Origin: an uncultured Candidatus Saccharibacteria bacterium
GTDB lineage: Bacteria; Patescibacteriota; Minisyncoccia; Phycocordibacterales; UBA5272
Direction: 5' to 3'
Assembly: GCA_964369115.1 (NCBI GenBank)
Contig: CAYJED010000001.1
Coordinates: 67,732-131,731 of the forward strand
DNA: 64,000 nucleotides
Shown here: piece by piece, positions 1 to 64,000 of the stretch
Layout of the letters: the number at the start of each line of letters is the position of its first letter
Position numbering within the stretch: the first letter of the stretch is position 1
Translations under genes and position numbers: made by a program
The notes under the pieces: model-generated
What the model was told of the DNA's origin: nothing
Database searches by the model: none
Seen by the model: the letters and a program-made list of their open reading frames with translations, nothing else

Positions 1-1669
1 AAAACGCTTCATGGGGCACTCATATTCAGATAAGGAGGTACAGTCAGACCTTCCTCGTGTTCCGTATGCAATCAAGAAGGGTGATAATGACGGCGTACTT
101 ATCACGCTCGGCGGTAAAGACTCTCGCCCAGAAGAAATTTCTGCGATGATTCTTCAGAAAATTAAAGCAGACGTAGAGGCAAAGCTTGGAGAGACTATCA
201 CAGAAGCGGTGATCACTGTCCCTGCATACTTCAATGACACTCAGCGTCAAGCAACAGTGGATGCTGGTAAAATCGCAGGGCTTGATGTAAAGCGTATTAT
301 TCCAGAACCAACAGCAGCTGCACTTGCGTACGGTTTTAATTCACAGAAAAATGAAAAGCTTGCGGTGTACGATTTCGGAGGAGGAACATTTGATATCTCT
401 ATTCTTGAAGTGGGTGACGGCGTGGTAGAAGTAAAGTCCGTAGACGGAGACTCTCATCTTGGTGGACGTGACATTGATCAGAAATTTGTGCAGCATATTG
501 CAGCAGAATTTAAGAAGGATCAAGGTATTGATATTACGGGAGACGCTCTCGCCCTTCAGCGTCTTGATGAGGCTGCAGAAAAAGCAAAGCATGAGCTTTC
601 AAGTCAGATGGAAACAGAAATCAACCTCCCGTTCATCACTTCAGGAGTAGATGGTCCAAAGCACCTTGTGATGAAAGTGACACGTGCACAGCTTGAAGAA
701 ATTGCAAAAGAATTTGTTGAGCGTTCAATTGAAATTACTAAACGCGCTCTCGAAAGCTCTCCATTCAAAAAAGAAGAAATTCATCAAATCATTATGGTGG
801 GAGGTCAGACTCGTATGCCAATGATTGTTGAAGCTGTTAAGAATCTCTTCGGTAAGGAGCCTAATCGTTCTATTAACCCAGATGAAGTAGTAGCGCTCGG
901 TGCTGCAGTGCAAGCTGGAGTGCTTCAAGGGGATCTCGGTAAAGATATTCTTCTCCTTGACGTGATCCCACTTTCGCTTGGTATCGAAACTATGGGAGGA
1001 GTGGCTACAAAGCTCGTAGAAAAAAATACTACTATTCCAGCATCTAAGTCACAGATATTCTCAACTGCAGCCGACAACCAAACATCTGTAGAAATTCACA
1101 TTACTCAAGGTGAACGTCCGCTTGCAGCTGACAACAAGTCACTTGGTCGCTTTATTCTAGATGGTATTCCACCAGCACCACGTGGCGTTCCTCAAGTGGA
1201 AGTAACATTTGATGTTGATGCTAACGGTATCTTACAAGTAAAAGCAAAAGATAAGACTTCAGGTAAGGAGCAGTCTATTCGTATCGAAGCATCATCTGGT
1301 CTTTCTGATGAAGATATTAAACGTATGCAACAAGATGCTGAAGCTCACGCTGAAGATGATAAAAAGAAGATGGAACTTATCGAAACTAAGAATCTTGCAG
1401 ATCAGATGGTACACACTTCAGAAAAAGCACTTAAGGATGCTGGTGATAAGGTATCTGATGACCTTAAGAAGGAAATCAGTGATGCTATCGAAGAAGTAAA
1501 GAAAGCTCGCGGTGGTGATGATAAGACGGCTATCGAAAGTGCAACACAAAAACTTTCTGAGGCTACTATGAAGATCGGTGAAGCTATGAAAACAGCAAAT
1601 GACAATGCTCAACCTGCTTCAGGGACAGAAGGAGAAGCTTCTCCAGAAAAAGGTGAAACAACTGCATAA
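1..1669 (+). CDS. dnaK: Molecular chaperone DnaK (Hsp70), 5' end cut by window edge
   Basis: ORF 11..1669 translates to the Hsp70 ATPase C-lobe plus substrate-binding domain (e.g. [18 protein letters not shown]-like GGGTFDIS, and the acidic [12 protein letters not shown] tail). The frame is open to position 2. Confidence 0.95.
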
Positions 1670-1694
1670 ATAAAATAAAAAAGTATAGTAAAAA

Positions 1695-1730
1695 TACCAC
1701 TACACATGGTGGTATTTTTGTACTTATACA
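1695..1730 (+). terminator. Rho-independent terminator after dnaK
   Basis: Hairpin aaaataccac/ggtggtatttt followed by a T-run. Confidence 0.5.
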
Positions 1731-1734
1731 AAAA

Positions 1735-1775
1735 CAAAAAACGCAGAGCTTCTCACGAAGCCCTGCGTTGCAGGT
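1735..1775 (-). terminator. Terminator for the minus-strand ORF 1753..2508
   Basis: On the minus strand: acgcagggcttcgtgagaagctctgcgt hairpin followed by tttttgttttt. Confidence 0.4.
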
Positions 1776-2508
1776 CTGAATTCAGACAGCCAATCTCTTC
1801 AAGGTATTTTCTTGCGATGAGTTGTTCTCCGCGCAGGTGTGCAGCAAAGTTATAACTATTTACGTATGCTGCTGCTCGCCGTAGCGGTGCACTAAACCGT
1901 GCGCGCCCGTTGTAGACATCAAAGGAAGGTTGACGTGAAGCAGGGAGACGAAGAGTGGGGATGTGAAGCTTGTATGCAATACGACTCATTTCTTTGTTAA
2001 ACAGTTCTAATAACCCGAAAATGAGTTTACTGCACGGATTTACATCGTTGTTCCACACTCCTTCCGAAATCCTTGCTCGATATTTAAGGTCGATAAAAGG
2101 ATCCTGAAAGATGAGTTCTTGTAACCTGCTTTGAATACGTTTGAACTTTCTTGATTCACGCATAAATTCTTCGTAGGTATACGGAGTTGCTGTTGCTTCA
2201 GCTACACCAACTTCCGTAGTAACTTCATCACCTAAAAATCTGTAAGCAAGAAAGAGGGCAGCCTGAGGAGTTGTTCCGTTAAGAGACAGAGCTTCTCTTT
2301 CCTTTTGAGAAATGAAGTAGTGAGGGGATTTATCCCATGCTTCCTTCAAAAAGTTTTTAGGAAAGGCTTTTCTTTCAACGGTAACTCCCTCAGGGATTAC
2401 AGAAGCGATGATCACTCGAAAGTTCTGTGGGTTTTCATCGTCAAACTCCACCATGAATCCATCTTCTCGTATCCTTGTTTGAAGAGGGTCAACAGCATAC
2501 AGTTTCAT
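1753..2508 (-). CDS. Hypothetical protein (251 aa) encoded antisense between dnaK and dnaJ
   Basis: Long ORF. The preferred start is MKLYAVDP at 2508, with a GGAGG Shine-Dalgarno (SD) about 7 nt upstream (minus-strand cggagg at 2515-2520). No recognisable family. Confidence 0.5.
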   Translation of the reverse strand: MKLYAVDPLQTRIREDGFMVEFDDENPQNFRVIIASVIPEGVTVERKAFPKNFLKEAWDKSPHYFISQKEREALSLNGTTPQAALFLAYRFLGDEVTTEVGVAEATATPYTYEEFMRESRKFKRIQSRLQELIFQDPFIDLKYRARISEGVWNNDVNPCSKLIFGLLELFNKEMSRIAYKLHIPTLRLPASRQPSFDVYNGRARFSAPLRRAAAYVNSYNFAAHLRGEQLIARKYLEEIGCLNSDLQRRAS

Positions 2509-2634
2509 CTCTTGCCTCCGAAGGTGTAAATTGGAAAGATCAACAGGGTTATATATAAATATACAATATATTTTACAAGTAGTCAATTTTAACTCTTTTA
2601 TTCTTAAAGTAAGTATGTTATAACATGTATATCT

Positions 2635-3720
2635 ATGACGAAAAATTATTATGATACGCTTGGTGTTAAAAAAGATGCCTCAAAAGACGAAATTAAGAAG
2701 GCCTTCTATAAACTTGCTGCAAAATATCATCCTGATAAAAAAGATGGAGATGAGGCGAAGTTTAAAGAAATCAATGAAGCTTATCAAACGCTTTCTGACG
2801 ATAAGAAACGTAAAGAATATGATACCTACGGACAAACCTTTAATGGACAAGGTCCGTTTGGTAATGGTTCTGGTTTCGGAGGTTTTGGAGGATTTAATCA
2901 AGGAGATTTCCAAGATATGCAATTTGATTTTGGTGATCTTGGTGACATCTTTGGTGATATGTTTGGGGGAGGTTTTGGTGGCTCACGTCCTAAACGTGGT
3001 CGCGATATTTCACTTGAAATCGATGTTCCGTTTACTGAGGCTGTATTTGGTACTGAGCGTAATGTGCTTATTTCAAAAGTTGCAACATGTGACACCTGTT
3101 CTGGAAAAGGGGCTCGTCCTGGAACTAAGATGAAGACATGTTCAACATGTAATGGTCAAGGAAAAGTTCATGATGTAAAACGAACATTCATGGGTAACTT
3201 CCAAACAGTAAACACCTGTAGTGCGTGTTACGGGGTAGGGCAAGTTCCTGAAGAGAAATGTTCTTCATGTAAAGGTCATGGCGTACTCAATAAGCGTGAA
3301 GAAATAAATATTGCAGTTCCTGCTGGTATTTCAAACGGTGAAATGATTCGTATGACTGGTATGGGTGAAGCTGTGCAGGGTGGTACAACAGGAGATCTTT
3401 ACGTTAAGATTAACGTTATCCCTCATAAGCTTTGGAAACGTGAAGGGAATGATCTTGTTATTACTCACGAAATTAAGCTTACTGATGCGCTTCTTGGAGC
3501 AAAGCATTCTATTGTGGGCCTTGATGGAGATATTTCATTTGAAATTACAGAAGGTGCTTCGACAGGAGAAGTGTTGCGTGTAAAAGGTCGCGGCGTGCCA
3601 CATCTTCATGAAAAAGGTAAACGAGGTGATGTGCTCATTAAGCTCCACATCAGGATGCCTAAAAAACTTTCGAAGAAGGCTGTTGCGTTTATCGAAGGAC
3701 TTAAAGAAGAAGGTCTCTAG
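2635..3720 (+). CDS. dnaJ: Molecular chaperone DnaJ (Hsp40)
   Basis: J-domain with HPD (KYHPDKK), a G/F-rich linker, and four CxxCxGxG zinc-finger repeats ([32 protein letters not shown]). Confidence 0.95.
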
Positions 3721-3721
3721 A

Positions 3722-3760
3722 ATATAAAAATCAGCACAATATGTGCTGATTTTTATATTT
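3722..3760 (+). terminator. Rho-independent terminator after dnaJ
   Basis: aaaaatcagcaca/gtgctgattttt hairpin plus T-run. Confidence 0.5.
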
Positions 3761-3822
3761 AGGAAAATTTGATAGTATACTTTTTAAAGTAGATCTTTAC
3801 AGTAAAGATAAGGAGACTTCTC

Positions 3823-4437
3823 ATGTCTGAAAGTCATTACGTTGGCAGGCAAAGTGAAATTGCAGAAAGTATTTTTAACAGAGAACGCCATGTCACAGAC
3901 CACCTTTCCCCGTCAGAGTTTGCTCAACTCCTAAGAATTAAAACTTCTTCATTAAGAACATTTGCCGTAGAAAGTGGAAGACTAAAACCTTACACTTACT
4001 ACATTGTACCTCCAGGACCTGAAATACACCCAGAGTTTGCTTTGTATCCAGCTGAAGACTTTTTGCATTTTTCTGTTTCTTTCCCCACAAAAGAAGAAAT
4101 GAAAAAGCTTGCTCAGTGTGAACACAAGAAAGCTAACAAAAGTCTAAGTTTTGCTTTTATTCTTGATAAGGTTTTTGAAAGAGAAATAGAGCGAGCATGT
4201 AACAACGTAAAACGTTATGAGTTTTGTCTTCGTCATCTTGACCTTCTTTGCAATATCAGCTATTCGGTTATCTTTGGAATGCTTCGGGATACCAATCAGA
4301 AAATGAGGTATTACAAAAAAGAAGCCGAGTGTTCACATAGTGCTGGTGGGGCAAGATTTTTTTGGACACTTTACCGCATTGCGCAAAGAGAAGTTTCTGT
4401 ACTTTTTAGTGAATTAGCCAAAAGAGGTTCCTTGTGA
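3823..4437 (+). CDS. Hypothetical protein (204 aa)
   Basis: ORF with AAGGAGA SD 8 nt upstream. No recognisable motifs. A terminator hairpin (aaaagaggttcc/gaacctctttttt) overlaps its 3' end. Confidence 0.5.
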   Translation: MSESHYVGRQSEIAESIFNRERHVTDHLSPSEFAQLLRIKTSSLRTFAVESGRLKPYTYYIVPPGPEIHPEFALYPAEDFLHFSVSFPTKEEMKKLAQCEHKKANKSLSFAFILDKVFEREIERACNNVKRYEFCLRHLDLLCNISYSVIFGMLRDTNQKMRYYKKEAECSHSAGGARFFWTLYRIAQREVSVLFSELAKRGSL

Positions 4438-4496
4438 ACCTCTTTTTTCTTGTGTAGAATACAAACATTTATATATAATTTAGATCTAAACAGCTT

Positions 4497-5909
4497 ATGC
4501 TTCCAGTTGCCATTCTTCTTTATACGCTTGTTATGGTTGCTATTGGTATCTATGCTGCACGTAAGGTAAAAAATTCTGAAGACTATGTGCTTGCAGGTCG
4601 CTCACTTCCTTTTTATATGGCGCTTGCTACTGTGTTTGCAACATGGTTTGGAAGTGAAAGTATTATGGGGGTAGGGAGTAAGTTTGCAGAAGGAGGTTTT
4701 TCAAACATCCTGGAAGATCCGTTTGGTGCCGCGCTATGTCTTATCATCGCCGGTATTTTTTTTAACAGAAAGTTATATCGACTTAAATTTCTTACAATTG
4801 GAGATTATTTTAAACATCGTTACAACTCAACAATTGCTATCTTTCTCTCGTCAGTTATCATCGTGAGTTATTTTGGATGGGTGGCTGCGCAATTCTTGGC
4901 GCTTGGTGTAGTGCTTCACACTATTATTCCAGCGCTTTCTGTGAGCTTATGGGTAGTGATTGCAGCAGGGGTGGTATCTCTCTATACCATTTTAGGTGGA
5001 ATGATTTCTGTTGCGCTTCATGACACGATACAGTCTGTCATTATTATTATTGGTCTTATTGCGGTGCTTGTTGCAGTGCTTCCGCTTGTTGGTGGCATTG
5101 AAGGATTTTCTTCTATTATTCCAGAAGGACATCTCAATATTCTTCCGACAGAAGCTGGGTTCTTGCCGTGGATTATGCTCTTTACTGCACTCATGACACA
5201 GGGATTTGGAAGTATTCCTCAACAGGATATTTATCAGCGTGCCATGAGTGCTCGTAATGAACGTGAAAGTATGTGGGCGTCAGTCTTAGGAGGAATCTTT
5301 TATTTCTGTATGGTAATGATTCCTATCTCAATTGCAATGATTGCGGCACATTTGTATCCAAATCTTTTACGTGAAGATTCTCAGCTTCTTATTACCACAC
5401 TTATTACAGAGCACACCAGTCCACTCCTTCAGATATTCTTCTTTGGGGCGCTTATCTCTGCGATTTTATCTACCGCCTCAGCTGCACTGTTGGCTCCCGC
5501 AACACTCCTTGCAGAAAATGTGATTAAACCGTTCTTTAGTGAGATGAACGATAAGGTACGCATGATACTTATTAAAGTTGGTATTGTTCTTGTGGCATTA
5601 GGTGCGGTCTTTCTTGCGTATAATCCAGACGCACACATTTATGAGCTTGTAGGGTCAGCGTACTCAGTGACACTTGTTGCAGGATTTATTCCGCTTGCAT
5701 TCGGGCTCTATGCTAAATGGGTCACAAGCTTTGGAGCATTTTTCTCTATTGTTTCTGGTATAACTTCCTGGCGTATTGCGGAAATGATAGGCACTGAAAT
5801 TCCTCCTACGTTTATTGGGTTTGTGGCATCGTTTATAGGCATTGTTCTTGGGACATATCTTGGTAAGTGGATTGATTACCTTGATACAAAGTACAAACGT
5901 GCAGCCTAA
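4497..5909 (+). CDS. Sodium:solute symporter family (SSF) transporter
   Basis: About 13 predicted TM segments. The N-terminal DYVLAGRSLPFYMALATVFATWFGSESIMGV motif is typical of SSF (PutP/OpuE/choline-type) transporters. Confidence 0.8.
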   Translation: MLPVAILLYTLVMVAIGIYAARKVKNSEDYVLAGRSLPFYMALATVFATWFGSESIMGVGSKFAEGGFSNILEDPFGAALCLIIAGIFFNRKLYRLKFLTIGDYFKHRYNSTIAIFLSSVIIVSYFGWVAAQFLALGVVLHTIIPALSVSLWVVIAAGVVSLYTILGGMISVALHDTIQSVIIIIGLIAVLVAVLPLVGGIEGFSSIIPEGHLNILPTEAGFLPWIMLFTALMTQGFGSIPQQDIYQRAMSARNERESMWASVLGGIFYFCMVMIPISIAMIAAHLYPNLLREDSQLLITTLITEHTSPLLQIFFFGALISAILSTASAALLAPATLLAENVIKPFFSEMNDKVRMILIKVGIVLVALGAVFLAYNPDAHIYELVGSAYSVTLVAGFIPLAFGLYAKWVTSFGAFFSIVSGITSWRIAEMIGTEIPPTFIGFVASFIGIVLGTYLGKWIDYLDTKYKRAA

Positions 5910-5937
5910 TACAGGTGTGCTATAATGATCCACTCAT

Positions 5938-6834
5938 ATGTCTAGTGGATCATTATTTTCATCGCTTCTCTCTGCAACATCTACCTCGATTACAGAGTCT
6001 GTACCACACGGGAAAGTACTTTTTGTGTGTATTTTGGTTGTAGCTATTTTTGAAACTATTCTTTATAGGTATAAGCTTGGAGTTCAAAAAGAATACTCAA
6101 AAAGAAAAACAGATATTCTTTCGTCTGAAGAAGCAGAAAAAGCTTCCCTCCAGTATTTTTCAAAACTTCATATTGTTGGTGTGGTTAGAGCGTGTTACTT
6201 CTTTGCGATTAGTATGACACTTATCAGTGCGTACAATATTCGTGCTTTTAGTTTCTTTGCGCTTGCATTTGGTGCGATTATTATTGCACTTCGTGATGTC
6301 ATCATTTCACTCCTTGCATATCCTCACGTGGTGCTTGGATACGATATCGGGGATGATATTTATGTAAACGGCGTGCTCGGTGAAATTGTGCGCATTAAAC
6401 CACTTTCTACACAGCTTGCCGGTAAAAATAAAAAAGGGGATTTTAATGGACGGCTTCATAATATTCCTAACTCAAGATTCCTTCTTGATATGGTAGAGCG
6501 TCAAGAAATTAAAAATTTAAGTTACAGAAAAAGTGAACTTGAAGTGCTCTTTGTTCCAGAGCAGTATAAGCATACATTTACGGCATGGCTGGAAGAACTT
6601 AAAGAAAAGTTAGACAGCATGTTGCGCAAACGTTCTCTTAAAGAAGTTGGTAACTTTAAAAGTCATGCTGGAATGCGCTATAAGCTTGACTACGACTACA
6701 ACGAAGATGGTTTTCTTATTGTTACTATTTCGTTTATTACAAGTGTAAAAAATGCCGCACTTAAAAAAGAAGAAATTGTATCATATGTCGAGTCTACAAA
6801 AATAAAACAAGAAGGGTTTAGTTTTAAAAAGTAA
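5938..6834 (+). CDS. Mechanosensitive ion channel, MscS family
   Basis: N-terminal TM helices followed by GDDIYVNGVLGEIVRIKPLSTQL...IPNSRFL, matching the MscS beta-domain signature (GDxIxVxGxxGxVxxIxLRxT...IPN). Confidence 0.7.
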   Translation: MSSGSLFSSLLSATSTSITESVPHGKVLFVCILVVAIFETILYRYKLGVQKEYSKRKTDILSSEEAEKASLQYFSKLHIVGVVRACYFFAISMTLISAYNIRAFSFFALAFGAIIIALRDVIISLLAYPHVVLGYDIGDDIYVNGVLGEIVRIKPLSTQLAGKNKKGDFNGRLHNIPNSRFLLDMVERQEIKNLSYRKSELEVLFVPEQYKHTFTAWLEELKEKLDSMLRKRSLKEVGNFKSHAGMRYKLDYDYNEDGFLIVTISFITSVKNAALKKEEIVSYVESTKIKQEGFSFKK

Positions 6835-6865
6835 CCATCTTCACTGTGATATACTTTGATTATCT

Positions 6866-7840
6866 ATGAAAAAAGTTCTCGTTTCAGGTATTCAATCAAG
6901 CGGTCGCATTCATATTGGAAATTACTTTGGTGCGATGCGCCAGAATATAGTGCTCTCACAATCGGATGAATTTGATGCGCATATTTTTATTGCGGATTAT
7001 CATTCGATGACTAGTCTTACTGATGCAGAAGCGCGTCGTAAAAGTAGTTTTGATCTTGCGTGTGCCTACCTTGCATGTGGTCTTGATTCATCTTCAGTCA
7101 CTTTTTTTAGACAATCAGATGTTCCTTCTCATACGGAGCTTGCTTGGATTCTTAACACAGTTACTCCAATGCCAATGCTCGAACTTGCGCATTCCTTTAA
7201 AGATAAACAGGCTCGTGGCCTTGAAGCAAATGTGGGACTCTTTACGTACCCGGTCCTTATGGCGGCAGACATTCTCATGTATAACGCTTCTGTTGTGCCT
7301 GTTGGAAAGGACCAGATTCAGCATATTGAAATGACACGTGAGATCGCGGGAAAGTTTAATCGAGCATATAACACTGAGGCATTCACTGTGCCACAGGAAT
7401 ATGTCATGACTGATGTAGCAATTGTTCCAGGAACTGATGGACAAAAGATGAGTAAGAGTTACGGTAACGTTATTCCACTTTTTGGAACTGACGAAGAAAT
7501 TAAACGTGCTGTTATAGGGGTAGTAACTGATAGTTCTCGTCCAGAGGATAAGAAGAGTCCAGACAGTAATAATATCTACAGAATTCATAAACTCTTTTTA
7601 AATGAAGAAGAAGATAAAGCGCTTCGCGCTCGTTATGAGGAAGGTGGTCTTTCATACAAAGAAGCAAAAGAAGCTTTGCTCGCGTCTATACTTACTTTTA
7701 TTGCTCCTATGCGAGAGAAGTATGAATACTATCAAAGTAATCCAGCCGAAGTAGAAGCTATTTTAGAAGAAGGGGGTAAAAAAGCTCGCGCAAAAGCAGA
7801 TGAAATGATGAAGCGGATTCGTCAGGTGGTAGGGCTATAA
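6866..7840 (+). CDS. trpS: Tryptophanyl-tRNA synthetase
   Basis: Class I aaRS with HIGH-like SGRIHIGNYFG and KMSKS (GQKMSKS). Length 324 aa fits TrpS. Confidence 0.9.
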   Translation: MKKVLVSGIQSSGRIHIGNYFGAMRQNIVLSQSDEFDAHIFIADYHSMTSLTDAEARRKSSFDLACAYLACGLDSSSVTFFRQSDVPSHTELAWILNTVTPMPMLELAHSFKDKQARGLEANVGLFTYPVLMAADILMYNASVVPVGKDQIQHIEMTREIAGKFNRAYNTEAFTVPQEYVMTDVAIVPGTDGQKMSKSYGNVIPLFGTDEEIKRAVIGVVTDSSRPEDKKSPDSNNIYRIHKLFLNEEEDKALRARYEEGGLSYKEAKEALLASILTFIAPMREKYEYYQSNPAEVEAILEEGGKKARAKADEMMKRIRQVVGL

Positions 7841-7881
7841 AATTTTGAATCTCTTTATGTTTTCTGGTATAGTGAGAAGAT

Positions 7882-9291
7882 ATGCGTACCTATACTAAAG
7901 ATATTTCACAATCTGTTGGACAAACTGTTACCCTAAAAACCTGGGTAGATGTTCGTCGTGATCAGGGGAAAATGGTATTTCTTGATCTTCGTGATGTTAC
8001 TGGGCGTGTGCAAGCCGTTGTACTTCCAAATCATACTGAAGCATTAGAAGTAGCTCAAAAGCTTCGCACTGAATGGGTGGTAGAAGTAGAAGGAATTGTG
8101 AACAAGCGCCCAGAAAGAAATATTAAGCAAGGGGTGCTTAATGGAGATGTGGAGCTTGAAGTAACTAAGATTACTGTGCTTAATGAAGCATCAACTCCAG
8201 CGTTTGATCTCTCCACTTCAGGATACGAAGTAGGGGAAGAAGTTCGTCTCGAGAAAAAGTACTTAGATCTTCGTCGTGCGCGTTTGCAGCGAAATATCAT
8301 CATGCGTCACAAGGTGATTAAGGTGGTACGTGATGAACTTGATGCGCAAAACTTTTTTGAAATAGAAACTCCACTTCTTACTAACCCAACACCAGAAGGA
8401 TCTCGTTCATACCTTGTGCCGTCACGTTTATGGCAAGGATCTTTCTATGCACTTCCACAGTCACCACAGCAGTATAAGCAGCTTCTCATGTCTGCTGGAT
8501 TTGAACGCTACTTCCAAATCGCTAAGTGTATGCGTGACGAAGACACTCGTGGAGATCGTCAGCCTGAGTTTACACAGATGGATCTTGAAATGAGTTTTGT
8601 AACTCGCGCGGAAGTGATGAAGATAAACGAAGAGCTTCTCATTAAGCTTGTAACAACCCTTTTCCCAGAGAAGAAAATTCAACAAGTGCCATTCCCTGTG
8701 CTTACCTATAAGGAAGCGATGGAAAAATATAATTCTGATAAGCCAGACCTTCGCGAAGATAAGAATGATCCAGATACCTTAGCATTTTGTTGGGTGGTAG
8801 ATTTTCCATTTTTTGAAAAAACTGGTGAAGATAACGTAGATGATACTGGTGAGTGGACATTTACTCATAATCCATTTTCTCGGCCAACAGATGAACACAT
8901 GACTAATCTCATGGAGAAGAAAAATATTGGAGACATTCTTACAACGCAATATGACGTAGCGCTTAACGGCTATGAAATAGGGGGTGGATCTATTCGTAAC
9001 CATAACCCAGAGGCACTCCGCAGAGTATTTGAAATTATGGGATACAGTCCGGAGCGTATCGAAAAAAACTTTGGTCACATGTTAGAAGCGCTCGGGTCAG
9101 GCACACCTCCTCACGGGGGTATCGCTTGGGGGCTTGATCGTCTCCTTATGATACTTCTTAATGAGCCGAACATTCGTGAAGTAATGGCGTTTCCAAAGAC
9201 AGGGGAAGGAAAAGATCTTCTCATGCAAGCTCCAGCTGAAGCATCACCAAAAACACTTCGTGAGCTCGGTATTGAAGTAAAGAAAAAGTAA
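7882..9291 (+). CDS. aspS: Aspartyl-tRNA synthetase (short form without GAD insertion)
   Basis: N-terminal OB fold, class II motifs QSPQQYKQLLMSAGFERYFQIAKCMRDEDTRGDRQPEFTQMDLEMSF, GGGSIRNH and GTPPHGGIAWGLDRL. At 469 aa it is shorter than typical bacterial AspRS. Confidence 0.9.
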   Translation: MRTYTKDISQSVGQTVTLKTWVDVRRDQGKMVFLDLRDVTGRVQAVVLPNHTEALEVAQKLRTEWVVEVEGIVNKRPERNIKQGVLNGDVELEVTKITVLNEASTPAFDLSTSGYEVGEEVRLEKKYLDLRRARLQRNIIMRHKVIKVVRDELDAQNFFEIETPLLTNPTPEGSRSYLVPSRLWQGSFYALPQSPQQYKQLLMSAGFERYFQIAKCMRDEDTRGDRQPEFTQMDLEMSFVTRAEVMKINEELLIKLVTTLFPEKKIQQVPFPVLTYKEAMEKYNSDKPDLREDKNDPDTLAFCWVVDFPFFEKTGEDNVDDTGEWTFTHNPFSRPTDEHMTNLMEKKNIGDILTTQYDVALNGYEIGGGSIRNHNPEALRRVFEIMGYSPERIEKNFGHMLEALGSGTPPHGGIAWGLDRLLMILLNEPNIREVMAFPKTGEGKDLLMQAPAEASPKTLRELGIEVKKK

Positions 9292-9307
9292 TTGTAATGA
9301 TTAAAAA

Positions 9308-9336
9308 GGTCCGCCAAAAGCGGGCTTTTTTAAGGT
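9308..9336 (+). terminator. Rho-independent terminator after aspS
   Basis: ccgcc-aaaa-gcggg hairpin followed by tttttt. Confidence 0.45.
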
Positions 9337-9362
9337 GTGTAAGTATTGCTTTTTTATAGAAT

Positions 9363-9749
9363 ATGTGGTATAATAATTTCATACCGTTCTCTCATTACAC
9401 CTTCCAAAAAGAGGAGATTCCTGTGACTATTGCTCGAATTGCACAGCTTGTTGTCGAAGATGGTGTTGGAACCATTTTCTGGGCTGACGGCACAAGCACT
9501 TCACTGATCAATACGAAAGAGCTTGGGCAGCACATTGTCCGAACTGCGCTTCAGGAAAAGAAAATTCATTCGGTCGAAGCTGAATATCTGCTCGCTGCGA
9601 TCAAAGAATCTTCCATTCTCACAGAAGCTGAACTACTGCTTGTCGAGGAGGGGCTGTCGGTGCTTAAAAAAATGGCAGAAGAGGGTGTTGTACTTCTTCC
9701 TAACTTCATTCCCGTAGGTGCTGTGCCTGACAAGAAAATGCTTCATTAA
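9363..9749 (+). CDS. Hypothetical protein (about 108-128 aa)
   Basis: ORF. An alternative GTG start at 9424 is preceded by AAGAGGAG. Local GC is higher than the surroundings. Flanked by terminators. Confidence 0.45.
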   Translation: MWYNNFIPFSHYTFQKEEIPVTIARIAQLVVEDGVGTIFWADGTSTSLINTKELGQHIVRTALQEKKIHSVEAEYLLAAIKESSILTEAELLLVEEGLSVLKKMAEEGVVLLPNFIPVGAVPDKKMLH

Positions 9750-9756
9750 AAGAATA

Positions 9757-9797
9757 AAGATCACATCGGCCGCCTCGAAGAGGCGGCCTGTATTTTT
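9757..9797 (+). terminator. Rho-independent terminator
   Basis: ggccgcctcgaagaggcggcc perfect hairpin followed by tgtattttta. Confidence 0.55.
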
Positions 9798-9842
9798 ATA
9801 AACCTGGTTGTTCTTTGCCTATATCTCTGGTATATATAGAGT

Positions 9843-10982
9843 ATGAAGAATATTCTCATTAAAAGCTTTTTGACGCTAATTGTTACTGCGCTTATTTCTA
9901 CAAGTGCACCGGTTTTTGCTTTTGAGAAAGCTGTATGGATTCCATATTGGAGAAAGACAGATGGAGCAAGTAGTACGCTTCAAAACATTAAGTCTGTTAC
10001 TCAGATTAGTCCTTTTGCTTATGAGCTACAAAATGACGGCACTATTACAAATGCCCTTAAAATAGAAAGTGCTCCATGGCCAGATCTTATTAAAGAGGCA
10101 AAAAAGAATAAGGTAAAAATATATCCAAGTATTTTGTCATACCCAAACAATGAAACAGGTAAAAAAGCGGTACTTACACTTCTCTCTGACAAGAAAAAGC
10201 GACAAGCTCATGTGAAAGAAATTGCCGCACTTGTTAAGAAAAATAATTTTGATGGTATCGATATTGATTACGAGGCAAAGCTTGCAGAGACAAAGCCTTA
10301 CTTCGCATCTTTTTTAAGCGAACTTTCTACTGCTCTTAAAAAAGACAAGAAGAAACTTATTTGTACGATTGAGCCACGCACTCCACCAGATAGTCGTTAT
10401 GCAACCACTTCAAAAGAAGTGCTCTCTAAAGTTGAATATGCAAATGATTATAAAGCTATAGGTAAAGCTTGTGATGAGGTCCGTATTATGGCGTATGATC
10501 AGTCAACCGATGACGCAAAACTTGTAAACCAAAATAAGTTACAAGGTAAGCTCTATGCGCCTGTTGCTGATATTGAGTGGGTAAAGAAAGTGGTAACTGT
10601 TGCGCTTTGGGATATTCCAGCAAAGAAAATTTTAATTGGCGTGCCAACTTATGGGTATAAGTATGAAGTTATTAGAGGAACTTCAACAATTCAGTATAGG
10701 AGAATTGGTACAATGAATTATGAGTTTGCTGAAGAGCTTGCGCAAAGCCTTAAGATTACACCAACACGTAACAGTGCAGGAGAGCTTAGTTTTAGTTATT
10801 CATCAAATACAGATAGAGCGTATCCAAATGATACGAAGTTACGCGAGTACTTAGTGTGGTACTCAGATGCGGAAGCGATTAAAGATAAAGTAAAGCTTGC
10901 AAAGCTATATAAACTTGGAGGTGTCTCTGTGTTTCGTGTAGACGGAAGTCATGATCCAAGATTATTTGAGGTGCTGAAATAA
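9843..10982 (+). CDS. Secreted glycoside hydrolase family 18 (chitinase-like / peptidoglycan hydrolase-like)
   Basis: Signal peptide (MKNILIKSFLTLIVTALISTSAPVFA) and the GH18 catalytic motif DGIDIDYE. Confidence 0.75.
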   Translation: MKNILIKSFLTLIVTALISTSAPVFAFEKAVWIPYWRKTDGASSTLQNIKSVTQISPFAYELQNDGTITNALKIESAPWPDLIKEAKKNKVKIYPSILSYPNNETGKKAVLTLLSDKKKRQAHVKEIAALVKKNNFDGIDIDYEAKLAETKPYFASFLSELSTALKKDKKKLICTIEPRTPPDSRYATTSKEVLSKVEYANDYKAIGKACDEVRIMAYDQSTDDAKLVNQNKLQGKLYAPVADIEWVKKVVTVALWDIPAKKILIGVPTYGYKYEVIRGTSTIQYRRIGTMNYEFAEELAQSLKITPTRNSAGELSFSYSSNTDRAYPNDTKLREYLVWYSDAEAIKDKVKLAKLYKLGGVSVFRVDGSHDPRLFEVLK

Positions 10983-11051
10983 TTATTTTTTGTTAACACG
11001 TATTTTATTTTTTTGAGTATTCCAGTCATTAAGGTGTATACTATAAAATAC

Positions 11052-11622
11052 ATGTTAAGAAAAATACCTCACTTATTAGTCGTTACTTTTATTTTTTCAT
11101 TTGTACAAATTGCATATGCTGGAGCGTGTCCTTTTGTTACTCCTGAGGTACCGATTTGTCCAGAGTCCGGTCACATTTATGAGTGCGGAAACCCTCCACA
11201 AGCAGAGGCTGCCTTTTTCGATTTTATGGGTCAAGAAACATGGGTATGCGGTCAGTGTGTGGATGGTGATCTTGGAATGGGGGGGGTTTGATAATCAAAG
11301 TGATTGCTGTGGTAGTGGTTGTCCTATTCAAAATACTGGAACGGTCAATATTTCAACAAATATTACGTCTTCGTGGACGGTAACAGGTCCAAATAATTTT
11401 TCTGGTTCTGGGGTATCTCAATCTGAGCAAGGGTCTCCGGTAGGAAGTTACACTATTACATATGGATCGGTAGATGGATACGTAACACCAGTAAGTGAAA
11501 CATTCACTCTTACTGATCAAGGTACTATTACTTTTTCAGGAACATATGTAGCAAAACCAGTAGTTAATCTTAATTTTAGTTATCAGGAAAAAATTAAGTT
11601 TTTTTTTGCAACTCTCTTTTAA
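11052..11622 (+). CDS. Secreted cysteine-rich protein, interrupted by a frameshift at a G8 tract (two track ORFs fused)
   Basis: Signal peptide MLRKIPHLLVVTFIFSFVQIAYA; many Cys (CPFV, CPESGHIYEC, CGQC, CCGSGC). Frame 0 (ORF 11013..11291) stops 2 codons after the G-run. Frame +1 (ORF 11101..11622) continues as GGFDNQSDCCGSGC... Confidence 0.5.
11279..11286. repeat. Homopolymeric G8 tract
   Basis: gg (11279-11280) plus gggggg (11281-11286). It sits exactly at the frame switch between ORF 11013..11291 and ORF 11101..11622. Confidence 0.9.
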
Positions 11623-11630
11623 AATAATTT

Positions 11631-12185
11631 ATGTCAGAAATAATTACCCCTCAAGAAGAAAATAACAAAGAAGTTACTCCTTCTTTCTTTGCTATATATA
11701 AGAAGACAATTCTTATAACAGTTGGTGTTTTGGTTATCGTAGGTGCTTCAGTGTTTGCTGCAGATTTTATCAACAAGCAAGCAAAAGCAAAAAAACAAGC
11801 CGCTGAAATCACGCAAAAAAAAGCGGACCCTAAAAAAGATTTTGGTAAAGAGATACCTCCGACTCTCCTTGCGACAAGTACACTTATACGAACTACAATT
11901 AATACCCCTGAACAAAGTTACACTATCGCTTATGGTGAAAAGACTCAGTCAACAGTTGTTTTTAGTTCAACCCGATCAGCTAAAGAAAATTATCGTCTAT
12001 ACCGTGAATTTCTTGGGAAAGAAGGTTGGTATGTGGTAAAGATTTATGAAAATGCAGGTGTATATGGAATCTATGCGATAACAAAAATGGAAAAAGAAAC
12101 CGTAAATATTACGATAAGTCGCACATCAACTTCCACAGACGCACTTACTAACAAATCTTCAGTAAGTATCACTCACCTTAAATAA
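11631..12185 (+). CDS. Hypothetical membrane-anchored protein (184 aa)
   Basis: Single N-terminal TM (ILITVGVLVIVGASVFAADFI) followed by a Lys-rich linker. No known motif. Confidence 0.5.
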   Translation: MSEIITPQEENNKEVTPSFFAIYKKTILITVGVLVIVGASVFAADFINKQAKAKKQAAEITQKKADPKKDFGKEIPPTLLATSTLIRTTINTPEQSYTIAYGEKTQSTVVFSSTRSAKENYRLYREFLGKEGWYVVKIYENAGVYGIYAITKMEKETVNITISRTSTSTDALTNKSSVSITHLK

Positions 12186-12233
12186 GGTATAAACAGATAA
12201 CAGCACTCTTTCAGAAAAGAGTGCTGTATACTT

Positions 12234-13061
12234 ATGGGTATGGATTTTACTGTTAAACTTGATCGTTTTGAAGGACCATATACAAAGCTTTTGGAAATGA
12301 TTGAAGGGCGAAAACTTTCTATCACCGAAGTAACACTTGCATCCTTGGCGGATGAGTATATTGCTTATATTAAAACTCTTAAGGAGAACAACCTTGTTGA
12401 TGTTTCTCAGTTTATTGTTGTTGCATCGACTTTGATGCTCATGAAGGCAAAATCTCTTCTTCCTTCGCTTACTTATACAGGTGAAGAAGAAAAACAGGTA
12501 CACGATCTCGAATACAAGCTTGAGTTATATGCGCTTCTCTCTAAAGGGGTTGGAACAATAGCTTCTTTGTACGGCAGTAAACCTCTTTATGGAAGAGATC
12601 ACGGTATTCCTTTTAAAGAAGGGTTATTTGTTCCGGATAGTCGTATAACTCCAGTCTTTTTACAATCAATAGCAGAATTAACGCTCCTTTCTTTTGCTCC
12701 ACCTAAACCTCTTCCTTCTGTACAAGTAGATCAGTCTCTTCGCATTGAAAAAGTAATAGAAGGATTAATGCAACGCATTACTTCACTTGAAGTGGTTAGT
12801 TTGCAGAGTGTTGCAGAAGGGACTGGAACTAAAGAGGAGCAAAAGAAAGTGCTTATCGTTACGTTTATGGCTCTTCTTGAACTTCTTAAGAATGGCATGG
12901 TTCATGCAGAGCAAACAGAAGATGGGGGAGATATTACCATTCTTCCAAAACAAGAAAATAAAAAAGAAGAAAAAATTGAGGTGAAGTCGCTTGGAGACAC
13001 TGCCCCTATTGCTCCACAAGAAGAAGTCTCTTTATCAGAACAACCCGTGGTACAATCATAA
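12234..13061 (+). CDS. scpA: Segregation and condensation protein A
   Basis: FEGPYTKLLEMIEGRKLSITEVTLASLADEYIAYI... and VASTLMLMKAKSLLP match the ScpA N-terminal signature. Immediately upstream of scpB. Confidence 0.8.
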   Translation: MGMDFTVKLDRFEGPYTKLLEMIEGRKLSITEVTLASLADEYIAYIKTLKENNLVDVSQFIVVASTLMLMKAKSLLPSLTYTGEEEKQVHDLEYKLELYALLSKGVGTIASLYGSKPLYGRDHGIPFKEGLFVPDSRITPVFLQSIAELTLLSFAPPKPLPSVQVDQSLRIEKVIEGLMQRITSLEVVSLQSVAEGTGTKEEQKKVLIVTFMALLELLKNGMVHAEQTEDGGDITILPKQENKKEEKIEVKSLGDTAPIAPQEEVSLSEQPVVQS

Positions 13062-13075
13062 GTATCTAAAAAAGT

Positions 13076-13582
13076 ATGCTCGAAAAAGTTATTACACTTC
13101 TCTTTCTTTCCGGTGAACCAATTCCACTTAAAAAGCTTGGAGACTTTTTGGGAATCTCAAAAGAAGAAATCGTTGAGAATGCACCTTTTCTAAAAAGTAA
13201 GCTTGAAGAAATGGGGCTTACGCTTATGATGAGTAATGACGGAATCGGTATTGTGACTCAAAGCTCTCAAGCAGAAATGATTAAAAGCTGGTCAGAAAAA
13301 GAACTTGAAGGTGAGCTTACACCAGCTCAGCTCCAGGTGCTTACGCTTGTTGCCTACCTGGGATACCCTACACGAGAACAGATCTCATATATTCGTGGTG
13401 TGCAATCCTCACAATCAATTCGCACTCTTACTGTAAGAGGTCTTATTACCCGTGTTGGAGAAGTATGTTCTCTTACTGGTGCATCTTTAAAGCAGTTAGG
13501 TATCACTAAAGTTGAAGAATTACCTGAGTATGAAAAAATGCACAATGACCTTCTTGAAAAACTCAAAGCTCGTGAGCTGTAA
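13076..13582 (+). CDS. scpB: Segregation and condensation protein B
   Basis: About 168 aa winged-helix protein (LSGEPIPLKKLGDFLGISKEEI; second wHTH TREQISYIRGVQSSQSIRTLTVRGLI) directly downstream of scpA. Confidence 0.75.
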   Translation: MLEKVITLLFLSGEPIPLKKLGDFLGISKEEIVENAPFLKSKLEEMGLTLMMSNDGIGIVTQSSQAEMIKSWSEKELEGELTPAQLQVLTLVAYLGYPTREQISYIRGVQSSQSIRTLTVRGLITRVGEVCSLTGASLKQLGITKVEELPEYEKMHNDLLEKLKAREL

Positions 13583-13593
13583 TTGTACAGCCT

Positions 13594-14544
13594 ATGAAAA
13601 AACTTTCGTTTTCTAAAAAAGAATACGTTGAGCCATTTTTTATTTACAGTCTTTCTGTGCTTAGCATTGTTTTTCTTTCATTTTTGCATGTAGCTCCAAT
13701 TTCAAAACAAACAGAAAATTATGAGCAAAAAATTTTGAACGAACTTGCTCAACCTACACATATTTTTAGTTCTGGTTCTTTTAATGATGTAGAAATAGAA
13801 GCAAAAGCATATGTTGTATACGATCTTGTTGAAGGTCGTGTGATTGCAGGTAGAAATGAAAACGAAACTCTTCCTCTTGCAAGTATTACTAAAGTTATGA
13901 CAGCTGTAACAGCTTTGCTTCATTTACCTAAAAATCAATCTGTAGTAATTACTCCTGATATTATTGATGGTAGTTATGATCTTGGTTTAAAAAATAAACA
14001 AGTATGGGAGCTTGGAGAGCTCCTTAAGTACGTTCTTATTTTTTCTTCAAACGATGGAGCTGAAGCTATTGCAAAAGTATATGGAGGGAGGGATAAATTT
14101 GTAGATCAGATGAATGCTGACGCTGAAGCGTTAGGGTTTAAGTTTATCTTTACTGACCCTTCGGGACTTGATCATGGTAATTCTCTTGGAGGTAAAGGTT
14201 CAGCCCTTGATGCTGCTAAACTTCTTGGAATTGCAAAAAGAGAATTTCCAGATATTTTGGATGCCACTACAAAAAAGAGACAGAGTGTGTACGCTGGAAA
14301 TACAAAACTTACGGGAGTTCCAAACACCAATCAGTCGATAGAAGAATTATTTGGGGCTGAGGGGTCAAAAACGGGCTTTACAGACCTTGCTGGGGGAAAT
14401 CTTGGGGTAATTGTCGATGTGAGCCTTGGAAGACCTGTGGCAATTGTTGTGCTCGGCTCTTCTAGAGAGGGAAGATTTAAGGATGTGAAAACACTTTACG
14501 AAACCCTTAAAAAGAGCCTTAATGTACCCACAGAAGCAAATTAA
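13594..14544 (+). CDS. D-alanyl-D-alanine carboxypeptidase (peptidase S11, PBP5/6-like)
   Basis: Signal anchor. SxxK (SITK), SxN (SSND) and KTG (KTGFT) motifs in the correct order. Confidence 0.85.
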   Translation: MKKLSFSKKEYVEPFFIYSLSVLSIVFLSFLHVAPISKQTENYEQKILNELAQPTHIFSSGSFNDVEIEAKAYVVYDLVEGRVIAGRNENETLPLASITKVMTAVTALLHLPKNQSVVITPDIIDGSYDLGLKNKQVWELGELLKYVLIFSSNDGAEAIAKVYGGRDKFVDQMNADAEALGFKFIFTDPSGLDHGNSLGGKGSALDAAKLLGIAKREFPDILDATTKKRQSVYAGNTKLTGVPNTNQSIEELFGAEGSKTGFTDLAGGNLGVIVDVSLGRPVAIVVLGSSREGRFKDVKTLYETLKKSLNVPTEAN

Positions 14545-14567
14545 CTTCATGCTATACTTTAGTTTAT

Positions 14568-15644
14568 ATGATGATGTTTGCGCTTGATCCGTTTAAGGTA
14601 CTTCTTCCAGCCGTTGTTTCTTTTCTTATTGGACTTTTTATTGCTCCGTCGATTATTGGTTTTTTAAATAAACGACAACTTTGGAAGAAAAAAAATGTTA
14701 CAAAGACAATAGATGGAAAAGAGGCAACTATTACTGCAACGCTTCACAATGATGAAAAAGCACCGGTCCCGCGACTTGGTGGCCTTGTGGTGTGGATTTC
14801 GGTAACGCTTACCGCGCTTTTGTTTTGGATTGTTTCAAAAGTATATCCAACAGTTTTTACTGAAAAGTTAGATTTTATTTCTCGTAACCAAACATGGCTT
14901 CCTCTTTTTGCTATGATTGTCGGTGCTTTTGTGGGTGCGCTTGATGACCTTCTTGTTGTTGAAGCTTTTAAAGGGAGATTAAATAGTTATATAGGTGGAG
15001 GGCTTTCTTTCCCTGTGCGACTTATAGCTGTTTCATCTCTTGGGATTTTTGCGGGGTGGTGGTTTTTTGCAAAACTAGGAGTTAATCATGTCTACGTTCC
15101 TTTTCACGGCGATGTTGCTCTCGGAGGGCTTCTTTTCATTTTATTCTTTGTAGTGGTAACGCTGGCAACTTTTTCAACGGGCGTTATAGACGGAATTGAT
15201 GGTCTCTCAGGCGGGGTAATGTCTGCCGTGTTTACAGCTTACGGGATGATTGCTTATAGTCAGGGTCAGGTAAATATCGCTTCATTTTGTTTTGTTGTTG
15301 TAGGGGCTATCCTTGCATTTCTTTGGTTTAATATACCTCCGGCATCTTTTTATTTAAGTGAAACAGGGATGTTGGCACTTTCACTTTCACTTTCAGTGGT
15401 TGCTTTTCTTACTGATGCTGTTCTTTATCTTCCTATCATTGCACTTCCGCTTATGGTGACAACTCTTTCGGTAATCTTGCAATTAAGTTGGAAAAAGTTT
15501 TTTAAACGCAAACTCTTTTTGGTTGCGCCACTTCATCATCATTTCCAAGCTCTTGGATGGGCTTCATCTAAAGTAACAATGCGTTACTGGATAGTATCAT
15601 ATATGTGTGCAATGCTTGGAGTAATTACAGCTCTTGTAAGCTAG
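14568..15644 (+). CDS. mraY: Phospho-N-acetylmuramoyl-pentapeptide transferase
   Basis: Polytopic membrane protein with the MraY-type GVIDGIDGLSGG (NxxDGxDGL) motif. Sits upstream of ftsW and murG. Confidence 0.85.
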   Translation: MMMFALDPFKVLLPAVVSFLIGLFIAPSIIGFLNKRQLWKKKNVTKTIDGKEATITATLHNDEKAPVPRLGGLVVWISVTLTALLFWIVSKVYPTVFTEKLDFISRNQTWLPLFAMIVGAFVGALDDLLVVEAFKGRLNSYIGGGLSFPVRLIAVSSLGIFAGWWFFAKLGVNHVYVPFHGDVALGGLLFILFFVVVTLATFSTGVIDGIDGLSGGVMSAVFTAYGMIAYSQGQVNIASFCFVVVGAILAFLWFNIPPASFYLSETGMLALSLSLSVVAFLTDAVLYLPIIALPLMVTTLSVILQLSWKKFFKRKLFLVAPLHHHFQALGWASSKVTMRYWIVSYMCAMLGVITALVS

Positions 15645-15658
15645 TTAAACATACTTTT

Positions 15659-16759
15659 ATGTTTAAGAACGTTGATAAAATATTATTTTTTTCAGTACTC
15701 CTTCTACTCTTGAGTGGTCTTGTTATTTTTGGATCAGCTGCACTTGGTGTGCTTGCTGTTAACGAGGTAAAGTTTTTTGCTGTTGTAAAAACACAGCTTA
15801 TTTATGCTCTTTTGGGTGGAACTGTTGCTTTATGTATCGGAGCTTCTATTCCTTACTCTTTCTATAAGAAGTATACATTCATTATTTTTACAACTTCAAT
15901 TCTCTTAACTTTATGTGTTTTTGTTCCTGGTCTTTCTGTGTATCACGGTGGAGCACATCGATGGATTGATATTGGACCTTTTTCGCTTCAGCCAAGCGAG
16001 ACACTAAAGTTTGCTTTTGTCATTATTATTGCATATTGGTGCAGTATGTATCGAAATCTATTTAAAGATTGGCGATACGGTTTTCTTGCGTATATGATAG
16101 GTCTTGGAATTGTTACCATTGTCCTTCTTGCTCAACCTGACTTTGGGACCTATATGGTGATAGCTGGAGCATCATTTGCTGTTTATTTTGTTGGAGGTGC
16201 TCGTAAGCGCCACATTCAATACCTTATCTCTTGTACTGTTGTAGGGTTTATTCTTCTTGTGCTTGCTCGTCCATACATGCTTGAGCGTGTAAAAACTTTT
16301 TTTAATAGCGCACACGATCCAAGAGGCTCTTCTTGGCAATTAAATCAGTCACTTATTGCACTTGGAAGTGGAGGTCTAACAGGACGAGGATTTGGACAAA
16401 GTGTTCAGAAATTTAACTACCTTCCAGAGCCAATCGGAGACTCTGTATTTGCTGTTTTAGGGGAGGAGGTTGGTTTTTTGGGGGCGCTGTATCTTGTTCT
16501 ACTTTATGCTATAGTGACAGTACGTGGGTATATTATTGCAAAGGTTTCAGAGGATCAATTTGCTCGCCTTTTAGCAGTAGGAATTTCAACAATTGTACTT
16601 ATTCAAGTGACTCTTAATATGGGGTCAATGCTTGGAATATTGCCACTTACGGGAGTACCTCTACCACTTGTTTCTCATGGTGGTACAGCGCTCCTTGTGA
16701 CACTTTTCCAATTTGGAGTACTTCTTAATATTTCAAAATACTCAAAACATTATTTATGA
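15659..16759 (+). CDS. ftsW: SEDS-family peptidoglycan glycosyltransferase FtsW/RodA
   Basis: GSGGLTGRGFGQSVQKF..LPEPIGDSVFAVLGEEVGFLGALYL is the SEDS signature. Start chosen at ATG 15659 (MFKNVDK), after the mraY stop. Confidence 0.85.
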   Translation: MFKNVDKILFFSVLLLLLSGLVIFGSAALGVLAVNEVKFFAVVKTQLIYALLGGTVALCIGASIPYSFYKKYTFIIFTTSILLTLCVFVPGLSVYHGGAHRWIDIGPFSLQPSETLKFAFVIIIAYWCSMYRNLFKDWRYGFLAYMIGLGIVTIVLLAQPDFGTYMVIAGASFAVYFVGGARKRHIQYLISCTVVGFILLVLARPYMLERVKTFFNSAHDPRGSSWQLNQSLIALGSGGLTGRGFGQSVQKFNYLPEPIGDSVFAVLGEEVGFLGALYLVLLYAIVTVRGYIIAKVSEDQFARLLAVGISTIVLIQVTLNMGSMLGILPLTGVPLPLVSHGGTALLVTLFQFGVLLNISKYSKHYL

Positions 16760-17865
16760 AAATTGTAATTACAGGAGCAGGGGGAGGGCATTTTTATCCG
16801 CTTATTGCCGTAACGGAACGTGTCAGAAAGCAAGCTTTTATACAAAAAATTCTTCAACCAGAAGTATATTTTTTTTCTGATAAATCATATGATGACGAGG
16901 CTTTGTTTATTGCTGGTGTAAAGTTTATTGAAATTCCTGCAGGTAAGTTACGAGTATACCCATCGCTTGAAACTATTACTGATTTTTTTAAGACTGTGTA
17001 TGGATGTTTTGTTGCGCTCTTTAAATTGTACTCAGTTTACCCGGATGTTGTTTTTGCAAAAGGCGGGTATGCAAGTTTCCCAACACTGCTCGCTGCCCGT
17101 CTTCTTTCAATTCCTGTTATCGTGCATGAGAGTGACACTGTTCCTGGACGCACAACTGTTTGGGCGGGGAAGTTTGCTACACGAGTTGCTCTTTCTTATC
17201 AAGAAGCAGCTCATGCATACCCAAAAGAAAAAGTAGCTCTCACGGGGCAACCTATTCGTGATGCGATTCTTCCACAAGAGGGGTACAAAAGAGTTTATGA
17301 CAAGAAGGAGCGACCAACCATTCTTATTCTTGGTGGATCTCAGGGGAGCGAAACTATTAATAATACAGTACTTAACATTCTTCCTGCGTTACTTGAGAAT
17401 TATGATGTTGTACATCAGACTGGTGTTGAAAAATTTGATGCTGTAAGCAAGAGAGCTTTAGCTCTTCTCGCTTCTCATTCGTTTAAGGAACATTATTTTG
17501 CTCAAGGGTTTATAGATACTGCACTTTTTTATGGTAAGGTTGATCTCGTGATTACACGTGCCGGCTCTTCAATGTTTGAGATGGGGTTATGGCAATTACC
17601 GATGATTGTGGTCCCTATTCCAGAATCAGTGAGTAGAGATCAAAGAAGTAATGCTTATGCCATGGCTTCTCGGGGTGTCGCTTCTGTTCTTGAAGAAAAT
17701 AACCTTGGCCCAAATATTCTTATGTCAGCTATTACAAGAATATTGGATTCGGAAGAGATTTATTCTAAGATGTCTGAGAGTGGTGAAAAGTTTTCAGATA
17801 GTAGAAATGCCGCGGATACAATTGCCAGGGAACTTATTCGCATAGGTATGAGTCACATTAATTAA
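16756..17865 (+). CDS. murG: UDP-GlcNAc:undecaprenyl-PP-MurNAc-pentapeptide GlcNAc transferase
   Basis: N-terminal ITGAGGGHFYPLIAV (GGTGGH-type) and C-terminal GT28 domain. Conserved mraY-ftsW-murG gene order. Confidence 0.9.
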   Translation: MKIVITGAGGGHFYPLIAVTERVRKQAFIQKILQPEVYFFSDKSYDDEALFIAGVKFIEIPAGKLRVYPSLETITDFFKTVYGCFVALFKLYSVYPDVVFAKGGYASFPTLLAARLLSIPVIVHESDTVPGRTTVWAGKFATRVALSYQEAAHAYPKEKVALTGQPIRDAILPQEGYKRVYDKKERPTILILGGSQGSETINNTVLNILPALLENYDVVHQTGVEKFDAVSKRALALLASHSFKEHYFAQGFIDTALFYGKVDLVITRAGSSMFEMGLWQLPMIVVPIPESVSRDQRSNAYAMASRGVASVLEENNLGPNILMSAITRILDSEEIYSKMSESGEKFSDSRNAADTIARELIRIGMSHIN

Positions 17866-17871
17866 TTTTTT

Positions 17872-19305
17872 ATGGATAAAAAGATTGTCACACGTTTTGC
17901 TCCAAGTCCTACAGGTTTTATGCATGTGGGAGGTGTTCGTACTGCGCTCTACGCATATTTGTTTGCACGTCGACACAACGGAACATTTATTCTTCGTATT
18001 GAAGATACTGATAAAGGAAGAGAGGTAGAAGGTTCTATTCCGCACATTATTGAATCTTTGAAGTGGCTTGGCATTAACTGGGATGAAGGAGTTGATATTG
18101 GAGGTCCCTCTGCTCCTTACTTACAGTCAGAGCGTTTGGAGTCTTACCGAAAGTACGCCAAAATCCTTATTGAAAAAGGGTTTGCTTACCCAGATCCTTA
18201 TACAGAAGAAGAGGTTGCTCTGTTTCGTAAAAAAGCAGAAGAAGAGAAGCGGGTTTTTCTTTTTAGAGATCATCGCCCAGAGCATTTTGGAGTATGGAAT
18301 GGTACAAAACCACTTCGCTTTAAAGTTCCTCAAATTAAGACTTTTGTTTGGAATGATGCAGTTCGTGGAGATTTAACAGCAGGGGAGGAGGCGCTTGATG
18401 ATTTTATCCTTATCAAAGGAGACGGGTATCCTACCTATAACTTTGCCCACATCATTGACGACCTCGAGATGGGGGTAACACATATTATGCGAGCAGATGA
18501 ATTTATAGCATCTACACCGAAGTTCCTTTCTCTTTATGAGGCACTTGAAATTACTCCGCCTATTTTTGTGACGCTTCCACCGATTCTTGCACCAGACGGA
18601 AATAAGAAGCTCGGTAAACGAGATGGTGCGAAAGATATTTTAGAATACAGAGAAGAGGGGTATTTACCTTCTGCGATGGTTAATTTTTTAGCCTTTCTTG
18701 GATGGAATCCTGGAGGGGAGAAAGAGGTAATGACAATGGGTGAACTTATTCAACATTTTAGCATTGAAAGAATTCATAAGTCTGGCGCAATGTTAAGTGA
18801 AGAAAAACTTCTCTGGCTTAATAAAGAACATATAAAAATGCAATCACGTGAAGTTCAAAAGAATTCTGTTCTTACGTATTTACATGGATATGAAGAGGGG
18901 GTTATAGAGAGACTTTTGCCATCAATCATCGATAGAATTTCTTTTTACGGTGAACTTACATCAGTTGAGTCCTCAGAGCTTTCTTTCTTTAAAGAACGTC
19001 CTCTTTTTACTGATGAAACCATTGAACGTGTTACTTGGAAAGATTCTGGTATATCTGAGGCTGGGATGCATTTAACTAAAGTAGCTTCCATTCTTGAAAC
19101 TACTGATTTTTCTTCACCTGAATCACTTAAGGCTTCTATTATGCCGTATGCTGACGAAGTTGGAAGAGGAAATGTGTTGTGGCCACTTCGTATGACATTA
19201 TCTGGTCAGGAAAAGTCTATTGATCCGTTTACAATACTTTACGTGCTTCAAAAAGAAGAGTCCCTAGCTCGTATTTCATCAACTTGTACATTACTCCTTA
19301 GATAG
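17872..19305 (+). CDS. gltX: Glutamyl-tRNA synthetase
   Basis: RFAPSPTGFMHVGGVRTALYAYLFAR...FILRIEDTD (HIGH region) and KLGKRDG (KMSKS-equivalent). Confidence 0.9.
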   Translation: MDKKIVTRFAPSPTGFMHVGGVRTALYAYLFARRHNGTFILRIEDTDKGREVEGSIPHIIESLKWLGINWDEGVDIGGPSAPYLQSERLESYRKYAKILIEKGFAYPDPYTEEEVALFRKKAEEEKRVFLFRDHRPEHFGVWNGTKPLRFKVPQIKTFVWNDAVRGDLTAGEEALDDFILIKGDGYPTYNFAHIIDDLEMGVTHIMRADEFIASTPKFLSLYEALEITPPIFVTLPPILAPDGNKKLGKRDGAKDILEYREEGYLPSAMVNFLAFLGWNPGGEKEVMTMGELIQHFSIERIHKSGAMLSEEKLLWLNKEHIKMQSREVQKNSVLTYLHGYEEGVIERLLPSIIDRISFYGELTSVESSELSFFKERPLFTDETIERVTWKDSGISEAGMHLTKVASILETTDFSSPESLKASIMPYADEVGRGNVLWPLRMTLSGQEKSIDPFTILYVLQKEESLARISSTCTLLLR

Positions 19306-19319
19306 TACACTAAGGTAAT

Positions 19320-20621
19320 ATGGTGAAGTATCGGTACATAGTTGTAACCTTTATCCTTGTAGGGTTTTTCTTTCTCTCTGAAACAGGAAAAGATGTTTCT
19401 TTTACACTTCACGCACAAACAGCTGAACAGTTAAAAGGAGATCTCGATGAGCTTTCTCAAAAAATTAAAGCACTTGATGATGAAATTAAGGCATATAATA
19501 AAAAAATAAGTGAAACTCAAGGTGAAGCAAAAACATTAAAGCAAGCTCTTGCTCAGCTTGAGACAAGAAGGACAGCTCTTAATAAAGATATTGATTACAC
19601 TAAGCTTCGTATACAAAAAGCAGAAGAAAATATTTCTTTTACTGAAGAAAAGATTGAGTCTACAGAAGACACATTAAACAGAACCAAAGCTGCGCTCTCA
19701 GAATCCTTTAGAGCTCTTAAACATAATGAAGAGTCTGTGCCACGTTTTGTGCGTCTTCTTGCGCCAAATGCAAAACTTTCAGATGTGGTTGATATCACCA
19801 AGCGTGAAATGGATGTTAACAAAGCTATAACAGAAAAAGCTGATGCGTTGTCAGATACTAAAGATGTTCTTGCTGTTCAAAAAGCTTCGTACGAGTCACA
19901 TAAGAAAAATCTTCTTTCTCTTAACCAGACACTAAGTAATCAGCGTCAGCTTGTGGATCAAACATCTAAAGATAAAAACTCTCTTCTTGAGAAAACTAAA
20001 AATCAAGAAACAGCATATCAGAAACTTCTTGCTGACAGAAAGAAAAAGAAAAATGACCTCGAAGCAGAAATGTTGGACGTTGAAGCAAAACTTAAGACAG
20101 TTGTTGATGTAAGTAAACTCCCTAAGTATGGAAAAGGGGTTTTGCGGTATCCGGTTGAAAAAGTGGTAATTACCCAATATTTTGGAAACACTCCATTTTC
20201 GAGTAAAAATCCACAGGTATACAACGGATCAGGTCACAATGGTCTTGATTTTGGTGTTCGTGTAGGTACGCCAATCCTTTCAGCAGCTTCTGGTGTGGTT
20301 GTGGGAAGTGGAGATACGGATGCTTCCTGTAATGGTGTCTCTTATGGTAAATGGGTACTTGTTAAGCATCAGAACGGACTTTCTACTCTCTACGCTCATC
20401 TTTCAGTTATAGGAGTAAAGACAGGACAGGAAGTAAAAGAAAGAGAGCAGTTAGGTCTTTCAGGAAATACCGGCTATAGCACCGGTCCACATCTTCACTT
20501 TACTGTATATGCATCAGATGCTGTTCAGGTTCAAAGCTATAGAAGTAAGGTGTGTGGCACCAATATGACTATGCCTGTTGCTCCACGTGCAGGATATCTT
20601 AATCCTCTCAGTTATTTGTAA
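19320..20621 (+). CDS. M23-family metallopeptidase with N-terminal coiled coil (EnvC/LytM-like murein hydrolase)
   Basis: Signal anchor, long coiled coil, and C-terminal M23 motifs HNGLDFG...YAHLS...GNTGYSTGPHLHF. Confidence 0.85.
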   Translation: MVKYRYIVVTFILVGFFFLSETGKDVSFTLHAQTAEQLKGDLDELSQKIKALDDEIKAYNKKISETQGEAKTLKQALAQLETRRTALNKDIDYTKLRIQKAEENISFTEEKIESTEDTLNRTKAALSESFRALKHNEESVPRFVRLLAPNAKLSDVVDITKREMDVNKAITEKADALSDTKDVLAVQKASYESHKKNLLSLNQTLSNQRQLVDQTSKDKNSLLEKTKNQETAYQKLLADRKKKKNDLEAEMLDVEAKLKTVVDVSKLPKYGKGVLRYPVEKVVITQYFGNTPFSSKNPQVYNGSGHNGLDFGVRVGTPILSAASGVVVGSGDTDASCNGVSYGKWVLVKHQNGLSTLYAHLSVIGVKTGQEVKEREQLGLSGNTGYSTGPHLHFTVYASDAVQVQSYRSKVCGTNMTMPVAPRAGYLNPLSYL

Positions 20622-20633
20622 TATACTGTTCTT

Positions 20634-20735
20634 ATGATTACTTTTACTATTCCAGCATTCATTCTTATATTGTTTACTACGTTTTTGGCTGGTGTAGCTT
20701 TTGGGGTGTATTTGATTTTAAATAAGATTAAATAA
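20634..20735 (+). CDS. Possible small hydrophobic peptide (33 aa)
   Basis: MITFTIPAFILILFTTFLAGVAFGVYLILNKIK: one TM helix, 12 nt after the M23 stop. Below the ORF-track cutoff and speculative. Confidence 0.25.
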   Translation: MITFTIPAFILILFTTFLAGVAFGVYLILNKIK

Positions 20736-20767
20736 AATTTTTTTCTGTCTCTTTTTATTTACTAAAG

Positions 20768-20795
20768 ACCCGCAACATCGAGGGTGTTTTTTAAA
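20768..20795 (+). terminator. Possible terminator
   Basis: accc...gggt short stem followed by gtttttt. Confidence 0.3.
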
Positions 20796-21771
20796 GTAAA
20801 TAAAAGGGGAGAAGGGGGTAGGGTTAAACTGAGCTAATCTCTAACTTAATAGGTGCAATTTTCAGAATATAAAGCCCCTATCAAAAAAAGAGAAATTAGA
20901 CTTTGCTTAAAACGGAGTGTTATTAAAAAGTAATTTCAACATGAGATCCATTTATGTTATGAGAAGTATATTAAAAATATTTTTTACACTTTTTATTTTT
21001 TCTAGATTAAGCCAAGTATCTGGTTAAAGAGAAAATCAAACAAGAGTTCCTTAAAGTGTTTATATAAGACTTATTCTGGAGTTTATAGTCGTAAAAGATA
21101 TATTGTGCGACATTAAGCATATAATAAAACCCTGCCTTATATTCCTTTATATATAAGGATTTTTTGAATTGTCTTTTATATCTTTAAAATAAGGAATATT
21201 TTTTTGAGATTAGTACGCCCTACTCTTTTAATTTGAGAAATTGTCCTTACTTACTATCTTTGAGTTGGTTCTGGTTTATGTATACATTAATTAAATATTC
21301 ATTTTTGTTTAGCTTAAAACCTGAAGTTAGTTAATCAAGCTCTACAAAAGCCTCTAAAATGACCGCTAGTAACCCTTAGATAGTAATTAGTGATCTTTCC
21401 TATGTCTAGCCGGTCTTTTAAAGATGTCTTTATATGTACAGATTAATTTACCAATTTATGTAAAGGCTTATGTGATGCCTGTCTTTTACTAATCTTAGTC
21501 TAAGTTTTTCGGTATTAAATAAAAATATTTTTATTTTTTACTAGATAAATTTATATTTGAATGCTTGCAGATGATCATTATGATTAGAGATATTCTAAAA
21601 TAAGAGTATCTATTTTACCCCTTTAATTTAAAGCCCTTTTTAACTATTAGATTAAACAGAATATTATTATATGTGGATAAATAGATATGATTAAGATAGT
21701 GTCCTTGTTAAAAAAACACTCACCTGAATATATTTTAGTGAGTGATTTTTTGTTACATTCATTAACTTTTA

Positions 21772-23040
21772 TTAGTCGCAGTTTGGAGTAAAGGTTGCAA
21801 GGAGTTCTTCTTTGGTGATGATTGTTGCTACATCTGATGTTCTCTCTTTTAGTTCAACCCCTCCCTTTTCAAGCGACTTATCTGAAACAACGATTCGCAT
21901 AGGAATACCTAAGAGATCACTGTCCGCAAACTTTTCTCCAGGACTTGCGCTCTCTCTGTCGTCAAAAAGCACTTCAACTCCACGAGATGTTAAGGTTGTG
22001 TAAAGTTCTTCAGCAAGTTTGTAACTTTCACTTTCTGTATCTTTTGAAAGGCTTACAAGATGAAGTGAGAATGGTGCAATCACTTCTGGCCATACGAGAC
22101 CTTTTTCATCAGCGAGAGTTTCTACAATAACCCCCATAACACGTGCTGGACCTATACCGTATGAACCCATCCATACTGGTTGCTTTTCTCCTTGTTCATT
22201 TGTGTAATGAAGGTCAAGTGCATCTGAAAAGCGAGTTCCAAGATTAAATATATTTCCTACTTCAGATGCTCTTACTATACGAAGTTCATCTTCTTTAACT
22301 CCTAGCTCAGCAAGCACTTCAGGAAGCATAACTTCTTTATTAATTGCTATACGCTTACCATCGTGAATATAAATGTCATCTTCACCCGCTTTACATACAG
22401 TTTGAAATTCATGTGAAAACTTAGAGAACATTCCACCTGAAGCAAAGGTTACATAAGTTAAATCTCCTATACCAAGACGATTAAAGATACGCACATAAGT
22501 CTCTTTTACGGTTTCGTAGTACTTTTCTTGAGCTTGTTTAGAAGTACAGAAAGAGTAAAGATCTTTCATAATAAATTCTCGTGTACGCATGATGCCACTT
22601 TTTGCGCGTGTTTCATTTCTAAATTTTGTTTGAAACTGATAGACGTATTTTGGAAGATCCCGGTAACTTCGAGTAAATTCCTTCACCATTCTTGTCATAG
22701 GTTCTTCATGAGTTACCCCAAGACCAAGCTCGGTATCGTTTTTAAGTTTTGTCTTAAACCATACATCAACTTTATCATCATCCCATCTGTCTGTGCTCTG
22801 CCAAAGTTGCTTATCCTGAAGAGCTGCAAGACTTACTTCATTTCCTCCAATTGCATTCATTTCTTCACGAATGATGTGCATAATATTTTCCAACACCCGT
22901 TTTCCTAATGGGAGAAAAGCATAAACACCTGCCATTTCTTTATGAATATAGCCAGCCTTTAAAAGAAGTTGAGCATTGAGAGATGTTTCGTCGCTTGGAA
23001 TTTCTTTACGTGTTTTTGTGAAAAGATGTGATTGTCGCAT
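21772..23040 (-). CDS. proS: Prolyl-tRNA synthetase (short form lacking INS editing domain)
   Basis: MRQSHLFTKTRKEIPSDETSLNAQLLLKAGYI at the N-terminus, class II core, and C-terminal anticodon-binding domain. 422 aa. Confidence 0.9.
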   Translation of the reverse strand: MRQSHLFTKTRKEIPSDETSLNAQLLLKAGYIHKEMAGVYAFLPLGKRVLENIMHIIREEMNAIGGNEVSLAALQDKQLWQSTDRWDDDKVDVWFKTKLKNDTELGLGVTHEEPMTRMVKEFTRSYRDLPKYVYQFQTKFRNETRAKSGIMRTREFIMKDLYSFCTSKQAQEKYYETVKETYVRIFNRLGIGDLTYVTFASGGMFSKFSHEFQTVCKAGEDDIYIHDGKRIAINKEVMLPEVLAELGVKEDELRIVRASEVGNIFNLGTRFSDALDLHYTNEQGEKQPVWMGSYGIGPARVMGVIVETLADEKGLVWPEVIAPFSLHLVSLSKDTESESYKLAEELYTTLTSRGVEVLFDDRESASPGEKFADSDLLGIPMRIVVSDKSLEKGGVELKERTSDVATIITKEELLATFTPNCD

Positions 23041-23057
23041 ATATCTAAATAGTATAA

Positions 23058-24164
23058 TTATCCCTTAATGTCATTTATGGTGACAATAATAAGAAGGAAA
23101 ATAAGAAGGAAAAATCCAATAATGTTTACCCAAGAATAGTACTTAAACGGAACTTTTCTTCGGATAACACTTTCGATTACCACAACTACAATTCTTCCAC
23201 CGTCAAGAGCTGGGAGTGGGAGAATATTAAAGATTGCTAAGTTAATTGAAAGCACTGCAATGAGTGTAAGGATTGCTGTATACCCATAATCACTTGTCTC
23301 CCCTACAACTTTAGCAATACCAACAGGACCAGAGAGTGAGTCGATAACACTTTCACCTTTAATTGCAGAAGAAAGAACACTTGTAAGACCTTCAACAGTC
23401 ATAACTGTTATCATGTAGGTTCTTTCGACTCCAAGAGCTATAGATTCAAAAAAGTTTACATCAACAGTCCCGATATTATCAAGAGCTATTCCAAGAGCTT
23501 TCTTATCTTTAACAATTCCATACACTGCTGCAACTGTGGTTGTTTTTTCTTGTCCATCAGGAGTAACATGCGTAATGGTAAACGGTGTGTTTTGGTGTAC
23601 ACCAATAAACGTAACTGCAGATGTTGCAGATGAAAGATCTGCTTTTTTGTTTCCGCTTACAACACTTACAAGTGCTGATCCTGGTGCGATACCTGCTTTA
23701 TACGCAGGGCTTTCTTCCGAGACTTCTGTCACAATAAGTTGCGCATTTTTTACGCGTGTACCATATTCTGGGTCGTCGACACTTAAGCGTACTCCGTTAA
23801 AAGAGATACCAATAAAAATAATAACAGCCAAAAGCATGTTCATTGTTACTCCTGCAATAAGTACAAGGAGTTGAGCCCATGCGGGACGGTTACCAAAAGC
23901 ACGAGGATCATCCACCTTCTTTTCTCCCTCACCACCATTCTCACCTAGTATGGATACATACCCTCCAAGAGGAAGTGCGTTTACCGCATAGGTTGTCTCT
24001 CCGACTTTCTTTGAAAATAATCTTGGAGGAAAACCAAAAGCAAATTCATCAACTCTCATGCCGACAAGTTTCGCAACAATGAAATGACCGAATTCGTGCA
24101 CAATAACTAATACCAATAAAATAAGAATAAATAAAAGGATCGCAGATATCGACATAATATACAA
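23058..24164 (-). CDS. rseP: Site-2 protease RseP-like (M50 zinc metalloprotease with PDZ)
   Basis: HEFGHFIVAK (HExxH) within the first TM, a central PDZ-like region, and C-terminal TM segments. Confidence 0.85.
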   Translation of the reverse strand: MYIMSISAILLFILILLVLVIVHEFGHFIVAKLVGMRVDEFAFGFPPRLFSKKVGETTYAVNALPLGGYVSILGENGGEGEKKVDDPRAFGNRPAWAQLLVLIAGVTMNMLLAVIIFIGISFNGVRLSVDDPEYGTRVKNAQLIVTEVSEESPAYKAGIAPGSALVSVVSGNKKADLSSATSAVTFIGVHQNTPFTITHVTPDGQEKTTTVAAVYGIVKDKKALGIALDNIGTVDVNFFESIALGVERTYMITVMTVEGLTSVLSSAIKGESVIDSLSGPVGIAKVVGETSDYGYTAILTLIAVLSINLAIFNILPLPALDGGRIVVVVIESVIRRKVPFKYYSWVNIIGFFLLIFLLIIVTINDIKG

Positions 24165-24298
24165 AGTATACCATATTTAAAGCTTTTTCTTATTTGCGCA
24201 CGTTGACATCTTTTAAGTAACATAGTAGTTTTCTTAGGTGGACAACTTTCGTTCTTTCTGTAACTTTATATCGTTTTTAGAAAAAGGAGTATGACATC

Positions 24299-24838
24299 AT
24301 GTCTTTCAAAATAAAAGCTTCCCTTCTCTTTCTTCTTGCTTTGCACCCTCTTGTTTCTTTTGCTGAAAATTCCAAAGAAGATTTTTCTGTTAATGGTTTT
24401 TTTGTAGAAGCGACAAAAGGGCTCACTACCTGCGTAGCGGTTAAGGTTTCTCGTTTTCCTATCTATATACAAGTAAGAACAAATAGACCAGAAGTATTTT
24501 TTGAAGAAATAAAAGAAGCGAGGCGCTGTGTTCGTGAGGTGCTTAAAATTGCACAAAGTAGTAAGCATACCTCTCGACGTATTTTCTTTGAAGGTTCGCT
24601 TTCTGTAATGGAGGGTGTTTTTCATTTCGGAGAACAACACTCTCTTGTTTGCAAAAAGTACGTAACGGGAAATGGAAGAGAATTGGCCTATGAGTTTTCT
24701 TTCCCTTTTATGTATCAAAAAGAAGTTGACTACTTTGTTCATGAAACACCAATGACAATGTGTTTAAACGAATCTCGTCCCCTTGTGTCACCTCGAGAAG
24801 AAAATAACTTGCAGCACCCTTCAATGCTTCCTGCTTAA
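24299..24838 (+). CDS. Hypothetical secreted protein (179 aa)
   Basis: AAGGAG SD; signal peptide MSFKIKASLLFLLALHPLVSFA. The overlapping antisense ORF 24266..24742 is low-complexity and was rejected. Confidence 0.5.
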   Translation: MSFKIKASLLFLLALHPLVSFAENSKEDFSVNGFFVEATKGLTTCVAVKVSRFPIYIQVRTNRPEVFFEEIKEARRCVREVLKIAQSSKHTSRRIFFEGSLSVMEGVFHFGEQHSLVCKKYVTGNGRELAYEFSFPFMYQKEVDYFVHETPMTMCLNESRPLVSPREENNLQHPSMLPA

Positions 24839-24847
24839 AAACAAAAC

Positions 24848-24888
24848 CCCGCAACCGTCTTTTACGTTGCGGGGTTTTATTGTGTGAG
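24848..24888. terminator. Bidirectional terminator between convergent genes
   Basis: ccccgcaac...gttgcgggg hairpin with flanking A/T runs on both sides. Confidence 0.6.
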
Positions 24889-24905
24889 GTATCTTTAGTG
24901 AGCGA

Positions 24906-25460
24906 CTATTCACCCATTACTTCCTTTTCTTTTTTATTAAAAAGATCTTCTAGTTCTTGGTTTGCTGCATCAACAATTTTCTGCATTTCTTCTCTGTACT
25001 TTCTCTGTTCGTCTTCTCCATAAAGTCCTTCCTTTGCTTCTCTGTCAATGGCTTTGTTATTTTCTTCACGCATTCCACGAATTTTAACGCGAGCATCTTC
25101 AAGTCTGTCTTTGAGAAGCTTTACAAGCTTTGCTCTTGTTTCTGTGGTAAGTGCCGGGAAGTGTACACGAAGCCCTTCTGCATCAGATGAAACCGAAAGC
25201 CCAAGATCTGCTTCATTGATAGCTCTTTCCATTTGTCCTATCACTGATTTATCCCACGGTGCAACGCGAAGCGTGCGAGGATCTTCTACGGTAATACTTC
25301 CGGTATGAGCAATTGGAGTGCGAGATCCATAAAGATCTATGTTAACTAGATCAAGAACAGAAGGTGTTGCTCTCCCTGTTTGAATTGTCTTGTATTCACT
25401 TTTAAGCCATTCTGTAATTGAGGTTTTTTGGGTGACAGCAGAAGAAAAATCGTACGCCAT
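24906..25460 (-). CDS. frr: Ribosome recycling factor
   Basis: MAYDFSSAVTQKTSITEWLKSEYKTIQTGRATPSVLD... is typical RRF. Start taken at the internal ATG 25460 rather than the track's extended 25574. Confidence 0.9.
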   Translation of the reverse strand: MAYDFSSAVTQKTSITEWLKSEYKTIQTGRATPSVLDLVNIDLYGSRTPIAHTGSITVEDPRTLRVAPWDKSVIGQMERAINEADLGLSVSSDAEGLRVHFPALTTETRAKLVKLLKDRLEDARVKIRGMREENNKAIDREAKEGLYGEDEQRKYREEMQKIVDAANQELEDLFNKKEKEVMGE

Positions 25461-25509
25461 AATAATTGTATAAGGTAAATTTAGTAAGAATGTAAAATAT
25501 TGTAGCCCA

Positions 25510-26154
25510 CTATTTGCTTTGTGGCAATAAAAGAGCTGTATACTCCAGAAGCTGTTTTCCTGAGGAAGAAACATCTCCAGCGTATGAAGCTATAGTAATC
25601 ATTCTCTCAAGATAAGGAAACATTTCTTCTTTTTCTTTGCTAGCAGCAACAATGTCAAGCAGAAAAAGTCTCACCCCTTCTCTATTTTTTCTACCCTCCT
25701 CATCAACCTCCTTAAGAAGTTTTTCTATAAAAGGTAACTTCATCCTTTCTGTCGGTGTAGTTATGAGAAATGTTGTACTCAGTGTAAAGCCTTTAGGCTC
25801 TTTTGCGGATGTTACATCAAAGAGACGTGAATAAAGTGTAGGAAGTAGCCCTTCTTTATTTGAAGTGAGAAGTATAAAACGTACACCTGTTTTTGGTTCT
25901 TCAATTATTTTAAGAAAGGCATTTTGCGCTGGGTGAGTGATTGAATGAAAGGAGATGAGTATGGTTTTATTATCATTACTTCCGTTAGCAAAAGTAATGA
26001 TATCTTTTACTGTTTCTATATCAAGAACCGTTTTTTCGTAGAGGCGGTTTGTATGACTTTGTTGTAAAATTTCCCACAGTTCAATTACTTTTTGTTTACG
26101 GTTATCTGAGGTGTGTAAAATTGCGTGATGTTGTATAGTGAGTAAGGAAGACAT
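25510..26154 (-). CDS. DNA polymerase III delta'-like subunit (degenerate AAA+ clamp-loader subunit)
   Basis: AQNAFLKIIEEP (cf. AxNALLKxLEEP) and TLYSRL (cf. TIxSRC). No intact Walker A. 214 aa. Confidence 0.5.
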   Translation of the reverse strand: MSSLLTIQHHAILHTSDNRKQKVIELWEILQQSHTNRLYEKTVLDIETVKDIITFANGSNDNKTILISFHSITHPAQNAFLKIIEEPKTGVRFILLTSNKEGLLPTLYSRLFDVTSAKEPKGFTLSTTFLITTPTERMKLPFIEKLLKEVDEEGRKNREGVRLFLLDIVAASKEKEEMFPYLERMITIASYAGDVSSSGKQLLEYTALLLPQSK

Positions 26155-26191
26155 AGTGGTGTGAGTATATCAAAATGCCACAAAGTATATC

Positions 26192-27205
26192 TTAACGTTT
26201 TGCAAAGATGCTACGTTTATACGTATCTAAATGTTCAAGAGCAATACCTGTTCCTTTTGCCACACAATAAAAAGCATCTGGTGCAAGTACTGCTTTTACT
26301 CCGGTGCGACGTTCTACGAGATCTGGAAAATGTCTAAGCATCGAAGAGCCTCCTGACATGATAATGCCGTTATCGATAATGTCAGATGCGAGTTCAGGAG
26401 GTGTCTCTTGAAGAACATCACGAATTGCTTTAATCATAAGCTTAAGTTCCTTGTCGATGGCTTTTACTATTTCGTTAGTTCTAATTTCAACGGTGCGAGG
26501 GAGTCCTGCAATAAAGTCTCTTCCTTTTACTTTGATTACAAGTTCTTCTTCTACAGGAAGCGCTGAGCCAATTTTAATTTTTATTTCTTCTGCGGTCTGA
26601 TCTCCAATTGCAAGATTGTAAGTCTTTTTTACATAATCAATAATCGCTTGATCTGTTTTTGTGCCAGCACATTTAACTGAAGTACTGCAAACAATTCCTC
26701 CAAGCGAGATAACTGCAACGTCAGTTGTTCCACCTCCAATGTCTACAATCATTCTTCCTTGTGCTTCATGAATTGGGATGCCTGCCCCAATTGCAGCTAG
26801 GATCGGCTCTTTTACAACGTAAGCATTTCTCGCTCCCGCTTTAAGTGCGGCTTCAATAACAGCACGCCTCTCAGTAGAAGTAACTCCAGCAGGAACAGAA
26901 ACCATTACGTCTGGCTTAAAGAGATTAAATCCCCCAAGAGCTTTGTTGATGTAATAACGAAGCATTGCTTCAGTTACACGATAGTCAGCGATCACTCCAT
27001 CACGCATCGGTCTATAGGCAATAATATTGTCTGGAGTCTTTCCAATCATTTCTTTTGCCTCTGTTCCAACGGCCAAAATTTTATTTCCACTTTCTGAAAT
27101 AGCTACAACCGACGGCTCAACAAGCACTACCCCCTTTCCTGGAACATATACAAGCGTGTTTGCGGTCCCTAAGTCAATACCGAGCTTCTTGAAGAAAAAT
27201 CCCAT
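26192..27205 (-). CDS. mreB: Rod shape-determining protein MreB
   Basis: IDLGTANTLVYV...DIGGGTTDVAV actin-fold motifs. 337 aa. Confidence 0.9.
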   Translation of the reverse strand: MGFFFKKLGIDLGTANTLVYVPGKGVVLVEPSVVAISESGNKILAVGTEAKEMIGKTPDNIIAYRPMRDGVIADYRVTEAMLRYYINKALGGFNLFKPDVMVSVPAGVTSTERRAVIEAALKAGARNAYVVKEPILAAIGAGIPIHEAQGRMIVDIGGGTTDVAVISLGGIVCSTSVKCAGTKTDQAIIDYVKKTYNLAIGDQTAEEIKIKIGSALPVEEELVIKVKGRDFIAGLPRTVEIRTNEIVKAIDKELKLMIKAIRDVLQETPPELASDIIDNGIIMSGGSSMLRHFPDLVERRTGVKAVLAPDAFYCVAKGTGIALEHLDTYKRSIFAKR

Positions 27206-27309
27206 AATTTCTTAATTATATCATAGATTTGAAATACAAAACATTTAAAAAAATACTAAATAAAAAGGGTTTTAAGGCACTTTTGATCTATCTTTGATAT
27301 ACTTTTAGT

Positions 27310-29172
27310 ATGTATATCCTCTCGGTTTCACCCTTTGTTGATGGTATCCCTTATGAGGAGCTTTCTTATTTCTCAAAACAAGAAGTTCAGCCGGGTGCTC
27401 TTGTTGAGGTGCTTATACGTAAACGAGTATGTCGGGCGCTTGTTGTAGAAAGCACTCCTCTTCATAAAGAAAAACAATCAATCAAGCAAGCTTCTTTTGT
27501 AACAAAAAAAATTATTAAAGTTATTAAAGATGACTTTCTTCCTCCTCTACTATGGAATGCAATTGCATACAATGCATCATGTGCTCTACGAAAACCTGGC
27601 ACCGTGGCGTATGATCTTATTTCAGAAAAAGCGTTCGCAACACTTTCTCATTTTCCTTTGCCAACATCAGGTAAAGGTTTTGAACTTCTTTTACTTGAAC
27701 AGAGTTATGAGTACAGAATATTGCGCTTCAAAACAACTATTCGAGAAATGTTTTCAAAGAAAAAATCTCTTGCAATCTTTTTTCCGACAGTGGTTGATTT
27801 AGAAAATGCTGTTCATTCAATTTCTAAAGGTATCGACGAGTATGTTGTAGCTCTTCACGGAGGGTTAACAGAAAAACAATACACGACAGCGCTCACTAAA
27901 CTTACCACCACAGAACATCCTGTAGTAATTCTTAGCACCCCTTCACTATTACCATGGCTACGTGAAGATCTTGGTGCAATTATTGTTGAACGTGAACATA
28001 GTCACTATTACTATACTCACGGTGATAATAGTTACGACATGCGACCTTTTCTTGAAGGGTTGGCAAAAGCTGTAAACATCCCATGTGTTCTTTCGTCTCA
28101 CATGATGTCTTTACGCGCTCATATGCTTCATCAAAGAAAGGATGCTCACGAAGTGATGCCCCTTCAGTTTCGTAATGATACTAATCTTACTGTCGTTTCA
28201 ATGACAGAAGAAAATCGAACAAGTAGCCCCTACTTATCTCGTCAGGCACTTTCTATTTTGCATGCAATAAAAAAATATAAACAAGGGCACTATTTTTTGT
28301 ATGCTCATCGTAAAGGCATGTATCCAACCACCGTGTGTAGTGATTGTGGTGAGCTGTTTACGTGTACAGCATGTAAACGCCCTTACGTTCTTCATAAAAT
28401 TGGTGGAGTACGAACCTATGTATGTCATGGGTGTGAATCTATTGTTCAAATTACAGAAGAGACGTCTCTTAACTGCAGGTACTGTGGAGGGTGGCGTATG
28501 GCAACACTTGGCATCGCAACGACAGGTATTGAAGAAGAGCTTTCTCGATTAGGGCTTCCCCTCTTTGTAATTGACGGAGAGCGTACACCAACAAAAGCAA
28601 AAGTGAAGAAGGTTCATAAAGAATGGCTAGATGCGCCGTACGGGATATTGATTGGTACTGAAATGGCACACAATATTGTAACCAAGTGTGACGGTATTAT
28701 TATCCTCTCTTTGGACTCTCTCTTTTCGCTTCCTGAGTACCGTACTGACGAAAAAATAATTAGTTTGGTTACTGAGATGTCTGAAAAAGTAGAACATGAT
28801 GAACATAATGATTCAGCTATCCTTCTTCAAACACGACTTAAACAAAGTCCTGTTATTAAGCACTTAACTACACCATCTTTTCGTGAGGTGTATGCTACGT
28901 TACTTAAAGAGCGTGAACAATTTATGCTACCCCCTTACTTTACGGTTGTTCGGGCATCATATGAAAATCTTTCAGATGATTTACGAAAACGTTTTCAGGA
29001 AGAACTTGAACCACATACTACCGTGTGGTTTGAGCAAGGGAAAGGTGTAACCCTTCTTTTTATTCATATAAAACAAACTGAATGGCACACTAATGATGAA
29101 GCAAGAGAAAAAGTTAAAAGAGTTACAGAGGGTGCCCACCCAACTGTAAATCCTCTTCATTTTTTCATGTAA
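27310..29172 (+). CDS. priA: Primosomal protein N' (PriA)-like, with degenerate helicase motifs
   Basis: N-terminal 3' DNA-binding-like region and a Cys-rich zinc-binding region (CSDCGELFTCTACKRP...CHGCES...CRYCGG). The Walker A position reads PTSGKGF and the DExH position reads IVEREHS. Confidence 0.55.
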   Translation: MYILSVSPFVDGIPYEELSYFSKQEVQPGALVEVLIRKRVCRALVVESTPLHKEKQSIKQASFVTKKIIKVIKDDFLPPLLWNAIAYNASCALRKPGTVAYDLISEKAFATLSHFPLPTSGKGFELLLLEQSYEYRILRFKTTIREMFSKKKSLAIFFPTVVDLENAVHSISKGIDEYVVALHGGLTEKQYTTALTKLTTTEHPVVILSTPSLLPWLREDLGAIIVEREHSHYYYTHGDNSYDMRPFLEGLAKAVNIPCVLSSHMMSLRAHMLHQRKDAHEVMPLQFRNDTNLTVVSMTEENRTSSPYLSRQALSILHAIKKYKQGHYFLYAHRKGMYPTTVCSDCGELFTCTACKRPYVLHKIGGVRTYVCHGCESIVQITEETSLNCRYCGGWRMATLGIATTGIEEELSRLGLPLFVIDGERTPTKAKVKKVHKEWLDAPYGILIGTEMAHNIVTKCDGIIILSLDSLFSLPEYRTDEKIISLVTEMSEKVEHDEHNDSAILLQTRLKQSPVIKHLTTPSFREVYATLLKEREQFMLPPYFTVVRASYENLSDDLRKRFQEELEPHTTVWFEQGKGVTLLFIHIKQTEWHTNDEAREKVKRVTEGAHPTVNPLHFFM

Positions 29173-29214
29173 GTCTTTACAAGACTGTTATTGTAGTGTT
29201 TTTTGTGATAGATT

Positions 29215-29766
29215 ATGTTCATGAAAGTTTCTGATACGGTTGTGCAAATTGATGAAAGTGCACATAATCCTCTTCGTGCTAATGCTCGAGAAGTAACACA
29301 GGAAGAGTTTTCTTCTGTATATCTTAAAGATGTTTTACAAGCGATGAAAAAAGCGCTTATGAGAGAACATGACGGTGTAGCAATTGCTGCGCCTCAAATT
29401 GGTGTTTCGCTTCGTATTTTTGTGGTGGCAGAAAACGCATACAACGAAACCGCAAAGCATAAGCCTCTTGTTTTTATAAATCCTAAAATAGTTAAGCGTT
29501 CGAAAAAGACTGCAATTATGCAAGAAGGATGCCTTTCGGTGAGATGGGTGTACGGCAAGACACGCAGGTCAATTTCTGCAACAGTTGAAGCATACGATGA
29601 AGAAGGTAAGAAATTTACTTTCGGTGCATCTGGTCTCATTGCTCATATATTTCAACACGAGACAGATCATCTAAATGGAGTGTTATTTATTGATCATGGT
29701 TTTGATCTTCAGGAATATACTGAAGAAGAAATAAAAAACGCCGCAAAAGAAAATCATGGAAAATAA
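29215..29766 (+). CDS. def: Peptide deformylase
   Basis: Motifs GIAAPQIG, EGCLS and QHETDHL (HExxH). Confidence 0.9.
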   Translation: MFMKVSDTVVQIDESAHNPLRANAREVTQEEFSSVYLKDVLQAMKKALMREHDGVAIAAPQIGVSLRIFVVAENAYNETAKHKPLVFINPKIVKRSKKTAIMQEGCLSVRWVYGKTRRSISATVEAYDEEGKKFTFGASGLIAHIFQHETDHLNGVLFIDHGFDLQEYTEEEIKNAAKENHGK

Positions 29767-30646
29767 CCCACCTCTCTCTTCTCTTCGTTATGCATTTTTT
29801 GGAACAGGAGCGCTTGCTGAAAGTGTGCTTGCTGCTCTTGTAAAAGCAGGTTATGCCCCTGCTCTTCTTGTGACAAAGCCAGACAGTCTTTCTGGGCGTC
29901 ATATGCAGCTCACTGCACCACATATTAAGGTGTGGGCGGAAATGAAAGGGATTCCTGTATTTCAGCCTGAGTCGCTTAAAAATCTTCCAGAAGATTCCCC
30001 TCTTCATCAGACCTTTGATTGCTTCATTGTGGCATCATATGGAAAAATTATTCCAAAAGATATTTTAGATATCCCTACTCATGGAGTCTTAAACGTACAC
30101 CCATCGCTTCTGCCTCTTTATCGTGGACCATCCCCTATAGAAAGTTTTCTTCTCTCTGGAGAGCTCACTACTGGTGTGACTATTATGAAATTAGATGAGC
30201 TTATGGACCACGGCCCCCTCCTTGCTCAGGTGCCGTTTACAGTTCATGCGCATACAACATCTGGCACTCTTGAGGTAGAATCAGGTCAGCGAGGAGGAGA
30301 GCTTCTTGTATCTGTGCTTCCTCATTATCTAGAAGGAACATTACTTCCAAAAGAGCAAAATCATGCTCGTGCTACGGTATGTAAAAAAATTACCAAAGAT
30401 ATGGGGCAAGTAGCTCTTACTGATGATATCGACGTAGTACGCCGTAAGTATAGAGCGCTTACTCCGTGGCCAGGATTATATTTTTTTATGAAGCATCATG
30501 ATAGAGATATTCGTGTAAAAATAAATGCTATCGAAATGGTGGAAGAAAAAGAGTCACGTATGTTACAGGACTACATCATTGCTGTAACTCCAGAAGGAAA
30601 AAAAGAAATGGACTTTGAAAGTTTTAAACGAGGGTATTTGAAATAA
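29756..30646 (+). CDS. fmt: Methionyl-tRNA formyltransferase
   Basis: Formyltransferase N-domain with NVHPSLLPLYRGPSPI, and the C-terminal Fmt domain. Overlaps the def stop (def-fmt operon). Confidence 0.9.
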   Translation: MENNPPLSSLRYAFFGTGALAESVLAALVKAGYAPALLVTKPDSLSGRHMQLTAPHIKVWAEMKGIPVFQPESLKNLPEDSPLHQTFDCFIVASYGKIIPKDILDIPTHGVLNVHPSLLPLYRGPSPIESFLLSGELTTGVTIMKLDELMDHGPLLAQVPFTVHAHTTSGTLEVESGQRGGELLVSVLPHYLEGTLLPKEQNHARATVCKKITKDMGQVALTDDIDVVRRKYRALTPWPGLYFFMKHHDRDIRVKINAIEMVEEKESRMLQDYIIAVTPEGKKEMDFESFKRGYLK

Positions 30647-30657
30647 AAGATATGAAC

Positions 30658-30692
30658 AAAGAGCGACGCCTACGGCGTCGCTCTTTGTTATT
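30658..30692. terminator. Bidirectional terminator
   Basis: agagcgacgcc-tac-ggcgtcgctct perfect hairpin between convergent fmt and the PPIase gene. Confidence 0.6.
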
Positions 30693-30711
30693 CATCATTT
30701 CCGTCTATCGC

Positions 30712-31377
30712 TTAACGAACAACGATCTCTTGAATGATAACGTCTTCAAGTGGGCGATCATTTGCATTTGTTTTTACATTTTCAATTGCGAGAGCAATAT
30801 CTAATCCTTTTGTTACTTTACCAAAGACTGTATACGCAGGAGGAAGTGGAACACCTGGATTTGCTGTTACGATAAAGAACTGACTTCCATTTGTATTTGG
30901 TCCAGCATTTGCCATAGCGAGTGTCCCTTGCGGGTACTGCTCTTTTCCTGTAAGTTCGTCATTAAACTTATATCCTGGACCCCCTGTCCCCCAAGCAGCT
31001 TGCTGTGCAGGATCTTTACTAAGAGGGTCTCCTGCCTGAATCATAAATCCTTTGATAACTCGATGGAAGCGCACCCCATCATAAAAATCTTTTGAAGCAA
31101 GGGTTCCGAAGTTTTTTACTGTGTTTGGAGTTATTGTTCCAAACTCAACTTCGATTGTTCCTTTGTTGGTAATGATACTTGCACCTGTATATACTTTTTC
31201 TTCCATAGGTTTCTGTGAGACTTGATTAGTAGTTGTAGATGTTGTTGTTTCTTGCTGAACTGGAGCGGTAGTTGTGTTTTCTTTTTCTTCTACAGGTTTA
31301 AGCATGTATGCAAGTCCTGCAAGAAAAATAATAATAACGAGAACCACCCCATAGGTTACCTTGGTGTCGTTTGACAT
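30712..31377 (-). CDS. Cyclophilin-type peptidyl-prolyl cis-trans isomerase, membrane-anchored
   Basis: N-terminal TM, low-complexity T/Q-rich linker, then a cyclophilin core (FHRVIKGFMIQAGDP, GGPGYKFNDE, MANAGPNTNGSQFFI). Confidence 0.85.
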   Translation of the reverse strand: MSNDTKVTYGVVLVIIIFLAGLAYMLKPVEEKENTTTAPVQQETTTSTTTNQVSQKPMEEKVYTGASIITNKGTIEVEFGTITPNTVKNFGTLASKDFYDGVRFHRVIKGFMIQAGDPLSKDPAQQAAWGTGGPGYKFNDELTGKEQYPQGTLAMANAGPNTNGSQFFIVTANPGVPLPPAYTVFGKVTKGLDIALAIENVKTNANDRPLEDVIIQEIVVR

Positions 31378-31395
31378 ATTTCTCAGATTCTCTTT

Positions 31396-31758
31396 TTAAA
31401 TAAGTTTTTTAAATAACGCCTTTACCTTGTGAGCACTCCTTCTCATAATAGATCGTTCTTTATCTTTATGTGAAGAAAGCTCTCTTAGAAGCATGTCTTT
31501 CAATGTGTCGATTGATTTATAGAGATCATCTTGAGTTGTTCTCAGTGATGAGTCCTTTCCTCTTATATGAAGAAGAGCTTCTGCTTGAAATACTTGTCCA
31601 TGAGTATGATGATTTGTTGTTTTTGAAAGTTCAACACTAAGTTTTGCACTTGTGTCATCAGATACAACAAGTTTTTCAAGTGAACGCATCTTTTCAAGTG
31701 TATACGCACGAATCGAATCAGTAATTTCCATATGGACACCAGTGATTATGATATGCAT
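31396..31758 (-). CDS. hpf: Ribosome hibernation promoting factor / RaiA family
   Basis: MHIIITGVHMEITDSIRAYTLEKMRSLEKL... and ...DLYKSIDTLKDMLLRELSSHKDK match the HPF short form. Start taken at ATG 31758. Confidence 0.75.
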   Translation of the reverse strand: MHIIITGVHMEITDSIRAYTLEKMRSLEKLVVSDDTSAKLSVELSKTTNHHTHGQVFQAEALLHIRGKDSSLRTTQDDLYKSIDTLKDMLLRELSSHKDKERSIMRRSAHKVKALFKKLI

Positions 31759-31906
31759 AGATCGTTGAAATATATTTAGCTTACTAATACCTTTAGTATA
31801 TAACAACTACAAAAAGTTACTAACAACTTTTTCTTTATACGTTTATGCACAGTTTTTTGTCTTTATATAGATTCTGATACAGCCTTTATTGGTATAATAA
31901 ACACAT

Positions 31907-32563
31907 ATGACAAAGCAACAAGTATCACAAAAAGAAATCTTTAAGTTTGGTTGGTCAAAGACCCGTCAGCACGCATGGTTTGTTGTTCTTGCAGGTCTTA
32001 TTACACTTATTGCAAGTGGTGCCGTAAGTTCACTGCCAGTTATTAATGTTATTGTTAGTGTTTTTGTTGGAGTAGCAATTACTTCTATTTCTCTTCTCGT
32101 TGTAAGAGATCATCATTTTGACTTTTCAAGTCTTTTTACTCCTCTTCTCTCGTATAAAAGAGTGCTTAAGTTTGCTGTAATGCATGCGTTTTATTCACTA
32201 CCAGTAATTATTGGTATAGTTCCTTTTATGCTTGGAGTGACGATGCAACATCGCCCACTCGCTATCGTTGGAGCGCTTCTCCTTATTCCTCTCTTCTACT
32301 TTATAGTTCGTTTCACTTTCTACCCATTTGTGGCAGTAGAGAACGAAAATATGTCGATTGCAAACCTTATCGAAACTTCGTTTAAGGTAACAAAAGGATA
32401 TTTTGGAAGTATTGTTCTTTTTATTGTGCTCGCTATCCTTCTTAATATTCTCGGTGCTATTTTCTTTGGGGTTGGTATCTTTATTACTATCCCTGTTACT
32501 CTCTTTGCTTGTGCTCATCTGTATACAAAGATTGCAGGTCATCACGAAGCACACACCTCTTAA
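31907..32563 (+). CDS. Hypothetical polytopic membrane protein (DUF975-like architecture)
   Basis: Six hydrophobic segments. No catalytic motif recognised. Confidence 0.45.
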   Translation: MTKQQVSQKEIFKFGWSKTRQHAWFVVLAGLITLIASGAVSSLPVINVIVSVFVGVAITSISLLVVRDHHFDFSSLFTPLLSYKRVLKFAVMHAFYSLPVIIGIVPFMLGVTMQHRPLAIVGALLLIPLFYFIVRFTFYPFVAVENENMSIANLIETSFKVTKGYFGSIVLFIVLAILLNILGAIFFGVGIFITIPVTLFACAHLYTKIAGHHEAHTS

Positions 32564-32580
32564 GCTTAGTTAAGCTTAAA

Positions 32581-32620
32581 GAAAAAACCACAAATTTTCG
32601 TTTGTGGTTTTTTCTTTTAT
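32581..32620 (+). terminator. Rho-independent terminator
   Basis: aaaaccacaaa-ttttcg-tttgtggtttttt hairpin plus T-run. Confidence 0.55.
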
Positions 32621-32821
32621 GTATACATGTTCACACATGCACTTCTTGCAGAAAAGTATATTTTTGTGTATGATTATAAATACCAGATTTAATTTATCTG
32701 GATGTTTTTAACTGGTAATAGATAGATTCTTGCGTAAATTAGCAGTAAAAAATATAGTAAAGGCCTTCTGCTTATTATATGTAAACAAAAATCTGTTAAT
32801 ATTTTTTGCAAAAAACAATAT

Positions 32822-32893
32822 TCCGCGATAGCTCAGCGGTAGAGCAGCGCGCTGTTAACGCGTTGGTCGTAGGTTCGATCCCTACTCGCGGAG
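32822..32893 (+). tRNA. tRNA-Asn (anticodon GTT)
   Basis: Cloverleaf read by hand: acceptor tccgcga/tcgcgga, D arm gctc-agcggta-gagc, anticodon stem gcgcg/cgcgt with loop ctGTTaa, T arm gtagg-ttcgatc-cctac, discriminator G. No encoded CCA. Confidence 0.85.
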
Positions 32894-32895
32894 CA
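32877..32895 (+). repeat. 19-nt tRNA 3'-end core (gatccctactcgcggagca), copy 1 of a direct repeat (att-like)
   Basis: Identical 19-mers recur at 46886-46904 and 48309-48327. Degenerate copies lie at 49547-49560 and about 46727-46745. Confidence 0.8.
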
Positions 32896-34570
32896 TAGTA
32901 GAAAAAACATCTCTTTTAAGGGATGTTTTTTCATTTAACCCTTGTGTATCAAAGTTTAATTTAGGTTCGAACTCTGGAAAATTCACTCTCATACCTTTTA
33001 CTCCATCAATGAGTGCTTGTGTTGCTTTTGACCAAGTAATACAAAGGTTTTCTTCGTCCCAAACTAGGTTCGAACCCAGTGCAAAAAGCACCTTCCTTTT
33101 GTGATCTAATGACCCATTTTTAAGCACTTCTGCAATTGATTCAGAGAAACCGACAATCTCGTTTAACTTAGACATCCAGTCAATATCATCTGCATTTTTC
33201 TTCTTTGAGACATGCTTGTAACGCTGTTCAATATCAGCAAGGTCGGCATTGTATTCGTCGTTAGTTATTTGTTGATTACGAAGCATTGCACGTGCGTGAA
33301 GTTTCTCTTCGTTGTACTTCTTTTTATCTTCTTCAATATTTATTTCTGCAGTAAGAGCATCCTGAAAATCACCATCTTTAAGTTGATATAAATTCGCCTT
33401 TGACCAATCAGCAAGATCAGAGGATATAGGAAAGTCAGAAATCGCAACAGAAATCAGTTCCTTAGTTATGTTTTTCTCAGTAATAGACTTATACGACTGA
33501 CGAGACTTCTTCTTACGATTGTCGTAGTGATATGAATACTCAAGAAGTTTAGGAGAAACCATTTGAGGTATATCAGTGCCACATGTAGGACAAATGGTAG
33601 ACAGAGTACAAGAAAACTTACGCTTACAGTCACATATGACCTGTAATTTAACGTCCTGAGCCAAAACATGTCCCAGTGGAGACCTTACGAGACCAGAATA
33701 CAGAGTCTTGTGATCCTGAACTTTAGGAAGCGAATGCTGACCAAGTAGACGTAGAATCTTCACATGTTCAGACTCGGTTATAATACGAGGTAGAGATTTG
33801 TGAAGTTCGTAACGCTCACCACCATAAAAGAAGAAACCTGCATAAATAGGATCCTTGAGAATCTCATAGATACGAGACCTCATGATAGGCATACCACCAC
33901 TTCTACCTCGTGCGACAGTAGTAAGGCCAAGTTCACCAACTGCGTAGTCGTACAACTTACCACCAGTAAAACCTCCTTCAAGAAACTTTCTTAATAAAAG
34001 ATTTATTTTATTCAAACGAACCTTATCAACCTTCCATTTACGATTACCTTTCTCTTCAGACTTATCATTAAGAAAACCAAGAGTAGCAACACCGTGAGGA
34101 AAACCCAAAGATGCTTTCTTAGTCTGACCTCTTTTAACATTCACAGAAAGATCACGAACGAATTGATTAGCAGAACCAAACTCAACCGACATCAAAATAG
34201 TGTTCTCACTACTGTGATAAATCTTGTTGGGAGTAATAATGCACTTAATGGTCCCACGCTGTAGCATGTCCATTATAACCCCACCATCAATCATGTTACG
34301 GGCCAAGCGATCAATTTTCCAACATACAATGCTGTCATATTTACCATTCTTAATATCTTTAATCATTTGAGTAAAAACAGGTCTCTTGTTGGACATCTTA
34401 CCTGACTTAGACTCTTTGAGGACATCAAGAATCTTAATACCAAACTGACTCGCTATCTTTTTATTTTCATCAACTTGAGAGTCGATAGATAACATTTGCC
34501 TTTCTTCTGACTCAGAAGACTTACGATTGTAATTCACTGCTTTCAACTCACCATAATTTATTTCATACAT
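32882..34570 (-). CDS. Large serine recombinase (integrase)
   Basis: N-terminal resolvase catalytic domain (AVNYNRKSSESEERQMLSIDSQ; WKIDRLARN), recombinase domain, Cys-rich zinc ribbon (CDCKRKFSC...CPTCG) and coiled coil. The last codons overlap the tRNA 3' end. Confidence 0.85.
   Translation of the reverse strand: MYEINYGELKAVNYNRKSSESEERQMLSIDSQVDENKKIASQFGIKILDVLKESKSGKMSNKRPVFTQMIKDIKNGKYDSIVCWKIDRLARNMIDGGVIMDMLQRGTIKCIITPNKIYHSSENTILMSVEFGSANQFVRDLSVNVKRGQTKKASLGFPHGVATLGFLNDKSEEKGNRKWKVDKVRLNKINLLLRKFLEGGFTGGKLYDYAVGELGLTTVARGRSGGMPIMRSRIYEILKDPIYAGFFFYGGERYELHKSLPRIITESEHVKILRLLGQHSLPKVQDHKTLYSGLVRSPLGHVLAQDVKLQVICDCKRKFSCTLSTICPTCGTDIPQMVSPKLLEYSYHYDNRKKKSRQSYKSITEKNITKELISVAISDFPISSDLADWSKANLYQLKDGDFQDALTAEINIEEDKKKYNEEKLHARAMLRNQQITNDEYNADLADIEQRYKHVSKKKNADDIDWMSKLNEIVGFSESIAEVLKNGSLDHKRKVLFALGSNLVWDEENLCITWSKATQALIDGVKGMRVNFPEFEPKLNFDTQGLNEKTSLKRDVFSTMLRE
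32902..32931 (+). terminator. Terminator hairpin downstream of the tRNA
   Basis: aaaaaacatc / gatgtttttt perfect 10-bp stem with a 10-nt loop. Confidence 0.45.
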
Positions 34571-35407
34571 ATATTTTTCATATTAATTAGTTTGTAAACA
34601 AAAATGAGGTAACGACGTTTAACTTTAAGTTGCTACACCAAGTCGTCATTACCTCGTTTTTATCGACAAAATTTGAGTCATTTCCGCCCCACTTGTTCCG
34701 TTCTCTGTCTTCTTACGGTTCTTATGGTTCGTATCTGCTCAATCTTGTTACTTGGTGTAGCATTTGTATTTGTCACTTAACTCTCGAATCTTTGCAAGTA
34801 TTAAGTGATTCCAATTGATAGGAAAGGAGCACAGCCCCCCTTACCCCCCAAGGAAACTTTTAGTAATCTAGGGGGAGATGTTGAAACTTGTATCCGTTTT
34901 CTCTCGGAGTTTCTTAGTATCATTCTTTGCTACACATGTAGCATTGTTACTCCGCTATTCGTTGATACTTTTCCATCGGTACGAATAACTTATTTAGAGG
35001 CGATTCCACGTTGATGAGGGATCCTCGCACTCCGCAATTTAACCAAAGGGCCTTACTCGAAGGGTGGCTTGCGGAATTAGCCCGACCAGTCCTTCTCGTG
35101 TGAATAGAGTCAATTTCTTGACTCTGGTTTGATTACCAAAATTGATAATAAAACCAGAATTAAGAAGCAAGTACTTTTACTTTTAAGTGTTCTGCTGTTA
35201 CCACTAGTAATGCGTTACCAATCTCTTGAACATCGTCGTCAGACAATGGATCGCAAAAATTACAACCAAAGGATTTATTCAATGCTGTTCTGAGATCTTG
35301 AATTGATTTGATTGATAACTTCATAATAAAAACACCATAGTGTTACTATGGTTATATCAACATATGAAAAATGCCTACAGTCAGTTATCTGTAGACAGTT
35401 AAGTGAC

Positions 35408-36148
35408 TCAAGAATCTTTCCTGTATTTCTTCTGTCTGATTATTTTATCTACCCGAGTGTAGTCCCAGTCAAGATTAAATCTCTTGTTTATTTTCCCAGC
35501 AATCGCTTTAGTAGAAAGTCCAATGTTATTTTTAATAAGATTGTAAATTGAAAGAAGGTCTTCTTTGGTTTTTCTTATTGTTAACATTTTACTTTTAGGG
35601 TCTCGTAACTTTATCTGCATTGGTTCAATTGTATCTTTGTATCTCTTATCCAAAATATCCTTAAGTTCAGTCAGAGAAGTGTAAGGATCAATAAGTATTG
35701 CGATAGGATAAGTTTTAGAATACTCGTTTGATAATGAGAAATTCTTTTTAGAGTCGTTATTTATATTGTAGATTCCGTAAGATTTACCAAAATTAAAAGA
35801 ATCATATCCACCAAAGACAACGTACTCAGAAAACAAAGTAAGCCAAGTGTCTGAGTCAAAACCAAACTGATTACATAGTTTGGCAATAACATCAAAGAAT
35901 TTTGTAGTATCCAATCTCTCAGGTATATCAAAATTAGTATGAGCAAAAACTTCGTCTGAATCTTTTGAATCAGTAGATGTTGGGTATTCTTCAATTCCTT
36001 TTTCTGGTATATCAAATTCCTTTCTGATCTTCGTAACTTCAGACTGAAACTCGTCTGTATACACAACGTGCTCAAAATACGTAGCCATTCGATTGTCGGC
36101 CTGCACATCACTTCTATATCTAAAGTATTTCTTCTTATCGTTTTTCAT
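35408..36148 (-). CDS. Hypothetical protein (about 246 aa) on the island
   Basis: ORF with start taken at MKNDKKKYF (36148). No recognisable family. Its start region overlaps a GTTGCTACACC motif copy. Confidence 0.45.
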   Translation of the reverse strand: MKNDKKKYFRYRSDVQADNRMATYFEHVVYTDEFQSEVTKIRKEFDIPEKGIEEYPTSTDSKDSDEVFAHTNFDIPERLDTTKFFDVIAKLCNQFGFDSDTWLTLFSEYVVFGGYDSFNFGKSYGIYNINNDSKKNFSLSNEYSKTYPIAILIDPYTSLTELKDILDKRYKDTIEPMQIKLRDPKSKMLTIRKTKEDLLSIYNLIKNNIGLSTKAIAGKINKRFNLDWDYTRVDKIIRQKKYRKDS

Positions 36149-36188
36149 GGTGTAGCAACCGAAATAAAGTAAACACATTATAACATTT

Positions 36189-36222
36189 TTGACACTAAAA
36201 AATTACTCGAAAATGATATAAT
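36189..36222 (+). promoter_or_regulatory. Putative promoter (TTGACA ... TGATATAAT) directly abutting ORF 36229
   Basis: TTGACA at 36189-36194 and an extended -10 TGATATAAT at 36214-36222. The spacer is longer than optimal. Would give a leaderless transcript. Confidence 0.3.
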
Positions 36223-36228
36223 TTATAG

Positions 36229-36504
36229 ATGGAATTTAGCAACAAACCAATTGATGTGCTGAAAGAGATAAGTCTAGAACCCCTTAAAGAAACAAAGGTT
36301 CCTTTGGTGCGAGGTTACCGAGGAAGATTTGTAACTGGTAACCAAGAAAGTGTTGGCAATAAAGGTGGTCGTCCACGCAAACTCACACGTGCTGAACTGA
36401 TTGAAAATCCTGAGAAGTTACAAAGAATTATAGAGAGATCCGAAAATGGTGACACTGACGCACTGATCATACTAATAAACCTTATGGAGGGAAAAATAAA
36501 ATAA
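36229..36504 (+). CDS. Small basic protein with AT-hook-like GRPRK motif (possible DNA-binding regulator or recombination directionality factor)
   Basis: 91 aa; NKGGRPRKLTRAELIENPEKLQRIIE resembles an AT-hook plus HTH. No SD. Its first 20 nt are duplicated at 36505-36525. Confidence 0.4.
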   Translation: MEFSNKPIDVLKEISLEPLKETKVPLVRGYRGRFVTGNQESVGNKGGRPRKLTRAELIENPEKLQRIIERSENGDTDALIILINLMEGKIK

Positions 36505-36904
36505 TCCAATTGATGTGCTGAAAGTAGAGACTGATATAACAGTAAGAAACTCGGTGAAAACAGATTCAAAAAAATTGAATAGTAATTTCTGTACAGAAAT
36601 CGAGACCGTATAAACACGGATAAAACTCGGTGAAATTAATAGTGGCTCTAATTGATATACAGAAAGTGAGACCATCTAAACTTGGAATAAACTTGGTAAA
36701 AAATTACAGTAACCCAATTGATATAGTGAAAGTGAGCCCAGTTATAACAGGAGAAAACTCGGTGAAATACTGAAAGTTTAGATTGAAATAACAAATTAAA
36801 ACTCGACAAAAACAAATTCATAAATATAGTAGCCAGAATTTCAGTACTGAAATTGACACCGTTAGAATACGGTGAAAACTCGGTGAAAATTACTTCTGTG
36901 ATCC
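36505..36904. repeat. Non-coding tandem array of about 5 structured repeat units (64-144 nt)
   Basis: The constant 14-mer AAACTCGGTGAAA occurs at 36548, 36624, 36757 and 36876, with variants at 36690 and 36799. Each unit has an [A/T-rich palindromic arm]-GAAAG-TGAGNCC head, e.g. perfect palindromes tttctgtacagaaa (36585-36598) and aatttcagtactgaaatt (36838-36855). Each unit also has a short hairpin with compensatory stem changes (ccgt/acgg, caccgt/acggtg, actg/cagt, cca/tgg). No ORF. Confidence 0.8.
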
Positions 36905-37168
36905 AAGTAGAATGTACTTAGCCAAGAATTTTAGGCCTCCGATAAGTACAAGGTACCCGAGGAGAGCCAGAAAAAATTCATAGTGAAAACCGTCTGTGAT
37001 CCAAATGTAAATACTGAAAATTAGTCCAACCCAAAATGGTATTCCAAGTATAAAATAGATAACCTTAAAGGATCTATAAAGCGGTGTATTTTTTGTATCT
37101 GTAGTCATAATGATGAAATACAGAGTACCTACGTAAAAACAAAATAGGCACCCCATAGAGGTGCTCAC
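36890..37168 (-). CDS. Possible small membrane protein (about 70-92 aa)
   Basis: Hydrophobic ORF with 2-3 predicted TM helices. No SD identified. Confidence 0.3.
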   Translation of the reverse strand: MSTSMGCLFCFYVGTLYFIIMTTDTKNTPLYRSFKVIYFILGIPFWVGLIFSIYIWITDGFHYEFFLALLGYLVLIGGLKFLAKYILLGSQK

Positions 37169-37286
37169 ATATCAATAACTTTCGTTACCAATCATGTTTC
37201 CTCATAGGATGCCTATGCTGTGCACGATTGGTAACGAAATAAGCACATTAAAATGCTGATTTTGAAAAACTTATTGATATGTGAGC
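37163..37286. repeat. Long nested inverted repeat (imperfect hairpin/cruciform of about 124 nt)
   Basis: Outer 16-bp perfect IR gctcacatatcaataa (37163-37178) / ttattgatatgtgagc (37271-37286). Inner 14/15 IR ctttcgttaccaatc (37179-37193) / gattggtaacgaaa (37226-37239). Central catagg / cctatg (37203-37217). A 30-nt asymmetric insert lies in the right arm. Confidence 0.8.
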
Positions 37287-37364
37287 AAGTACATAATACC
37301 ACAAAACATTGATATCTCATAGGGTATTAGACGTAAGTTGTTCACAAGTGCCTTAACTTGGTGC

Positions 37365-37393
37365 TTGACAAAGTTAAAGTAAAGGTATATACT
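37365..37393 (+). promoter_or_regulatory. Putative sigma70-type promoter upstream of the fic gene
   Basis: TTGACA (37365-37370), 17-nt spacer, TATACT (37388-37393). Confidence 0.45.
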
Positions 37394-37422
37394 TTAACTA
37401 TAAAAATAAATAAGTAAAAGAA

Positions 37423-38586
37423 ATGAACTTCAAATCAGGTACAAAATATAAGGCAGAAACACCAAGCGGACAGAAATATACCGCCTTTTTACCTGAACTT
37501 ATAAATAAAGAATTCACTTGGAAAGATCCGCAGATAGACCTACTACTTGAACAGGCCCGAGGTTGGATTGGTGAACTTAATGCCTATTCTAAATTAGTCC
37601 CTAACGTTGAATATTTTATTCAATCTCACGTAGCAAAAGAAGCCGAACAATCTAGTAGAATTGAGGGCACTAAAACTACTCTCGAAGAACTGTACCTAGA
37701 TATTGCAGACCTTACAGACAGTGAAAAAGTAAATGACCAAGAAGAAGTTAAGAACTACATTAAAGCACTCAATGAATCTGTAAAAGAATTAACTAGTGAA
37801 AGTGGCCTACCTTTGTGTACGAGACTTGTATGTGACACACATAAAATACTTCTATCGGGTGTTCGTGGGTATTCTCGCAATCCAGGTAAAATAAGAAAAA
37901 TACAAAATAAGATCGGAGGCGGACACGGCACTTTTGAAGATGCCGTGTTTATTCCACCGTCACCAGATAAAGTAGACGACCTGCTAAAGGATCTAGAAAA
38001 CTTTTGGAATAACAATGACTTACATATACCAAACCTTATAAAGACTGCATTGTCACACTACCAGTTTGAAACCATTCACCCATTCGAAGATGGTAACGGT
38101 CGTACAGGTCGCTTGATAATCATTCTTCAACTTATCTCATATAAGATGCTCGAGAAACCAACTCTCTACCTATCAGACTATTTCGAAAAGAATCGTCCCG
38201 CATACTACGATGCCCTATCAAGGGTACGTGAGTCACACGACATAGAGCACTGGATTAAGTTTTTCTTGATCGGAGTGGCCGACACTGCAAAGAAAGGTAA
38301 AGAAACACTAGAGAAGATAATCGACTTACGAATTAAGTACGAAACACTTATTAGTGGAGGTATCGGAGCAAAGAGACAAAAACTTGCACGAGAACTCATT
38401 GTGGCCCTCTTCGAGAAACCAGTGGTAACCGCAAAAGATGTTGAAAGCATATTAAATATTACTAAACCAACTGCCCACTCCCTCGTCGATGATCTAGAGC
38501 GAGTCGGAATACTAAAAGAAAAAACAGGGTTGTCTCGTAACAGAATATTCACCCTACACGAGTACTTAGCATTATTTAATAACTAA
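37423..38586 (+). CDS. Fic/DOC family protein (putative AMPylating toxin) with N-terminal inhibitory motif
   Basis: Canonical Fic motif HPFEDGNGRTGR and an upstream SxxxEG-type inhibitory helix motif (SSRIEGT). The C-terminal part is HTH-like. Confidence 0.85.
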   Translation: MNFKSGTKYKAETPSGQKYTAFLPELINKEFTWKDPQIDLLLEQARGWIGELNAYSKLVPNVEYFIQSHVAKEAEQSSRIEGTKTTLEELYLDIADLTDSEKVNDQEEVKNYIKALNESVKELTSESGLPLCTRLVCDTHKILLSGVRGYSRNPGKIRKIQNKIGGGHGTFEDAVFIPPSPDKVDDLLKDLENFWNNNDLHIPNLIKTALSHYQFETIHPFEDGNGRTGRLIIILQLISYKMLEKPTLYLSDYFEKNRPAYYDALSRVRESHDIEHWIKFFLIGVADTAKKGKETLEKIIDLRIKYETLISGGIGAKRQKLARELIVALFEKPVVTAKDVESILNITKPTAHSLVDDLERVGILKEKTGLSRNRIFTLHEYLALFNN

Positions 38587-38592
38587 AAACAT

Positions 38593-40575
38593 ATGGAAAA
38601 CTTCAATCAAAAAACTTCAATGATCTGGAACGTAGCCGACATACTACGTGGTGGATGGAAACAACACGAATACCAAGATGTAATCTTGCCACTTGTGGTG
38701 CTTAAGAGACTGGACTCTATTCTTACAGATACCAAACAAGCAGTACTCAACAAAAACGATGAGTATCAAGGAAAAATCAATGATTTAGACCCAATCCTAA
38801 AACGTACTTCAAAAGTAGAGTTCTACAACATATCAGCATATGACTTCAAACTACTTCTTAGTGATCCAAAGAATATTGCAAAAAACTTCAGACTCTACAT
38901 AACTGGATTCAGTAAGAATATTCAAGATATATTCGAGAAATTCAACTTCAATGTGCAACTAGAAAGACTGGAGGGTGGTGACATGTTGTTCTTGGTAATT
39001 CAAGAGTTAAACAAGATAGACCTACACCCATCAAAAGTAGATAACTATCAAATGGGACACATCTTCGAAGAACTCCTTCGTAAGTTCTCTGAAATGTCTA
39101 ACGAGACCGCTGGAGAGCACTACACACCAAGAGATGTAATCAATACAATGGTTGAGATACTCTTGTCTCCAGATGCAAAGGAACTAAAAAAGCCACATGT
39201 TATCAAAAAAATATACGATCCTGCTTGTGGTACAGGTGGAATGCTTACAACTGCAAAAGATTACATTATCGACAAAGTAAACAAAGAAGCAGATATATTC
39301 CTGTACGGTCAAGAACTAAACTCAGTCACATACGCTATAGCAAAATCAGACATCCTTATAAAGGGTGAAAATCCAGACTTGATACGTGGAGGAGAAAAGG
39401 ATCACTCACTTGCAAGTACGCTTTCCAACGATCAATTCTTTGGAGAGGTATTTGACTATGGAATTTCAAATCCTCCATACGGAGTAGACTGGAAGAAAGA
39501 TAAAGATGCAGTAGATCGTGAAGCATCACGTGGATACGCAGGCAGATTCGGAGCAGGTACGCCTCGTATATCAGATGGTCAGTTGCTATTCATGGAGCAT
39601 CTTGTCTCAAAAATGAAACCAGAAAGTGATGGAGGTTCTCGTATTGCAGTAGTTCATAATGGGTCACCTCTCTTCACTGGTGATGCAGGTAGCGGAGAAA
39701 GTGAAATACGTAGATGGATACTTGAGAAAGATTTACTAGAAACAATAGTGGCACTCCCTGATCAACTTTTCTATAACACAGGTATCAATACATACCTTTG
39801 GTTCGTATCAAATAGAAAATCAAAAGAAAGAAAAGGTAAAGTACAACTCATAGATGCACGTAACTTCTACAAGAAGATGCGTAAGAGTCTCGGCAATAAA
39901 CGCCACGAGATAGATACAGATTCTCAAAAGAAAATATTTGATCTATACAATTCATTTGAAGAAAATGAGCATTCAAAGATATTCAATACTACCGACTTTG
40001 CATACCGACAAATACAAATTGAAAGACCTCTAAAACTTTCATTTGATTTCAACGATGAAAAAATAAAAGAACTGCTAGTGCTATTTTCTACAGATACAGA
40101 TAAATCAGGTATCAAGTCGTTCATAGAATCCTTCAAGGGAGAAACTTATAACGACAGAAAGAAACTTGAGGATATTATAACCAAGCGTTCAAAAGAGTTC
40201 ATCACTGGAAAACTTGGAGCGGGAGTAATAAAGAAGTTTATTTTACTCTCTGGGACCAAAGATGAGAATGCAGAAACCTGTGTGGACAAAGATGGTAACC
40301 CTGAAGCCGATGGTGACTTACGTGATCACGAGAATGTGCCCTACGGCACCGACGTGAAGGAATACTTCGACAAAGAAGTAAAACCTTATATTAGTGATGC
40401 ATGGATCAATGAATCGGTCCGAGACCACAAGGATAATCAGGTGGGTGTAGTTGGCTACGAAATACCCTTCACAAGATACTTCTATAAGTATGAAGCACCG
40501 AGAAGTCTTGAAGCAATAGAAAAAGATATTGAAGAGGTCGAAAATGAACTTCTAACCTTGCTTAAGCAATTATAA
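38593..40575 (+). CDS. hsdM: Type I restriction-modification system methyltransferase subunit
   Basis: HsdM N-terminal domain, SAM-binding region and NPPYG catalytic motif (ISNPPYGVDW). 660 aa with a C-terminal extension. Confidence 0.9.
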   Translation: MENFNQKTSMIWNVADILRGGWKQHEYQDVILPLVVLKRLDSILTDTKQAVLNKNDEYQGKINDLDPILKRTSKVEFYNISAYDFKLLLSDPKNIAKNFRLYITGFSKNIQDIFEKFNFNVQLERLEGGDMLFLVIQELNKIDLHPSKVDNYQMGHIFEELLRKFSEMSNETAGEHYTPRDVINTMVEILLSPDAKELKKPHVIKKIYDPACGTGGMLTTAKDYIIDKVNKEADIFLYGQELNSVTYAIAKSDILIKGENPDLIRGGEKDHSLASTLSNDQFFGEVFDYGISNPPYGVDWKKDKDAVDREASRGYAGRFGAGTPRISDGQLLFMEHLVSKMKPESDGGSRIAVVHNGSPLFTGDAGSGESEIRRWILEKDLLETIVALPDQLFYNTGINTYLWFVSNRKSKERKGKVQLIDARNFYKKMRKSLGNKRHEIDTDSQKKIFDLYNSFEENEHSKIFNTTDFAYRQIQIERPLKLSFDFNDEKIKELLVLFSTDTDKSGIKSFIESFKGETYNDRKKLEDIITKRSKEFITGKLGAGVIKKFILLSGTKDENAETCVDKDGNPEADGDLRDHENVPYGTDVKEYFDKEVKPYISDAWINESVRDHKDNQVGVVGYEIPFTRYFYKYEAPRSLEAIEKDIEEVENELLTLLKQL

Positions 40576-40579
40576 TTAT

Positions 40580-41782
40580 ATGAAAGAAGAAACAAAAAAT
40601 ATAATATGCCCTGAATGCGGAACATCAATATCAATCGATGATGCTTTAACGCACCAGATTGAAAACAAACTCAAGAAAGAATATGAGGACAAAGAAAAAT
40701 CAATAAGAGAATCTATTGAAAAAGAATCTTCAAAGAAACTTGAGCAAGATAAGGTAGAAATGGAAAAGAAATTAAAAGCACAGGTCCTAAAAGATACTGA
40801 GGCAGAAAAGGTAGCATCCAATGAAAAAAATAAACTCCTTGAAGAACAACTTGCTGATAAAGAGGCAAAACTAAAAGAAGCACGTCAGAATGAAGTTGCT
40901 CTCATAAAAGAGAAGCAGAAACTAAAGGATGATCAGGAGGCATTCGAATTAGAAAAGACACGCCAACTTGCAGAGGAAAGAAAGCAAATAGAAGAAGATG
41001 CTTCAAGGAAAGCCACTGATGCAAAGCAATCTGAAATCGATCAACTTAACAAGAAACTATCTGATGCTACAAAAGCAAAAGATGAATTAGCAAGAAAACT
41101 AGAACAAGGGTCACAGCAGACCCAAGGCGAGGTCCAAGAACTGGCCCTAGAAGAACTCCTTAAGGAGGCATTCATCTATGACGACGTATCTCCTGTTGGA
41201 AAAGGTGTTACTGGTGCAGACGTTATACAAACTGTCAAAACAAAGTCTGGTGTTGAATGCGGGAAAATAATCTGGGAATCAAAGAAAACTAAAACATGGA
41301 CCGAGGGATGGATACAGAAATTGAAAGATGACCAGAGACAGGTTAAAGCAGATCTTGCGGTTATTGTTACATCTGCTATGCCTCAAGGAACTAGTGGTAT
41401 CACCCAGAAAGATGGTGTATGGATTTGTGATATCAAATTGGCTCTATCAATAGCAACACTACTGAGACACTCACTTGAGACAGTAGCCAGAGAAAAGTCT
41501 ATGTCTGTAGGTAAGAATGAGAAAGTTGAAATCCTATACGCATACCTCACAGGCACAGAGTTCAAACAAAGAATCGAAGTGATAGTAGAGACATTTTCTA
41601 GTATGAAAACTTCTCTTGATAAAGAGAAACTTTACTTCACCAAAACTTGGGCAGAAAAAGAGAAACAAATAGATCGAGTTATACAAAATACTGTAGGCAT
41701 CTACGGTGATCTTAGCGGTGTCGTTCAATTGCAAAAAATTGAGTCACTTGAATTACCAAGCGGAGTAGATAAAGAAGAATAA
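40580..41782 (+). CDS. Zn-ribbon + long coiled-coil + C-terminal putative PD-(D/E)xK-like domain protein (DUF2130-like) embedded in the R-M operon
   Basis: CPECGTSI zinc ribbon, about 200 aa of K/E-rich coiled coil, and a C-terminal GADVIQTV...KIIWESKKTK segment compatible with D...ExK nuclease core motifs. Confidence 0.55.
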   Translation: MKEETKNIICPECGTSISIDDALTHQIENKLKKEYEDKEKSIRESIEKESSKKLEQDKVEMEKKLKAQVLKDTEAEKVASNEKNKLLEEQLADKEAKLKEARQNEVALIKEKQKLKDDQEAFELEKTRQLAEERKQIEEDASRKATDAKQSEIDQLNKKLSDATKAKDELARKLEQGSQQTQGEVQELALEELLKEAFIYDDVSPVGKGVTGADVIQTVKTKSGVECGKIIWESKKTKTWTEGWIQKLKDDQRQVKADLAVIVTSAMPQGTSGITQKDGVWICDIKLALSIATLLRHSLETVAREKSMSVGKNEKVEILYAYLTGTEFKQRIEVIVETFSSMKTSLDKEKLYFTKTWAEKEKQIDRVIQNTVGIYGDLSGVVQLQKIESLELPSGVDKEE

Positions 41783-41783
41783 T

Positions 41784-43070
41784 ATGCAAACACTCAAACT
41801 CACAAAAAAATATGAGACATACCCTGAATACAAAGATTCGGGTGTTGAGTGGTTGGGTATGATTCCGAAAGATTGGAAATACAAAAAACTAAAATCATTT
41901 TTCTCACTAAGTAATGAAAAAGTTGCTGAGAATCCAGAAATCACAACCATTCTTTCTGTCTCAGGTTACAGAGGTGTAGAAATTAGAAAAAATACTGAGA
42001 CTTTTGATGGACAAATGCCATCAGAAAATGTTGATGCATATAGAATTGTAAGAAAAAACCAACTAGTAGTTAATACTATGTGGCTTAACTTTACTGGACT
42101 GGGTGTATCAAATTATGAAGGGTACGTTAGTCCTGCATATAGGGCGTACAACATATCGAAAGAAATGCTCCCAGAATATGTAAATCATTTAATGAGATCT
42201 ACTGCTTATGTTCAAAAATATTCTAGTCTATTATACGGAATGCGACCAAATTCTCTTCAGGTGAAGCCGTATGATTTCGAAAAGATTGAAATATTGTATC
42301 CAGATATAAAAGAACAAAAACGTATTTCAATGTACCTTGATAAAAAAACTACTCTCATTGATCAGATAATAGAAAGAAAAGAAGCACTAATTGTTATCTT
42401 ACGGGAAAAAAGAAATGCTACGATAAGCAAGCAAATAGTTGAAAATACTGGAAAAGATTGGAAAGTTAAAAAAATTAAGCACCTAGTTAAATCAATTGAA
42501 TCTGGAATATGGGGAGACAATCCATTATCTAATAAAGATGACATTAAGTGTTTACGTATTGCTGATTTTGATTATGACAACTTCAGTTACTCTACAGTTG
42601 AAACAATAAGGAATAATTCAAACCTACAGGAAAGAAAGGTTCTCAGAAAAGGAGATATTCTTATGGAAAAATCTGGTGGCGGTGAAAAGACTCCAGTCGG
42701 TCGTGCGATATTGTTTTCCTCTGACGAAAGAATGGTTTGTGCAAACTTTATAGATAAAGTACGTGTTGATAAAGAAAAAATACTCCCAGAGTTCTTAGTC
42801 CTATACCTATCGGTGCTTTATGCAGGTAGAGTAAACACAAAATATATTAAACAAAACACTGGTATCCAGAATATGGATATTAAAGAATACTTTGGAGAGA
42901 ATATTTCCTACCCTGATATTAAAACCCAGAAAAATTTAACGGAATTTGTTAACGCTAAGATTAGTGCTTTTAACAAAGCAATTTCTGATGTAGAAAAAAC
43001 CATTGAAACATTAAAGGAGTTCAAGACTTCTCTTATTTCCAATGCAGTAACAGGAAAAATCAAAGTATAA
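41784..43070 (+). CDS. hsdS: Type I R-M specificity subunit
   Basis: Two target-recognition-domain halves separated and followed by conserved coiled-coil regions. 428 aa. Placed between hsdM and hsdR. Confidence 0.85.
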   Translation: MQTLKLTKKYETYPEYKDSGVEWLGMIPKDWKYKKLKSFFSLSNEKVAENPEITTILSVSGYRGVEIRKNTETFDGQMPSENVDAYRIVRKNQLVVNTMWLNFTGLGVSNYEGYVSPAYRAYNISKEMLPEYVNHLMRSTAYVQKYSSLLYGMRPNSLQVKPYDFEKIEILYPDIKEQKRISMYLDKKTTLIDQIIERKEALIVILREKRNATISKQIVENTGKDWKVKKIKHLVKSIESGIWGDNPLSNKDDIKCLRIADFDYDNFSYSTVETIRNNSNLQERKVLRKGDILMEKSGGGEKTPVGRAILFSSDERMVCANFIDKVRVDKEKILPEFLVLYLSVLYAGRVNTKYIKQNTGIQNMDIKEYFGENISYPDIKTQKNLTEFVNAKISAFNKAISDVEKTIETLKEFKTSLISNAVTGKIKV

Positions 43071-43074
43071 ATAT

Positions 43075-43707
43075 ATGGCAAAAATTGAGATAAACAAAAC
43101 ACACATAGACGCACTAAAGAAACAGAAAAGGACTGTGGGTCTTTTGCAATTTCAAAATAGAGACGATCAAAACTTTTCAAAATGGTATTCACTTACAGAA
43201 AACTTGATAATTAAATCTTTTGGACAAAAGTCTAATCAACTTGGGCAACTTACATCCCTATATCATAAAATGCCAAGAACCGAAGACTTAAAGTATGAAT
43301 TTGATAGAGGTAGATTGGATATAAAAGATTGTAAAGAAAAATTAAAAGACTTGCTTGAAAACTTAATAGCCGAACTGGAATTGGATCTTGCTTCTGAAAA
43401 TGAAGACACAAAAGATAAGCCAACCAAAAAAGGTACATCTATAAAGATCAAAAATAGTCAAACGCAAACGCAAACCATAAATATTACACTGACAATAGAT
43501 CAAATAATTAATAGAATTAAAGAAACAGAATCAGACCCACAAAGAGTCTCGGAAGCAGAAGTAAAATTAAAAGAATTAGATTCTGAATTAAAATCAAAAT
43601 CTCCAGTATGGTCGAAAGTAAAAGACGCTCTAATATGGTTACTGAATTTCGGAAGAGACACATTTTTACAGGTCTTACCCATTATCTTAGAAAGATACAA
43701 ACAGTAA
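43075..43707 (+). CDS. Hypothetical protein (210 aa) between hsdS and hsdR
   Basis: ORF with tight spacing to its neighbours (4-5 nt gaps). Predicted helical; no known motifs. Confidence 0.5.
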   Translation: MAKIEINKTHIDALKKQKRTVGLLQFQNRDDQNFSKWYSLTENLIIKSFGQKSNQLGQLTSLYHKMPRTEDLKYEFDRGRLDIKDCKEKLKDLLENLIAELELDLASENEDTKDKPTKKGTSIKIKNSQTQTQTINITLTIDQIINRIKETESDPQRVSEAEVKLKELDSELKSKSPVWSKVKDALIWLLNFGRDTFLQVLPIILERYKQ

Positions 43708-43708
43708 T

Positions 43709-46690
43709 ATGAAAACACTAACAAACACAAAAGAATCAGGATTCGAAGAGTTCATACAAAATGAACTTGAGAAGATGCATGGATACAAAATCCGCTCATC
43801 ACATCTCTATGACAAGAAACTCTGTATGGATACAGAACTTGTTATTGAGTTCATAGAAAAAACCCAACCTCAAGCATGGGAGAAACTTTCTGAACAGTAT
43901 GGAGAGAACGTAAAGGCAAAAGTTCTGCAGAGAATAGACGAGGAAGTAGACTCACGTGGGATACTCTCAGTATTTCGTGAGGGCATCACAGATAGAGGTG
44001 TGCGTTTCAAACTTGCATTCTTACAACCACAGAATGATTTGAATCCAGAACTAATGCAGGAATATGCTGGGAATATTTTGAGCGTGACTCGCCAAGTGAA
44101 GTACAGTGAGCAGAATGAGAACTCGCTCGACGTGGTCCTATTTATAAATGGATTACCAGTATTCACTCTCGAACTTAAGAATCAATTCACAGGTCAGAAT
44201 GTTATACACGCTATCCATCAATACAAAACAAGTCGAGACCAAAAGGAGAAACTTTTGTCGTTTAAGCGATGCATCACACACTTTGCAGTTGATACAGATC
44301 AAGTGTATATGACAACTCGTCTTACTGGACTCACTACGTACTTTTTACCTTTCAACAAAGGAGACAAAGGTTCATCTGGTAACCCGACAGCACCTGAGGG
44401 TAAATACAAAACTCATTACTTGTGGGAAGAGATTTTCTCAAAGGATATGGTGTTTGATTTGATTGGAAATTTCATACAAGATGTCACTGAAGAAAAAGTA
44501 GATAAGAATGGAAAGAAGCGAAAAGAAGAGAAACTTATCTTCCCTCGATATCATCAACTAGATACTGTGAACCGAATACTAACTCATGTAAAAGCAAATG
44601 GGACTGGTAATAACTACCTCATACAACACAGTGCAGGATCAGGGAAAAGTAATACTATCGCTTGGACCGCACACCGTTTGGCGGAATTACACGATCAAAG
44701 CAATAAACCGATTTTTGATGGGGTTATAGTGGTTACCGACCGAAGAGTGCTAGATAGCCAGTTGTCGGCCACTGTGGACAGTTTTAGCCAAGTTGGAGGG
44801 GTCGTAAAGCACGTAGAGAGTTCTGCTGACCTCAAAGGAGCACTTGAGGGTGGAGTTAAGATCATTACGAGTACTCTACAGAAATTCCCAGTTATCGTTA
44901 GTTCTATAGAAAAGACTGAGGGTAGAAAATTTGCTGTTATCGTTGATGAAGCACACTCGTCACAGTCAGGAGAAAGTTCAGCGGATTTGAGACAGGTGCT
45001 TACTCTTGATGATGCTGTAACGCAAGAAGAAAAAGAAGAGAAGTTATTTAAGACAGTCGAAGATCTTCTTAATGAAAGAATGAAATCAAGAAAGGTTACT
45101 TCACCGAACCTGAGTTTTTTTGCATTTACGGCTACACCAAAACAAAAGACAATTGAACTCTTTGGAACTCAAGATGTGGTTACAGGTAAATTCATCCCTT
45201 TTTCTCTTTATTCAATGAAACAAGCGATTGAAGAAAAGTTCATCTTAGATGTGCTTAAAAACTACACAACCTACGAAACATACTTCGGTCTCTTAAAGAA
45301 GATTGAAGATGACCCAGAGTTCAATAAGAAAAAGGCACAGAGACTACTAATTGGATATGTAGAAAGAAATGAACATGCGATCTTGAAAAAGGTAGCAATC
45401 ATGACTGAGCATTTCGAACAGAAGATCTCAAAACTAATTGGAGGTAAAGCCAAGGCAATGATAGTAACTAAATCACGTTTACATGCCGTGAGATATAAAC
45501 TTGCCTTCGATGCTTACTTAAAGGAAAAAGGTTATGAGCATAAATCCCTTGTTGCTTTCTCTGGTAGTGTTGTTGATCCTGATACAAAACTTGAATATAC
45601 AGAAACTCAAATGAATCATATTCCAGAAAGCCAAACTGCTGAAGAATTCAAGAAAGATGAGTACAAATTCTTAATTGTTGCAGAGAAGTTTCAGACTGGA
45701 TTTGATCAACCGTTACTATCTGCAATGTATGTAGATAAGAAATTAGGAGGCGTAAATGCTGTGCAGACTCTTTCTCGTTTGAACCGCACAACATACGGAA
45801 AAGAAGATACTTTTGTACTAGACTTCTTTAACAAGACAGACGATATCAAGGAAGCATTCCAACCGTACTATACTACTACCGTACTTTCTGAAGCGACAAA
45901 TCCTAACTTATTACATAACCTCGAAAGAGAAGTTCGTGGGTTCAAGTTGTTTACCGACTTTGAGTTGAATGGATTTGTGGAAGAACTCTTTGGAGGTGCA
46001 ACCCCAGACAAACTAAATCACATAATAGATGTGATAGTTGAAAGAGCATTATCCGAAAAAGATGCGGAAGAAATTGAAAGTTTCAAGTCAGTAATTTATG
46101 ACTACTTGAAGAAGTATTCATTTATCTCACAGATCGTAACCTTTGAGGACCCTCAACTAGAGAAGTTGTATATATTCCTAAAGTTCTTGATAAAGAAACT
46201 TCCAAGACGAGAAAACCCTCTGCCAGTAGAGGTCCTTGAGGCAATTGATATGGAAACATACAAGATAGATAAAAAAGGAGAAACTGATGTGATGCTTGAA
46301 AATAAAGATGGAGAACTAGACCCTATGACTGGTGGAGGTGGTAAAAAAACTGGAGGAGATGAAGAGGAAGATGCATTATCTAAGATAATTAAGGAGATAA
46401 ATGAACGATACGGAACAAACTTTAGCGATAATGACAAAGTTATACTTAATGACCTAAGTGCAAAACTACTAAAGAGTACAATTCTTCAAGGTTCAATACA
46501 AAACAACAGTAAGGATTCTGCGAAGTTGAAGTTCGATCAACTCTTCCAAGACGAACTAGTTGGGATGCTTGATAACCACTTTAACCTCTACCAGAAACTG
46601 GACCAAAGCCCAGAATTAAAGAAATTCGTACAGGAGAAAGTCTTTGAACATGTGGTAAAGAAGATGAACACCAATAAAACAAAGGATTAA
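43709..46690 (+). CDS. hsdR: Type I restriction enzyme R subunit
   Basis: N-terminal nuclease domain, SF2 helicase motifs (HSAGSGKSNT Walker A; VIVDEAHSSQ DEAH box), C-terminal domain. 993 aa. Confidence 0.9.
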   Translation: MKTLTNTKESGFEEFIQNELEKMHGYKIRSSHLYDKKLCMDTELVIEFIEKTQPQAWEKLSEQYGENVKAKVLQRIDEEVDSRGILSVFREGITDRGVRFKLAFLQPQNDLNPELMQEYAGNILSVTRQVKYSEQNENSLDVVLFINGLPVFTLELKNQFTGQNVIHAIHQYKTSRDQKEKLLSFKRCITHFAVDTDQVYMTTRLTGLTTYFLPFNKGDKGSSGNPTAPEGKYKTHYLWEEIFSKDMVFDLIGNFIQDVTEEKVDKNGKKRKEEKLIFPRYHQLDTVNRILTHVKANGTGNNYLIQHSAGSGKSNTIAWTAHRLAELHDQSNKPIFDGVIVVTDRRVLDSQLSATVDSFSQVGGVVKHVESSADLKGALEGGVKIITSTLQKFPVIVSSIEKTEGRKFAVIVDEAHSSQSGESSADLRQVLTLDDAVTQEEKEEKLFKTVEDLLNERMKSRKVTSPNLSFFAFTATPKQKTIELFGTQDVVTGKFIPFSLYSMKQAIEEKFILDVLKNYTTYETYFGLLKKIEDDPEFNKKKAQRLLIGYVERNEHAILKKVAIMTEHFEQKISKLIGGKAKAMIVTKSRLHAVRYKLAFDAYLKEKGYEHKSLVAFSGSVVDPDTKLEYTETQMNHIPESQTAEEFKKDEYKFLIVAEKFQTGFDQPLLSAMYVDKKLGGVNAVQTLSRLNRTTYGKEDTFVLDFFNKTDDIKEAFQPYYTTTVLSEATNPNLLHNLEREVRGFKLFTDFELNGFVEELFGGATPDKLNHIIDVIVERALSEKDAEEIESFKSVIYDYLKKYSFISQIVTFEDPQLEKLYIFLKFLIKKLPRRENPLPVEVLEAIDMETYKIDKKGETDVMLENKDGELDPMTGGGGKKTGGDEEEDALSKIIKEINERYGTNFSDNDKVILNDLSAKLLKSTILQGSIQNNSKDSAKLKFDQLFQDELVGMLDNHFNLYQKLDQSPELKKFVQEKVFEHVVKKMNTNKTKD

Positions 46691-46763
46691 AGACTATTTT
46701 CCTCTATCACAGCAATTCGCACATCGTCCCACACTCGGAGCAAAAAGTAAAATCCTCAGGTTT

Positions 46764-46808
46764 CATGCCTGAGGATTTTACTTTTTGTTTCAATCGAAGC
46801 AAGTGACC
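46764..46808 (+). terminator. Strong rho-independent terminator after hsdR
   Basis: aaagtaaaatcctcagg-tttcatg-cctgaggattttacttt perfect 17-bp stem followed by ttgtttc. Confidence 0.65.
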
Positions 46809-46904
46809 TGCGTCACTTGCGTGTAGGGTCGAATAGGGCTCGCGAATCTGCTTCGAGGAGTTTACGACGAGGCAGATTTGTGAGAGATCCCTACTCGCGG
46901 AGCA
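46809..46904 (+). repeat. Structured arm plus 19-nt tRNA-3' core, copy A (att-like junction)
   Basis: gcaagtgac-ctgc-gtcacttgc hairpin, then aatctgcttcg...cgaggcagatt hairpin, ending in gatccctactcgcggagca (46886-46904). Confidence 0.7.
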
Positions 46905-46908
46905 AAGG

Positions 46909-46937
46909 TTGACAATAACCAAATTATAATGTATAAT
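46909..46937 (+). promoter_or_regulatory. Consensus sigma70-type promoter
   Basis: TTGACA (46909-46914), 17 nt, TATAAT (46932-46937). Confidence 0.5.
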
Positions 46938-46967
46938 ATGGTTATTGTTCTATTTTAGGAGTTTCGT

Positions 46968-47180
46968 ATGTATATGGGAAAGTTTGTTTGCGGAAATCCT
47001 GTTTGCAAAAAAGTTTTTGCTGGCAGTGACGATGGATTCTCTGTGAGTGAGTGTCCGCACTGTGGTGCTGGCGCAAACTCTGTTCACCCTGAACCGGAAC
47101 GCACTGACCGAGGTATTGAGCAAGTTGACTACGATGCTCGTAAGGAGCTGTACCAACAGCAACGTTTCGCTGGTTGGTAA
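46968..47180 (+). CDS. Small zinc-ribbon protein (70 aa)
   Basis: AGGAG SD. CGNPVCKK ... CPHCG two CxxC pairs. Confidence 0.5.
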   Translation: MYMGKFVCGNPVCKKVFAGSDDGFSVSECPHCGAGANSVHPEPERTDRGIEQVDYDARKELYQQQRFAGW

Positions 47181-47183
47181 ATT

Positions 47184-47220
47184 ACCGCCCGAGCAAAAAA
47201 ACTGCTTCGGTGGTTTTTTT
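47184..47220 (+). terminator. Terminator hairpin (paralogous to 48664-48702)
   Basis: accgcccgagca-aaaaaac-tgcttcggtgg followed by ttttttt. Confidence 0.5.
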
Positions 47221-47500
47221 GCTTTTATACTCCACTTTCTTCAATAATCGCCTGTCGAACATCTTCCCAGGTTCGGAGCCAAGAGAGACGAGACGCCATG
47301 AAAATGGCGTTTTGTCCTTTTATACCAAGGTAATTAGTAGGTTCTAACCTTTTCATTATCTCCTTTTGCGCTTTTAATTCGTTTTCAATCAAAATAAATG
47401 GATGCGCCTTCTCAATTATGAGCTTTTTATCTTTTAAAGTTAGGTTCGAGCCAATTGTTGAAAATATCGTTCGCTTCTTTTTGAGGTCTCCTGTATTGAA

Positions 47501-48115
47501 ATGATGGAAAGCAAAGGCACAAAAATTAAAGGCCCTCTCTGTAGGGTTGTCTACGGTTCTCTTGCTATCATGGTCATTTCAGTTATTTACAAGATATTTT
47601 TTGATCCAAACTGGCAAGTTCTTTTCTCTGCATCTGTCGCATACGCAAGTTTATTTAATAGGACTATTACTCAACATCTCCCGAAACTCTTCTCTAAGAG
47701 TGATGGTAAAGTTGCCACGACTGAATATTTAATTGATAAAGTTGTACTAGAAAGTATAAATGTATGTAACGCAAATGGTTTATTCTTTAATCAGGCAGTA
47801 TTGGTGTCTGAAGATTCATCACAAATAATTACAATCCCGAACGAGAGAATAAACGATATAGACTCATATCTTAATGAGTTAAAATTAAGCGATTTTAAAC
47901 ATAACAACATTGCTATCGCTATGGCAGGCTCATATGATTGGAAACAATTCTTGTGGAGTGGTGTAAAGCATTACGAGGCATTAATAATTGAAGTCTACTT
48001 ATCTAAAGGAGTGAAAAAGTATAGTTTTTGCCAAACTATTGATAATGATTCGGGCTTATACAAGCCAAGTGAACGAGGGTTAATATATCAAGGTTCTGTA
48101 GCAATCAAAGGGTAA
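47501..48115 (+). CDS. Hypothetical protein (204 aa)
   Basis: ORF with an N-terminal hydrophobic segment. No family recognised. Weak SD. Confidence 0.4.
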   Translation: MMESKGTKIKGPLCRVVYGSLAIMVISVIYKIFFDPNWQVLFSASVAYASLFNRTITQHLPKLFSKSDGKVATTEYLIDKVVLESINVCNANGLFFNQAVLVSEDSSQIITIPNERINDIDSYLNELKLSDFKHNNIAIAMAGSYDWKQFLWSGVKHYEALIIEVYLSKGVKKYSFCQTIDNDSGLYKPSERGLIYQGSVAIKG

Positions 48116-48219
48116 GTGAAAGATTTGCTCCAATCAAAAGTTCTGAACCTGTGTACCGTTCGGAGCATTAATACAAAAAGCCACAAGTTCATTCTTGTGG
48201 CTTTTTGTATTAACTTTTC

Positions 48220-48327
48220 AACGAAGCAAGTGACCTACTTCACTTGCATGTAAGATCGAATACGGGGTCGAGGTTCTACTTCGAGCAAAGCGAGGTAGAA
48301 TCGTGACCGATCCCTACTCGCGGAGCA
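48220..48327 (+). repeat. Structured arm plus 19-nt tRNA-3' core, copy B
   Basis: gcaagtga-cctact-tcacttgc hairpin, ctacttcg...cgaggtag hairpin, ggggtcg...cgatccc pairing, ending in gatccctactcgcggagca (48309-48327). Confidence 0.7.
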
Positions 48328-48330
48328 CTA

Positions 48331-48359
48331 TTGACAAAAGCATTATATATTGTTATACT
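48331..48359 (+). promoter_or_regulatory. Consensus sigma70-type promoter (paralogue of 46909-46937)
   Basis: TTGACA (48331-48336), 17 nt, TATACT (48354-48359). The downstream 5'UTR is similar to the one at 46938-46967. Confidence 0.5.
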
Positions 48360-48395
48360 GCTTTTGTTCTTTCATCAGTATACAGGAGTTACAAA

Positions 48396-48665
48396 ATGTT
48401 TCGTTTCAGTTCGAAGGTCAAACCGCCTTACAACAACAGAAAAGAACATGCAAAATGGAAGAAAAAGTTCGCTTTCTTTCCGGTCGTTATCAGCAGAACA
48501 GGAACCACAGAAACTAAGGTCCTATTTTGCTTCTACGAGGAGCGTGTCTACTGCGACCCCATGGGTGCTTCTGTGTATGGTGGTGATACGGTAACCGAAC
48601 GTCGTCTGCCGGGTTCAACAGAAGTCTGTGAAGTTGATCGACATGATGGTGACCCATTGCTCTAA
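48396..48665 (+). CDS. Small hypothetical protein (about 89 aa)
   Basis: AGGAG SD 7 nt upstream of ATG 48396. Lys-rich N-terminus, C-terminal Cys residues. Confidence 0.45.
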   Translation: MFRFSSKVKPPYNNRKEHAKWKKKFAFFPVVISRTGTTETKVLFCFYEERVYCDPMGASVYGGDTVTERRLPGSTEVCEVDRHDGDPLL

Positions 48666-48702
48666 CCGCCAAGCAAGAAACTGCTTCGGCGGTTTCTTGT
48701 TT
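48664..48702 (+). terminator. Terminator hairpin (paralogous to 47184-47220)
   Basis: accgccaagca-agaaac-tgcttcggcgg followed by tttcttgtttt. Confidence 0.5.
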
Positions 48703-48810
48703 TACACTTCATCCCTCAAACTTTTCATATTCATCATCCCCACCCTCATACCCGAGTACTCCCTCATCAGTTCGGTAAAGAAGGTTTGTGGGGAGCACAT
48801 AAAATCTTAA

Positions 48811-48839
48811 GTCCACCATTTCGGTGGACTTTTGATTTT
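48811..48839 (+). terminator. Hairpin plus T-run
   Basis: gtccacc-atttc-ggtggac followed by ttttgatttt. Confidence 0.4.
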
Positions 48840-48897
48840 AGTGCTCAGTGAGAGTAAAGCCAACTGCTTGGCTTTTCTTTTTGATATACTTATATAA

Positions 48898-49429
48898 TGA
48901 ATACTTACGTGGCTCTACTCCGTGGAATAAATGTAGGAGGTAATAACAAAATTGAAATGACAAAACTCAAAGTCCTTTTTGAGTCACTCGGCTACACGAA
49001 TGTTGTTACTTACATCAATTCAGGCAACGTAATATTTGAGACAAGAAAAAAGATGTCAGTCGGCTGACAAGTGAAATTGAAAAAGGTATAAAAAAGAAAT
49101 TCAAGCTAGATATTCCAGTTGTACTACGTACACAACAAAGTATTGAGAAAGTGTGTAAGAACATCCCACCAGATTGGGTAAATGATAAAGATAATAAAAC
49201 TGATGTAATGTTTCTGTGTGATGAGTTTGCAAGTAAGAAAACTCTAAAAATAATTTCTACTAACCCAAAAATTGATTCGTTACTGTATGTTGATGGGGCT
49301 ATTGTTTGGCATCTAAAAAAGAAGGATTACGAAAAGAGTAAAATGAATGACATTATCGGTACAGAAGTATACAAAAATATGACTATACGAAACATCAATA
49401 CTGTTCGGAAACTTGCAACATTGATGTAA
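48898..49429 (+). pseudogene. DUF1697-family gene disrupted by a -1 frameshift in an A6 run
   Basis: N-terminal part MNTYVALLRGINVGGNNKIEMTKLKVLFESLGYTNVVTYINSGNVIFETRKK stops at TGA 49065-49067. The downstream frame (track ORF 49151..49429, open from about 49063) continues LTSEIEKGIKKKFKLDIPVVLRTQQSIEK... One extra A in aaaaaa (49046-49051) would fuse them. Confidence 0.7.
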
Positions 49430-49440
49430 AAGAAACTATC

Positions 49441-49560
49441 TCTTTTTCTGTACTCACCCAGTCCAAAGTTCTGAACTCGTCCACTAGAGGGATCGAATAC
49501 GGGGTCGAGATTATACTTCGAGCGAAGCGAGGTAGAATCATGACCCGACCCCTACTCGTA
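49441..49560 (+). repeat. Structured arm plus degenerate tRNA-3' core, copy C
   Basis: gggatcgaatacggggtcgag...cgaggtagaatcatgacccgacccctactcgta. ggggtcg/cgacccc pairing. The core is degenerate at 3 positions. Confidence 0.55.
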
Positions 49561-49976
49561 GAAATGAGCGATCATTGTCCTTACAAACCATTCAAGCTGA
49601 TGCTTGCCTCGATCTGTAAGCACCTCGGCGAGTTTGTCGATCTGTGGATGCAACAGAAGATTGTCATGCTCCAAAAAACTGTCGCAACGCATTGCCGTAG
49701 CAACCCGATGTGAAGAAACTCGCCAAGCATTGCAAGAATCTCAATCATGCCTTGGTCAGCGAAGAGGACATCATGATCCCCGATGAAAAGTAACCAATAC
49801 TGTGTGGTTAGATTTCACATTTAAATAAGACTTTTGGTCAAGATTTGTCTTGTGACATAAGAGGCTCGGTACATGATGTCATAAACCATAAGACCAAAGG
49901 AGTAGCTTTAGTCTATAGTCATCCAAATACCAGTGAACACAACCCGGGCCCCGTTTCGACGGGTGCTTTTTCTTTT

Positions 49977-50228
49977 TTAGCGATGTGTGCACCCAGCCCA
50001 ACAGCAAGGTCTCTTTTTTCCTTGTAATAAATCATTGTGCAATCTTTCTATTCGACCCTTCCTCGTATCTTCTTTCTTTGCGGAGTCTATAAAACAGAGC
50101 CATTCATTTCTAGCAAGTGGAGTAATGTTTTCCCAGGAAGTGTACATTTTTTCAGAAGAGAGAAGTCTTTCTTTTACATCTGTTGGAATTTTGTGAACAA
50201 CTCCATCCGAAAGAGGTCTTTTTATCAT
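49977..50228 (-). CDS. YdeI/OmpD-associated family-like small protein (83 aa)
   Basis: The C-terminal NEWLCFIDSAKKEDTRKGRIERLHNDLLQGKK resembles the conserved YdeI C-terminal motif (..W...AK..eTR.rRi...). Only the C-terminal domain is present. Confidence 0.45.
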   Translation of the reverse strand: MIKRPLSDGVVHKIPTDVKERLLSSEKMYTSWENITPLARNEWLCFIDSAKKEDTRKGRIERLHNDLLQGKKRPCCWAGCTHR

Positions 50229-50291
50229 ACTGTAAGTGTAACAGATTCTTGATATACTTTTTGTATTATTAGTTAATCATATAAATAACCT

Positions 50292-51038
50292 ATGCTTTAT
50301 TTTCTACTTAGTGCACTCGTTGTTATTATTGTAAGTATTCGTCAAATAAATCAGTATGAACGTGGAGTTAAGTTTACTCTCGGAAAGTTTTCTTCTGTAA
50401 TGGAACCAGGATGGAGGATTGTCGTTCCTGTCTTTCAGTCGTATCAAAAAATTGATATTCGCATTAAGGCGGTAGATGTTCCAGACCAGAATGCGATCAC
50501 GAAAGATAATGTTTCCGTAAAAGTAAATGCAGTTATTTACTACAAGGTTAGCGACGCACAAAAATCAATCATTGAAGTAGAAGATTTTAGATATGCTATT
50601 TCGCAATATGCCCAGACCACAATGAGAAACATTGTAGGAGAAGTAACGCTCGACGAGCTTCTTTCAAGTCGAGATAAAATTGCAGATAGAATCAGAGAAA
50701 TTGTTGATAAGGAGACAGATGCCTGGGGTCTTGTGGTTCAGAATGTTGAACTTAAAGATGTAAGTCTTCCTCCTGATATGGAAAGAACCATTGGTAAACA
50801 AGCGGAAGCTGAAAGAGAAAAAAGGGCTGTAATCATTAATTCTGAAGGAGAATTGGCAGCATCGGAAAATCTTGCAAAAGCAGCGGAGATGCTTGCAAGT
50901 ACTCCTGGAGCACTCCACCTTCGAACTTTGCAGTCTATCAATGATATGTCTTCTGATCAGTCAAATACAGTGGTGTACATGGTTCCAGTGGAAGCTCTTA
51001 AAGCTCTTGAAGGTTTTACAAAACTTGGCAAAGCCTAA
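50292..51038 (+). CDS. SPFH/band-7 (stomatin-like) protein
   Basis: N-terminal TM, SPFH domain (ERGVKFTLGKF...AITKDNVSVKVNAVIYYKV), then an EA-rich coiled coil. Confidence 0.85.
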   Translation: MLYFLLSALVVIIVSIRQINQYERGVKFTLGKFSSVMEPGWRIVVPVFQSYQKIDIRIKAVDVPDQNAITKDNVSVKVNAVIYYKVSDAQKSIIEVEDFRYAISQYAQTTMRNIVGEVTLDELLSSRDKIADRIREIVDKETDAWGLVVQNVELKDVSLPPDMERTIGKQAEAEREKRAVIINSEGELAASENLAKAAEMLASTPGALHLRTLQSINDMSSDQSNTVVYMVPVEALKALEGFTKLGKA

Positions 51039-51220
51039 AAAAATTAACATAAAAACAATCGCACGATCGTGTGTTTGTTTTACTTTGTAGGTATACTTAA
51101 ACATAATGATAAAAATTGTTGCTGTAATAATGATTGTGCCAATTCTAATTATTATAAGCGCGCTTTCTATGTCTTACAATGCAAAAAAACAAAATGCAGG
51201 AAAGGATACAACAAGCTCTC

Positions 51221-51955
51221 TTAAGGTTTTAGAGAAGGAAGGTGTGGTTCAATAAGTTTTGAAAACCAAAGTTTGTATCCTTTATCGTTAGGATGTGTCT
51301 TGTCAGTTGCGTAAAGTCCTCCCTCAGAAAGAAGCCCTTCATCTTTTTCATCCTGGTATAGTGAAATAAAAGTTACAGAATGAGTATTGCTTATTTCTTT
51401 TGCTATAGCTTGAAATTTCTGAGAGCGTTTTTTATATATATAAGATAAAGGAAAAGGGAAAATCGGAGAATTTCCAACATTAGGGGGTGTAATGTAGACA
51501 AGTTTTTCCGCACGATGTTTTGCTTCTTTAAATAAATCAGTAAGACATCTTTTAATGTGAGTAAAACTTCGCATAGTAACGATATCCATCCCTCCACAAA
51601 AAATAATAATAAGATTGTACTTATTTGTGTCTTCTTTCAGAATACGAGAACATTCAGAAATTCCAATAGCATCTTTTCCTTGAAGTGTAAAAGAATCGGT
51701 GCGATAGTGTTGTTTAATTTGTCTCCCTAGTGTTGTTTCTTGAGACCTTGCGCCAACACCACGAACAATACTGTCACCTATAAAAAGTATTGAAATTGAA
51801 GTAGTTTTGGAAAATCTCGGATACTCCTCTTTTTGTAAAAGTGTTGTTAATTTACTTTCTTTTTTTGTTTTAAGTGAAAAATAAGTTACCCATACTGTTA
51901 CCCATAGAACATAGGTAAAAATATAAATTATTAAAAAAATAATTACTTGTTCCAT
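51221..51955 (-). CDS. SGNH/GDSL-family hydrolase, membrane-anchored
   Basis: N-terminal TM, block I GDSIVRG, and a C-terminal DxxH-like segment (DKTHPND). Confidence 0.7.
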   Translation of the reverse strand: MEQVIIFLIIYIFTYVLWVTVWVTYFSLKTKKESKLTTLLQKEEYPRFSKTTSISILFIGDSIVRGVGARSQETTLGRQIKQHYRTDSFTLQGKDAIGISECSRILKEDTNKYNLIIIFCGGMDIVTMRSFTHIKRCLTDLFKEAKHRAEKLVYITPPNVGNSPIFPFPLSYIYKKRSQKFQAIAKEISNTHSVTFISLYQDEKDEGLLSEGGLYATDKTHPNDKGYKLWFSKLIEPHLPSLKP

Positions 51956-52542
51956 GACTGTATAGCTGTTAAGAAAATGTTTTTAGTGAATGTTTTCTTC
52001 TTCATGTCAAAATAAAGAGCTACAGCTGGAGCGCTCACTTTTGGATAATGCTTTTCTTTTCCAAAAACGGTAAAGCCTAACATCGTATAGAAACGAACGT
52101 GTTTTGGGTTAACTGAGATACAAAGATAACGCACGTTCTCTTCTGTGGCTTCTTTAAAAACTTTACCAAAAAGAGGTACTTGAGCAAAAAGTGACTCTTT
52201 AGCACTCATTACACTACATACGATATCTTTATCGATCGCAAGTTGAACAACTTCAGCAACTAACCCCCCTTGTCTCAATGGAATAATTTCTTCTTTGTAT
52301 AACTCCTCCATCGGAAGCGAATCATCATTTTTACTTAGAATAAGACTCACGGTTCCATACATTATCTCTTTGTGTAGTGCAATAAAACGAAAAGCGTTTT
52401 CATTTTCAAAAAAAGAAACTATTGATGACGCTTCGATCTCTTTAATATATCCTTCCCCTTCATATACTTTTGTTACAAGTGTTGCTGCTTGTTTTTTTTC
52501 ATTCAAGGTTACCGCCTGTCTACAAAAAAATGATTCAAACAT
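51943..52542 (-). CDS. GNAT-fold acyltransferase (possible acyl-ACP-dependent N-acyltransferase)
   Basis: 199 aa with an LRQGGLVAEVVQLAI motif (GNAT motif A-like). Lies directly downstream of an ACP gene on the same strand. Confidence 0.45.
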   Translation of the reverse strand: MFESFFCRQAVTLNEKKQAATLVTKVYEGEGYIKEIEASSIVSFFENENAFRFIALHKEIMYGTVSLILSKNDDSLPMEELYKEEIIPLRQGGLVAEVVQLAIDKDIVCSVMSAKESLFAQVPLFGKVFKEATEENVRYLCISVNPKHVRFYTMLGFTVFGKEKHYPKVSAPAVALYFDMKKKTFTKNIFLTAIQSWNK

Positions 52543-52547
52543 ATAAA

Positions 52548-52844
52548 CTATTGATAATTCTTAGTAAGAAAAAAATGTGAAAGAAAATTAGGATTTTTCT
52601 CAAATTTTTTCATTGCAAGATCAACTATGTCGCCAACTGTATCAAGCAATACAACATCCTCGTAATCAATTTCATGATCAAGCTCCTTTTCAAAAGTAAC
52701 TAAAAGTTCAAAAAGAATAATGGAATCACCGTGTAGCTGTAAGATTTTTGTCGAAGTGTCAAGATTTTCGACATTTGGAATAACTGAACGAATTATTGAT
52801 AAAACTTTTTCCTCAGTAAACTTTTTTAATTGAGATGCTTCCAT
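52548..52844 (-). CDS. Acyl carrier protein-like
   Basis: 98 aa acidic protein with LHGDSIILFELLVTFEKEL (GxDS(L/I) phosphopantetheine-attachment-like motif). Confidence 0.6.
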   Translation of the reverse strand: MEASQLKKFTEEKVLSIIRSVIPNVENLDTSTKILQLHGDSIILFELLVTFEKELDHEIDYEDVVLLDTVGDIVDLAMKKFEKNPNFLSHFFLTKNYQ

Positions 52845-52867
52845 GAAATATATCTTAAAGTGTAGGC

Positions 52868-53398
52868 TTATTTTTTTGGAATTGCAACAAAACTAACCAC
52901 ATAACCTTCTATTTTATAGGTTTTTATAAAGGCAGGGACAGGTTTTCCGCTCCTTTCTATCGTTATGCATTCTCTCCTAAAGAGTGTCTTTTTGGGGTGA
53001 ATAAGCAAACCTTCACCGTACGACTTCCCTACCGCTTCTTTTACACTCCAATAGAGAGTAGCGAGCGCTTCTTTATCTTCATTATTTTCTATGTCCAAGA
53101 CTTCTTCGTTCACACAAAATTTTTTAGAAAGAGATAGGGTTTTTATATCTATCTTTTCTATATCTATACCAAGATTAAAGTTACCTTTTGAAAATGCTAT
53201 ACATATATATTCGTCTTTATGAGAAATGCTTAACGAATAGATATTTTTTTTTACTGATAGAAATGGCTTATTATTTTTATTTTTTACGATATAGCAATCT
53301 TTCAAATCAGGATGCTTTTTTGTTAGATAGTTTTGAATTAAAGAATGAGAATAGATGTTCTTATCTTTCAGACGTAGTACGTAAATATAACACTTCAT
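52868..53398 (-). CDS. 4'-phosphopantetheinyl transferase (Sfp/AcpS superfamily)
   Basis: NKPFLS...SISHKDEYICIAFSKGNFNLGIDIEKI and WSVKEAVGK match PPTase motifs (GKPxL, ..SHS.., GxDxE, WxxKEA). Confidence 0.6.
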   Translation of the reverse strand: MKCYIYVLRLKDKNIYSHSLIQNYLTKKHPDLKDCYIVKNKNNKPFLSVKKNIYSLSISHKDEYICIAFSKGNFNLGIDIEKIDIKTLSLSKKFCVNEEVLDIENNEDKEALATLYWSVKEAVGKSYGEGLLIHPKKTLFRRECITIERSGKPVPAFIKTYKIEGYVVSFVAIPKK

Positions 53399-53492
53399 TA
53401 AGTAAAGTATACACTTCTGTGGTTTGTTGTATGAAATTTTTTATACACATGAAATATTTACTTTTTTTAATAACCTGACCTATACTCTGAGT

Positions 53493-54212
53493 ATGCTCAC
53501 AGTGCATAATCTCAAAAAATATTTTGGAACTAAAAAAGCCGTAGATGGCGTAAGTTTTTCTATTAAATCAGGTGAAATATTTTCTCTTATTGGGCCAAAC
53601 AGTGCCGGTAAATCAACAATCGTTAAAACTATTATCGGTCTTCTTGAACCAACAAATGGGTCGGTAACTATAGATGGTCATGATGTTATTAAGAAACCAG
53701 AGGTTACAAAGGCTTTAGTTGGATATATTCCAGATGAACCTTCTGTGTGGAGCTATATGACAGGAGAAGAGTTTTTACACCTCACACAGGCGCTTTTCGG
53801 TATTAAAGAAAGTGAAAGAAAGAAAGAAATCCCTAAGCTTCTCGAAACCTTTTCTTTGACAGGAATTGAAAAGCAGTCATTTGATGAATATTCAAGAGGA
53901 AATAAGCAAAAGTTTAGTATTCTCTCCGCCCTCTCTCATTCCCCTAAACTTCTTGTGGTGGATGAACCGATTGTAGGTCTTGATCCAATAAGTGCTGATA
54001 TTGCAAAAAAGCTTTTTAAGGAATATGCGGAGCAAGGAGGTGCTGTGCTTCTCGTAACTCATACACTTTCAGTGGCTGAAGAAATTTCTACACACATTGG
54101 TTTTCTTAAAAATGGACAACTTGTTGCAACTGGCACCCTTGAAGGGTTGCGTAAAACAGCTGAAGTAGAAGATGATGCTTCTCTTGAAACTATTTATAAG
54201 ACGCTTGCCTAA
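53493..54212 (+). CDS. ABC transporter ATP-binding protein
   Basis: Walker A GPNSAGKST, signature LSGGNKQKF-like, Walker B LLVVDEP. Start chosen at MLTVHNLKKYFG. Confidence 0.85.
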   Translation: MLTVHNLKKYFGTKKAVDGVSFSIKSGEIFSLIGPNSAGKSTIVKTIIGLLEPTNGSVTIDGHDVIKKPEVTKALVGYIPDEPSVWSYMTGEEFLHLTQALFGIKESERKKEIPKLLETFSLTGIEKQSFDEYSRGNKQKFSILSALSHSPKLLVVDEPIVGLDPISADIAKKLFKEYAEQGGAVLLVTHTLSVAEEISTHIGFLKNGQLVATGTLEGLRKTAEVEDDASLETIYKTLA

Positions 54213-54225
54213 TGTACTCTTATAT

Positions 54226-55896
54226 ATGTTCTGTCAACTTTTAGCATTTGAACTACAGAGAATTGGTAAATTCTTTAAAGAGAGAACTCTTGCAAAGACT
54301 ATTACTTCTCTTTTATTTGTTCTTGTTTTCTTTTTTGTTGGCTCTACGTTGTATTTCTTTTTCTGGGCAGCTTTTAAGTATATTTCTATTGAAGCGGTTA
54401 TAGATATACGACATGCACTTACATTATTTATGTATGAAGCGTTACTCCTAGCTCTTCTTTTTTTAGGAATTGTAAGTGCAGCAATTTCGCTTTTGTTTAA
54501 TTTATTTAAAGGTGGATCTAATACGTGGATTATTTCTTCACCTTCATATAATGTGTTTCCAAAACTCCTCTTTGTTCGAAGTGTTGCGACGTCCTTTGTC
54601 CCTCTCTTTGTTGTATTTCTTCCAGCAATGCTTGCTTTTGTTAAAGTTAATAAAATCTCCCTTGTTGCTCTTCCTTCTATAATTCTTAGCTTGCTTCTTT
54701 TTATTGTTACGGTGAACGCTTTAACATTTATCTTTATAATTACGCTTAGCACCTTATATTACAAGGTTTTGAAGCATTTCTACCTCACCACAACACTTCC
54801 TGGTATTGTGACTCTCTTTGTTCTTTTTGTGATCGGTGTCACTGTTACTGTCTGGAAGTCTGTTGCCTCACTTGATTTTGTGACTCTCTTTAAGGCAGAC
54901 ACCTATACTGATATCTTGCCTACGGTTATGGTAAGTAAAGAATTCTTTTTCCTTCCAACACATCCACTCGCTCTTCATATAACAAGCTGGCAAACAGGTA
55001 ACACACAAAGCATGGTGCTTAGCTTCTTAACGCTCGCTCTTCTTACTGTGACAAGTCTCTTCCTTATGTTAAAAATTTCTCCACGTTTTTTCCAGTTATG
55101 GAAAGTCTTGCAAGAAGGACGAGGTCGTAGTACTAAAGTAAATTCTTCGCTTTTTTCTTCATATACATTTAGCGGAAGTCAGAATAGTATTTTATTTAAA
55201 AAAGAAATGCTTGTGTTTAGTCGTGATATGAGGGGGTTGCTTTGGTTCCTTTTCCTTCTTTTTATTTGGGTGCTTCAAATAGGTGCAAATCTTGTTATTG
55301 GAAATAATATAGGGAGGTATCAGCCAGATCTTATAAGTAAAATTGCGATACTACAGACCATACAGTTTATTATCGCTATTTACTTTATTAGCTCCTTTAC
55401 ACTTCGTTTCCCCTTCCCTTCCTTTAGTGTTGAGAAAAGAACCGGATGGATATTTGGAACCGCTCCACTTAATATGCGTACCATTTTCCTTGGGAAATAT
55501 ATCTTTTACACTACTTTTTTTGTAGCAATAGGATTTCTCATGAGTAACTTAAATAGTATTGTTCTTTCTCTTACGGCCATACAGGCAACTGCTGCTACAA
55601 CGCTTCTTGTTGTAAGTACACTATTTATTGTTACTGTGGGGCTTTGTGCAGGTTTTATTTGGAAGAGTAAAGAAAGTGATGACCCAGAAACTGTCACCAC
55701 AAGTATGCCAGGTCTTTTCTTTACAGCTTTCTCTCTTTTGTACGGGGCAGTTGGCTCTTACACTCTTTATCTTTTTACAAAAGATGGAGCAGTCTCACAC
55801 ATTTCATTCTTTCTCTTTGGAAGTCTCACTCTTGGATCTGCTCTTCTTCTCTTTGTAATAAGAAAAATTACAAAAGTAAAATTTTTGGAAGCCTAA
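54226..55896 (+). CDS. ABC transporter permease-like polytopic membrane protein
   Basis: More than 12 hydrophobic segments. Immediately downstream of the ATPase gene. No specific family recognised. Confidence 0.55.
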   Translation: MFCQLLAFELQRIGKFFKERTLAKTITSLLFVLVFFFVGSTLYFFFWAAFKYISIEAVIDIRHALTLFMYEALLLALLFLGIVSAAISLLFNLFKGGSNTWIISSPSYNVFPKLLFVRSVATSFVPLFVVFLPAMLAFVKVNKISLVALPSIILSLLLFIVTVNALTFIFIITLSTLYYKVLKHFYLTTTLPGIVTLFVLFVIGVTVTVWKSVASLDFVTLFKADTYTDILPTVMVSKEFFFLPTHPLALHITSWQTGNTQSMVLSFLTLALLTVTSLFLMLKISPRFFQLWKVLQEGRGRSTKVNSSLFSSYTFSGSQNSILFKKEMLVFSRDMRGLLWFLFLLFIWVLQIGANLVIGNNIGRYQPDLISKIAILQTIQFIIAIYFISSFTLRFPFPSFSVEKRTGWIFGTAPLNMRTIFLGKYIFYTTFFVAIGFLMSNLNSIVLSLTAIQATAATTLLVVSTLFIVTVGLCAGFIWKSKESDDPETVTTSMPGLFFTAFSLLYGAVGSYTLYLFTKDGAVSHISFFLFGSLTLGSALLLFVIRKITKVKFLEA

Positions 55897-55951
55897 TAAA
55901 CAAATAGAACAAAAGCTTGATTGATTTTTCTTAGCATGCTAAGATTTCGAC

Positions 55952-56425
55952 ATGAAATCGTCTGATGAAGCTCACAGTGTGTGCAAAAAAGACTCCTTTG
56001 ATGGGAGTCTTATGCATACCGTACATACGCTTTATTTTCTTGTACAAAAAAGACTTCAAGAAAAACTTTCGTCTTCCCCTATTTCTTTTTCACAGTTTCT
56101 TGTTCTTGCGGGTTTTTCTTGTTATGGAGATACGCCTGTAAAACAGGTGTCTCTTGCTGAAAGCTTGCTCCTTACTGAAGCAACATTAAGTAGACACATT
56201 AAAGTTTTAAGTGAAAAAGGCCTTCTCATTAAAAGAAAAGATGAAGACAATAAAAAGCTTTCGATGCTTAAATTAAGCGAAAAAGGAAAACGTATTTTTG
56301 AAAAAACTCTTAGTATTGTTAATAAAGAGCTGGAACACTACTTCTCACCTCTTTCACAAGAAGAAAAAGAAAAAGTGATACTGCTTTTCTCCACCACAAT
56401 AATTTTTCTCCATAAGAAAGAATGA
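55952..56425 (+). CDS. MarR-family transcriptional regulator
   Basis: Winged HTH region LAESLLLTEATLSRHIKVLSEKGLLIKRKDEDNKKLSMLKLSEKG. Confidence 0.75.
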   Translation: MKSSDEAHSVCKKDSFDGSLMHTVHTLYFLVQKRLQEKLSSSPISFSQFLVLAGFSCYGDTPVKQVSLAESLLLTEATLSRHIKVLSEKGLLIKRKDEDNKKLSMLKLSEKGKRIFEKTLSIVNKELEHYFSPLSQEEKEKVILLFSTTIIFLHKKE

Positions 56426-58125
56426 TCCGGTTATGGAAGATTGTGCTGCATTACTTACTAATTACTACCACCATGAATCAACACTTTAAAAAAAGTATTA
56501 CTCTTATTAAAGAAATTTATACTAGGCTTAAAAAAATTATTCACGAATATAGTGTCTGGTACAAAGAACAGTCACGTAAAAAGCAAAGTATCATCGTTCT
56601 ACTTGCTTTAGTTGTGTTTATCATTATTTTAAAAATGTTATTTGGTGGATCTTCAGAAGTAAAAGAAGAAGAAAAAACTGTTCGAGAGGTAGAAGTTGCG
56701 TCACTTACATCTCTTTCTGGTAATGAAAATAGTCTTCTACTTGTTGGTAATGTTACTTCTCTTAGTGAAGCGACAATTCGTGCAGAAACAAGTGGTCGCC
56801 TTACTCGGGTATATAGAAAGCTTGGTGACACTGTAGTTGCTGGTCAAACTATTGCTGAGTTTGAAAACAGTGGTGAACGCGCTTCAGTGCTTCAAGCGGA
56901 AGGTGCATACGAACAAGTAAAAGCAGGAAGAGATATCGCTCTCCTTAATAGTGGTCAAGCGGGAAGCAGTCTCTCAGAAATAAAAAACCAAGCACTGAGT
57001 GCTATCTCGGGCTCATACAGTACGCTTGATGATGCTATACGAGGAAAGACTGATCAGGCATACTCTGACCCAACATTTGAACAGCTAAAGCTTCTTCTTT
57101 TTGTTCCTGACGCAACACTCTCTATCTCTCTTGAATCAAAACGTAAAGCAATTGAGATGCTTCTTAAAAAGCGTGCAGAAAAAAATAAAACTCTCACCGA
57201 ATCAAGCGATTTTGTGTCTGAGCTTACCTTAGTACAAAATGAACTTGAGACTGTTAAAGTATACCTTGATGATCTTTTTAGTGCATATAGTAAAGCTCTT
57301 CCAAATAATAATTTTACACAAAGTACGTTAGATACTAATAAGCTTAGTGTTCAAGCTGCTCGACAAGCAGTTATTGGAAGTCTTAATTCTATTGCTTCTA
57401 CTCGTCTATCTCTCTCTCAAAGCATTACAGCAAGTAAGGTTGCTGGAAGCGGTCAAACAGAAAAATCTGGATCTATACTTTCTGCTGAAGCTCAAGTAAA
57501 ACAAGCTTTGGGAGCATATAATGCAGCACTTTCTCGTCTTGAAAAAACAATTATTCGAAGCCCGATTACAGGAACACTTAATTCTCTTAGTATTCAAACA
57601 GGTGATTATGTAAGTAGTTTTACACAAGTTGCAGTTGTCTCTAATAACGGATCACTTGAAATTGTTTCTTTTGTTACAGAAGATGACGCTCGTCGTATTA
57701 AGCCATTTAATGAAGTGCTTATTAATGGTACCTATCCTGGTGTTGTGTCGCGTATTGCGTCAGCACTCGATCCTGTTACAAAGAAAATAGAAGTTCGTGT
57801 TTCTCTTAAAGAAAGAACTTCTACGCTTGTAAACGGCCAGTCAGTGCGAGTAAAAATTATTGGTTCAAAAAATGAAAACATAGCAGGTATTAAAAAAGAT
57901 ACCCCTCTTATTATTCCAATTGCTGCTCTTAAGCTTACCCCACGTGGAGCAAATGTATTTACAGTAAGCACCACAAGCACTCTTATTGCTGTTCCAGTTA
58001 AAGAAGGTGCTATTTTGGGTGACCAAATTCAAATCCTTGAAGGACTGGCTGGTGATGAAATTCTTGTAAAAGATGCCCGCGGCCTTAAGGAAGGAATGCA
58101 GGTTTCTGTTAAGGAAGAAAAATAA
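56422..58125 (+). CDS. Efflux RND periplasmic adaptor (membrane fusion protein, HlyD family)
   Basis: N-terminal TM, coiled-coil hairpin region, lipoyl/beta-barrel motifs (RSPITGTLNSLSIQTGDYVS). Overlaps the marR stop and precedes the RND pump. Confidence 0.8.
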   Translation: MIRLWKIVLHYLLITTTMNQHFKKSITLIKEIYTRLKKIIHEYSVWYKEQSRKKQSIIVLLALVVFIIILKMLFGGSSEVKEEEKTVREVEVASLTSLSGNENSLLLVGNVTSLSEATIRAETSGRLTRVYRKLGDTVVAGQTIAEFENSGERASVLQAEGAYEQVKAGRDIALLNSGQAGSSLSEIKNQALSAISGSYSTLDDAIRGKTDQAYSDPTFEQLKLLLFVPDATLSISLESKRKAIEMLLKKRAEKNKTLTESSDFVSELTLVQNELETVKVYLDDLFSAYSKALPNNNFTQSTLDTNKLSVQAARQAVIGSLNSIASTRLSLSQSITASKVAGSGQTEKSGSILSAEAQVKQALGAYNAALSRLEKTIIRSPITGTLNSLSIQTGDYVSSFTQVAVVSNNGSLEIVSFVTEDDARRIKPFNEVLINGTYPGVVSRIASALDPVTKKIEVRVSLKERTSTLVNGQSVRVKIIGSKNENIAGIKKDTPLIIPIAALKLTPRGANVFTVSTTSTLIAVPVKEGAILGDQIQILEGLAGDEILVKDARGLKEGMQVSVKEEK

Positions 58126-58140
58126 TTTAACTTACCTCGT

Positions 58141-61100
58141 ATGCAATCATTTTGGATTTTCTTTCTTAAAAAAAGAGCCTTTACCTATATGGTTATGGTG
58201 TCACTTATTGTGACTGGTTTTTATTCACTTCTTGCTATTCCAAAAGAGTCTGCACCTGAAGTGATTGTCCCTGTTGGAATTGTGACCACAGTTCTTCGTG
58301 GTGGAAGTGGTGAAGATGTTGAAAAGCTTGTTACAAATAAACTTGAACAAGAAATTATAAATGCAGAAAATATCGATAAAGTTACTTCATCTTCTCAGGA
58401 AGGTGTGTCGGTTATTACAGCTCAATTTAATGCATCAGCTGATATAGATGAGTCAATTCAAGCACTTAAAGACGCGGTCGATAAAGCAAAAGGTGAGCTT
58501 CCAGCTGACGCTGAAGAACCTTTTGTAACAAAGATTAATTTCTCAGAACAACCAATTCTTGTTCTTTCTATTTCCTCAGATATTTCACCAAAAGGGCTTA
58601 CTATTTTAGGTGATGATCTTGAAAAAGAACTAAAGAAAGTTAAAGGAGCAAGCGATGTTTCTATCTCTGGGGTACGTAAACGTGAAGCGCAGGTAGTTAT
58701 TAGAAAAGACAAGCTTGCAAATTATGGCCTGTCCCTTAATCAAGTAATTGGGGCTCTTCAGTCTGCAAATGCATCCTTCCCTATCGGAAACATTACTGTA
58801 AGCAACATTGATTACCCTATTAAGTTTTCTGGATCAATTGAGGATCCGATAGAAATACCTGAAATAAGTCTTACTGCACAAAATGGAACACTTGTATACT
58901 TGCGTGATATTGCATTTATTACAGATGGTCTTGAAGCACCTAAAACCTTTTCTCGCATTTCAGTCGATTCAGAACCTTCGGAAAACGCTCTCACCTTAAA
59001 CATTTTTAAAAAATCAGGAAGCGATATTACAGAAGTTGGAAAAGAAGTTAAGGCAAAAATAGAAGAACTTAAAGGTTCACTTCTTCTTGGGGCTAATGTT
59101 GTTGTTTCTTTTGATGGAGCAAGTGATGTAGAAAAAGATTTAAAGAAACTTACTCGTGTTGGCATGGAAACAGTGCTTCTTGTGATGCTTGTACTTTTCC
59201 TTACTATTGGGTGGCGTGAATCTATTGTAGCCGGACTCTCTATTCCGCTCTCATTTGTAATTGCATTTATTGGGCTTTATATTTCTGGAAATACAATTAA
59301 CTTCATTTCGCTCTTCTCACTTATTTTAGCTATTGGAATTCTTGTTGATTCGGGAATTGTGGTAGCTGAAGCAATTCATACGCGATTTAAAAAATACGGA
59401 GATATTGAAGAGGCAGCAAGAGCTTCTCTTAAGGAGTATGCTTGGCCTCTTATTGCAGGAACAATGACTACGGTAGCCGTGTTTGCTCCCCTCTTTTTCC
59501 TTTCTGGTGTTACGGGGCAATTTATTTCTTCTATTCCATTTACAATTATCTTTGTTCTCATCGCTTCAATTTTCGTAGCTCTTGGTATGGTGCCTCTCTT
59601 AGCAATTCTCTTAAGTAAAAGAGAAGAAAAAGAAAGTAAATTTACAGAGCTCCAGGAGCACTGGTTTATGAAATCACAAATATGGTACAAGACATTTTTG
59701 AGTGGAATGCTTAAAAGTAAAAAGAAACAGGATCGCTTTTTAAACAGTCTTGCTGTCGGGTTTATTATCTCCATACTTCTCCCTGTAACAGGACTTCTTA
59801 AAGTACAGTTCTTCCCTCAGGATGATCAGTCGTTTGTGTATGTAAGTATTGAGAAGCCTCAAGGTACACCTCTTACAGAAACAGATAAATCTGTTCGTGA
59901 AGTAGAGGAGCTTCTTTATGAAGAAGAGTATGTCACTTCTTTTGTAACTACTGTTGGAGCATCATCTGCATTCTCTGGAAACGGTTCAAGTGGTGGAGGT
60001 AAGCTTGCAAATATTACTGTTCTACTTACTGATGAGCGAGAAAAAACCTCTTCAGAGATTATGGATGATTTAAGAAAGAAGTTATCTGTAGTAAAAAGTG
60101 CTACGGTAAAAGTTGAGCAAGGAAACAGTGGACCACCAACTGGTGCACCGGTGGTTATCACCTTTAAAGGGGATGACATGGAAGCGCTTTCTCTCCTTGC
60201 CGATCAGGCAGAAAGAATACTCACAAGTATTCCTCTTGCGCGAGATGTGGAAACATCTCTTCGTGATAATGGTACTCAGTTTGAGCTCATTATCGACAGA
60301 GCAAAAGCGTCTCAGTATGGAATTACCGCTGCTCAAGTTGCACAAACTCTTCGTATTGCGGTTTCTGGAAGTATTGCTACTACCATTAAAAAACAAGGTG
60401 AAGACATCGATATCTTGGTTAAAACAGATCTTAATCCAAACTTCATAAATCCAGAAGATACCATCAAGACAACAATTGATGCGCTTAACCAGCTCACTAT
60501 TGAAACCCCTTCTGGGTCTGTGCTCCTTGGGTCTCTTGTAAAAGTAAAACTTTCAGAAAGTAGAGCTGTTATAGAGCATGAGGAAGGTAAACGTATCGCA
60601 CGAGTAACTTCTCAGCTTTCTCTTGGTGCAACCGCAATTGAAGTTGTTCAAGAGTTCAAGAAAAGAGAAAAAGAGCTCACTATCCCGTCCGGAGTTGAAA
60701 TTAAGTATGGTGGAGAAAATGAAGAAGTAGAAAAGACATTTAAAGAAATGTTCCTTGCTCTCATTGTCGGAATGGTGGGCATGCTTGCAATTCTTGTACT
60801 TGAATTTAATTCATTTAGATTCTCATTCTACCTCCTCTTTACTATTCCTCTCTCACTTATTGGAGTGCTCAGCGGTCTTACTATCACTGGTCAGGCGTTG
60901 TCATTTTCTTCCATGCTCGGACTTATTGCTCTTGCTGGTGTGATTATTAATCACGCTATTATTCTTCTCGACTCAATACTGCGTCGCCTTGAAGAAGAGA
61001 AAACAAAAGACGTGCATGCTGATCTTCATGATGTGATTGTGGAATCATCGGCAATTCGACTTCGTCCAATTGCGCTTACTACAATTACTACTGTTGTAGG

Positions 61101-61272
61101 TATGATTCCGCTCGCTGGAGTATCAGCACTATGGGGACCACTTGCATTTGCTATTATGTTTGGACTAACGTTTGCAATGATTCTTACTCTTGTACTTATC
61201 CCTATGTTTTTCTACAGGTACCCAGGTAAATATAAGCATTTGAAACAACCAGAAGATCTTACTCAATTCTAA
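58141..61272 (+). CDS. RND efflux transporter (AcrB/HAE1-like permease)
   Basis: 1043 aa, 12 TM helices with two large periplasmic loops, and the typical N-terminal MxxFFIxRPxFAxVLxL-like start (FFLKKRAFTYMVMVSLIVTGF). Confidence 0.9.
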   Translation: MQSFWIFFLKKRAFTYMVMVSLIVTGFYSLLAIPKESAPEVIVPVGIVTTVLRGGSGEDVEKLVTNKLEQEIINAENIDKVTSSSQEGVSVITAQFNASADIDESIQALKDAVDKAKGELPADAEEPFVTKINFSEQPILVLSISSDISPKGLTILGDDLEKELKKVKGASDVSISGVRKREAQVVIRKDKLANYGLSLNQVIGALQSANASFPIGNITVSNIDYPIKFSGSIEDPIEIPEISLTAQNGTLVYLRDIAFITDGLEAPKTFSRISVDSEPSENALTLNIFKKSGSDITEVGKEVKAKIEELKGSLLLGANVVVSFDGASDVEKDLKKLTRVGMETVLLVMLVLFLTIGWRESIVAGLSIPLSFVIAFIGLYISGNTINFISLFSLILAIGILVDSGIVVAEAIHTRFKKYGDIEEAARASLKEYAWPLIAGTMTTVAVFAPLFFLSGVTGQFISSIPFTIIFVLIASIFVALGMVPLLAILLSKREEKESKFTELQEHWFMKSQIWYKTFLSGMLKSKKKQDRFLNSLAVGFIISILLPVTGLLKVQFFPQDDQSFVYVSIEKPQGTPLTETDKSVREVEELLYEEEYVTSFVTTVGASSAFSGNGSSGGGKLANITVLLTDEREKTSSEIMDDLRKKLSVVKSATVKVEQGNSGPPTGAPVVITFKGDDMEALSLLADQAERILTSIPLARDVETSLRDNGTQFELIIDRAKASQYGITAAQVAQTLRIAVSGSIATTIKKQGEDIDILVKTDLNPNFINPEDTIKTTIDALNQLTIETPSGSVLLGSLVKVKLSESRAVIEHEEGKRIARVTSQLSLGATAIEVVQEFKKREKELTIPSGVEIKYGGENEEVEKTFKEMFLALIVGMVGMLAILVLEFNSFRFSFYLLFTIPLSLIGVLSGLTITGQALSFSSMLGLIALAGVIINHAIILLDSILRRLEEEKTKDVHADLHDVIVESSAIRLRPIALTTITTVVGMIPLAGVSALWGPLAFAIMFGLTFAMILTLVLIPMFFYRYPGKYKHLKQPEDLTQF

Positions 61273-61274
61273 AA

Positions 61275-61312
61275 ACAAAAAGACCGTAGATATCTACGGT
61301 CTTTTTGTTTTT
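61275..61312 (+). terminator. Rho-independent terminator after the RND operon
   Basis: aaaagaccgtagat-atc-tacggtcttttt hairpin followed by gttttt. Confidence 0.6.
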
Positions 61313-61360
61313 AGATGATTAAACTTACGTTATACTATCTTCAAATCTAGTAAGCATTTT

Positions 61361-62017
61361 ATGCAAAAAGAAAATACTTTCTTATCTTCTAAAAATCTTT
61401 TCAGGTGCGGTGCACTCATTTTTGTTCTTCTTATAAGCTATTCTTATTTTGCAGATATACGTTCCGAATATAACAGCATAAACTCTTTTGAAGAATGTAA
61501 AAAGGGAGGTTACCCCATTATGGAAAGTTATCCTGAGGTATGTAAAATGCCCGGAAAGCAGTTTGTGAATGAAGAGCAAGTAAAGCATATAGAAAAAGAA
61601 AATAGGCAGGCTCGTTTACATGAAGACACTTCTTTTATTTCTGGAAACTATTTTTTGGATGGAGAACGTATTTACTTTCATGGCGGTGTAGCAACAACTT
61701 CTTTAAAAAGTATTGAAAAATTAATTATCGCAACATCCTCATACAAAAAAGCAGACATTACAAAAGATACTACTCTTGATACAGTTTTCTTGGTTAAGGC
61801 TTATGATAAGCGGGAGATTGTAACAGGTCTATATCTAGGTGTTGCTATAGGTCTTTCAGAAGGACAAACAGGATTAAGTCTTCGCTTCCTTTCAAAAGAT
61901 GCTTCGTACTCTCTTTCTTCTATTACTCGTGATACTATTACTCTTACAAATACTCTAAGCAGTTCTACATTACGAAAATTTACTATCATTAATAACGCTA
62001 TAGAAGAAATCAAATAA
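61361..62017 (+). CDS. Hypothetical membrane-anchored/secreted protein (218 aa)
   Basis: N-terminal hydrophobic anchor (CGALIFVLLISYSYF). No known motif. Confidence 0.45.
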   Translation: MQKENTFLSSKNLFRCGALIFVLLISYSYFADIRSEYNSINSFEECKKGGYPIMESYPEVCKMPGKQFVNEEQVKHIEKENRQARLHEDTSFISGNYFLDGERIYFHGGVATTSLKSIEKLIIATSSYKKADITKDTTLDTVFLVKAYDKREIVTGLYLGVAIGLSEGQTGLSLRFLSKDASYSLSSITRDTITLTNTLSSSTLRKFTIINNAIEEIK

Positions 62018-62034
62018 TTACTTTTAATTACTTT

Positions 62035-62283
62035 ATGCACGCAGCTCGTAAAATTCTCCACATTATTGCAGCAATTATACTTCTTACCCTTGGTCTTTTT
62101 GGGCTTGTACTTCCTATTTTAAATGGAATAGTACTTCTTATCCTCGGACTTATTCTTCTTTCATTTGAAAGTAGGTATGTAGAGCGAAAGCTTTTTTTAC
62201 TTACACAAAAGAATGCTCTTCTTCATAAGTGGCATGTATATTTAGAAAAAAAGATGCGAGAAGTTTTTAGAGTAGAGAAATAA
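62035..62283 (+). CDS. Small inner-membrane protein (YbaN/DUF454-like)
   Basis: 82 aa with two TM helices (ILHIIAAIILLTLGLFGLVLPILNGIVLLILGLILL), resembling the PGPGW/YbaN family. Confidence 0.45.
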   Translation: MHAARKILHIIAAIILLTLGLFGLVLPILNGIVLLILGLILLSFESRYVERKLFLLTQKNALLHKWHVYLEKKMREVFRVEK

Positions 62284-62285
62284 AA

Positions 62286-62846
62286 CTACTCAAGAGGTGC
62301 TTCAGATTCATTTCCAATATTTACTTGAGCTTCCTCAGAAAGATCATTCTCTACAGAAGTACCCGAAGATGAAGTTGATTCATCTGTTTTTTCTGAAGAA
62401 CGTATAAAGAGTGGATCTTCCATTCCTTTAAATAGATTTTTCTGATTAGAAAATCCAGTGATTTGCATACTGCTTATTTTCTTTGCGGTAAGCGATCTTG
62501 GATAACCGCCAAGTTCTGGATCTGTCTTTTGTAGAATAAACACAATAGCACCGTCTTTTCCTATACCCCAAGTACCCTGCCCCAAGCTTACATCTTGACC
62601 GTTAATGGTCGCACTAAAATCAAGAGTCGTATCTTCTTCAAGAATAAGGCGTGTCGTATACTCGCACCCCTTTTTACATTCATAGTATCCAGAAAAAACT
62701 GAAAGAGCAGAAACTCCGAAGCTTTTACCCTTTGCTCCTTGAGAAATTCCTTGTGCTACAAGGTCAGTTGCTCCTGCGTTTTTAAAATAATACCCCGCTC
62801 CACCAATGAGGAGCAAGGTAACAAATATAATGAGACCTTTATACAT
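62286..62846 (-). CDS. Hypothetical membrane-anchored secreted protein
   Basis: ORF with start taken at MYKGLIIFVTLLLIGGAGYYF (signal anchor). Acidic S/T-rich C-terminus. Confidence 0.45.
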   Translation of the reverse strand: MYKGLIIFVTLLLIGGAGYYFKNAGATDLVAQGISQGAKGKSFGVSALSVFSGYYECKKGCEYTTRLILEEDTTLDFSATINGQDVSLGQGTWGIGKDGAIVFILQKTDPELGGYPRSLTAKKISSMQITGFSNQKNLFKGMEDPLFIRSSEKTDESTSSSGTSVENDLSEEAQVNIGNESEAPLE

Positions 62847-63024
62847 AACTGTAGGTAAGTATACTCCATAGCCCCCTCCTTTCTCTAGTGGAAAAGCTCT
62901 TTCTCTCAAAGTAAGGTATATGCATTTTGCCTTAGGTGTGGTATAATATACGTATCTACAAAGGCCTCGCTGGCCATTTATTGTTTCTATTTTTATTGTC
63001 TTTTTAAGTTTAAACGTATTTTAT

Positions 63025-64000
63025 ATGGCATTTGAAAAACAAATTCCTCAAGCCGGTGAAGCTGTTCTTCGTTTCGAAGATGTGTGTTTTAATTACGGTG
63101 AAAATAAGCCGATCTTATTTGAAACCAACTTTGTGGTGCGTCGTGGTGCAAAGCTTACCTTGATGGGTCAGAATGGTGCTGGTAAATCAACGCTTTTTTC
63201 TATGATTATGGGGGAGCTTCAAATAGAAGAAGGTCGTATTATTTTAGGGCAAGGACTTAAAGTTGCGATTGCAAAGCAGTTTATACCACACACTAAATGG
63301 TCTCTTGCTGTAAGAGATTTTCTTCAAGAAGGGTTTAAAGAAAAGGTGTACGATATCGACAAACGTGCAGTAAGTGTTTTTGAGCAAGTTGCACTTAACG
63401 TTCCTCTTGATCGTCCTATAAAAGACCTCTCTGGAGGCCAGAAAGGGCGTCTCCTTATTGCGCAAGCACTCATTCAGGAACCAGACATCCTCCTTCTTGA
63501 TGAACCTACCAACAATCTCGATAAAGCGGGTATTCAACTTCTTACAGATTTTATGAAGGAGTATACAAAGACAGTAATTGTGATTTCTCACGACGCTGAC
63601 TTCCTTAATGCCTTCACTCATGGGGTTCTCTATGTAAACACCCAAACCTACCAGGTAGAACAGTATGTAGGTAACTACTTTAAGGTAGTAGAAGAAATTA
63701 AGCGCGCTGTAGAAAAAGCAGAACGTGCAAATGCTCAACTTGAAAAAGAAATTCAAAACAATAAAGACAAAGTAAACTTCTTTGCGCTTAAAGGAGGAAA
63801 AATGCGTAAACTTGCAGCTAAACTTAAAGATGAAGTTGAGGAGCTTGAGGAAAGTAAGGTGGAAGTACGTAAAGAAGATCGCACCATTAGACCCTTTACT
63901 ATCCCCTGCCAAGAAGATATCGGAAGTGTGATTGTGGAATTTTCTTCAGTTGAAGTGCTTCATGATGGCAAACCTGTTAAGCGTAACGTTTCAGTTGAGC
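63025..64000 (+). CDS. ABC-F family ATPase (two-ABC-domain translation factor-like), 3' end cut by window
   Basis: Manual translation from ATG 63025: Walker A GQNGAGKST, signature LSGGQKGRL, Walker B LLLDEPTNNLD, H-loop SHD, then a charged linker (KAERANAQLEKE...). The antisense track ORF 63244..63912 was rejected. Confidence 0.8.
   Translation, partial: MAFEKQIPQAGEAVLRFEDVCFNYGENKPILFETNFVVRRGAKLTLMGQNGAGKSTLFSMIMGELQIEEGRIILGQGLKVAIAKQFIPHTKWSLAVRDFLQEGFKEKVYDIDKRAVSVFEQVALNVPLDRPIKDLSGGQKGRLLIAQALIQEPDILLLDEPTNNLDKAGIQLLTDFMKEYTKTVIVISHDADFLNAFTHGVLYVNTQTYQVEQYVGNYFKVVEEIKRAVEKAERANAQLEKEIQNNKDKVNFFALKGGKMRKLAAKLKDEVEELEESKVEVRKEDRTIRPFTIPCQEDIGSVIVEFSSVEVLHDGKPVKRNVSVE

Follow-up and report, generated by a model that had tools for sequence, protein, structure and literature searches.

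The window analyzed here, a stretch of 64,000 nucleotides from an uncultured Candidatus Saccharibacteria bacterium, carries a type I restriction-modification (R-M) operon in which two additional genes are interleaved with the hsd genes. The operon consists of six co-directional genes on the + strand, i.e., genes for a Fic protein, HsdM, a 400-aa DUF2130 protein, HsdS, a 210-aa protein (hereafter p210) and HsdR, with successive spacers of 6, 4, 1, 4 and 1 nt. An earlier note on this DNA had given the order hsdM, 400-aa gene, hsdS, 210-aa gene, hsdR on one strand, and its ORFs proved exact, with 4, 1, 4 and 1 nt between them. The extent it gave, 38593-46690, was right for these genes but wrong as a boundary, as the Fic gene 6 nt 5' of hsdM had been missed. 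The operon comprises:

37365..37393, + strand: sigma-70-like promoter
37423..38586, + strand: gene of a SoFic-like Fic/DOC protein (387 aa), heading the operon, with Fic_N and Fic domains and a C-terminal wHTH
38593..40575, + strand: hsdM (660 aa), with HsdM_N and N6_Mtase domains
40580..41782, + strand: DUF2130 gene (400 aa), insert 1, at the junction between hsdM and hsdS (M/S)
41784..43070, + strand: hsdS (428 aa), with two target-recognition domains
43075..43707, + strand: ORF of p210 (210 aa), insert 2, at the junction between hsdS and hsdR (S/R)
43709..46690, + strand: hsdR (993 aa), restriction/translocase subunit
46737..46791, + strand: intrinsic-terminator hairpin with a 25-bp stem and A-run and U-run flanks, closing the operon

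The promoter (TTGACA-17-TATACT) lies about 30 nt 5' of the Fic start codon and was called from its match to the sigma-70 consensus alone (11 of 12 positions), a consensus from which promoters of candidate-phyla bacteria may deviate. The terminator hairpin folds at -37.9 kcal/mol (z -11.5), and none of 200 shuffled sequences was equally stable. No terminator-like site was found on the + strand between the promoter and the end of hsdR. Judged from the spacing and these consensus signals, all six genes are apparently carried on one transcript.

The identities of all three Hsd subunits are backed by Pfam, PADLOC and NCBIfam. HsdM contains PF12161 (HsdM_N, E 3.2e-21) and the gamma-class N6-adenine methyltransferase domain PF02384 (E 1.7e-60), and PADLOC MTase_I covers the full-length protein (E 1.7e-258). 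HsdS is recognized by PADLOC Specificity_I models (E 2.3e-70), either as two stretches or over residues 10-428, and by Pfam Methylase_S over residues 224-398. The Pfam domains of HsdR (HSDR_N, SWI2_SNF2, ResIII and T1R_D3-like) correspond to an N-terminal nuclease domain and an SF2 translocase, and NCBIfam TIGR00348 matches it at E 4.3e-62, which is under NCBI's curated cut-off. The domain content thus predicts a complete type I R-M system. The Fic protein matches PADLOC SoFic over residues 18-386 (E 1.9e-114), and its translation carries HPFEDGNGR, which fits the HPFx(D/E)GNGR motif. Because its score against the NCBIfam equivalog model, 174.7, is below the cut-off of 550, we refer to it as SoFic-like and not as an equivalog.

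The operon rides on a serine-recombinase island of about 14.0 kb inserted at tRNA-Asn. The features of the island and its surroundings are:

32822..32894, + strand: tRNA-Asn (GTT)
32877-32895: 19-nt att-like repeat, left copy, i.e., the 3' end of tRNA-Asn
32882..34570, - strand: large serine recombinase (562 aa), putative island integrase
36508..36888, + strand: five degenerate direct repeats, iteron-like and about 52 nt each, at a spacing of 66-121 nt
46886..46904, + strand: 19-nt att-like repeat GATCCCTACTCGCGGAGCA, right copy
48309-48327: 19-nt att-like repeat, third copy

The tRNA was identified by ARAGORN and scores 70.1 bits with Rfam. The 3' end of the recombinase gene, whose product matches Pfam Resolvase (E 2.7e-18), abuts it, and the same gene is present in the source contigs. 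A search for exact matches found the 19-nt repeat three times, where 0 occurrences are expected. Since the left copy sits in the 3' end of tRNA-Asn, this tRNA gene is the integration site of the island. Islands that target tRNA genes are known by a recombinase adjoining the tRNA and by bounding direct repeats of its 3' end, and both features are present. The iteron-like repeats, detected by repeat search and by TRF (period 66, 2.7 copies), have a 91-aa ORF on one side and the Fic promoter on the other.

Profile-HMM searches, proposed in the earlier note and run here on Pfam, PADLOC and NCBIfam, assigned the 400-aa protein to DUF2130, a PD-(D/E)XK family, and gave a weak match of p210 with PDC-S35. 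The DUF2130 protein is a clear full-length member of its family, matching PF09903 at E 9.8e-63 and 212.2 bits (cut-off 26.7) over profile positions 2-252 of 255. An N-terminal CxxC knuckle is followed by a coiled coil of about 155 residues and then by the PD-(D/E)XK nuclease domain; the predicted secondary structure is a helix over residues 19-174 and then an alpha-beta-beta-beta-alpha-beta core. In an alignment of 20 sequences, D214 (GADV), E233-S-K235 (WESK), E184 and E187 are invariant. DUF2130/COG4487 has been placed in the PD-(D/E)XK superfamily with 'function unknown' (Steczkiewicz et al. 2012, PMC3424549), and the insert, with its invariant D...ExK, shows no difference at the family level. 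Its assignment as a predicted nuclease is based on its Pfam family, on the clan to which this family has been assigned in the literature and on its invariant motifs.

The description of this protein as 'Zn-ribbon/coiled-coil' in the earlier note was borne out for the coiled coil and in part for the Zn-ribbon, as there is a single N-terminal CxxC and no second N-terminal ligand pair. A canonical Zn-ribbon was rejected on these grounds, C10 and C13 being the sole N-terminal pair and the other two cysteines lying in the nuclease domain; it is possible that two protomers share one Zn site. An AF2 model built from a shallow alignment reached a pLDDT of 66 and a pTM of 0.29, with pLDDT 40-70 in the nuclease domain. 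A Foldseek search of PDB with this low-confidence model gave no match at E <= 0.001, and a sequence-profile search of PDB returned nothing relevant. RmuC, a nuclease that limits recombination, has a similar overall architecture, its PD-(D/E)XK domain being preceded by a long coiled coil at the N-terminus. Homology of the two received no support from hhalign against E. coli RmuC (probability 0.1%), a weak negative given the shallow DUF2130 profile (Neff 1.7). DUF2130 has no PADLOC v2 model, and no functional study of DUF2130 or COG4487 was found in the literature searched.

The second insert, p210, is all-helical in the AF2 model (pLDDT 76.5), where a disordered linker connects two modules of four helices each. 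Neither a catalytic motif nor a transmembrane segment was found in this protein of pI 8.9. Its peak 19-residue Kyte-Doolittle hydropathy, 1.25, falls short of what a transmembrane helix requires, and a role of a hydrophobic C-terminus as membrane effector was rejected. The earlier note saw no known domain in p210, and indeed no match was obtained in Pfam or NCBIfam; in PADLOC, however, the N-terminal half (residues 9-122) shows a weak, partial match (E 7.5e-07) to the 264-position PDC-S35 model. An exhaustive profile search defined a p210 superfamily of 177 representative clusters; among 44 members, 21 match PDC-S35 (best E 2.3e-13) and 8 match PDC-M14B. By these profile matches, p210 appears to be distantly related to the predicted PADLOC candidates PDC-S35 and PDC-M14B. 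Neither insert is likely to be an Hsd domain split off by a frameshift: BLASTP of p210 against HsdR and HsdM gave best E values of 7.3 and 1.9, respectively, and DUF2130 is a separate Pfam family.

The genomic contexts of the two inserts differ. Relatives of the DUF2130 protein were found in 477 species genomes in our scan, and loci were drawn from the best 80 of these, a sample skewed to close relatives of the query and to Patescibacteria. Among the 74 loci sampled in this way, 22 have hsd-like neighbors and 52 have none; at least one defense-type neighbor is present in 38, and none is recognizable in 36. Other neighbors include OLD/Gabija-like ATPases, AAA_13 ATPases, GmrSD, RhuM, DUF4011-MTES_1575, Fic and large helicases. 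DUF2130 also occurs on 45 plasmids, chiefly large rhizobial ones; on annotated plasmids it is beside an OLD-nuclease/UvrD pair, heads an hsd operon or is beside RelE/HTH. In viral data it was detected in just 5 IMG/VR contigs, and 7 Helicobacter heilmannii phage records match residues 158-380 only, mainly the nuclease domain. Type I operons account for 14 of the 16 distinct contexts of the close p210 family. In the other two (L009 and L014), p210 follows a pair formed by an SNF2 helicase and a type IIG/ISP-like methyltransferase. No p210 was found in PLSDB plasmids or IMG/VR contigs, and a phage or plasmid origin of the inserts was rejected on the basis of these searches and the rarity of DUF2130 in viral contigs; neither gene is typical of phages. 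Embedding in hsd operons is thus the rule for p210, DUF2130 is not specific to them, and homologues of both lie largely in restriction or defense contexts (R-M systems in all 16 p210 contexts, and the 38 DUF2130 loci with at least one defense-type neighbor).

These contexts bear on the idea that the inserts are hitchhikers with no defense role, DUF2130 being a nuclease for recombination or maintenance of mobile elements and p210 being an element-specific gene with some unrelated function. The plasmid copies of DUF2130 and the 4 loci in which serine recombinases are near it would fit such a role, as would the 36 loci with no recognizable defense-type neighbor. DUF2130 identity of 66-91% between MAGs labeled as different lineages suggests a constrained cellular function, and R-M operons tolerate insertions, in keeping with their description as a 'genomic sink' (Payne et al., bioRxiv 10.1101/2024.01.29.577857). 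However, the recognizable neighbors of DUF2130 are mostly defense genes, p210 is almost confined to R-M systems, both inserts are rare in or absent from viral contigs, and within the sampled hsd operons they are co-directional and tightly spaced. We therefore consider the hitchhiker explanation improbable.

The behavior of the inserts is best seen in sister operons built on the same scaffold, whose HsdM and HsdR proteins are 68-78% and 66-77% identical, respectively, to those of the window. The occupancy of the two junctions is as follows:

Window: DUF2130 at M/S, p210 at S/R
L005 and L011: M/S empty, p210 at S/R
L023: DUF2130 at M/S, a 357-aa unknown at S/R
L026: DUF2130 at M/S, PDC-S54 (E 8e-83) at S/R
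L091: DUF2130 at M/S, 401-aa and 146-aa unknowns at S/R (hsdM off contig)
JGI locus of P0020: NYN and p210 (placed by gene content, outside the scaffold-identity comparison)

DUF2130 and p210 are independent, horizontally exchanged cassettes at separate junctions. At L029, the DUF2130 protein is 72% identical to that of the window, yet HsdM and HsdR are only 27% identical. The suggestion that the two inserts form one module is contradicted by their independent assortment on the same scaffold, and neither is needed by the R-M enzyme, since sister operons exist without one or both.

Our preferred reading, to which we assign a probability of about 0.6, is that the locus is a mobile defense island on which a type I R-M system offers its M/S and S/R junctions as cargo slots, here occupied by two independent inserts. 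It builds on what was observed of the operon structure, of the island, of the domains and of the way the cassettes behave; a defense function of the inserts, and any coupling of them to the R-M complex, are inferences. Both inserts would probably be co-expressed with the R-M system as added layers of defense against phages or other mobile elements. The DUF2130 protein may form a dimer with a coiled-coil stalk, N-terminal CxxC knuckles and C-terminal PD-(D/E)XK heads, and would act as a DNA-cutting effector, alone or with neighboring ATPases; at other loci it is paired with ATPases of the AAA_15/21, OLD and AAA_13 types, which suggests the latter. For p210, the lack of an effector domain and the persistence of its relatives beside N6-adenine methyltransferase/specificity modules suggest a small, non-enzymatic helical adaptor, sensor or regulator that would bind such a module.

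The position of p210 in the operon is nearly fixed, and this fits a regulatory or structural role in R-M as well as separate defense. It lies directly 5' of hsdR wherever the downstream gene is visible, with L019, where a DUF3800 gene intervenes, as the exception; the junction has a spacer of 1-9 nt or a short overlap, and its position is the same with two HsdR families. One could thus regard p210 not as a defense gene itself but as an accessory that serves ATP-dependent R-M enzymes in regulation or assembly. It could, for example, slow or moderate the loading of HsdR during the time in which a mobile R-M system, just acquired, establishes methylation in a naive host. This near-invariant site 3' of the specificity gene, the non-enzymatic helical protein and the occurrence on serine-recombinase islands would all be expected of such an accessory. 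Its divergence also tracks that of the scaffold: identity is 80% at L007 (HsdR 95%) and falls to 51-53% at L005 and L011 (HsdR 66-70%). On the other hand, sisters with a 77%-identical HsdR hold PDC-S54 or the 357-aa or 401-aa unknowns instead, and this replacement by unrelated genes implies that the R-M enzyme does not need p210. In addition, p210 of L009 and L014 ends the helicase-methyltransferase pair and is not 5' of a translocase gene, and distant relatives are on the opposite strand. On balance, a purely accessory p210 seems rather unlikely. Relatives of p210 on serine-recombinase islands were also seen at L112 and L113.

The distant relatives face hsdS-hsdM, or a methyltransferase in which M and S are fused, in convergent orientation. 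A more general proposal would be that the whole p210 superfamily is a dedicated accessory of N6-adenine methyltransferase/specificity modules. The conserved C-terminal four-helix module would dock on the core of the methyltransferase in type I, type IIG and ISP-like systems, and the variable N-terminal module would sense an attack on this core (e.g., by DNA-mimic anti-restriction proteins) or gate translocase loading. We hold this proposal to be quite speculative; if true, p210 would represent a new class of R-M-associated sensors or regulators common to several restriction architectures.

Classical precedents for genes inside hsd operons are PrrC and RloC, proteins that combine an ABC ATPase (AAA_13) with an anticodon nuclease. 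As in EcoprrI and RloC systems, the window has extra co-directional and apparently co-transcribed genes between the hsd genes, the setting of the classical second-line effector model. The earlier note held both inserts to be unrelated to PrrC, and we agree, as neither has AAA_13 or anticodon-nuclease matches in Pfam, PADLOC or NCBIfam. AAA_13 proteins were seen just as neighbors of DUF2130 at other loci. PrrC is almost exclusively embedded in hsd operons (bioRxiv 10.1101/2024.01.29.577857), whereas DUF2130 is hsd-adjacent in the minority of sampled loci given above.

A fail-safe of the PrrC type, in which one or both inserts are latent toxins restrained by the Hsd complex and freed when a phage anti-restriction protein disables the R-M enzyme, leading to abortive infection, would draw on this precedent and on the tight embedding of both inserts in an apparently shared transcript. 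The predicted nuclease active site of DUF2130 is intact and could make it a toxic effector, and p210 relatives stand beside methyltransferase/specificity modules of several R-M architectures, even in convergent orientation, as would be expected of a physical monitor. However, the DUF2130 loci with no hsd-like neighbor speak against a general dependence on the Hsd complex for restraint. Moreover, p210 has no recognizable effector domain, transmembrane segment or catalytic motif, same-scaffold sister operons occur without either insert, and neither insert resembles PrrC or RloC. A fail-safe of this kind is therefore doubtful, and we return to the reading of independent cargo in a mobile defense island.

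Cargo of this kind has precedents. In Vibrio cholerae, the island VPI-2 has the type IV restriction system TgvAB nested within its type I R-M cluster (PMC11411939). There, too, a functional type I operon on a genomic island is broken up by two genes whose function was then unknown, and these provide independent, complementary defense. TgvAB differs in being one cooperating two-protein system of the GmrSD family, whereas the inserts of the window occupy separate junctions, assort independently and have other domains. The rlo ('R-linked ORF') genes of Campylobacter jejuni are located between hsd genes at a position conserved across strains (PMC2928727). Compared by description alone, they are uncharacterized genes interleaved in hsd loci as in the window, with the difference that RloA has been described as an ATPase.

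By mining the genes carried within type I R-M, BREX and DISARM operons, Payne et al. (bioRxiv 10.1101/2024.01.29.577857) arrived at the PDC candidates, so that the idea put forward in the earlier note is not undescribed. p210 resembles PDC-S35 and PDC-M14B both in matching their models and in coming from a gene embedded in a defense operon; it differs in that its PDC-S35 match is weak and partial, and the PDCs are themselves only predictions. A description of PDC-S35 was found neither in the text of Payne et al. nor in the parts of the supplement that were searched, and no functional study of it was found in the literature searched.

The operon of the window is a further example of this published pattern and not a new type of system, and the gain is incremental because the embedding principle has already been published (PrrC, TgvAB, Payne et al. 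2024). Nevertheless, the locus shows clearly how different cargo genes are combined in nature at the two fixed junctions of a single type I scaffold, and it supports 'guilt by embedding' as a route to defense genes. It offers two concrete defense candidates, p210 and DUF2130, a widespread predicted coiled-coil nuclease; if either is active, the known effectors or R-M accessories would gain a new member. What is added here for DUF2130 is context, i.e., its occurrence as a cassette, both within type I operons and in defense neighborhoods of other kinds. The example comes from candidate-phyla bacteria, whose defense biology is poorly known.

Two further observations concern genes that accompany these operons. 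GmrSD+HNH adjoins DUF2130 or p210 operons at other loci. The Fic gene heads the sister operons as well, with 56-61% identity of its product to the window copy.

The type I restriction-modification (R-M) operon comprises five genes on a single strand, whose order and coordinates in the ORF map agree exactly with those of the earlier note. From hsdM to hsdR, the spacers are 4, 1, 4 and 1 nt, in that order, and HsdM, HsdS and HsdR are full-length and apparently intact (Pfam, PADLOC, NCBIfam). The unit previously delimited as 38593-46690 is too short, as a Fic gene lies 6 nt upstream of hsdM. A scan of the operon found no terminator-like site on the + strand inside it.

37365-37393, +, promoter-like site TTGACA-17-TATACT ahead of the Fic gene, near-consensus for sigma-70 (which may not be the host's)
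37423-38586, +, Fic gene, 387 aa (HPFEDGNGR motif; PADLOC SoFic model, E 1.9e-114)
38593-40575, +, hsdM, 660 aa
40580-41782, +, DUF2130 gene, 400 aa
41784-43070, +, hsdS, 428 aa
43075-43707, +, p210 gene, 210 aa
43709-46690, +, hsdR, 993 aa
46737-46791, +, 25-bp terminator hairpin at the operon end (-37.9 kcal/mol, z = -11.5)

Related operons differed in what they carried at the hsdM/hsdS (M/S) and hsdS/hsdR (S/R) junctions.

Junction contents on the common scaffold (identities are to the window proteins)
Window: HsdM 100%, HsdR 100% (reference); M/S, DUF2130; S/R, p210
L005: HsdM 71%, HsdR 70%; M/S, none; S/R, p210
L011: HsdM 68%, HsdR 66%; M/S, none; S/R, p210
L023: HsdM 74%, HsdR 77%; M/S, DUF2130; S/R, 357-aa unknown
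L026: HsdM 78%, HsdR 77%; M/S, DUF2130; S/R, PDC-S54 (E 8e-83)
L091: hsdM off contig, HsdR 75%; M/S, DUF2130; S/R, 401-aa and 146-aa unknowns

In the JGI locus of the p210 relative P0020, known from its gene order, NYN occupies M/S and p210 occupies S/R. In locus L029, DUF2130 is 72% identical to the window copy, against just 27% for HsdM and HsdR. Therefore, the conserved scaffold has two cargo slots, and the two inserts are independent cassettes that fill them and are exchanged horizontally. A single R-M-coupled module of two genes, as envisaged in the earlier note, is ruled out by this independent assortment: L005, L011, L023, L026 and L091 each carry only one of them. Sister operons with another insert or none also rule out obligate R-M subunits. 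Hsd domains split off by frameshift were rejected as well, since sequence comparison found no similarity of p210 to HsdM or HsdR and the 400-aa protein belongs to DUF2130.

Defence genes embedded in type I operons are established, e.g., PrrC in EcoprrI (Payne et al., bioRxiv 10.1101/2024.01.29.577857), TgvAB in V. cholerae VPI-2 (PMC11411939) and the Campylobacter rlo genes (PMC2928727). Payne et al. (bioRxiv 10.1101/2024.01.29.577857) systematically surveyed genes that sit inside type I R-M, BREX and DISARM systems, obtaining 145 phage defence candidates (PDC) and finding that embedded genes shared the orientation of their flanking system 96.7% of the time. The pattern had thus been described already, and the window locus is a new example of it with two uncharacterised cargo families. 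Of the original interpretation, embedding in an intact hsd operon stood, and the single module did not.

The 400-aa protein clearly belongs to DUF2130 (PF09903, E 9.8e-63), a family of unknown function placed in the PD-(D/E)XK superfamily (Steczkiewicz et al. 2012, PMC3424549). E184 and E187 (QGEVQE), D214 (GADV) and E233-x-K235 (WESK) are invariant in a 20-homologue alignment. The AF2 model has a single helix over residues 19-174 followed by an alpha-beta-beta-beta-alpha-beta core; the nuclease domain is modelled with low confidence, and searches by fold and against the PDB returned no relevant match. Its supposed Zn-ribbon is reduced to one N-terminal CxxC pair (C10, C13), and two protomers in a parallel coiled coil could jointly form a Zn site. 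RmuC and DUF2130 are alike in architecture only; hhalign detected no homology between them (probability 0.1%, with a shallow DUF2130 profile, Neff 1.7). PADLOC v2 contains no model for this protein, and the literature searched contained no functional study of DUF2130.

Relatives of this protein were present in 477 species genomes, most of them Patescibacteria, and the closest (87-91% identical) were in MAGs labelled Candidatus Saccharibacteria; a candidate-phyla-radiation bacterium is the probable host of the island. Proteins 65-91% identical occur in MAGs labelled Saccharibacteria, Paceibacterota, Yonathbacteria, Moranbacteria and even Gammaproteobacteria. In L029 and L033, identity to the window is 66-72% for DUF2130 and only 25-28% for HsdM and HsdR; conservation so much better than that of the carrier operons suggests recent horizontal spread together with strong constraint.

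Neighbours within three genes on either side were counted in 74 sampled loci, drawn from the best 80 of the 477 and biased to close relatives of the query and Patescibacteria. At least one defence-type neighbour was present in 38 loci and an hsd-like one in 22. By family, the neighbours were HsdM/HsdS-like in 20 loci, an AAA_15/AAA_21 ATPase in 11, HsdR-like in 8, an AAA_13 ATPase in 6, Fic in 6, RhuM in 4, a DUF4011-MTES_1575 helicase-nuclease in 4 and GmrSD+HNH in 2. On plasmids, DUF2130 lies upstream of an OLD-type ATP-dependent endonuclease and UvrD helicase (Gabija-like; Aliarcobacter), is the first gene of an hsd operon (Chryseobacterium) or follows RelE/HTH (Bradyrhizobium); in viral contigs it is rare. 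An ABC-type ATPase often lies directly 3' of it (AAA_15/AAA_21 in 11 of the 74 loci, e.g., L054 8279-9442; AAA_13 in 6; see also L107 7274-11192), as do an OLD-family ATPase-TOPRIM in L077 (8284-10011) and the OLD nuclease plus UvrD on the Aliarcobacter plasmid. This could be a recurrent pairing of nuclease and ATPase.

The analysis establishes the operon structure, the island, the domain content and the exchange of cassettes; beyond this, both inserts would be co-expressed with R-M as extra defence layers. With its predicted PD-(D/E)XK site intact, DUF2130 most plausibly acts as an effector that cleaves DNA. Its long coiled coil may form a dimeric stalk, and ABC- or OLD-type ATPases may work together with it where they adjoin. 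It would then be a widespread defence-associated nuclease not yet catalogued as such. The PrrC-style guard proposed earlier, i.e., an effector held in check by the R-M complex, is unlikely for DUF2130 because it usually occurs outside hsd operons; for p210 especially, it is possible though unsupported.

p210 matches no Pfam or NCBIfam family, as the earlier claim of no known domain would have it, and PADLOC PDC-S35 matches it weakly (E 7.5e-07), in the N-terminal half only. In its superfamily, PDC-S35 is matched by 21 of 44 members and PDC-M14B by 8. A word-indexed search returned 25 relatives and an exhaustive profile search 177 representative clusters, the C-terminal module being the most widely shared part. 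The AF2 model (pLDDT 76.5) consists of two four-helix modules (8-111 and 137-209) with a disordered linker between them; the pI is 8.9, and no transmembrane segment was found.

Among 16 distinct contexts of the close family (47% identity or more), 14 were type I operons. Wherever the downstream gene was visible in these, p210 lay directly upstream of hsdR, except in L019, which has a DUF3800 gene in between; the hsdR of L015 belongs to a different, divergent family. In the other two (L009 1489-10442, L014 532-9302), the homologue ends a two-gene restriction system that pairs a helicase (SNF2 or PLD-SNF2) with a type IIG/ISP-like methyltransferase-TRD protein of ~1,100 aa; the L009 homologue is followed by a defence reverse transcriptase of the AbiP2 type. 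Five contexts of distant relatives were sampled: one convergent to hsdS-hsdM, one on another serine-recombinase island, where it is convergent to a fused M+S methyltransferase, one adjoining a caspase-like peptidase and two on short, uninformative contigs. Viral contigs yielded no p210. Across restriction types, p210 tracks methyltransferase modules. The lack of an effector feature, together with relatives near N6-methyltransferase/specificity modules in several architectures, makes binding to such a module, as an adaptor, sensor or regulator, the most plausible role of p210.

In L100 (4353-7812) and L101 (5329-11930), hsd genes were called as many short fragments beside an apparently intact p210 and, in L101, Fic; in L008 (136-753), p210 itself is two ORFs. 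Either assembly indel errors or real decay may be responsible.

Type I operons that are related to the window's or resemble it hold other cargo at S/R, including PDC-S54, DUF3800 and the family-less proteins of 357, 401 and 146 aa (L026 9496-10737; L023 9452-10525; L091 2516-4158; L019 203-937; L033 9323-10048); these are further uncharacterised candidates of the embedded kind. Directly 3' of hsdR lie a DUF4357 (RAMA-like) gene in two p210-bearing sister operons (L005 8961-9791, L104 11588-12436) and PDDEXK_1 in the P0020 locus; in L102, GmrSD+HNH and small HNH genes separate hsdR from PDDEXK_1. This position may be a third cargo slot.

Upstream of the operon lie two further features.

32822-32894, +, tRNA-Asn, abutted by the 3' end of the recombinase gene
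32882-34570, -, serine recombinase gene, 562 aa

The tRNA's final 19 nt (GATCCCTACTCGCGGAGCA) are repeated without mismatch at 46886-46904, directly past the operon terminator, and at 48309-48327 (three exact copies versus 0 expected). This makes the operon the principal cargo of an integrative island of ~14 kb, which several metagenome assemblies carry.

A 91-aa ORF and the Fic promoter flank five degenerate direct repeats of ~52 nt (36508-36888), spaced at 66-121 nt. Every repeat ends in AAACTCGGTGAAA, and the set looks like iterons or an operator array. The third 19-nt copy suggests a second tandem islet or remnant of ~1.4 kb. Downstream of attR, 46788-49545 holds about three tandem modules of ~1.3-1.4 kb with common repeated segments (46788-46838/48215-48265; 48254-48308/49491-49545; 48130-48148/49458-49476) and a terminator-like pair (47196-47219/48675-48698). 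Small elements that accreted serially or decayed at the tRNA-Asn hotspot may account for this arrangement. Directly past attR, TTGACA-17-TATAAT (46909-46937) matches the sigma-70 consensus, which may not be the host's, at 12/12 positions; downstream of it, the 70-aa product of an ORF at 46968-47180 contains two Cys pairs (CGNPVC ... CPHC) and may be a zinc ribbon.

Follow-up and report, generated by a model that had tools for sequence, protein, structure and literature searches.

The gene for a 400-residue protein lies between the hsdM and hsdS genes of a type I restriction-modification (R-M) operon in the 64,000-nucleotide stretch of DNA analysed here (the window). Its position raises the question of what the protein does, and whether it works together with the R-M system or only travels with it. 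From its sequence, the open reading frame is a real gene and a clear member of the DUF2130 family, in agreement with the DUF2130-type architecture that an earlier note on this DNA had suggested. The Pfam match scored 212.2 bits (cut-off 26.7) and spanned residues 150–392. The frame cannot be extended upstream, since an in-frame TAA lies at 40574–40576. The identical protein sequence recurs on three further metagenome contigs, in the same operon. The family comprises 4,376 clusters at 50% identity (E ≤ 1e-3), and its architecture is complete here, with the N-terminal CxxC, long helix, QGSQQxQGE motif and nuclease core all conserved. Our protein has the same CxxC, rod, QGSQQxQGE and GxD...ExK core as the Pfam family (PF09903; COG4487) and shows no difference in kind; it belongs to a CPR/Patescibacteria clade, most copies of which lie inside type I R-M operons. 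No PADLOC 2.0 family matched the protein (0 at E ≤ 0.01), NCBIfam and PHROGs scans gave no match, and PDB sequence and profile searches returned zinc-finger and coiled-coil noise only. We found no functional study of any DUF2130, COG4487 or PF09903 member in the literature. The nuclease assignment is not new, as DUF2130 is PD-(D/E)XK family no. 109 in the 2012 survey of Steczkiewicz et al., where its function is listed as unknown (PMC3424549).

Table 1. Coordinates in the window of the DUF2130 gene, its parts, the host operon and the surrounding island.
Feature	Position	Strand	Basis
tRNA-Asn(GTT), island integration site	32822..32894	+	ARAGORN
Left 19-nt att repeat GATCCCTACTCGCGGAGCA, 3' end of tRNA-Asn	32877..32895	.	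exact copy
Serine recombinase adjoining tRNA-Asn	32882..34570	-	Pfam Resolvase E=2.7e-18
Promoter-like site TTGACA-17-TATACT, upstream of operon	37365..37393	+	11/12 consensus match
SoFic-like Fic gene, first of operon	37423..38586	+	Pfam Fic_N, Fic; PADLOC SoFic E=1.9e-114
hsdM	38593..40575	+	Pfam HsdM_N, N6_Mtase; PADLOC MTase_I E=1.7e-258; NPPY at residue 293
DUF2130-family gene, 400 aa	40580..41782	+	ORF, ATG to stop; Pfam PF09903 E=9.8e-63
Predicted zinc knuckle IICPECGTSI, residues 8-17	40601..40630	+	C10 40607-40609, C13 40616-40618
Charged helical rod, residues 24-197	40649..41170	+	AF2: one continuous helix H24-197
QGSQQTQGE motif, residues 176-184, rod-nuclease junction	41105..41131	+	conservation
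Predicted PD-(D/E)xK nuclease core, residues 198-284	41171..41431	+	invariant residues; AF2; Foldseek PDB and BFVD neighbours
D201	41180-41182	+	invariant
D214	41219-41221	+	invariant
E233	41276-41278	+	invariant
K235	41282-41284	+	invariant
C-terminal helical region, residues 285-381	41432..41722	+	AF2 helices 285-309, 314-324, 326-381
hsdS	41784..43070	+	Pfam Methylase_S; PADLOC Specificity_I E=2.3e-70
orf210, between hsdS and hsdR (second cargo slot)	43075..43707	+	weak PADLOC PDC-S35 E=7.5e-7
hsdR	43709..46690	+	Pfam HSDR_N, SWI2_SNF2, ResIII; own nuclease motif intact
Right att repeat GATCCCTACTCGCGGAGCA	46886..46904	.	exact copy; bounds ~14-kb island holding whole operon

Residue conservation and structure prediction together show a predicted PD-(D/E)xK nuclease domain in the C-terminal half of the protein. 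C10, C13, D201, D214, E233 and K235 were invariant in an alignment of 92 homologues (33–69% identity), and 267 of 269 family proteins had the GxD...ExK pattern. Such conservation goes far beyond what chance would give. The D...ExK signature that had been read from GADVIQTV (residues 212–219) and KIIWESKKTK (residues 229–238), with a spacing of 19 residues from D214 to E233, is thus borne out by the invariance of D214, E233 and K235 in diverse homologues. The core of the AlphaFold (AF2) model has an α-β-β-β-α-β topology, with strands at residues 202–205, 215–220 and 226–235, a helix at 243–255 and a further strand at 259–264 (pLDDT 92–98). The model places D214 at the start of β2 and E233-x-K235 within β3. 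The best Foldseek matches in the PDB were all PD-(D/E)xK nucleases, among them DREN of SPARDA (9qcc, prob 0.97) and Bax1 (6p4w, prob 0.99), with further matches to Hjc (2eo0), MspJI, BstEII, Ecl18kI, McrC and DdmD; their E-values were weak (best 5e-3), and the informative ones were all PD-(D/E)xK. Matches in BFVD, 8 of them at E ≤ 1e-3, were annotated as restriction endonuclease, Mrr-like or Holliday junction resolvase. The model topology and these neighbours uphold the PD-(D/E)xK fold suggested earlier. The two outcomes that the earlier note had named as speaking against a nuclease, a non-nuclease fold and a lack of conservation of the D/E/K residues, were both checked, and neither was found.

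In structure, the core comes closest to minimal PD-(D/E)xK nucleases of the Hjc/Mrr/DREN type. Their identity to the DUF2130 core is 9–21%, and they have no rod, knuckle, QGSQQxQGE motif or C-terminal helical region of about 100 residues. At the junction of rod and nuclease, S178 and G183 were invariant in the 92 sequences, and Q176, G177, Q180, Q182, E184, E187 and E191 were at least 90% conserved; the acidic residues E184, E187 and E191 lie on one helix preceding the nuclease domain. From conservation and the model, the candidate catalytic set consists of D214, E233-x-K235, E184/E187/E191 and D201. The Pfam model also takes in the C-terminal helical region, up to residue 392, and L295, R296, K315, Y322, F328, L346, E349 and W357 in this region were conserved in the 92 sequences. 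Non-catalytic PD-(D/E)xK domains are known, and a scaffold could make use of the long rod and the knuckle; the fold might then serve for binding nucleic acid or protein, for example in a scaffold or assembly factor of the type I complex. We regard such a structural or regulatory role as very improbable, since the full catalytic constellation is invariant across homologues of such diversity and the pattern is nearly universal in the family, and HsdR, HsdM and HsdS look complete without DUF2130. The protein would rather be an active metal-dependent nuclease, acting most likely on DNA.

The N-terminus had been taken for a zinc ribbon, and this assignment did not survive. The single CPxCG knuckle supplies two ligands only, C10 and C13, and the open reading frame cannot start further upstream; a four-ligand ribbon was therefore rejected. 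No second Cys/His pair was conserved in the 92 sequences, in which P11 was found in 86 and H25 in 24 only, and all matches of Pfam zinc-ribbon models to the protein were below threshold. An N-terminal CxxC is present in 262 of 269 family proteins and kept in 143 of 150 family representatives. In the AF2 model, the knuckle is a short β-hairpin of low pLDDT, and the first 80 residues have a pLDDT of 45–70. RloC, a Rad50-like ATPase with a coiled coil and a zinc hook that is at times linked to R-M systems, is likewise a defence-associated nuclease in which a CxxC goes with an extended helical region, and its chains presumably complete the zinc site together (PMC2610378, PMC3458546). However, the CxxC of RloC is located at the tip of an antiparallel coiled coil inserted into the ATPase, whereas that of DUF2130 is located at the extreme N-terminus of one long helix, and DUF2130 has no ATPase. 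Membership in the PrrC/RloC anticodon nucleases was rejected, as Pfam detected no AAA_13 or other ATPase domain in the DUF2130 protein. AAA_13 proteins of the RloC/PrrC type are encoded by separate genes neighbouring DUF2130 at the loci L016, L031, L033 and L046.

The rod contains 26% D/E and 25% K/R, is 52% charged in total, and has neither Gly nor Pro. Oppositely charged i,i+4 pairs numbered 31, compared with 19.6 ± 3.5 in shuffled sequences. The power at the heptad period of 3.5 in the single rod sequence was below the 95% level of the shuffles, and the family-averaged hydrophobic profile peaked at 3.65–3.8. Rod lengths across the family range from 129 to 481 residues and are quantised at 3.63 residues (R = 0.74 versus a null maximum of 0.27), with nothing seen family-wide at 3.5 or 7. 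A canonical heptad coiled coil was therefore unsupported. Of the heptad-like coiled coil of about 200 residues described earlier, the long K/E-rich helix stands and the heptads lack support; the rod could be a single α-helix or a coiled coil of a non-canonical, hendecad-like kind. The phase of 3.63 residues kept by the rod lengths implies that the two ends are linked by a continuous seam or stand at a fixed azimuth to each other. This quantisation is a clean structural constraint and hints at cooperation between the two ends of the molecule. Because only one CxxC is conserved and the rod lengths are in phase, we propose that DUF2130 chains may associate in parallel along their rods, as a dimer or a larger oligomer. 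A single Zn(Cys)4 site would then be built jointly by two chains, each knuckle contributing its two Cys, in the manner of a hook or clasp. The nuclease heads would thereby be held in a fixed register.

The host operon has the order SoFic-HsdM-DUF2130-HsdS-orf210-HsdR, with all genes on the + strand and gaps of 6, 4, 1, 4 and 1 nt between them. The type I hsdM and hsdS genes on either side, 4 nt before the start of DUF2130 and 1 nt after its stop, confirm the proposed location inside an R-M operon. No + strand terminator-like site was found downstream of the promoter-like site before 47287. The type I R-M operon looks intact. HsdR has a nuclease motif of its own, D141...E155-L-K157 and then QY, and alignment with related HsdR proteins shows this motif to be conserved. 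With this motif and the NPPY of HsdM retained, we rejected the possibility that DUF2130 stands in for a degenerate HsdR nuclease. For orf210, Pfam, NCBIfam and PHROG scans gave no match. In related operons, the slot between hsdS and hsdR is occupied by mutually unrelated genes, including a Thoeris-like TIR+Macro pair; orf210 was missing from all related loci, and it was thus rejected as an obligate partner of DUF2130.

Among CPR relatives of at least 65% identity, the hsdM-hsdS slot holds DUF2130 in 11 of 17 contexts, and the remaining 6 contexts are outside R-M operons. A Bacteroidota plasmid likewise links DUF2130 to hsdM-hsdS. The HsdM partners fall into two families, with 71–74% and 24–28% identity, and the DUF2130 proteins beside them are 66–91% identical. 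The pairing of a DUF2130 of 80% identity with an HsdM of only 24% identity speaks against contacts that co-evolved specifically with HsdM. More distant relatives of DUF2130 are found among housekeeping genes or in defence islands of other kinds. HsdM, HsdS, HsdR and Fic were absent within 8 kb at 67 of 79 species-level genome loci of the family. The 102 immediate neighbours of the family included AAA_21 (7), AAA_13 (4), Methylase_S (4), N6_Mtase (3), OLD/AAA_15 (3), WYL (3) and one GmrSD-HNH, and on an Aliarcobacter plasmid a Gabija-like OLD+UvrD pair lies directly downstream of DUF2130. The recurrence of the hsdM-hsdS slot in relatives strengthens an effector role in the R-M system, and the location of most distant family members outside R-M operons weakens it.

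The protein may be viewed in two ways with respect to its operon. In the first, it would be a self-contained defence or selfish nuclease that hitch-hikes in an operon serving only its expression and co-mobilisation, with no coupling to HsdM or HsdS; like ShdA of the Shield system, it would be a DNase kept under constant restraint until infection cues set it off. Members of 33–45% identity are indeed found alone or beside OLD/Gabija-like, AAA_13, type II R-M, GmrSD-HNH and NYN genes, conservation is much higher in DUF2130 than in the HsdM proteins beside it, and the unrelated cargo in the second slot, such as the Thoeris-like pair, shows that these operons collect passengers. Against this, DUF2130 keeps to a fixed slot, preceded by hsdM and followed by hsdS, in 11 of 17 contexts and in both type I families, while the other slot is hypervariable; one passenger kept in one slot is not expected from random hitch-hiking, and the junctions of 1–4 nt suggest translational coupling. 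We therefore consider an autonomous passenger somewhat unlikely. If DUF2130 is only a passenger nuclease, the finding is an ordinary one, accessory genes embedded in type I loci being well known.

In the second, which we favour, DUF2130 would be an accessory, second-line defence effector that is co-expressed and functionally coupled with the HsdM2S core. This coupling is proposed because of the 4-nt and 1-nt junctions, the single promoter-like site, the lack of an internal terminator and the recurrent hsdM-hsdS slot. The DUF2130 gene lies within a type I hsd operon in the same orientation, as defines an R-M-embedded effector. PrrC/EcoprrI and Ronin (RonA/HsdMS) also have an effector gene in or beside hsdM-hsdS (bioRxiv 10.1101/2023.04.06.535777; PMC2610378). 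PrrC and Ronin effectors are silenced by the R-M proteins of their type I loci (bioRxiv 10.1101/2023.04.06.535777), and the logic proposed for both is that of a back-up freed when restriction is inhibited. By analogy, the methyltransferase complex would keep the DUF2130 nuclease quiet, and its release or activation when restriction is blocked or overwhelmed would lead to cleavage of phage and/or host DNA. The effectors themselves differ: PrrC is an ABC-ATPase with an anticodon RNase, RonA is a membrane peptide of 61 residues, and DUF2130 is a predicted PD-(D/E)xK nuclease on a rod. Given its place in an intact type I R-M operon on a mobile island, DUF2130 could plausibly be an extra anti-phage weapon. 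A rod-mounted accessory DNA nuclease coupled to the type I R-M system is, as a whole, the best explanation that we can offer, although we hold it tentatively and would place it a little short of probable.

DUF2130 might instead be a housekeeping factor of DNA repair or recombination, an RmuC-like rod and nuclease that processes DNA ends or recombination intermediates and, in R-M operons, handles restriction breaks or limits self-restriction damage. Twelve to thirteen Pedobacter loci share the conserved housekeeping synteny OsmC-DUF2130-GH97, which is unrelated to defence. MutL (L022), LexA (L086) and RecX (L087) are among the neighbours, a UvrD-helicase-PDDEXK_1 fusion overlaps the end of the DUF2130 gene at L014 and L015, and the nuclease core resembles the Holliday-junction resolvase Hjc. 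The architecture is also reminiscent of RmuC, and hhalign pairs the RmuC motif KGDNKTQGNWGE with EQGSQQTQGEVQE of DUF2130. However, the relationship to RmuC was not significant by any of the three methods applied. Pfam RmuC (PF02646) did not match the protein even at E ≤ 10, hhalign gave a probability of 0.28, and the best E-value of the HMM against 120 RmuC sequences was about 0.005 with high compositional bias. Membership in RmuC was thus rejected; given the low diversity of the RmuC set (at least 84% identity), a remote homology may still exist. Furthermore, the family has a patchy distribution that takes in mobile islands and 45 plasmids, which sets it apart from core repair genes, and many of its neighbours are defence genes. 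A repair function is in our estimate unlikely. The likeness to RmuC extends to ShdA, in which an N-terminal anchor or rod also precedes a C-terminal restriction-endonuclease-like nuclease. ShdA, the effector of Shield, is an RmuC-domain DNase that acts as a stand-alone anti-phage system (PMC10270631); it is membrane-anchored, and DUF2130 has a predicted zinc knuckle instead.

The invariant catalytic residues, the steady placement of one clade between hsdM and hsdS in type I operons of two unrelated families, and the Gabija-like, AAA_13 and other R-M genes beside many other members make the family a concrete candidate for a new anti-phage or anti-plasmid nuclease module. A bolder form of the R-M-coupled reading would be that DUF2130 proteins form a new and widespread class of rod-shaped defence nucleases, in which two or more chains are clasped at their N-termini by an inter-chain Zn(Cys)4 site and the phase-locked rod is a spacer or ruler setting the cut position of the paired nuclease heads relative to a partner. 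In CPR, such a nuclease would serve type I R-M as a quasi-integral fourth subunit or a guarded back-up, docked on HsdM2S and firing when anti-restriction proteins disable HsdM2S. Taken as a whole, we consider this extended form improbable.

The operon is carried by a mobile island, delimited by the tRNA-Asn gene and the two copies of the att repeat (Table 1). The serine recombinase adjoining the tRNA gene is likely the island integrase. Scanned against Rfam, the repeat array that lies upstream of the operon gave nothing credible. A third exact copy of GATCCCTACTCGCGGAGCA is located at 48309, and a large serine recombinase is also found near the related operon L085.

The 400-codon open reading frame starts with ATG, and its N-terminus is fixed by an in-frame TAA three codons upstream, in the stop region of hsdM. 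The peptide strings quoted in the earlier note were all recovered from the translation: IICPECGTSI (residues 8–17), GADVIQTV (212–219) and KIIWESKKTK (229–238). A Pfam search matched the protein to DUF2130 (E=9.8e-63, 212 bits; gathering score 26.7), and searches of NCBIfam, PADLOC 2.0 and PHROGs gave zero matches. A HMMER scan of the full set of 1.84 billion cluster representatives returned 4,376 family representatives at E≤1e-3 and 1,472 at E≤1e-30.

The protein belongs to DUF2130 and to the PD-(D/E)xK superfamily. In an alignment of the window protein with 91 representatives (33–69% identity), C10, C13, S178, G183, D201, G209, G212, D214, E233, K235, W244, P268 and F328 were invariant, and conservation of E184, E187 and E191 was at least 90%. 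Of 269 fetched family proteins, 267 matched a regular expression for GxD...ExK. The AlphaFold2 model built from this alignment (mean pLDDT 85; 92–98 over residues 190–300) has a helix to residue 197, strands at 202–205, 215–220 and 226–235, a helix at 243–255 and a strand at 259–264. The modelled order matches the alpha-beta-beta-beta-alpha-beta core of PD-(D/E)xK enzymes; the second strand starts at D214, and E233-x-K235 lies within the third. Foldseek placed such nucleases at the head of its PDB matches (SPARDA DREN domain, Hjc resolvase, Bax1, MspJI, BstEII, Ecl18kI, EcoT38I, McrC, the DdmD nuclease domain and Cas4); the five best matches had probabilities of 0.95–0.99, with a best E-value of only 5e-3. 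BFVD gave eight matches at E≤1e-3, the named ones being restriction endonuclease, Mrr-like, PD-(D/E)XK or Holliday-junction resolvase proteins. The nuclease signature proposed in the earlier note is therefore upheld, with D214, E233 and K235 conserved and a predicted fold of the nuclease type. The protein would be an active metal-dependent nuclease, probably acting on DNA; given this conservation, a non-catalytic role seems very improbable. The superfamily assignment itself is not new, since DUF2130/COG4487 was family 109, function "Unknown", in a 2012 PD-(D/E)XK survey (PMC3424549). Full-text literature searches on DUF2130, COG4487 and PF09903 found no functional study. Two BFVD structural matches, A0A1C9C4X3 of Heterosigma akashiwo virus 01 (E=7e-9) and A0A5J6VIU6 of Megaviridae (E=5e-7), aligned over 280–415 columns to the whole DUF2130 model, which suggests that eukaryotic giant viruses may also have a rod-plus-nuclease architecture.

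The N-terminus carries a rubredoxin-type knuckle, CPxCG, at C10/C13, with P11 in 86 of 92 sequences. CxxC occurs inside the first 60 residues of 143 of 150 representatives; those without it mostly start in the rod or later and look N-terminally incomplete. No conserved Cys or His column beyond C10 and C13 was found in the 92 sequences, H25 being present in only 24. With two ligands per chain rather than four and no conserved second Cys/His pair, the motif is a zinc knuckle, and the zinc ribbon read from the sequence earlier is ruled out. A Zn(Cys)4 site would be completed most simply by pairing between chains, as happens at the Rad50 hook and at the CxxC of RloC (PMC2610378, PMC3458546).

Between the knuckle and the nuclease domain, AlphaFold2 predicted one unbroken helix, the rod (residues 24–197). 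Residues 25–175 comprise 26% D/E, 25% K/R, 19% large hydrophobic residues and no Gly or Pro, and the rod holds 31 i,i+4 opposite-charge pairs versus 19.6±3.5 in shuffles. The "heptad-like coiled coil" of the earlier note was not borne out: the single sequence showed no heptad signal (power near 3.5 of 0.33 versus a shuffle 95% level of 0.70), and the family-averaged profile carries a hydrophobic seam with a period of 3.65–3.8, its power over residues 23–175 being matched by 1 of 500 shuffles. In 141 representatives (P0099, P0121–P0269), CxxC and the catalytic GxD stand 129 to 481 residues apart, yet this distance was sharply quantised, with the Rayleigh R peaking at 3.63 residues. R was 0.74 for all sequences, a value inflated by sequence relatedness, and 0.54 for the 64 distinct lengths, a partial control only; maxima in 300 jittered controls were 0.27 and 0.41, respectively. 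No signal was present at periods of 3.5 and 7 in the 64 distinct lengths, and a version with stricter anchors had the same outcome. The rod is therefore phase-locked. It is compatible with a nearly straight coiled coil of non-canonical type, mixing heptads and hendecads, or with a lone alpha-helix whose ends have to hold a constant azimuth; under either reading, the knuckle and nuclease ends appear to act together. Our analysis shows that the protein combines a catalytically complete-looking PD-(D/E)xK domain, a phase-locked rod and a two-Cys knuckle. The chains may oligomerise in parallel along the rod, with the knuckles pairing around zinc.

Accessory genes within type I loci are a familiar theme. 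The DUF2130 gene is the third of six co-oriented genes with successive gaps of 6, 4, 1, 4 and 1 nt (table). A promoter-like site lies upstream of the Fic gene, and no terminator-like site was detected on the + strand upstream of 47287; the DUF2130 gene is predicted from the sequence to share a transcript with the other genes of an intact type I system. A nuclease motif of its own (D141...E155-L-K157, then QY) is still present in HsdR and is conserved among related HsdR proteins; DUF2130 as a substitute for a lost restriction nuclease is therefore ruled out. The Fic-hsdM arrangement places SoFic, a known single-gene defence system, at the head of the R-M operon; this order recurs in L001, L004 and L085 (L numbers denote neighbourhoods of DUF2130 homologues). 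The operon sits on an integrated element. The last 19 nt of a tRNA-Asn gene, GATCCCTACTCGCGGAGCA, recur downstream as two exact copies, a serine recombinase gene abuts the tRNA gene, and the flanks are housekeeping genes. These repeats bound an island of ~14 kb that holds the recombinase and the entire R-M operon.

Features of the window and of homologue loci (locus named where outside the window)
Feature	Location	Strand	Remarks
tRNA-Asn gene	32822-32894		integration site of element
52-nt direct repeats	36508-36888		five imperfect copies
Promoter-like site	37365-37393		near consensus
Six-gene operon	37423-46690	+	
SoFic-type Fic protein	37423-38586	+	PADLOC E=1.9e-114
HsdM	38593-40575	+	NPPY at residue 293
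DUF2130	40580-41782	+	Pfam PF09903
HsdS	41784-43070	+	Pfam Methylase_S; PADLOC Specificity_I
orf210, 210 aa	43075-43707	+	no confident family match; weak PADLOC PDC-S35 only
HsdR	43709-46690	+	Pfam HSDR_N, SWI2_SNF2, ResIII
19-nt tRNA-Asn copies	46886-46904; 48309-48327		exact
Sigma-70 site	46909-46937		perfect consensus TTGACA-17-TATAAT
Repeated segments	46788-46838/48215-48265; 48254-48308/49491-49545		
hsdS-hsdR slot loci	L084 10364-11751; L010 10323-11048; L004 10452-11525; L012 2516-4158; L085 10496-11737		
NYN module	L002 9157-10342; L005 9215-10374		
AAA_13 neighbours	L016 9398-11605; L031 2064-4385; L033 5789-7963; L046 1448-3622		PDC-S06, E down to 4e-274
DUF2130-OLD loci	L088 5986-11192; L025 9264-11030; L028 736-2712; L041 3561-5537		
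DUF2130, Mesorhizobium pMLa	L089 268052-269347		

An identical DUF2130 protein occurs in the same operon on three other metagenome contigs, and the closest relatives are from CPR/Patescibacteria (Saccharibacteria, Paceibacterota, Yonathbacteria and Moranbacteria). Among 17 contexts at 65% identity or above, window included, 11 have DUF2130 directly after hsdM (0 or 1 gene between) and before hsdS: the window, L001, L003, L004, L005, L007, L009, L010, L012, L084 and L085. Their HsdM partners form two families, with 71–74% versus 24–28% identity to the window HsdM, and their DUF2130 proteins share 66–91% identity; DUF2130 has therefore passed from one type I scaffold to another, unrelated one and come to occupy the same slot. 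The hsdS-hsdR gap is a second, hypervariable cargo slot, filled by orf210 in the window and elsewhere by unrelated proteins of 357, 401+146, 413 and 326 aa, a DUF3800 protein or, in L084, a Thoeris-like ThsB-TIR and ThsA-Macro pair. Outside the hsdM-hsdS slot, DUF2130 adjoins GmrSD-HNH and an NYN RNase in L002 and an AAA_15 ATPase and an Eco47II-type R-M system in L087; L006, L008, L011 and L086 have non-defence surroundings. L002 and L005 have in common a downstream module of a ~90–98 aa protein followed by a ~293 aa NYN-domain protein, one copy lying within and the other outside a type I operon.

We tentatively favor, with confidence somewhat short of even, the interpretation that DUF2130 in the window operon would act in defence as an accessory effector tied to the HsdM2S core, mainly because its slot stays the same in two type I families. 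What counts most against coupling is that DUF2130 is far better conserved than its HsdM partners and clearly exists elsewhere with no R-M system. That pattern would suit a pure passenger nuclease, which the fixed slot makes the rather unlikelier reading. Under the coupled interpretation, the protein works most like an R-M-embedded accessory nuclease. Its nearest functional precedents are PrrC, which EcoprrI keeps silent until the T4 Stp peptide releases it, the Ronin toxin RonA, neutralised by HsdMS and triggered by Ocr/ArdA (bioRxiv 10.1101/2023.04.06.535777), and ShdA of Shield, an anchored restriction-fold DNase that protects against phage by itself (PMC10270631). PrrC/RloC identity is ruled out, since those proteins carry an ATPase domain and the window protein has none.

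Distant members (33–45% identity, mostly Bacteroidota) had neither hsd nor Fic within 8 kb in 67 of 79 species-level loci, and in 12–13 Pedobacter loci DUF2130 is consistently flanked by an OsmC-like gene on one side and a gene for a GH97 glycosidase on the other. Such settings could accommodate an RmuC-like role in repair or recombination, which we consider unlikely: Pfam, hhalign and HMM tests of an RmuC relationship were all non-significant, and by sequence comparison the protein is not demonstrably an RmuC, although the RmuC profile was shallow and distant homology may have gone undetected. The 102 immediate neighbours from 57 non-redundant loci included AAA_21 (7), AAA_13 (PADLOC candidate PDC-S06; 4), Methylase_S (4), N6_Mtase, AAA_15/OLD-TOPRIM, WYL and integrase (3 each), and UvrD-PDDEXK_1 and Schlafen AlbA_2 (2 each). 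Measured against the searchable literature, novelty may lie in the slot-specific tie to type I R-M in CPR bacteria, in these defence-rich neighbourhoods and in the quantisation of rod length at 3.63 residues. DUF2130 would be well worth including in experimental screens for defence genes. The four AAA_13 loci are from Bacteroidota, AAA_13 being the PrrC/RloC-type ATPase domain of large proteins; L033 also encodes, at a greater distance upstream, an HsdM-like fusion of 1,044 aa. An OLD-family ATP-dependent endonuclease (AAA_15 + TOPRIM) abuts DUF2130 in several distant loci.

The family occurs in 45 annotated plasmid records. On an Aliarcobacter plasmid, DUF2130 is followed by an OLD endonuclease, a UvrD helicase and a methyltransferase, the Gabija-like OLD and UvrD pair beginning 2 nt past its stop; a Chryseobacterium plasmid carries a WYL-DUF2130-HsdM-HsdS cluster. 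DUF2130 genes are common on rhizobial plasmids, including 31 of Bradyrhizobium. On the conjugative Mesorhizobium plasmid pMLa, the gene lies near a relaxase, ParA, DUF736 and a gene for a zincin-like metallopeptidase, in our reading ArdC-like, and there are hints of a plasmid establishment or anti-defence role in this lineage. Among phage records, the family appeared only in seven Helicobacter heilmannii entries (BK070121–BK070128), which matched residues 158–380 alone at 36.8–37.2% identity; the knuckle and most of the rod were unmatched, so these versions may be rod-less or highly divergent.

Within the window, an extra segment of ~1.4 kb between the downstream 19-nt copies looks like a tandem remnant, and the sigma-70 site just past the right att repeat faces this region. 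The repeated segments suggest serial integrations at tRNA-Asn. The 52-nt direct repeats (62–81% identity to the reference copy, spaced 66–121 nt) occupy non-coding DNA that precedes the promoter-like site and the Fic gene, and each of them ends in AAACT[CT]GGT[GA]AAA. Rfam gave no credible match to this array, which is possibly a set of iterons, an operator array or a small-RNA array.

Follow-up and report, generated by a model that had tools for sequence, protein, structure and literature searches.

The arms that precede a repeated 19-mer in the window, the whole stretch of 64,000 nucleotides analysed here, are copies of one hairpin-forming module of ~110-125 nt that is made from the end of tRNA-Asn, inverted as well as direct. 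A sequence-only reading had pointed to three arms of shared architecture, and this was confirmed: copies A, B and C, which terminate at 46904, 48327 and 49565, fit a single profile (E 1e-24 to 1e-32). The extent of the third arm had to be redrawn, as the homology of copy C begins at ~49487 and its 5' part is found at 48841-48876. The first part of the module is an inverted and partial tRNA-Asn 3' end, its T-arm TAGGGATCGAA set apart from its acceptor strand TGCTCCGCGAG by hairpin 1; the second is hairpin 2, which varies in length, and the third is the 19-mer, which repeats the tRNA 3' end in direct orientation.

Copies of the module in the window and in related loci

The features of the window are as follows (LSR, large serine recombinase; handles of the type L013 are related loci).

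32822-32894 (+): tRNA-Asn(GTT), from ARAGORN, an Rfam tRNA match of 70.1 bits, pattern search and the sequence
32882-34570 (-): LSR gene of island 1, Pfam Resolvase E 2.7e-18
32896-46742 (.): island 1, with LSR, Fic and type I R-M genes (hsdM, DUF2130, hsdS, hsdR), from Pfam
46741-46787 (+): palindromic terminator, 20-bp perfect, before copy A, seen as an inverted repeat; in L013 it is the tRNA's own terminator
46796-46904 (+): module copy A, covariance-model match of 116.6 bits; hairpin 1 at 46799-46820, inverted T-arm remnant GTAGGGTCGAATAGGG at 46823-46838, hairpin 2 at 46839-46884, 19-mer at 46886-46904
46909-46948 (+): promoter TTGACA-17-TATAAT, 12/12 consensus, within a 17-bp palindrome, from the inverted repeat and the ORF list
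47223-47541 (-): 3' fragment of a second LSR gene, 95.6% identical to residues 478-567 of the L034 LSR (tblastn)
48130-48213 (+): right-arm-like island motif ending in GGAGCA (48130-48167), then a 20-bp palindromic terminator (48168-48213), before copy B
48223-48327 (+): module copy B, covariance-model match of 108.4 bits; hairpin 1 at 48226-48247, inverted T-arm remnant at 48250-48267, hairpin 2 at 48272-48302, 19-mer at 48309-48327
48331-48367 (+): promoter TTGACA-17-TATACT (promoter B), within a palindrome
48784-48840 (+): core-like GTTTGTGGGGAGCAC (48784-48798) and terminator (48800-48840)
48841-48876 (+): 5' part of copy C, matched by L011 and L010 in BLAST and weakly by the covariance model
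48897-49429 (+): frameshifted gene splitting copy C (ORFs 48897-49067 and 49151-49429), which from its N-terminal motif we take to be DUF1697-like
49487-49565 (+): 3' part of copy C, covariance-model match of 64.8 bits; inverted T-arm remnant at 49487-49504, hairpin 2 at 49509-49539, degenerate core GACCCCTACTCGTAGAAAT at 49547-49565

The promoter at 46909-46948 drives a 70-aa ORF (46968-47180), and promoter B drives an 89-aa ORF (48396-48665). The 5' part of copy C consists of GTGCTCAGTGAGAGTA, a degenerate inverted tRNA acceptor strand, together with a fourth version of hairpin 1, AAAGCCAA CTGC TTGGCTTT. In sister strains the module is uninterrupted, whereas copy C is split by the DUF1697-like gene; the terminator at 48800-48840 precedes the native module in all of these strains.

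Where their blocks align without gaps, copies A, B and C are 7-25% different. Their closest relatives are found in other genomes, copy A being 90% identical to L013, and copy B is chimeric, combining an A-type hairpin 1 with a 3' part that is 93% identical to copy C. Because of these closer relatives elsewhere and the chimeric make-up of B, the three are not in-place duplicates, and duplication in place with subsequent drift was rejected.

In its native position, in a clade of Saccharibacteria-like bacteria, the module lies between the tRNA-Asn terminator and either the first promoter of a gene-cassette array located downstream or the conserved flank. Seven sister strains (L026, L027, L030, L031, L034, L035 and L036) each have one identical, complete module, which closes a variable island slot on the right and precedes the OmdA/Band_7 flank by ~730 nt. 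The island right arm joined to it differs from strain to strain, the junction being always that of GAGCAC with ATAAAATC. Hairpin 1 stays at the same junction and the three-part architecture is kept across lineages with flanking genes only ~70% identical, and also in the much longer variant of L039 and L025, the L025 module being the reverse complement of the L039 module. The covariance-model search proposed along with the first reading found copies in the 64-kb window only at this locus, and those in the related loci that were fetched all lay at the homologous position; dispersal of the REP or MITE type was not seen in this material. Scans of sequence collections gave 1 true locus in genomes, and 5 true loci plus 7 chance matches in metagenomes, while three viral scans found no module. 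A phage origin was rejected, as positions 46000-50000 had no megablast match to phage records. We found no published description of such a conserved folded module of inverted and direct tRNA ends.

Islands at tRNA-Asn and a candidate second attachment site

The tRNA-Asn locus is the attachment site of LSR-carrying islands, with crossover at the GGAGCA end of the tRNA, and the 3' end of the tRNA is their primary attachment site. This end, GATCCCTACTCGCGGAGCA (32877-32895), is the repeated 19-mer, for which a pattern search returned 19/19 matches at 32877, 46886 and 48309 against a chance expectation of 0.01. The 19-mer had been described as an att-like repeat; it is indeed a direct repeat of the target, the tRNA-Asn 3' end, and so not anonymous, but the copy at 46886 is not an island boundary, as seen in L013. 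The LSR gene of island 1 has its stop codon inside the T stem of the tRNA, and its frame is open across the reconstructed attP, as judged from translations of the integrated and the reconstructed excised forms and from variant P0180. An LSR adjoins tRNA-Asn in the window and in L011, L018, L021 and L035. The tRNA-adjacent recombinase belongs to the Resolvase family PF00239 (window, L018, L021, L034, L035), with PF07508 and PF13408 also found in relatives.

Locus L013 is an empty site in which tRNA-Asn is joined directly to a homologue of window 46743 onward, and this places the right end of island 1 at 46742; the end itself is a degenerate core, CCCACACTCGGAGCA, at 46728-46742. The order in L013 is tRNA-Asn, terminator, A-type module and promoter, with 90% identity to window 46728-46949. 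The 19-mer at 46886, being also present in this empty site, was rejected as the right end of island 1. The second LSR fragment is still in the un-recombined attP configuration, with the core GGAGCC at 47275-47280.

A handful of comparative junctions suggest that the 19-mer of the module, together with the promoter that follows it, is a second attachment site (attB2) that has probably already been used. The module half-site is identical to the primary attB half-site. In the window the 19-mer adjoins promoter B, and in L001 and L008 the same promoter comes after an island right arm ending in GGAGCAC, with the similarity starting exactly at the core. In L039 a right arm is followed by a module similar to promoter A, and L148 has further junctions of right arm and promoter. 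Among the loci found, no LSR gene directly adjoins the 19-mer of a module.

Small same-strand ORFs form arrays of cassettes 3' of the module, and these cassettes bear their own consensus promoters and terminators. Most cassette junctions (L001, L008, L039, L148) consist of island right arm, core and promoter, without the module. An inverted cassette in L008 (5528-6316), with a direct 19-mer on one side and a perfect inverted 24-mer on the other, speaks for inversions between cores, as does the reverse-complementary module of L025. Apart from one HNH domain, a Pfam search of the cassette ORFs returned no families.

Pairing, strand bias and predicted fold

The stems proposed from the sequence were recovered as described. 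Hairpin 1 pairs GCAAGTGAC (46799-46807) with GTCACTTGC (46812-46820) in copy A and GCAAGTGA (48226-48233) with TCACTTGC (48240-48247) in copy B, and hairpin 2 pairs CTCGCGAATCTGCTTCG (46839-46855) with CGAGGCAGATTTGTGAG (46868-46884) in A, GGTTCTACTTCG (48272-48283) with CGAGGTAGAATC (48291-48302) in B and GATTATACTTCG (49509-49520) with CGAGGTAGAATC (49528-49539) in C. In the closing pairing of copy C, GGGGTCG (49501-49507) faces CGACCCC (49546-49552), and copy B, with CGATCCC, has a G·T pair there; the presence of the tRNA 3' end in both inverted and direct copy accounts for this closing "stem".

According to folding predictions, one strand of the module can form a Y, with the 19-mer paired, hairpin 1 at the junction and hairpin 2 as the distal arm. 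Folded as RNA, the + strand reached -52.8 kcal/mol for copy A (z -5.65, 0/200 shuffles as good), -39.7 kcal/mol for copy B (z -3.45, 0/200 shuffles) and -29.3 kcal/mol for copy C (z -1.9, 4/200 shuffles). The Y-shaped fold was also predicted for L011, L010 and L001 (z -4.6 to -5.3) and for the longer L039 variant (z -8.0). Folding the two strands separately with RNA parameters, as had been suggested, we found the + strand to be more stable than the - strand in 8/9 variants.

Compensatory changes in the stems had been taken to imply selection for pairing, and this gained support from homologues in other metagenomes, which keep the stems through two-sided changes. Pairing was found in 92.9% of cells, compared with 33-43% with slid partners, in a model-based alignment built from an alignment and structure that already held these copies, so that neither the structure nor the slid-partner controls are independent of the sequences tested; in this alignment a one-pair indel in the A-type hairpin 1 is misaligned, and three outer hairpin 1 pairs scored as "unpaired" are alignment artefacts. 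Six hairpin 2 pairs (15 cells) changed on both sides, values reached by 4/500 and 0/500 shuffles, and the covariation score was 0.196 compared with 0.102 in shuffles, the sample being ~7 independent full-length sequences of a narrow clade and the shuffle controls ignoring relatedness. Compared by eye, hairpin 1 occurs at the same position in four wholly different, fully complementary versions. Transition-type mismatches on the tRNA-sense strand are G·T, not A·C, with 22 G·T cells at 8 column pairs versus 1 properly aligned A·C cell. The unpaired blocks TCGAATA and GTGA are invariant while the stems vary, and the loop sequences are not conserved. The alignments point to stems that are kept by selection on the tRNA-sense strand.

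Copy C combines a degenerate core (CGCAGAAAT / CGTAGAAAT) with intact hairpins, which may therefore have a use other than attB2. Large serine recombinases need just ~40-50 bp of duplex DNA, without folded arms, so their biochemistry does not explain hairpins 1 and 2.

A second tRNA, a pseudo-tRNA and a tmRNA were rejected, as ARAGORN finds tRNA-Asn only and hairpin 2, judged by eye, does not derive from an anticodon arm. An antisense sRNA from the palindromic promoter was also rejected, given that copies A and B have no convincing minus-strand promoter and that the pairing bias favours the plus strand.

Possible roles of the fold and comparison with known systems

The explanation that we put forward, tentatively, is a chromosomal landing-pad module beside tRNA-Asn, with 19-mer and promoter as a secondary attB and with copies A and B imported with islands. 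LSR islands cross over at the GGAGCA end of tRNA-Asn, and the module 19-mer with the following promoter would be a spare attachment site, attB2, for their use. Copies A and B would be foreign versions of the module, brought in with LSR islands by accretion at the tRNA, and C would be the resident. The fold would act in DNA, where a cruciform or hairpin could either expose the spare attB half-site or keep it hidden, and it could also permit inversions between oppositely oriented cores. This DNA role of the fold, which we favour over a free-standing RNA gene, is the least certain element.

The same fold could belong to a structured RNA of tRNA sense, either a piece processed from read-through of tRNA-Asn or the upstream gene that insulates or processes transcripts, or a stable small RNA, the 3' end of which would mimic the acceptor/T-stem strand of a tRNA. 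Such an RNA would fit the compensatory changes, the greater stability of the + strand in 8/9 variants (RNA parameters), the invariance of TCGAATA and GTGA beside varying stems and the apical part of hairpin 2, which varies in length as in many RNAs; the conserved G·U pairs of the + strand, with almost no A·C, make a single-strand asymmetry that suits RNA at least as well as DNA. The setting of the module makes this reading rather unlikely, however: every copy is directly 3' of a strong terminator, a long perfect hairpin with a T-run, the strong promoter is downstream and not upstream of the module, and its 5' side showed no conserved promoter. Moreover, Rfam 15 gave no match to the module at gathering score or even at E up to 10, loops are not conserved in sequence, and each pristine genome has one copy, tied to a recombination site. 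Alternatively, the module might be a functionless relic, made of nested scars of old integrations and inversions and of decayed terminator-like palindromes, with arm complementarity produced by template-switch or hairpin-templated repair rather than by selection. The locus is in fact rich in other long co-varying palindromes (terminators of 20-31 bp, promoter palindromes), and the arrays are strewn with partial tRNA ends, LSR fragments and truncated modules, much as partial tRNAs are scattered in tycheposon islands (10.1101/2020.12.28.424599). Hairpins 1 and 2 of copies A, B and C contain no terminator-like sites except for the hairpin 1 version at 48856-48875, which does score as a terminator. 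We consider a relic unlikely, since the three-part architecture persists across lineages with ~70% identical flanking genes and in the longer L039/L025 variant, one strand shows a mismatch bias towards G·T and the unpaired blocks do not change.

A folded site like the attC of integrons had also been suggested, and here the data spoke against the suggestion: the module is a fixed chromosomal feature by tRNA-Asn, missing from most cassette junctions, the sole recombinases seen at the locus are large serine recombinases, and the cassettes have promoters and terminators of their own. No IntI-type tyrosine recombinase was found among the ORFs scanned in part of the window and in related loci, and a search for RYYYAAC/GTTRRRY boxes gave no GTTRRRY core, the closing repeats being TGCTCCGCGAG/TAGGGATC and GATCCCTACTCGCGGAGCA. 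We consider it very improbable that the single-stranded Y fold is itself the substrate, like attC/attI, with cassettes moving in and out at its 3' end. In topology it does resemble attC: two inverted-repeat pairs close the fold, its terminal hairpin is variable and the closing helix has the crossover at its 3' end; small same-strand ORFs follow in arrays, and one strand is favoured. Serine recombinases, however, act on duplex DNA, no tyrosine recombinase was seen among the ORFs scanned at any of the loci, and the module is single-copy in pristine strains. It also seems improbable to us that the ultra-small CPR bacteria have here a serine-recombinase counterpart of the integron, that is, a folded acceptor site beside tRNA-Asn that mimics a tRNA end, is recognised by structure and serves a promoter-bearing cassette array. 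If this were true, cassettes would be captured and inverted by way of a folded substrate, DNA or RNA, instead of an ordinary duplex att site.

Little has been described of gene flux and mobile elements in the CPR bacteria, Saccharibacteria included; the locus combines a strain-variable defence-island slot at tRNA-Asn, LSR genes that span their own attachment site and small promoter-bearing cassette arrays nearby. If the fold takes part in recombination, structure-dependent site recognition would extend beyond integrons and single-stranded phages; if it is RNA, it would be a new tRNA-linked motif. Under either reading, the module is a searchable marker for such hotspots.

With integron attC sites the module shares structure conserved over sequence, inverted repeats that close the fold, a variable terminal hairpin, a favoured strand and nearby cassettes, but it comes without IntI or GTTRRRY, is not at each cassette, and is accompanied by serine-type recombinases and by self-promoted, self-terminated cassettes. 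In SCC-type islands (SCCmec, Enterococcus cassette chromosome), Ccr large serine recombinases act at the 3' end of rlmH, and direct repeats of the target end stand between the members of an array, some of them pseudo-elements without a recombinase, with inverted repeats at the borders. Insertion by an LSR at the 3' end of a conserved gene and direct repeats of the target end are found here as well, whereas our target is a tRNA, the repeat lies within a ~110-nt folded module and the LSR gene spans attP. The PeSL promoter/stem-loop cassettes of T4-type phages, reportedly described by Arbiol et al. in 2010, and the REP/BIME elements are similar in having conserved promoter-plus-hairpin modules around variable small ORFs, which could shuffle them by recombination, and in being extragenic palindromes with compensatory changes. 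In contrast, the present module is in a bacterial chromosome, is not dispersed in the 64-kb window and is linked to a single tRNA and to islands with site-specific recombinases. Lastly, the tycheposons of Prochlorococcus are islands with a tyrosine or large serine recombinase that insert at tRNA genes and are flanked by partial tRNA copies (Hackl et al., 10.1101/2020.12.28.424599), and newcomers displace older elements inward, so that remnants and extra partial tRNAs build up (10.1101/2020.12.28.424599). The LSR islands at tRNA-Asn, the strain-variable defence cargo, the LSR fragments and the repeated tRNA ends are all reminiscent of tycheposons. What differs is the context of the repeated tRNA end, which here forms part of a conserved module on the chromosome side that is complementary to itself, adds a tRNA copy in inverted orientation and has two hairpins that co-vary.

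The tRNA-Asn repeat and the right end of island 1

The 19-mer GATCCCTACTCGCGGAGCA, found three times in the window against an expected 0.01, is a tRNA end, its first occurrence being the 3' end of tRNA-Asn(GTT).

Landmarks of the locus, in window coordinates
32822-32894, tRNA-Asn(GTT), the sole tRNA gene of the window
32882-34570, minus strand, reading frame of the island 1 large serine recombinase (LSR), with 46686-46742
46728-46742, degenerate core CCCACACTCGGAGCA
46741-46787, 48168-48213 and 48800-48840, terminators
47223-47541, minus strand, second LSR remnant, with core GGAGCC at 47275-47280
48841-48876 and 49487-49565, 5' and 3' parts of module copy C
48897-49429, frameshifted gene (ORFs 48897-49067 and 49151-49429) that we take to be DUF1697-like from its N-terminal motif, read by eye
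50292-51038, Band_7/slipin protein of the right flank

The 562-aa LSR (Pfam Resolvase) adjoins tRNA-Asn on the opposite strand, with its stop codon within the tRNA, and is followed by Fic and then by a type I restriction-modification operon ending at 46690. An empty site is found in the metagenomic contig L013, where terminator, A-type module and promoter come directly after an identical tRNA-Asn, in a stretch 90% identical to window 46728-46949. Given this empty-site junction, the 14-kb island ends at the degenerate core, and the terminator and copy A are, as judged from L013, what follows the tRNA where no island has inserted.

The LSR reading frame runs across the attachment site of the recombinase itself. 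After integration the protein ends in ...STMLRE*, whereas the reconstructed excised form, joined to the island right arm, has 576 aa and ends in ...STMLRVWDDVRIAVIEENSL*, also given as ...VWDDVRIAVIEENSL*; P0180, a 581-aa version of this protein from the database, ends in ...STMLCLWDNVRKEIILKRSEFSKPD, also given as ...LWDNVRKEIILKRSEFSKPD. Because the integrated and excised ends differ, integration exchanges the recombinase's C-terminal tail, with a possible bearing on directionality control. The position of the gene across attP also means that type-1 right arms at least carry the last LSR codons and mark past island ends. The second LSR remnant consists of the last 90 codons, sharing 95.6% identity with the LSR that sister strain L034 carries; it is truncated on its 5' side, adjoins a 204-aa ORF and is still in the un-recombined attP configuration.

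Architecture and covariation of the module

The stems that the sequence-only reading had listed for 46798-46885, 48220-48308 and 49441-49546 were all found in the sequence. Copies A, B and C are homologous, as a single profile matches all three (E 1e-24 to 1e-32), and their mutual identity is 82-93% when only gap-free aligning blocks are counted. When the plus strand was folded as RNA and compared with 200 shuffles, copy A reached -52.8 kcal/mol (z -5.65) and copy B -39.7 kcal/mol (z -3.45), neither equalled by any shuffle, while the truncated copy C reached -29.3 kcal/mol (z -1.9; 4 of 200 shuffles as good).

Parts of the module, 5' to 3', taken from the complete copies in contigs L011 and L010
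Part 1, GTGCTCCGCGAG, reverse complement of the tRNA acceptor 3' strand
Part 2, AGTA, then hairpin 1
Part 3, CGT, then TAGGGATCGAATA, reverse complement of the T-arm
Part 4, hairpin 2
Part 5, GA(T/C)CCCTACTCGCGGAGCA, direct copy of the tRNA 3' end

The closing pairing proposed earlier thus results from the presence of both an inverted and a direct tRNA 3' end. The fold is predicted to be Y-shaped: the split inverted copy pairs with the 19-mer, hairpin 1 leaves where acceptor and T-stem meet, and hairpin 2 forms the distal arm. A longer, strongly diverged variant at locus L039 keeps the same part order (fold z -8.0), and the module of L025 is the reverse complement of that variant. Of the first inverted segment, little has survived in window copies A and B, and copy C is split by the DUF1697-like gene, whereas the resident module is uninterrupted in all sister strains. 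There, a 31-bp perfect palindrome with the tRNA terminator at its centre has as its outer end the opening segment of the inverted copy, and this segment could thus pair with either of two partners, the tRNA itself and the 19-mer downstream. The palindrome is that of the terminator, extended so as to take in the tRNA acceptor strand; the terminators of the window are 18-20-bp palindromes, two perfect and the third 89% complementary, wholly unlike one another in sequence between units, and bidirectional to judge from the A-tracts and T-tracts flanking them.

The stems are maintained, and the compensatory changes suspected in their arms were borne out. Eight distinct sequences were aligned by a covariance model that had itself been made from seven of these copies, so that the alignment leans towards the structure; in it, standard pairs filled 92.9% of cells, against 33-43% when partners were slid by 1-3 columns. 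In this sample of few independent sequences from a narrow clade, and against shuffles that ignore relatedness, six pairs had changed on both sides (equalled by 4/500 shuffles), as had 15 cells (0/500), with a covariation score of 0.196 against 0.102 ± 0.013. Hairpin 2 and its extension hold five of the six doubly changed pairs. The clearest case, compared by eye, is hairpin 1, which has four versions at one position, each fully complementary.

Versions of hairpin 1, arms separated by a slash
GCAAGTGAC / GTCACTTGC, copy A and L013; grouped with it, the 8-bp GCAAGTGA / TCACTTGC of copy B
GTAACATGAC / GTCATGTTAC, L011; L010 and L001 with one G·U each
GTTTCAGAC / GTCTGAAAC, L039
AAAGCCAA / TTGGCTTT, window 48856-48875

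The mismatches are non-random: G·T occupies 22 cells, spread over eight column pairs, against one properly aligned A·C cell, three more A·C cells being artefacts of the hairpin 1 indel. Counting column pairs as events (8 vs 1) gives, as an estimate by hand, a binomial p of about 0.02-0.04. Under RNA folding, moreover, the plus-strand fold beats the minus-strand fold in 8/9 variants, and the two biases together point to the tRNA-sense strand, in single-stranded form, as the target of selection. Template switching or a like mutational process could also contribute to the co-varying arms, because other palindromes at the locus (terminators, promoter palindromes) co-vary as well.

The slot after tRNA-Asn in sister strains and related loci

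Scanning with a DNA pattern recovered module homologues in L001, a record titled Candidatus Saccharibacteria MAG, and in metagenomic contigs L008/L017, L010, L011 and L013; seven other matches were due to chance. Many sister strains of the window's own species, recovered by anchoring on flanking genes, each hold one complete module, identical in all of them, that lies roughly 730 nt ahead of the OmdA/Band_7 flank. The Band_7/slipin protein is 85-92% identical to Pacebacteria-, Wolfebacteria- and Parcubacteria-labelled proteins, an unusual conservation across candidate phyla. The island right arm differs per strain and joins the common terminator always at the junction of GAGCAC and ATAAAATC. 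With this uniform junction and a single module, the pristine locus is tRNA-Asn, terminator, module and flank, in which the LSR crossover is at GGAGCA. The extra copies A and B occur only in the window's strain and the near-identical contigs L002-L005.

The slot holds different cargo per strain or species (among L026, L027, L034/L035, L018, L021, L025 and L036, the last being equal to L011). Left of the module in the sister strains are type I restriction-modification whose operon includes an RVT_1 reverse transcriptase, DUF3800, AAA_25 and AAA_15, or an N6_N4 methylase with a ResIII endonuclease; further cargoes are Prim-Pol and an MmeI-type methylase with PLD-SNF2. Such variety marks the slot as a defence-island hotspot.

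Small same-strand ORFs form arrays downstream of the modules in L001, L008, L039 and L148; each ORF has a consensus promoter within a palindrome and its own terminator, and the array junctions run from right arm through GGAGCA to promoter. In L148-L151 (about 10 kb each), at least 15 such ORFs without Pfam domains are parted by junctions of ...GGAG(C/A)A with a TTGACA promoter; among the products of these arrays is a 171-aa protein family whose gene comes first after the module in L008 and L013. Consensus promoters also follow the 19-mer (window 46909-46948 and 48331-48367; L008 6504-6545; L013 1203-1245; L039 2866-2905), within 14-19-bp palindromes that span -35 to about +10, co-vary in their arms between versions and have a T-run behind them. 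Cassettes with unrelated ORFs in different genomes have these promoter modules in common, and the promoter module after the 19-mer of copy B is the one that follows a right arm ending GGAGCAC in L001 and L008, the similarity beginning exactly at the core. This is the relation expected between attB and attR, and the 19-mer/promoter junction thus probably served as a secondary attachment site. In L008, a cassette of promoter, 145-aa ORF and terminator (5528-6316) lies in reverse orientation, with a direct 19-mer on one side and a perfect 24-mer of the tRNA 3' end, itself inverted, on the other. Together with the inversion of the module in L025 (12680-12861) relative to L039 (748-935), this suggests site-specific inversion between oppositely oriented cores.

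Origin of the extra copies and role of the fold

Each extra module follows LSR material, which in the case of copy A is island 1 and in that of copy B the LSR fragment together with the 204-aa ORF; the nearest relative of copy A is the tRNA-downstream region of another species. We infer that A and B were imported with islands as hitch-hiking chromosomal flank, after which they would have decayed.

As to the fold itself, we rank first, though tentatively, a role at the DNA level, as one component of the landing pad. LSRs use short duplex sites and hence leave hairpins 1 and 2 unexplained. The strand bias would fit a sense-strand RNA element, which we rank second and consider rather unlikely: every copy stands directly after a strong terminator, the consensus promoter follows the copy rather than preceding it, and the module matched no family in Rfam. 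Ranked third, and more doubtful still, is a relic held palindromic by mutation bias, a process for which the co-varying terminators and promoter palindromes would speak. Last comes a true attC-like folded substrate, which we regard as highly improbable; the analogy to integron attC sites raised by the sequence-only reading comes down to a shared topology, none of the defining attC features that could be tested having been found.

The searchable literature yielded no description of the module, or of a hotspot of this kind in Saccharibacteria. The overall situation resembles LSR composite islands of the SCC type, and the tRNA-Asn locus shares with tycheposons, which are tRNA-targeting islands, both tandem accretion and scattered partial tRNAs.
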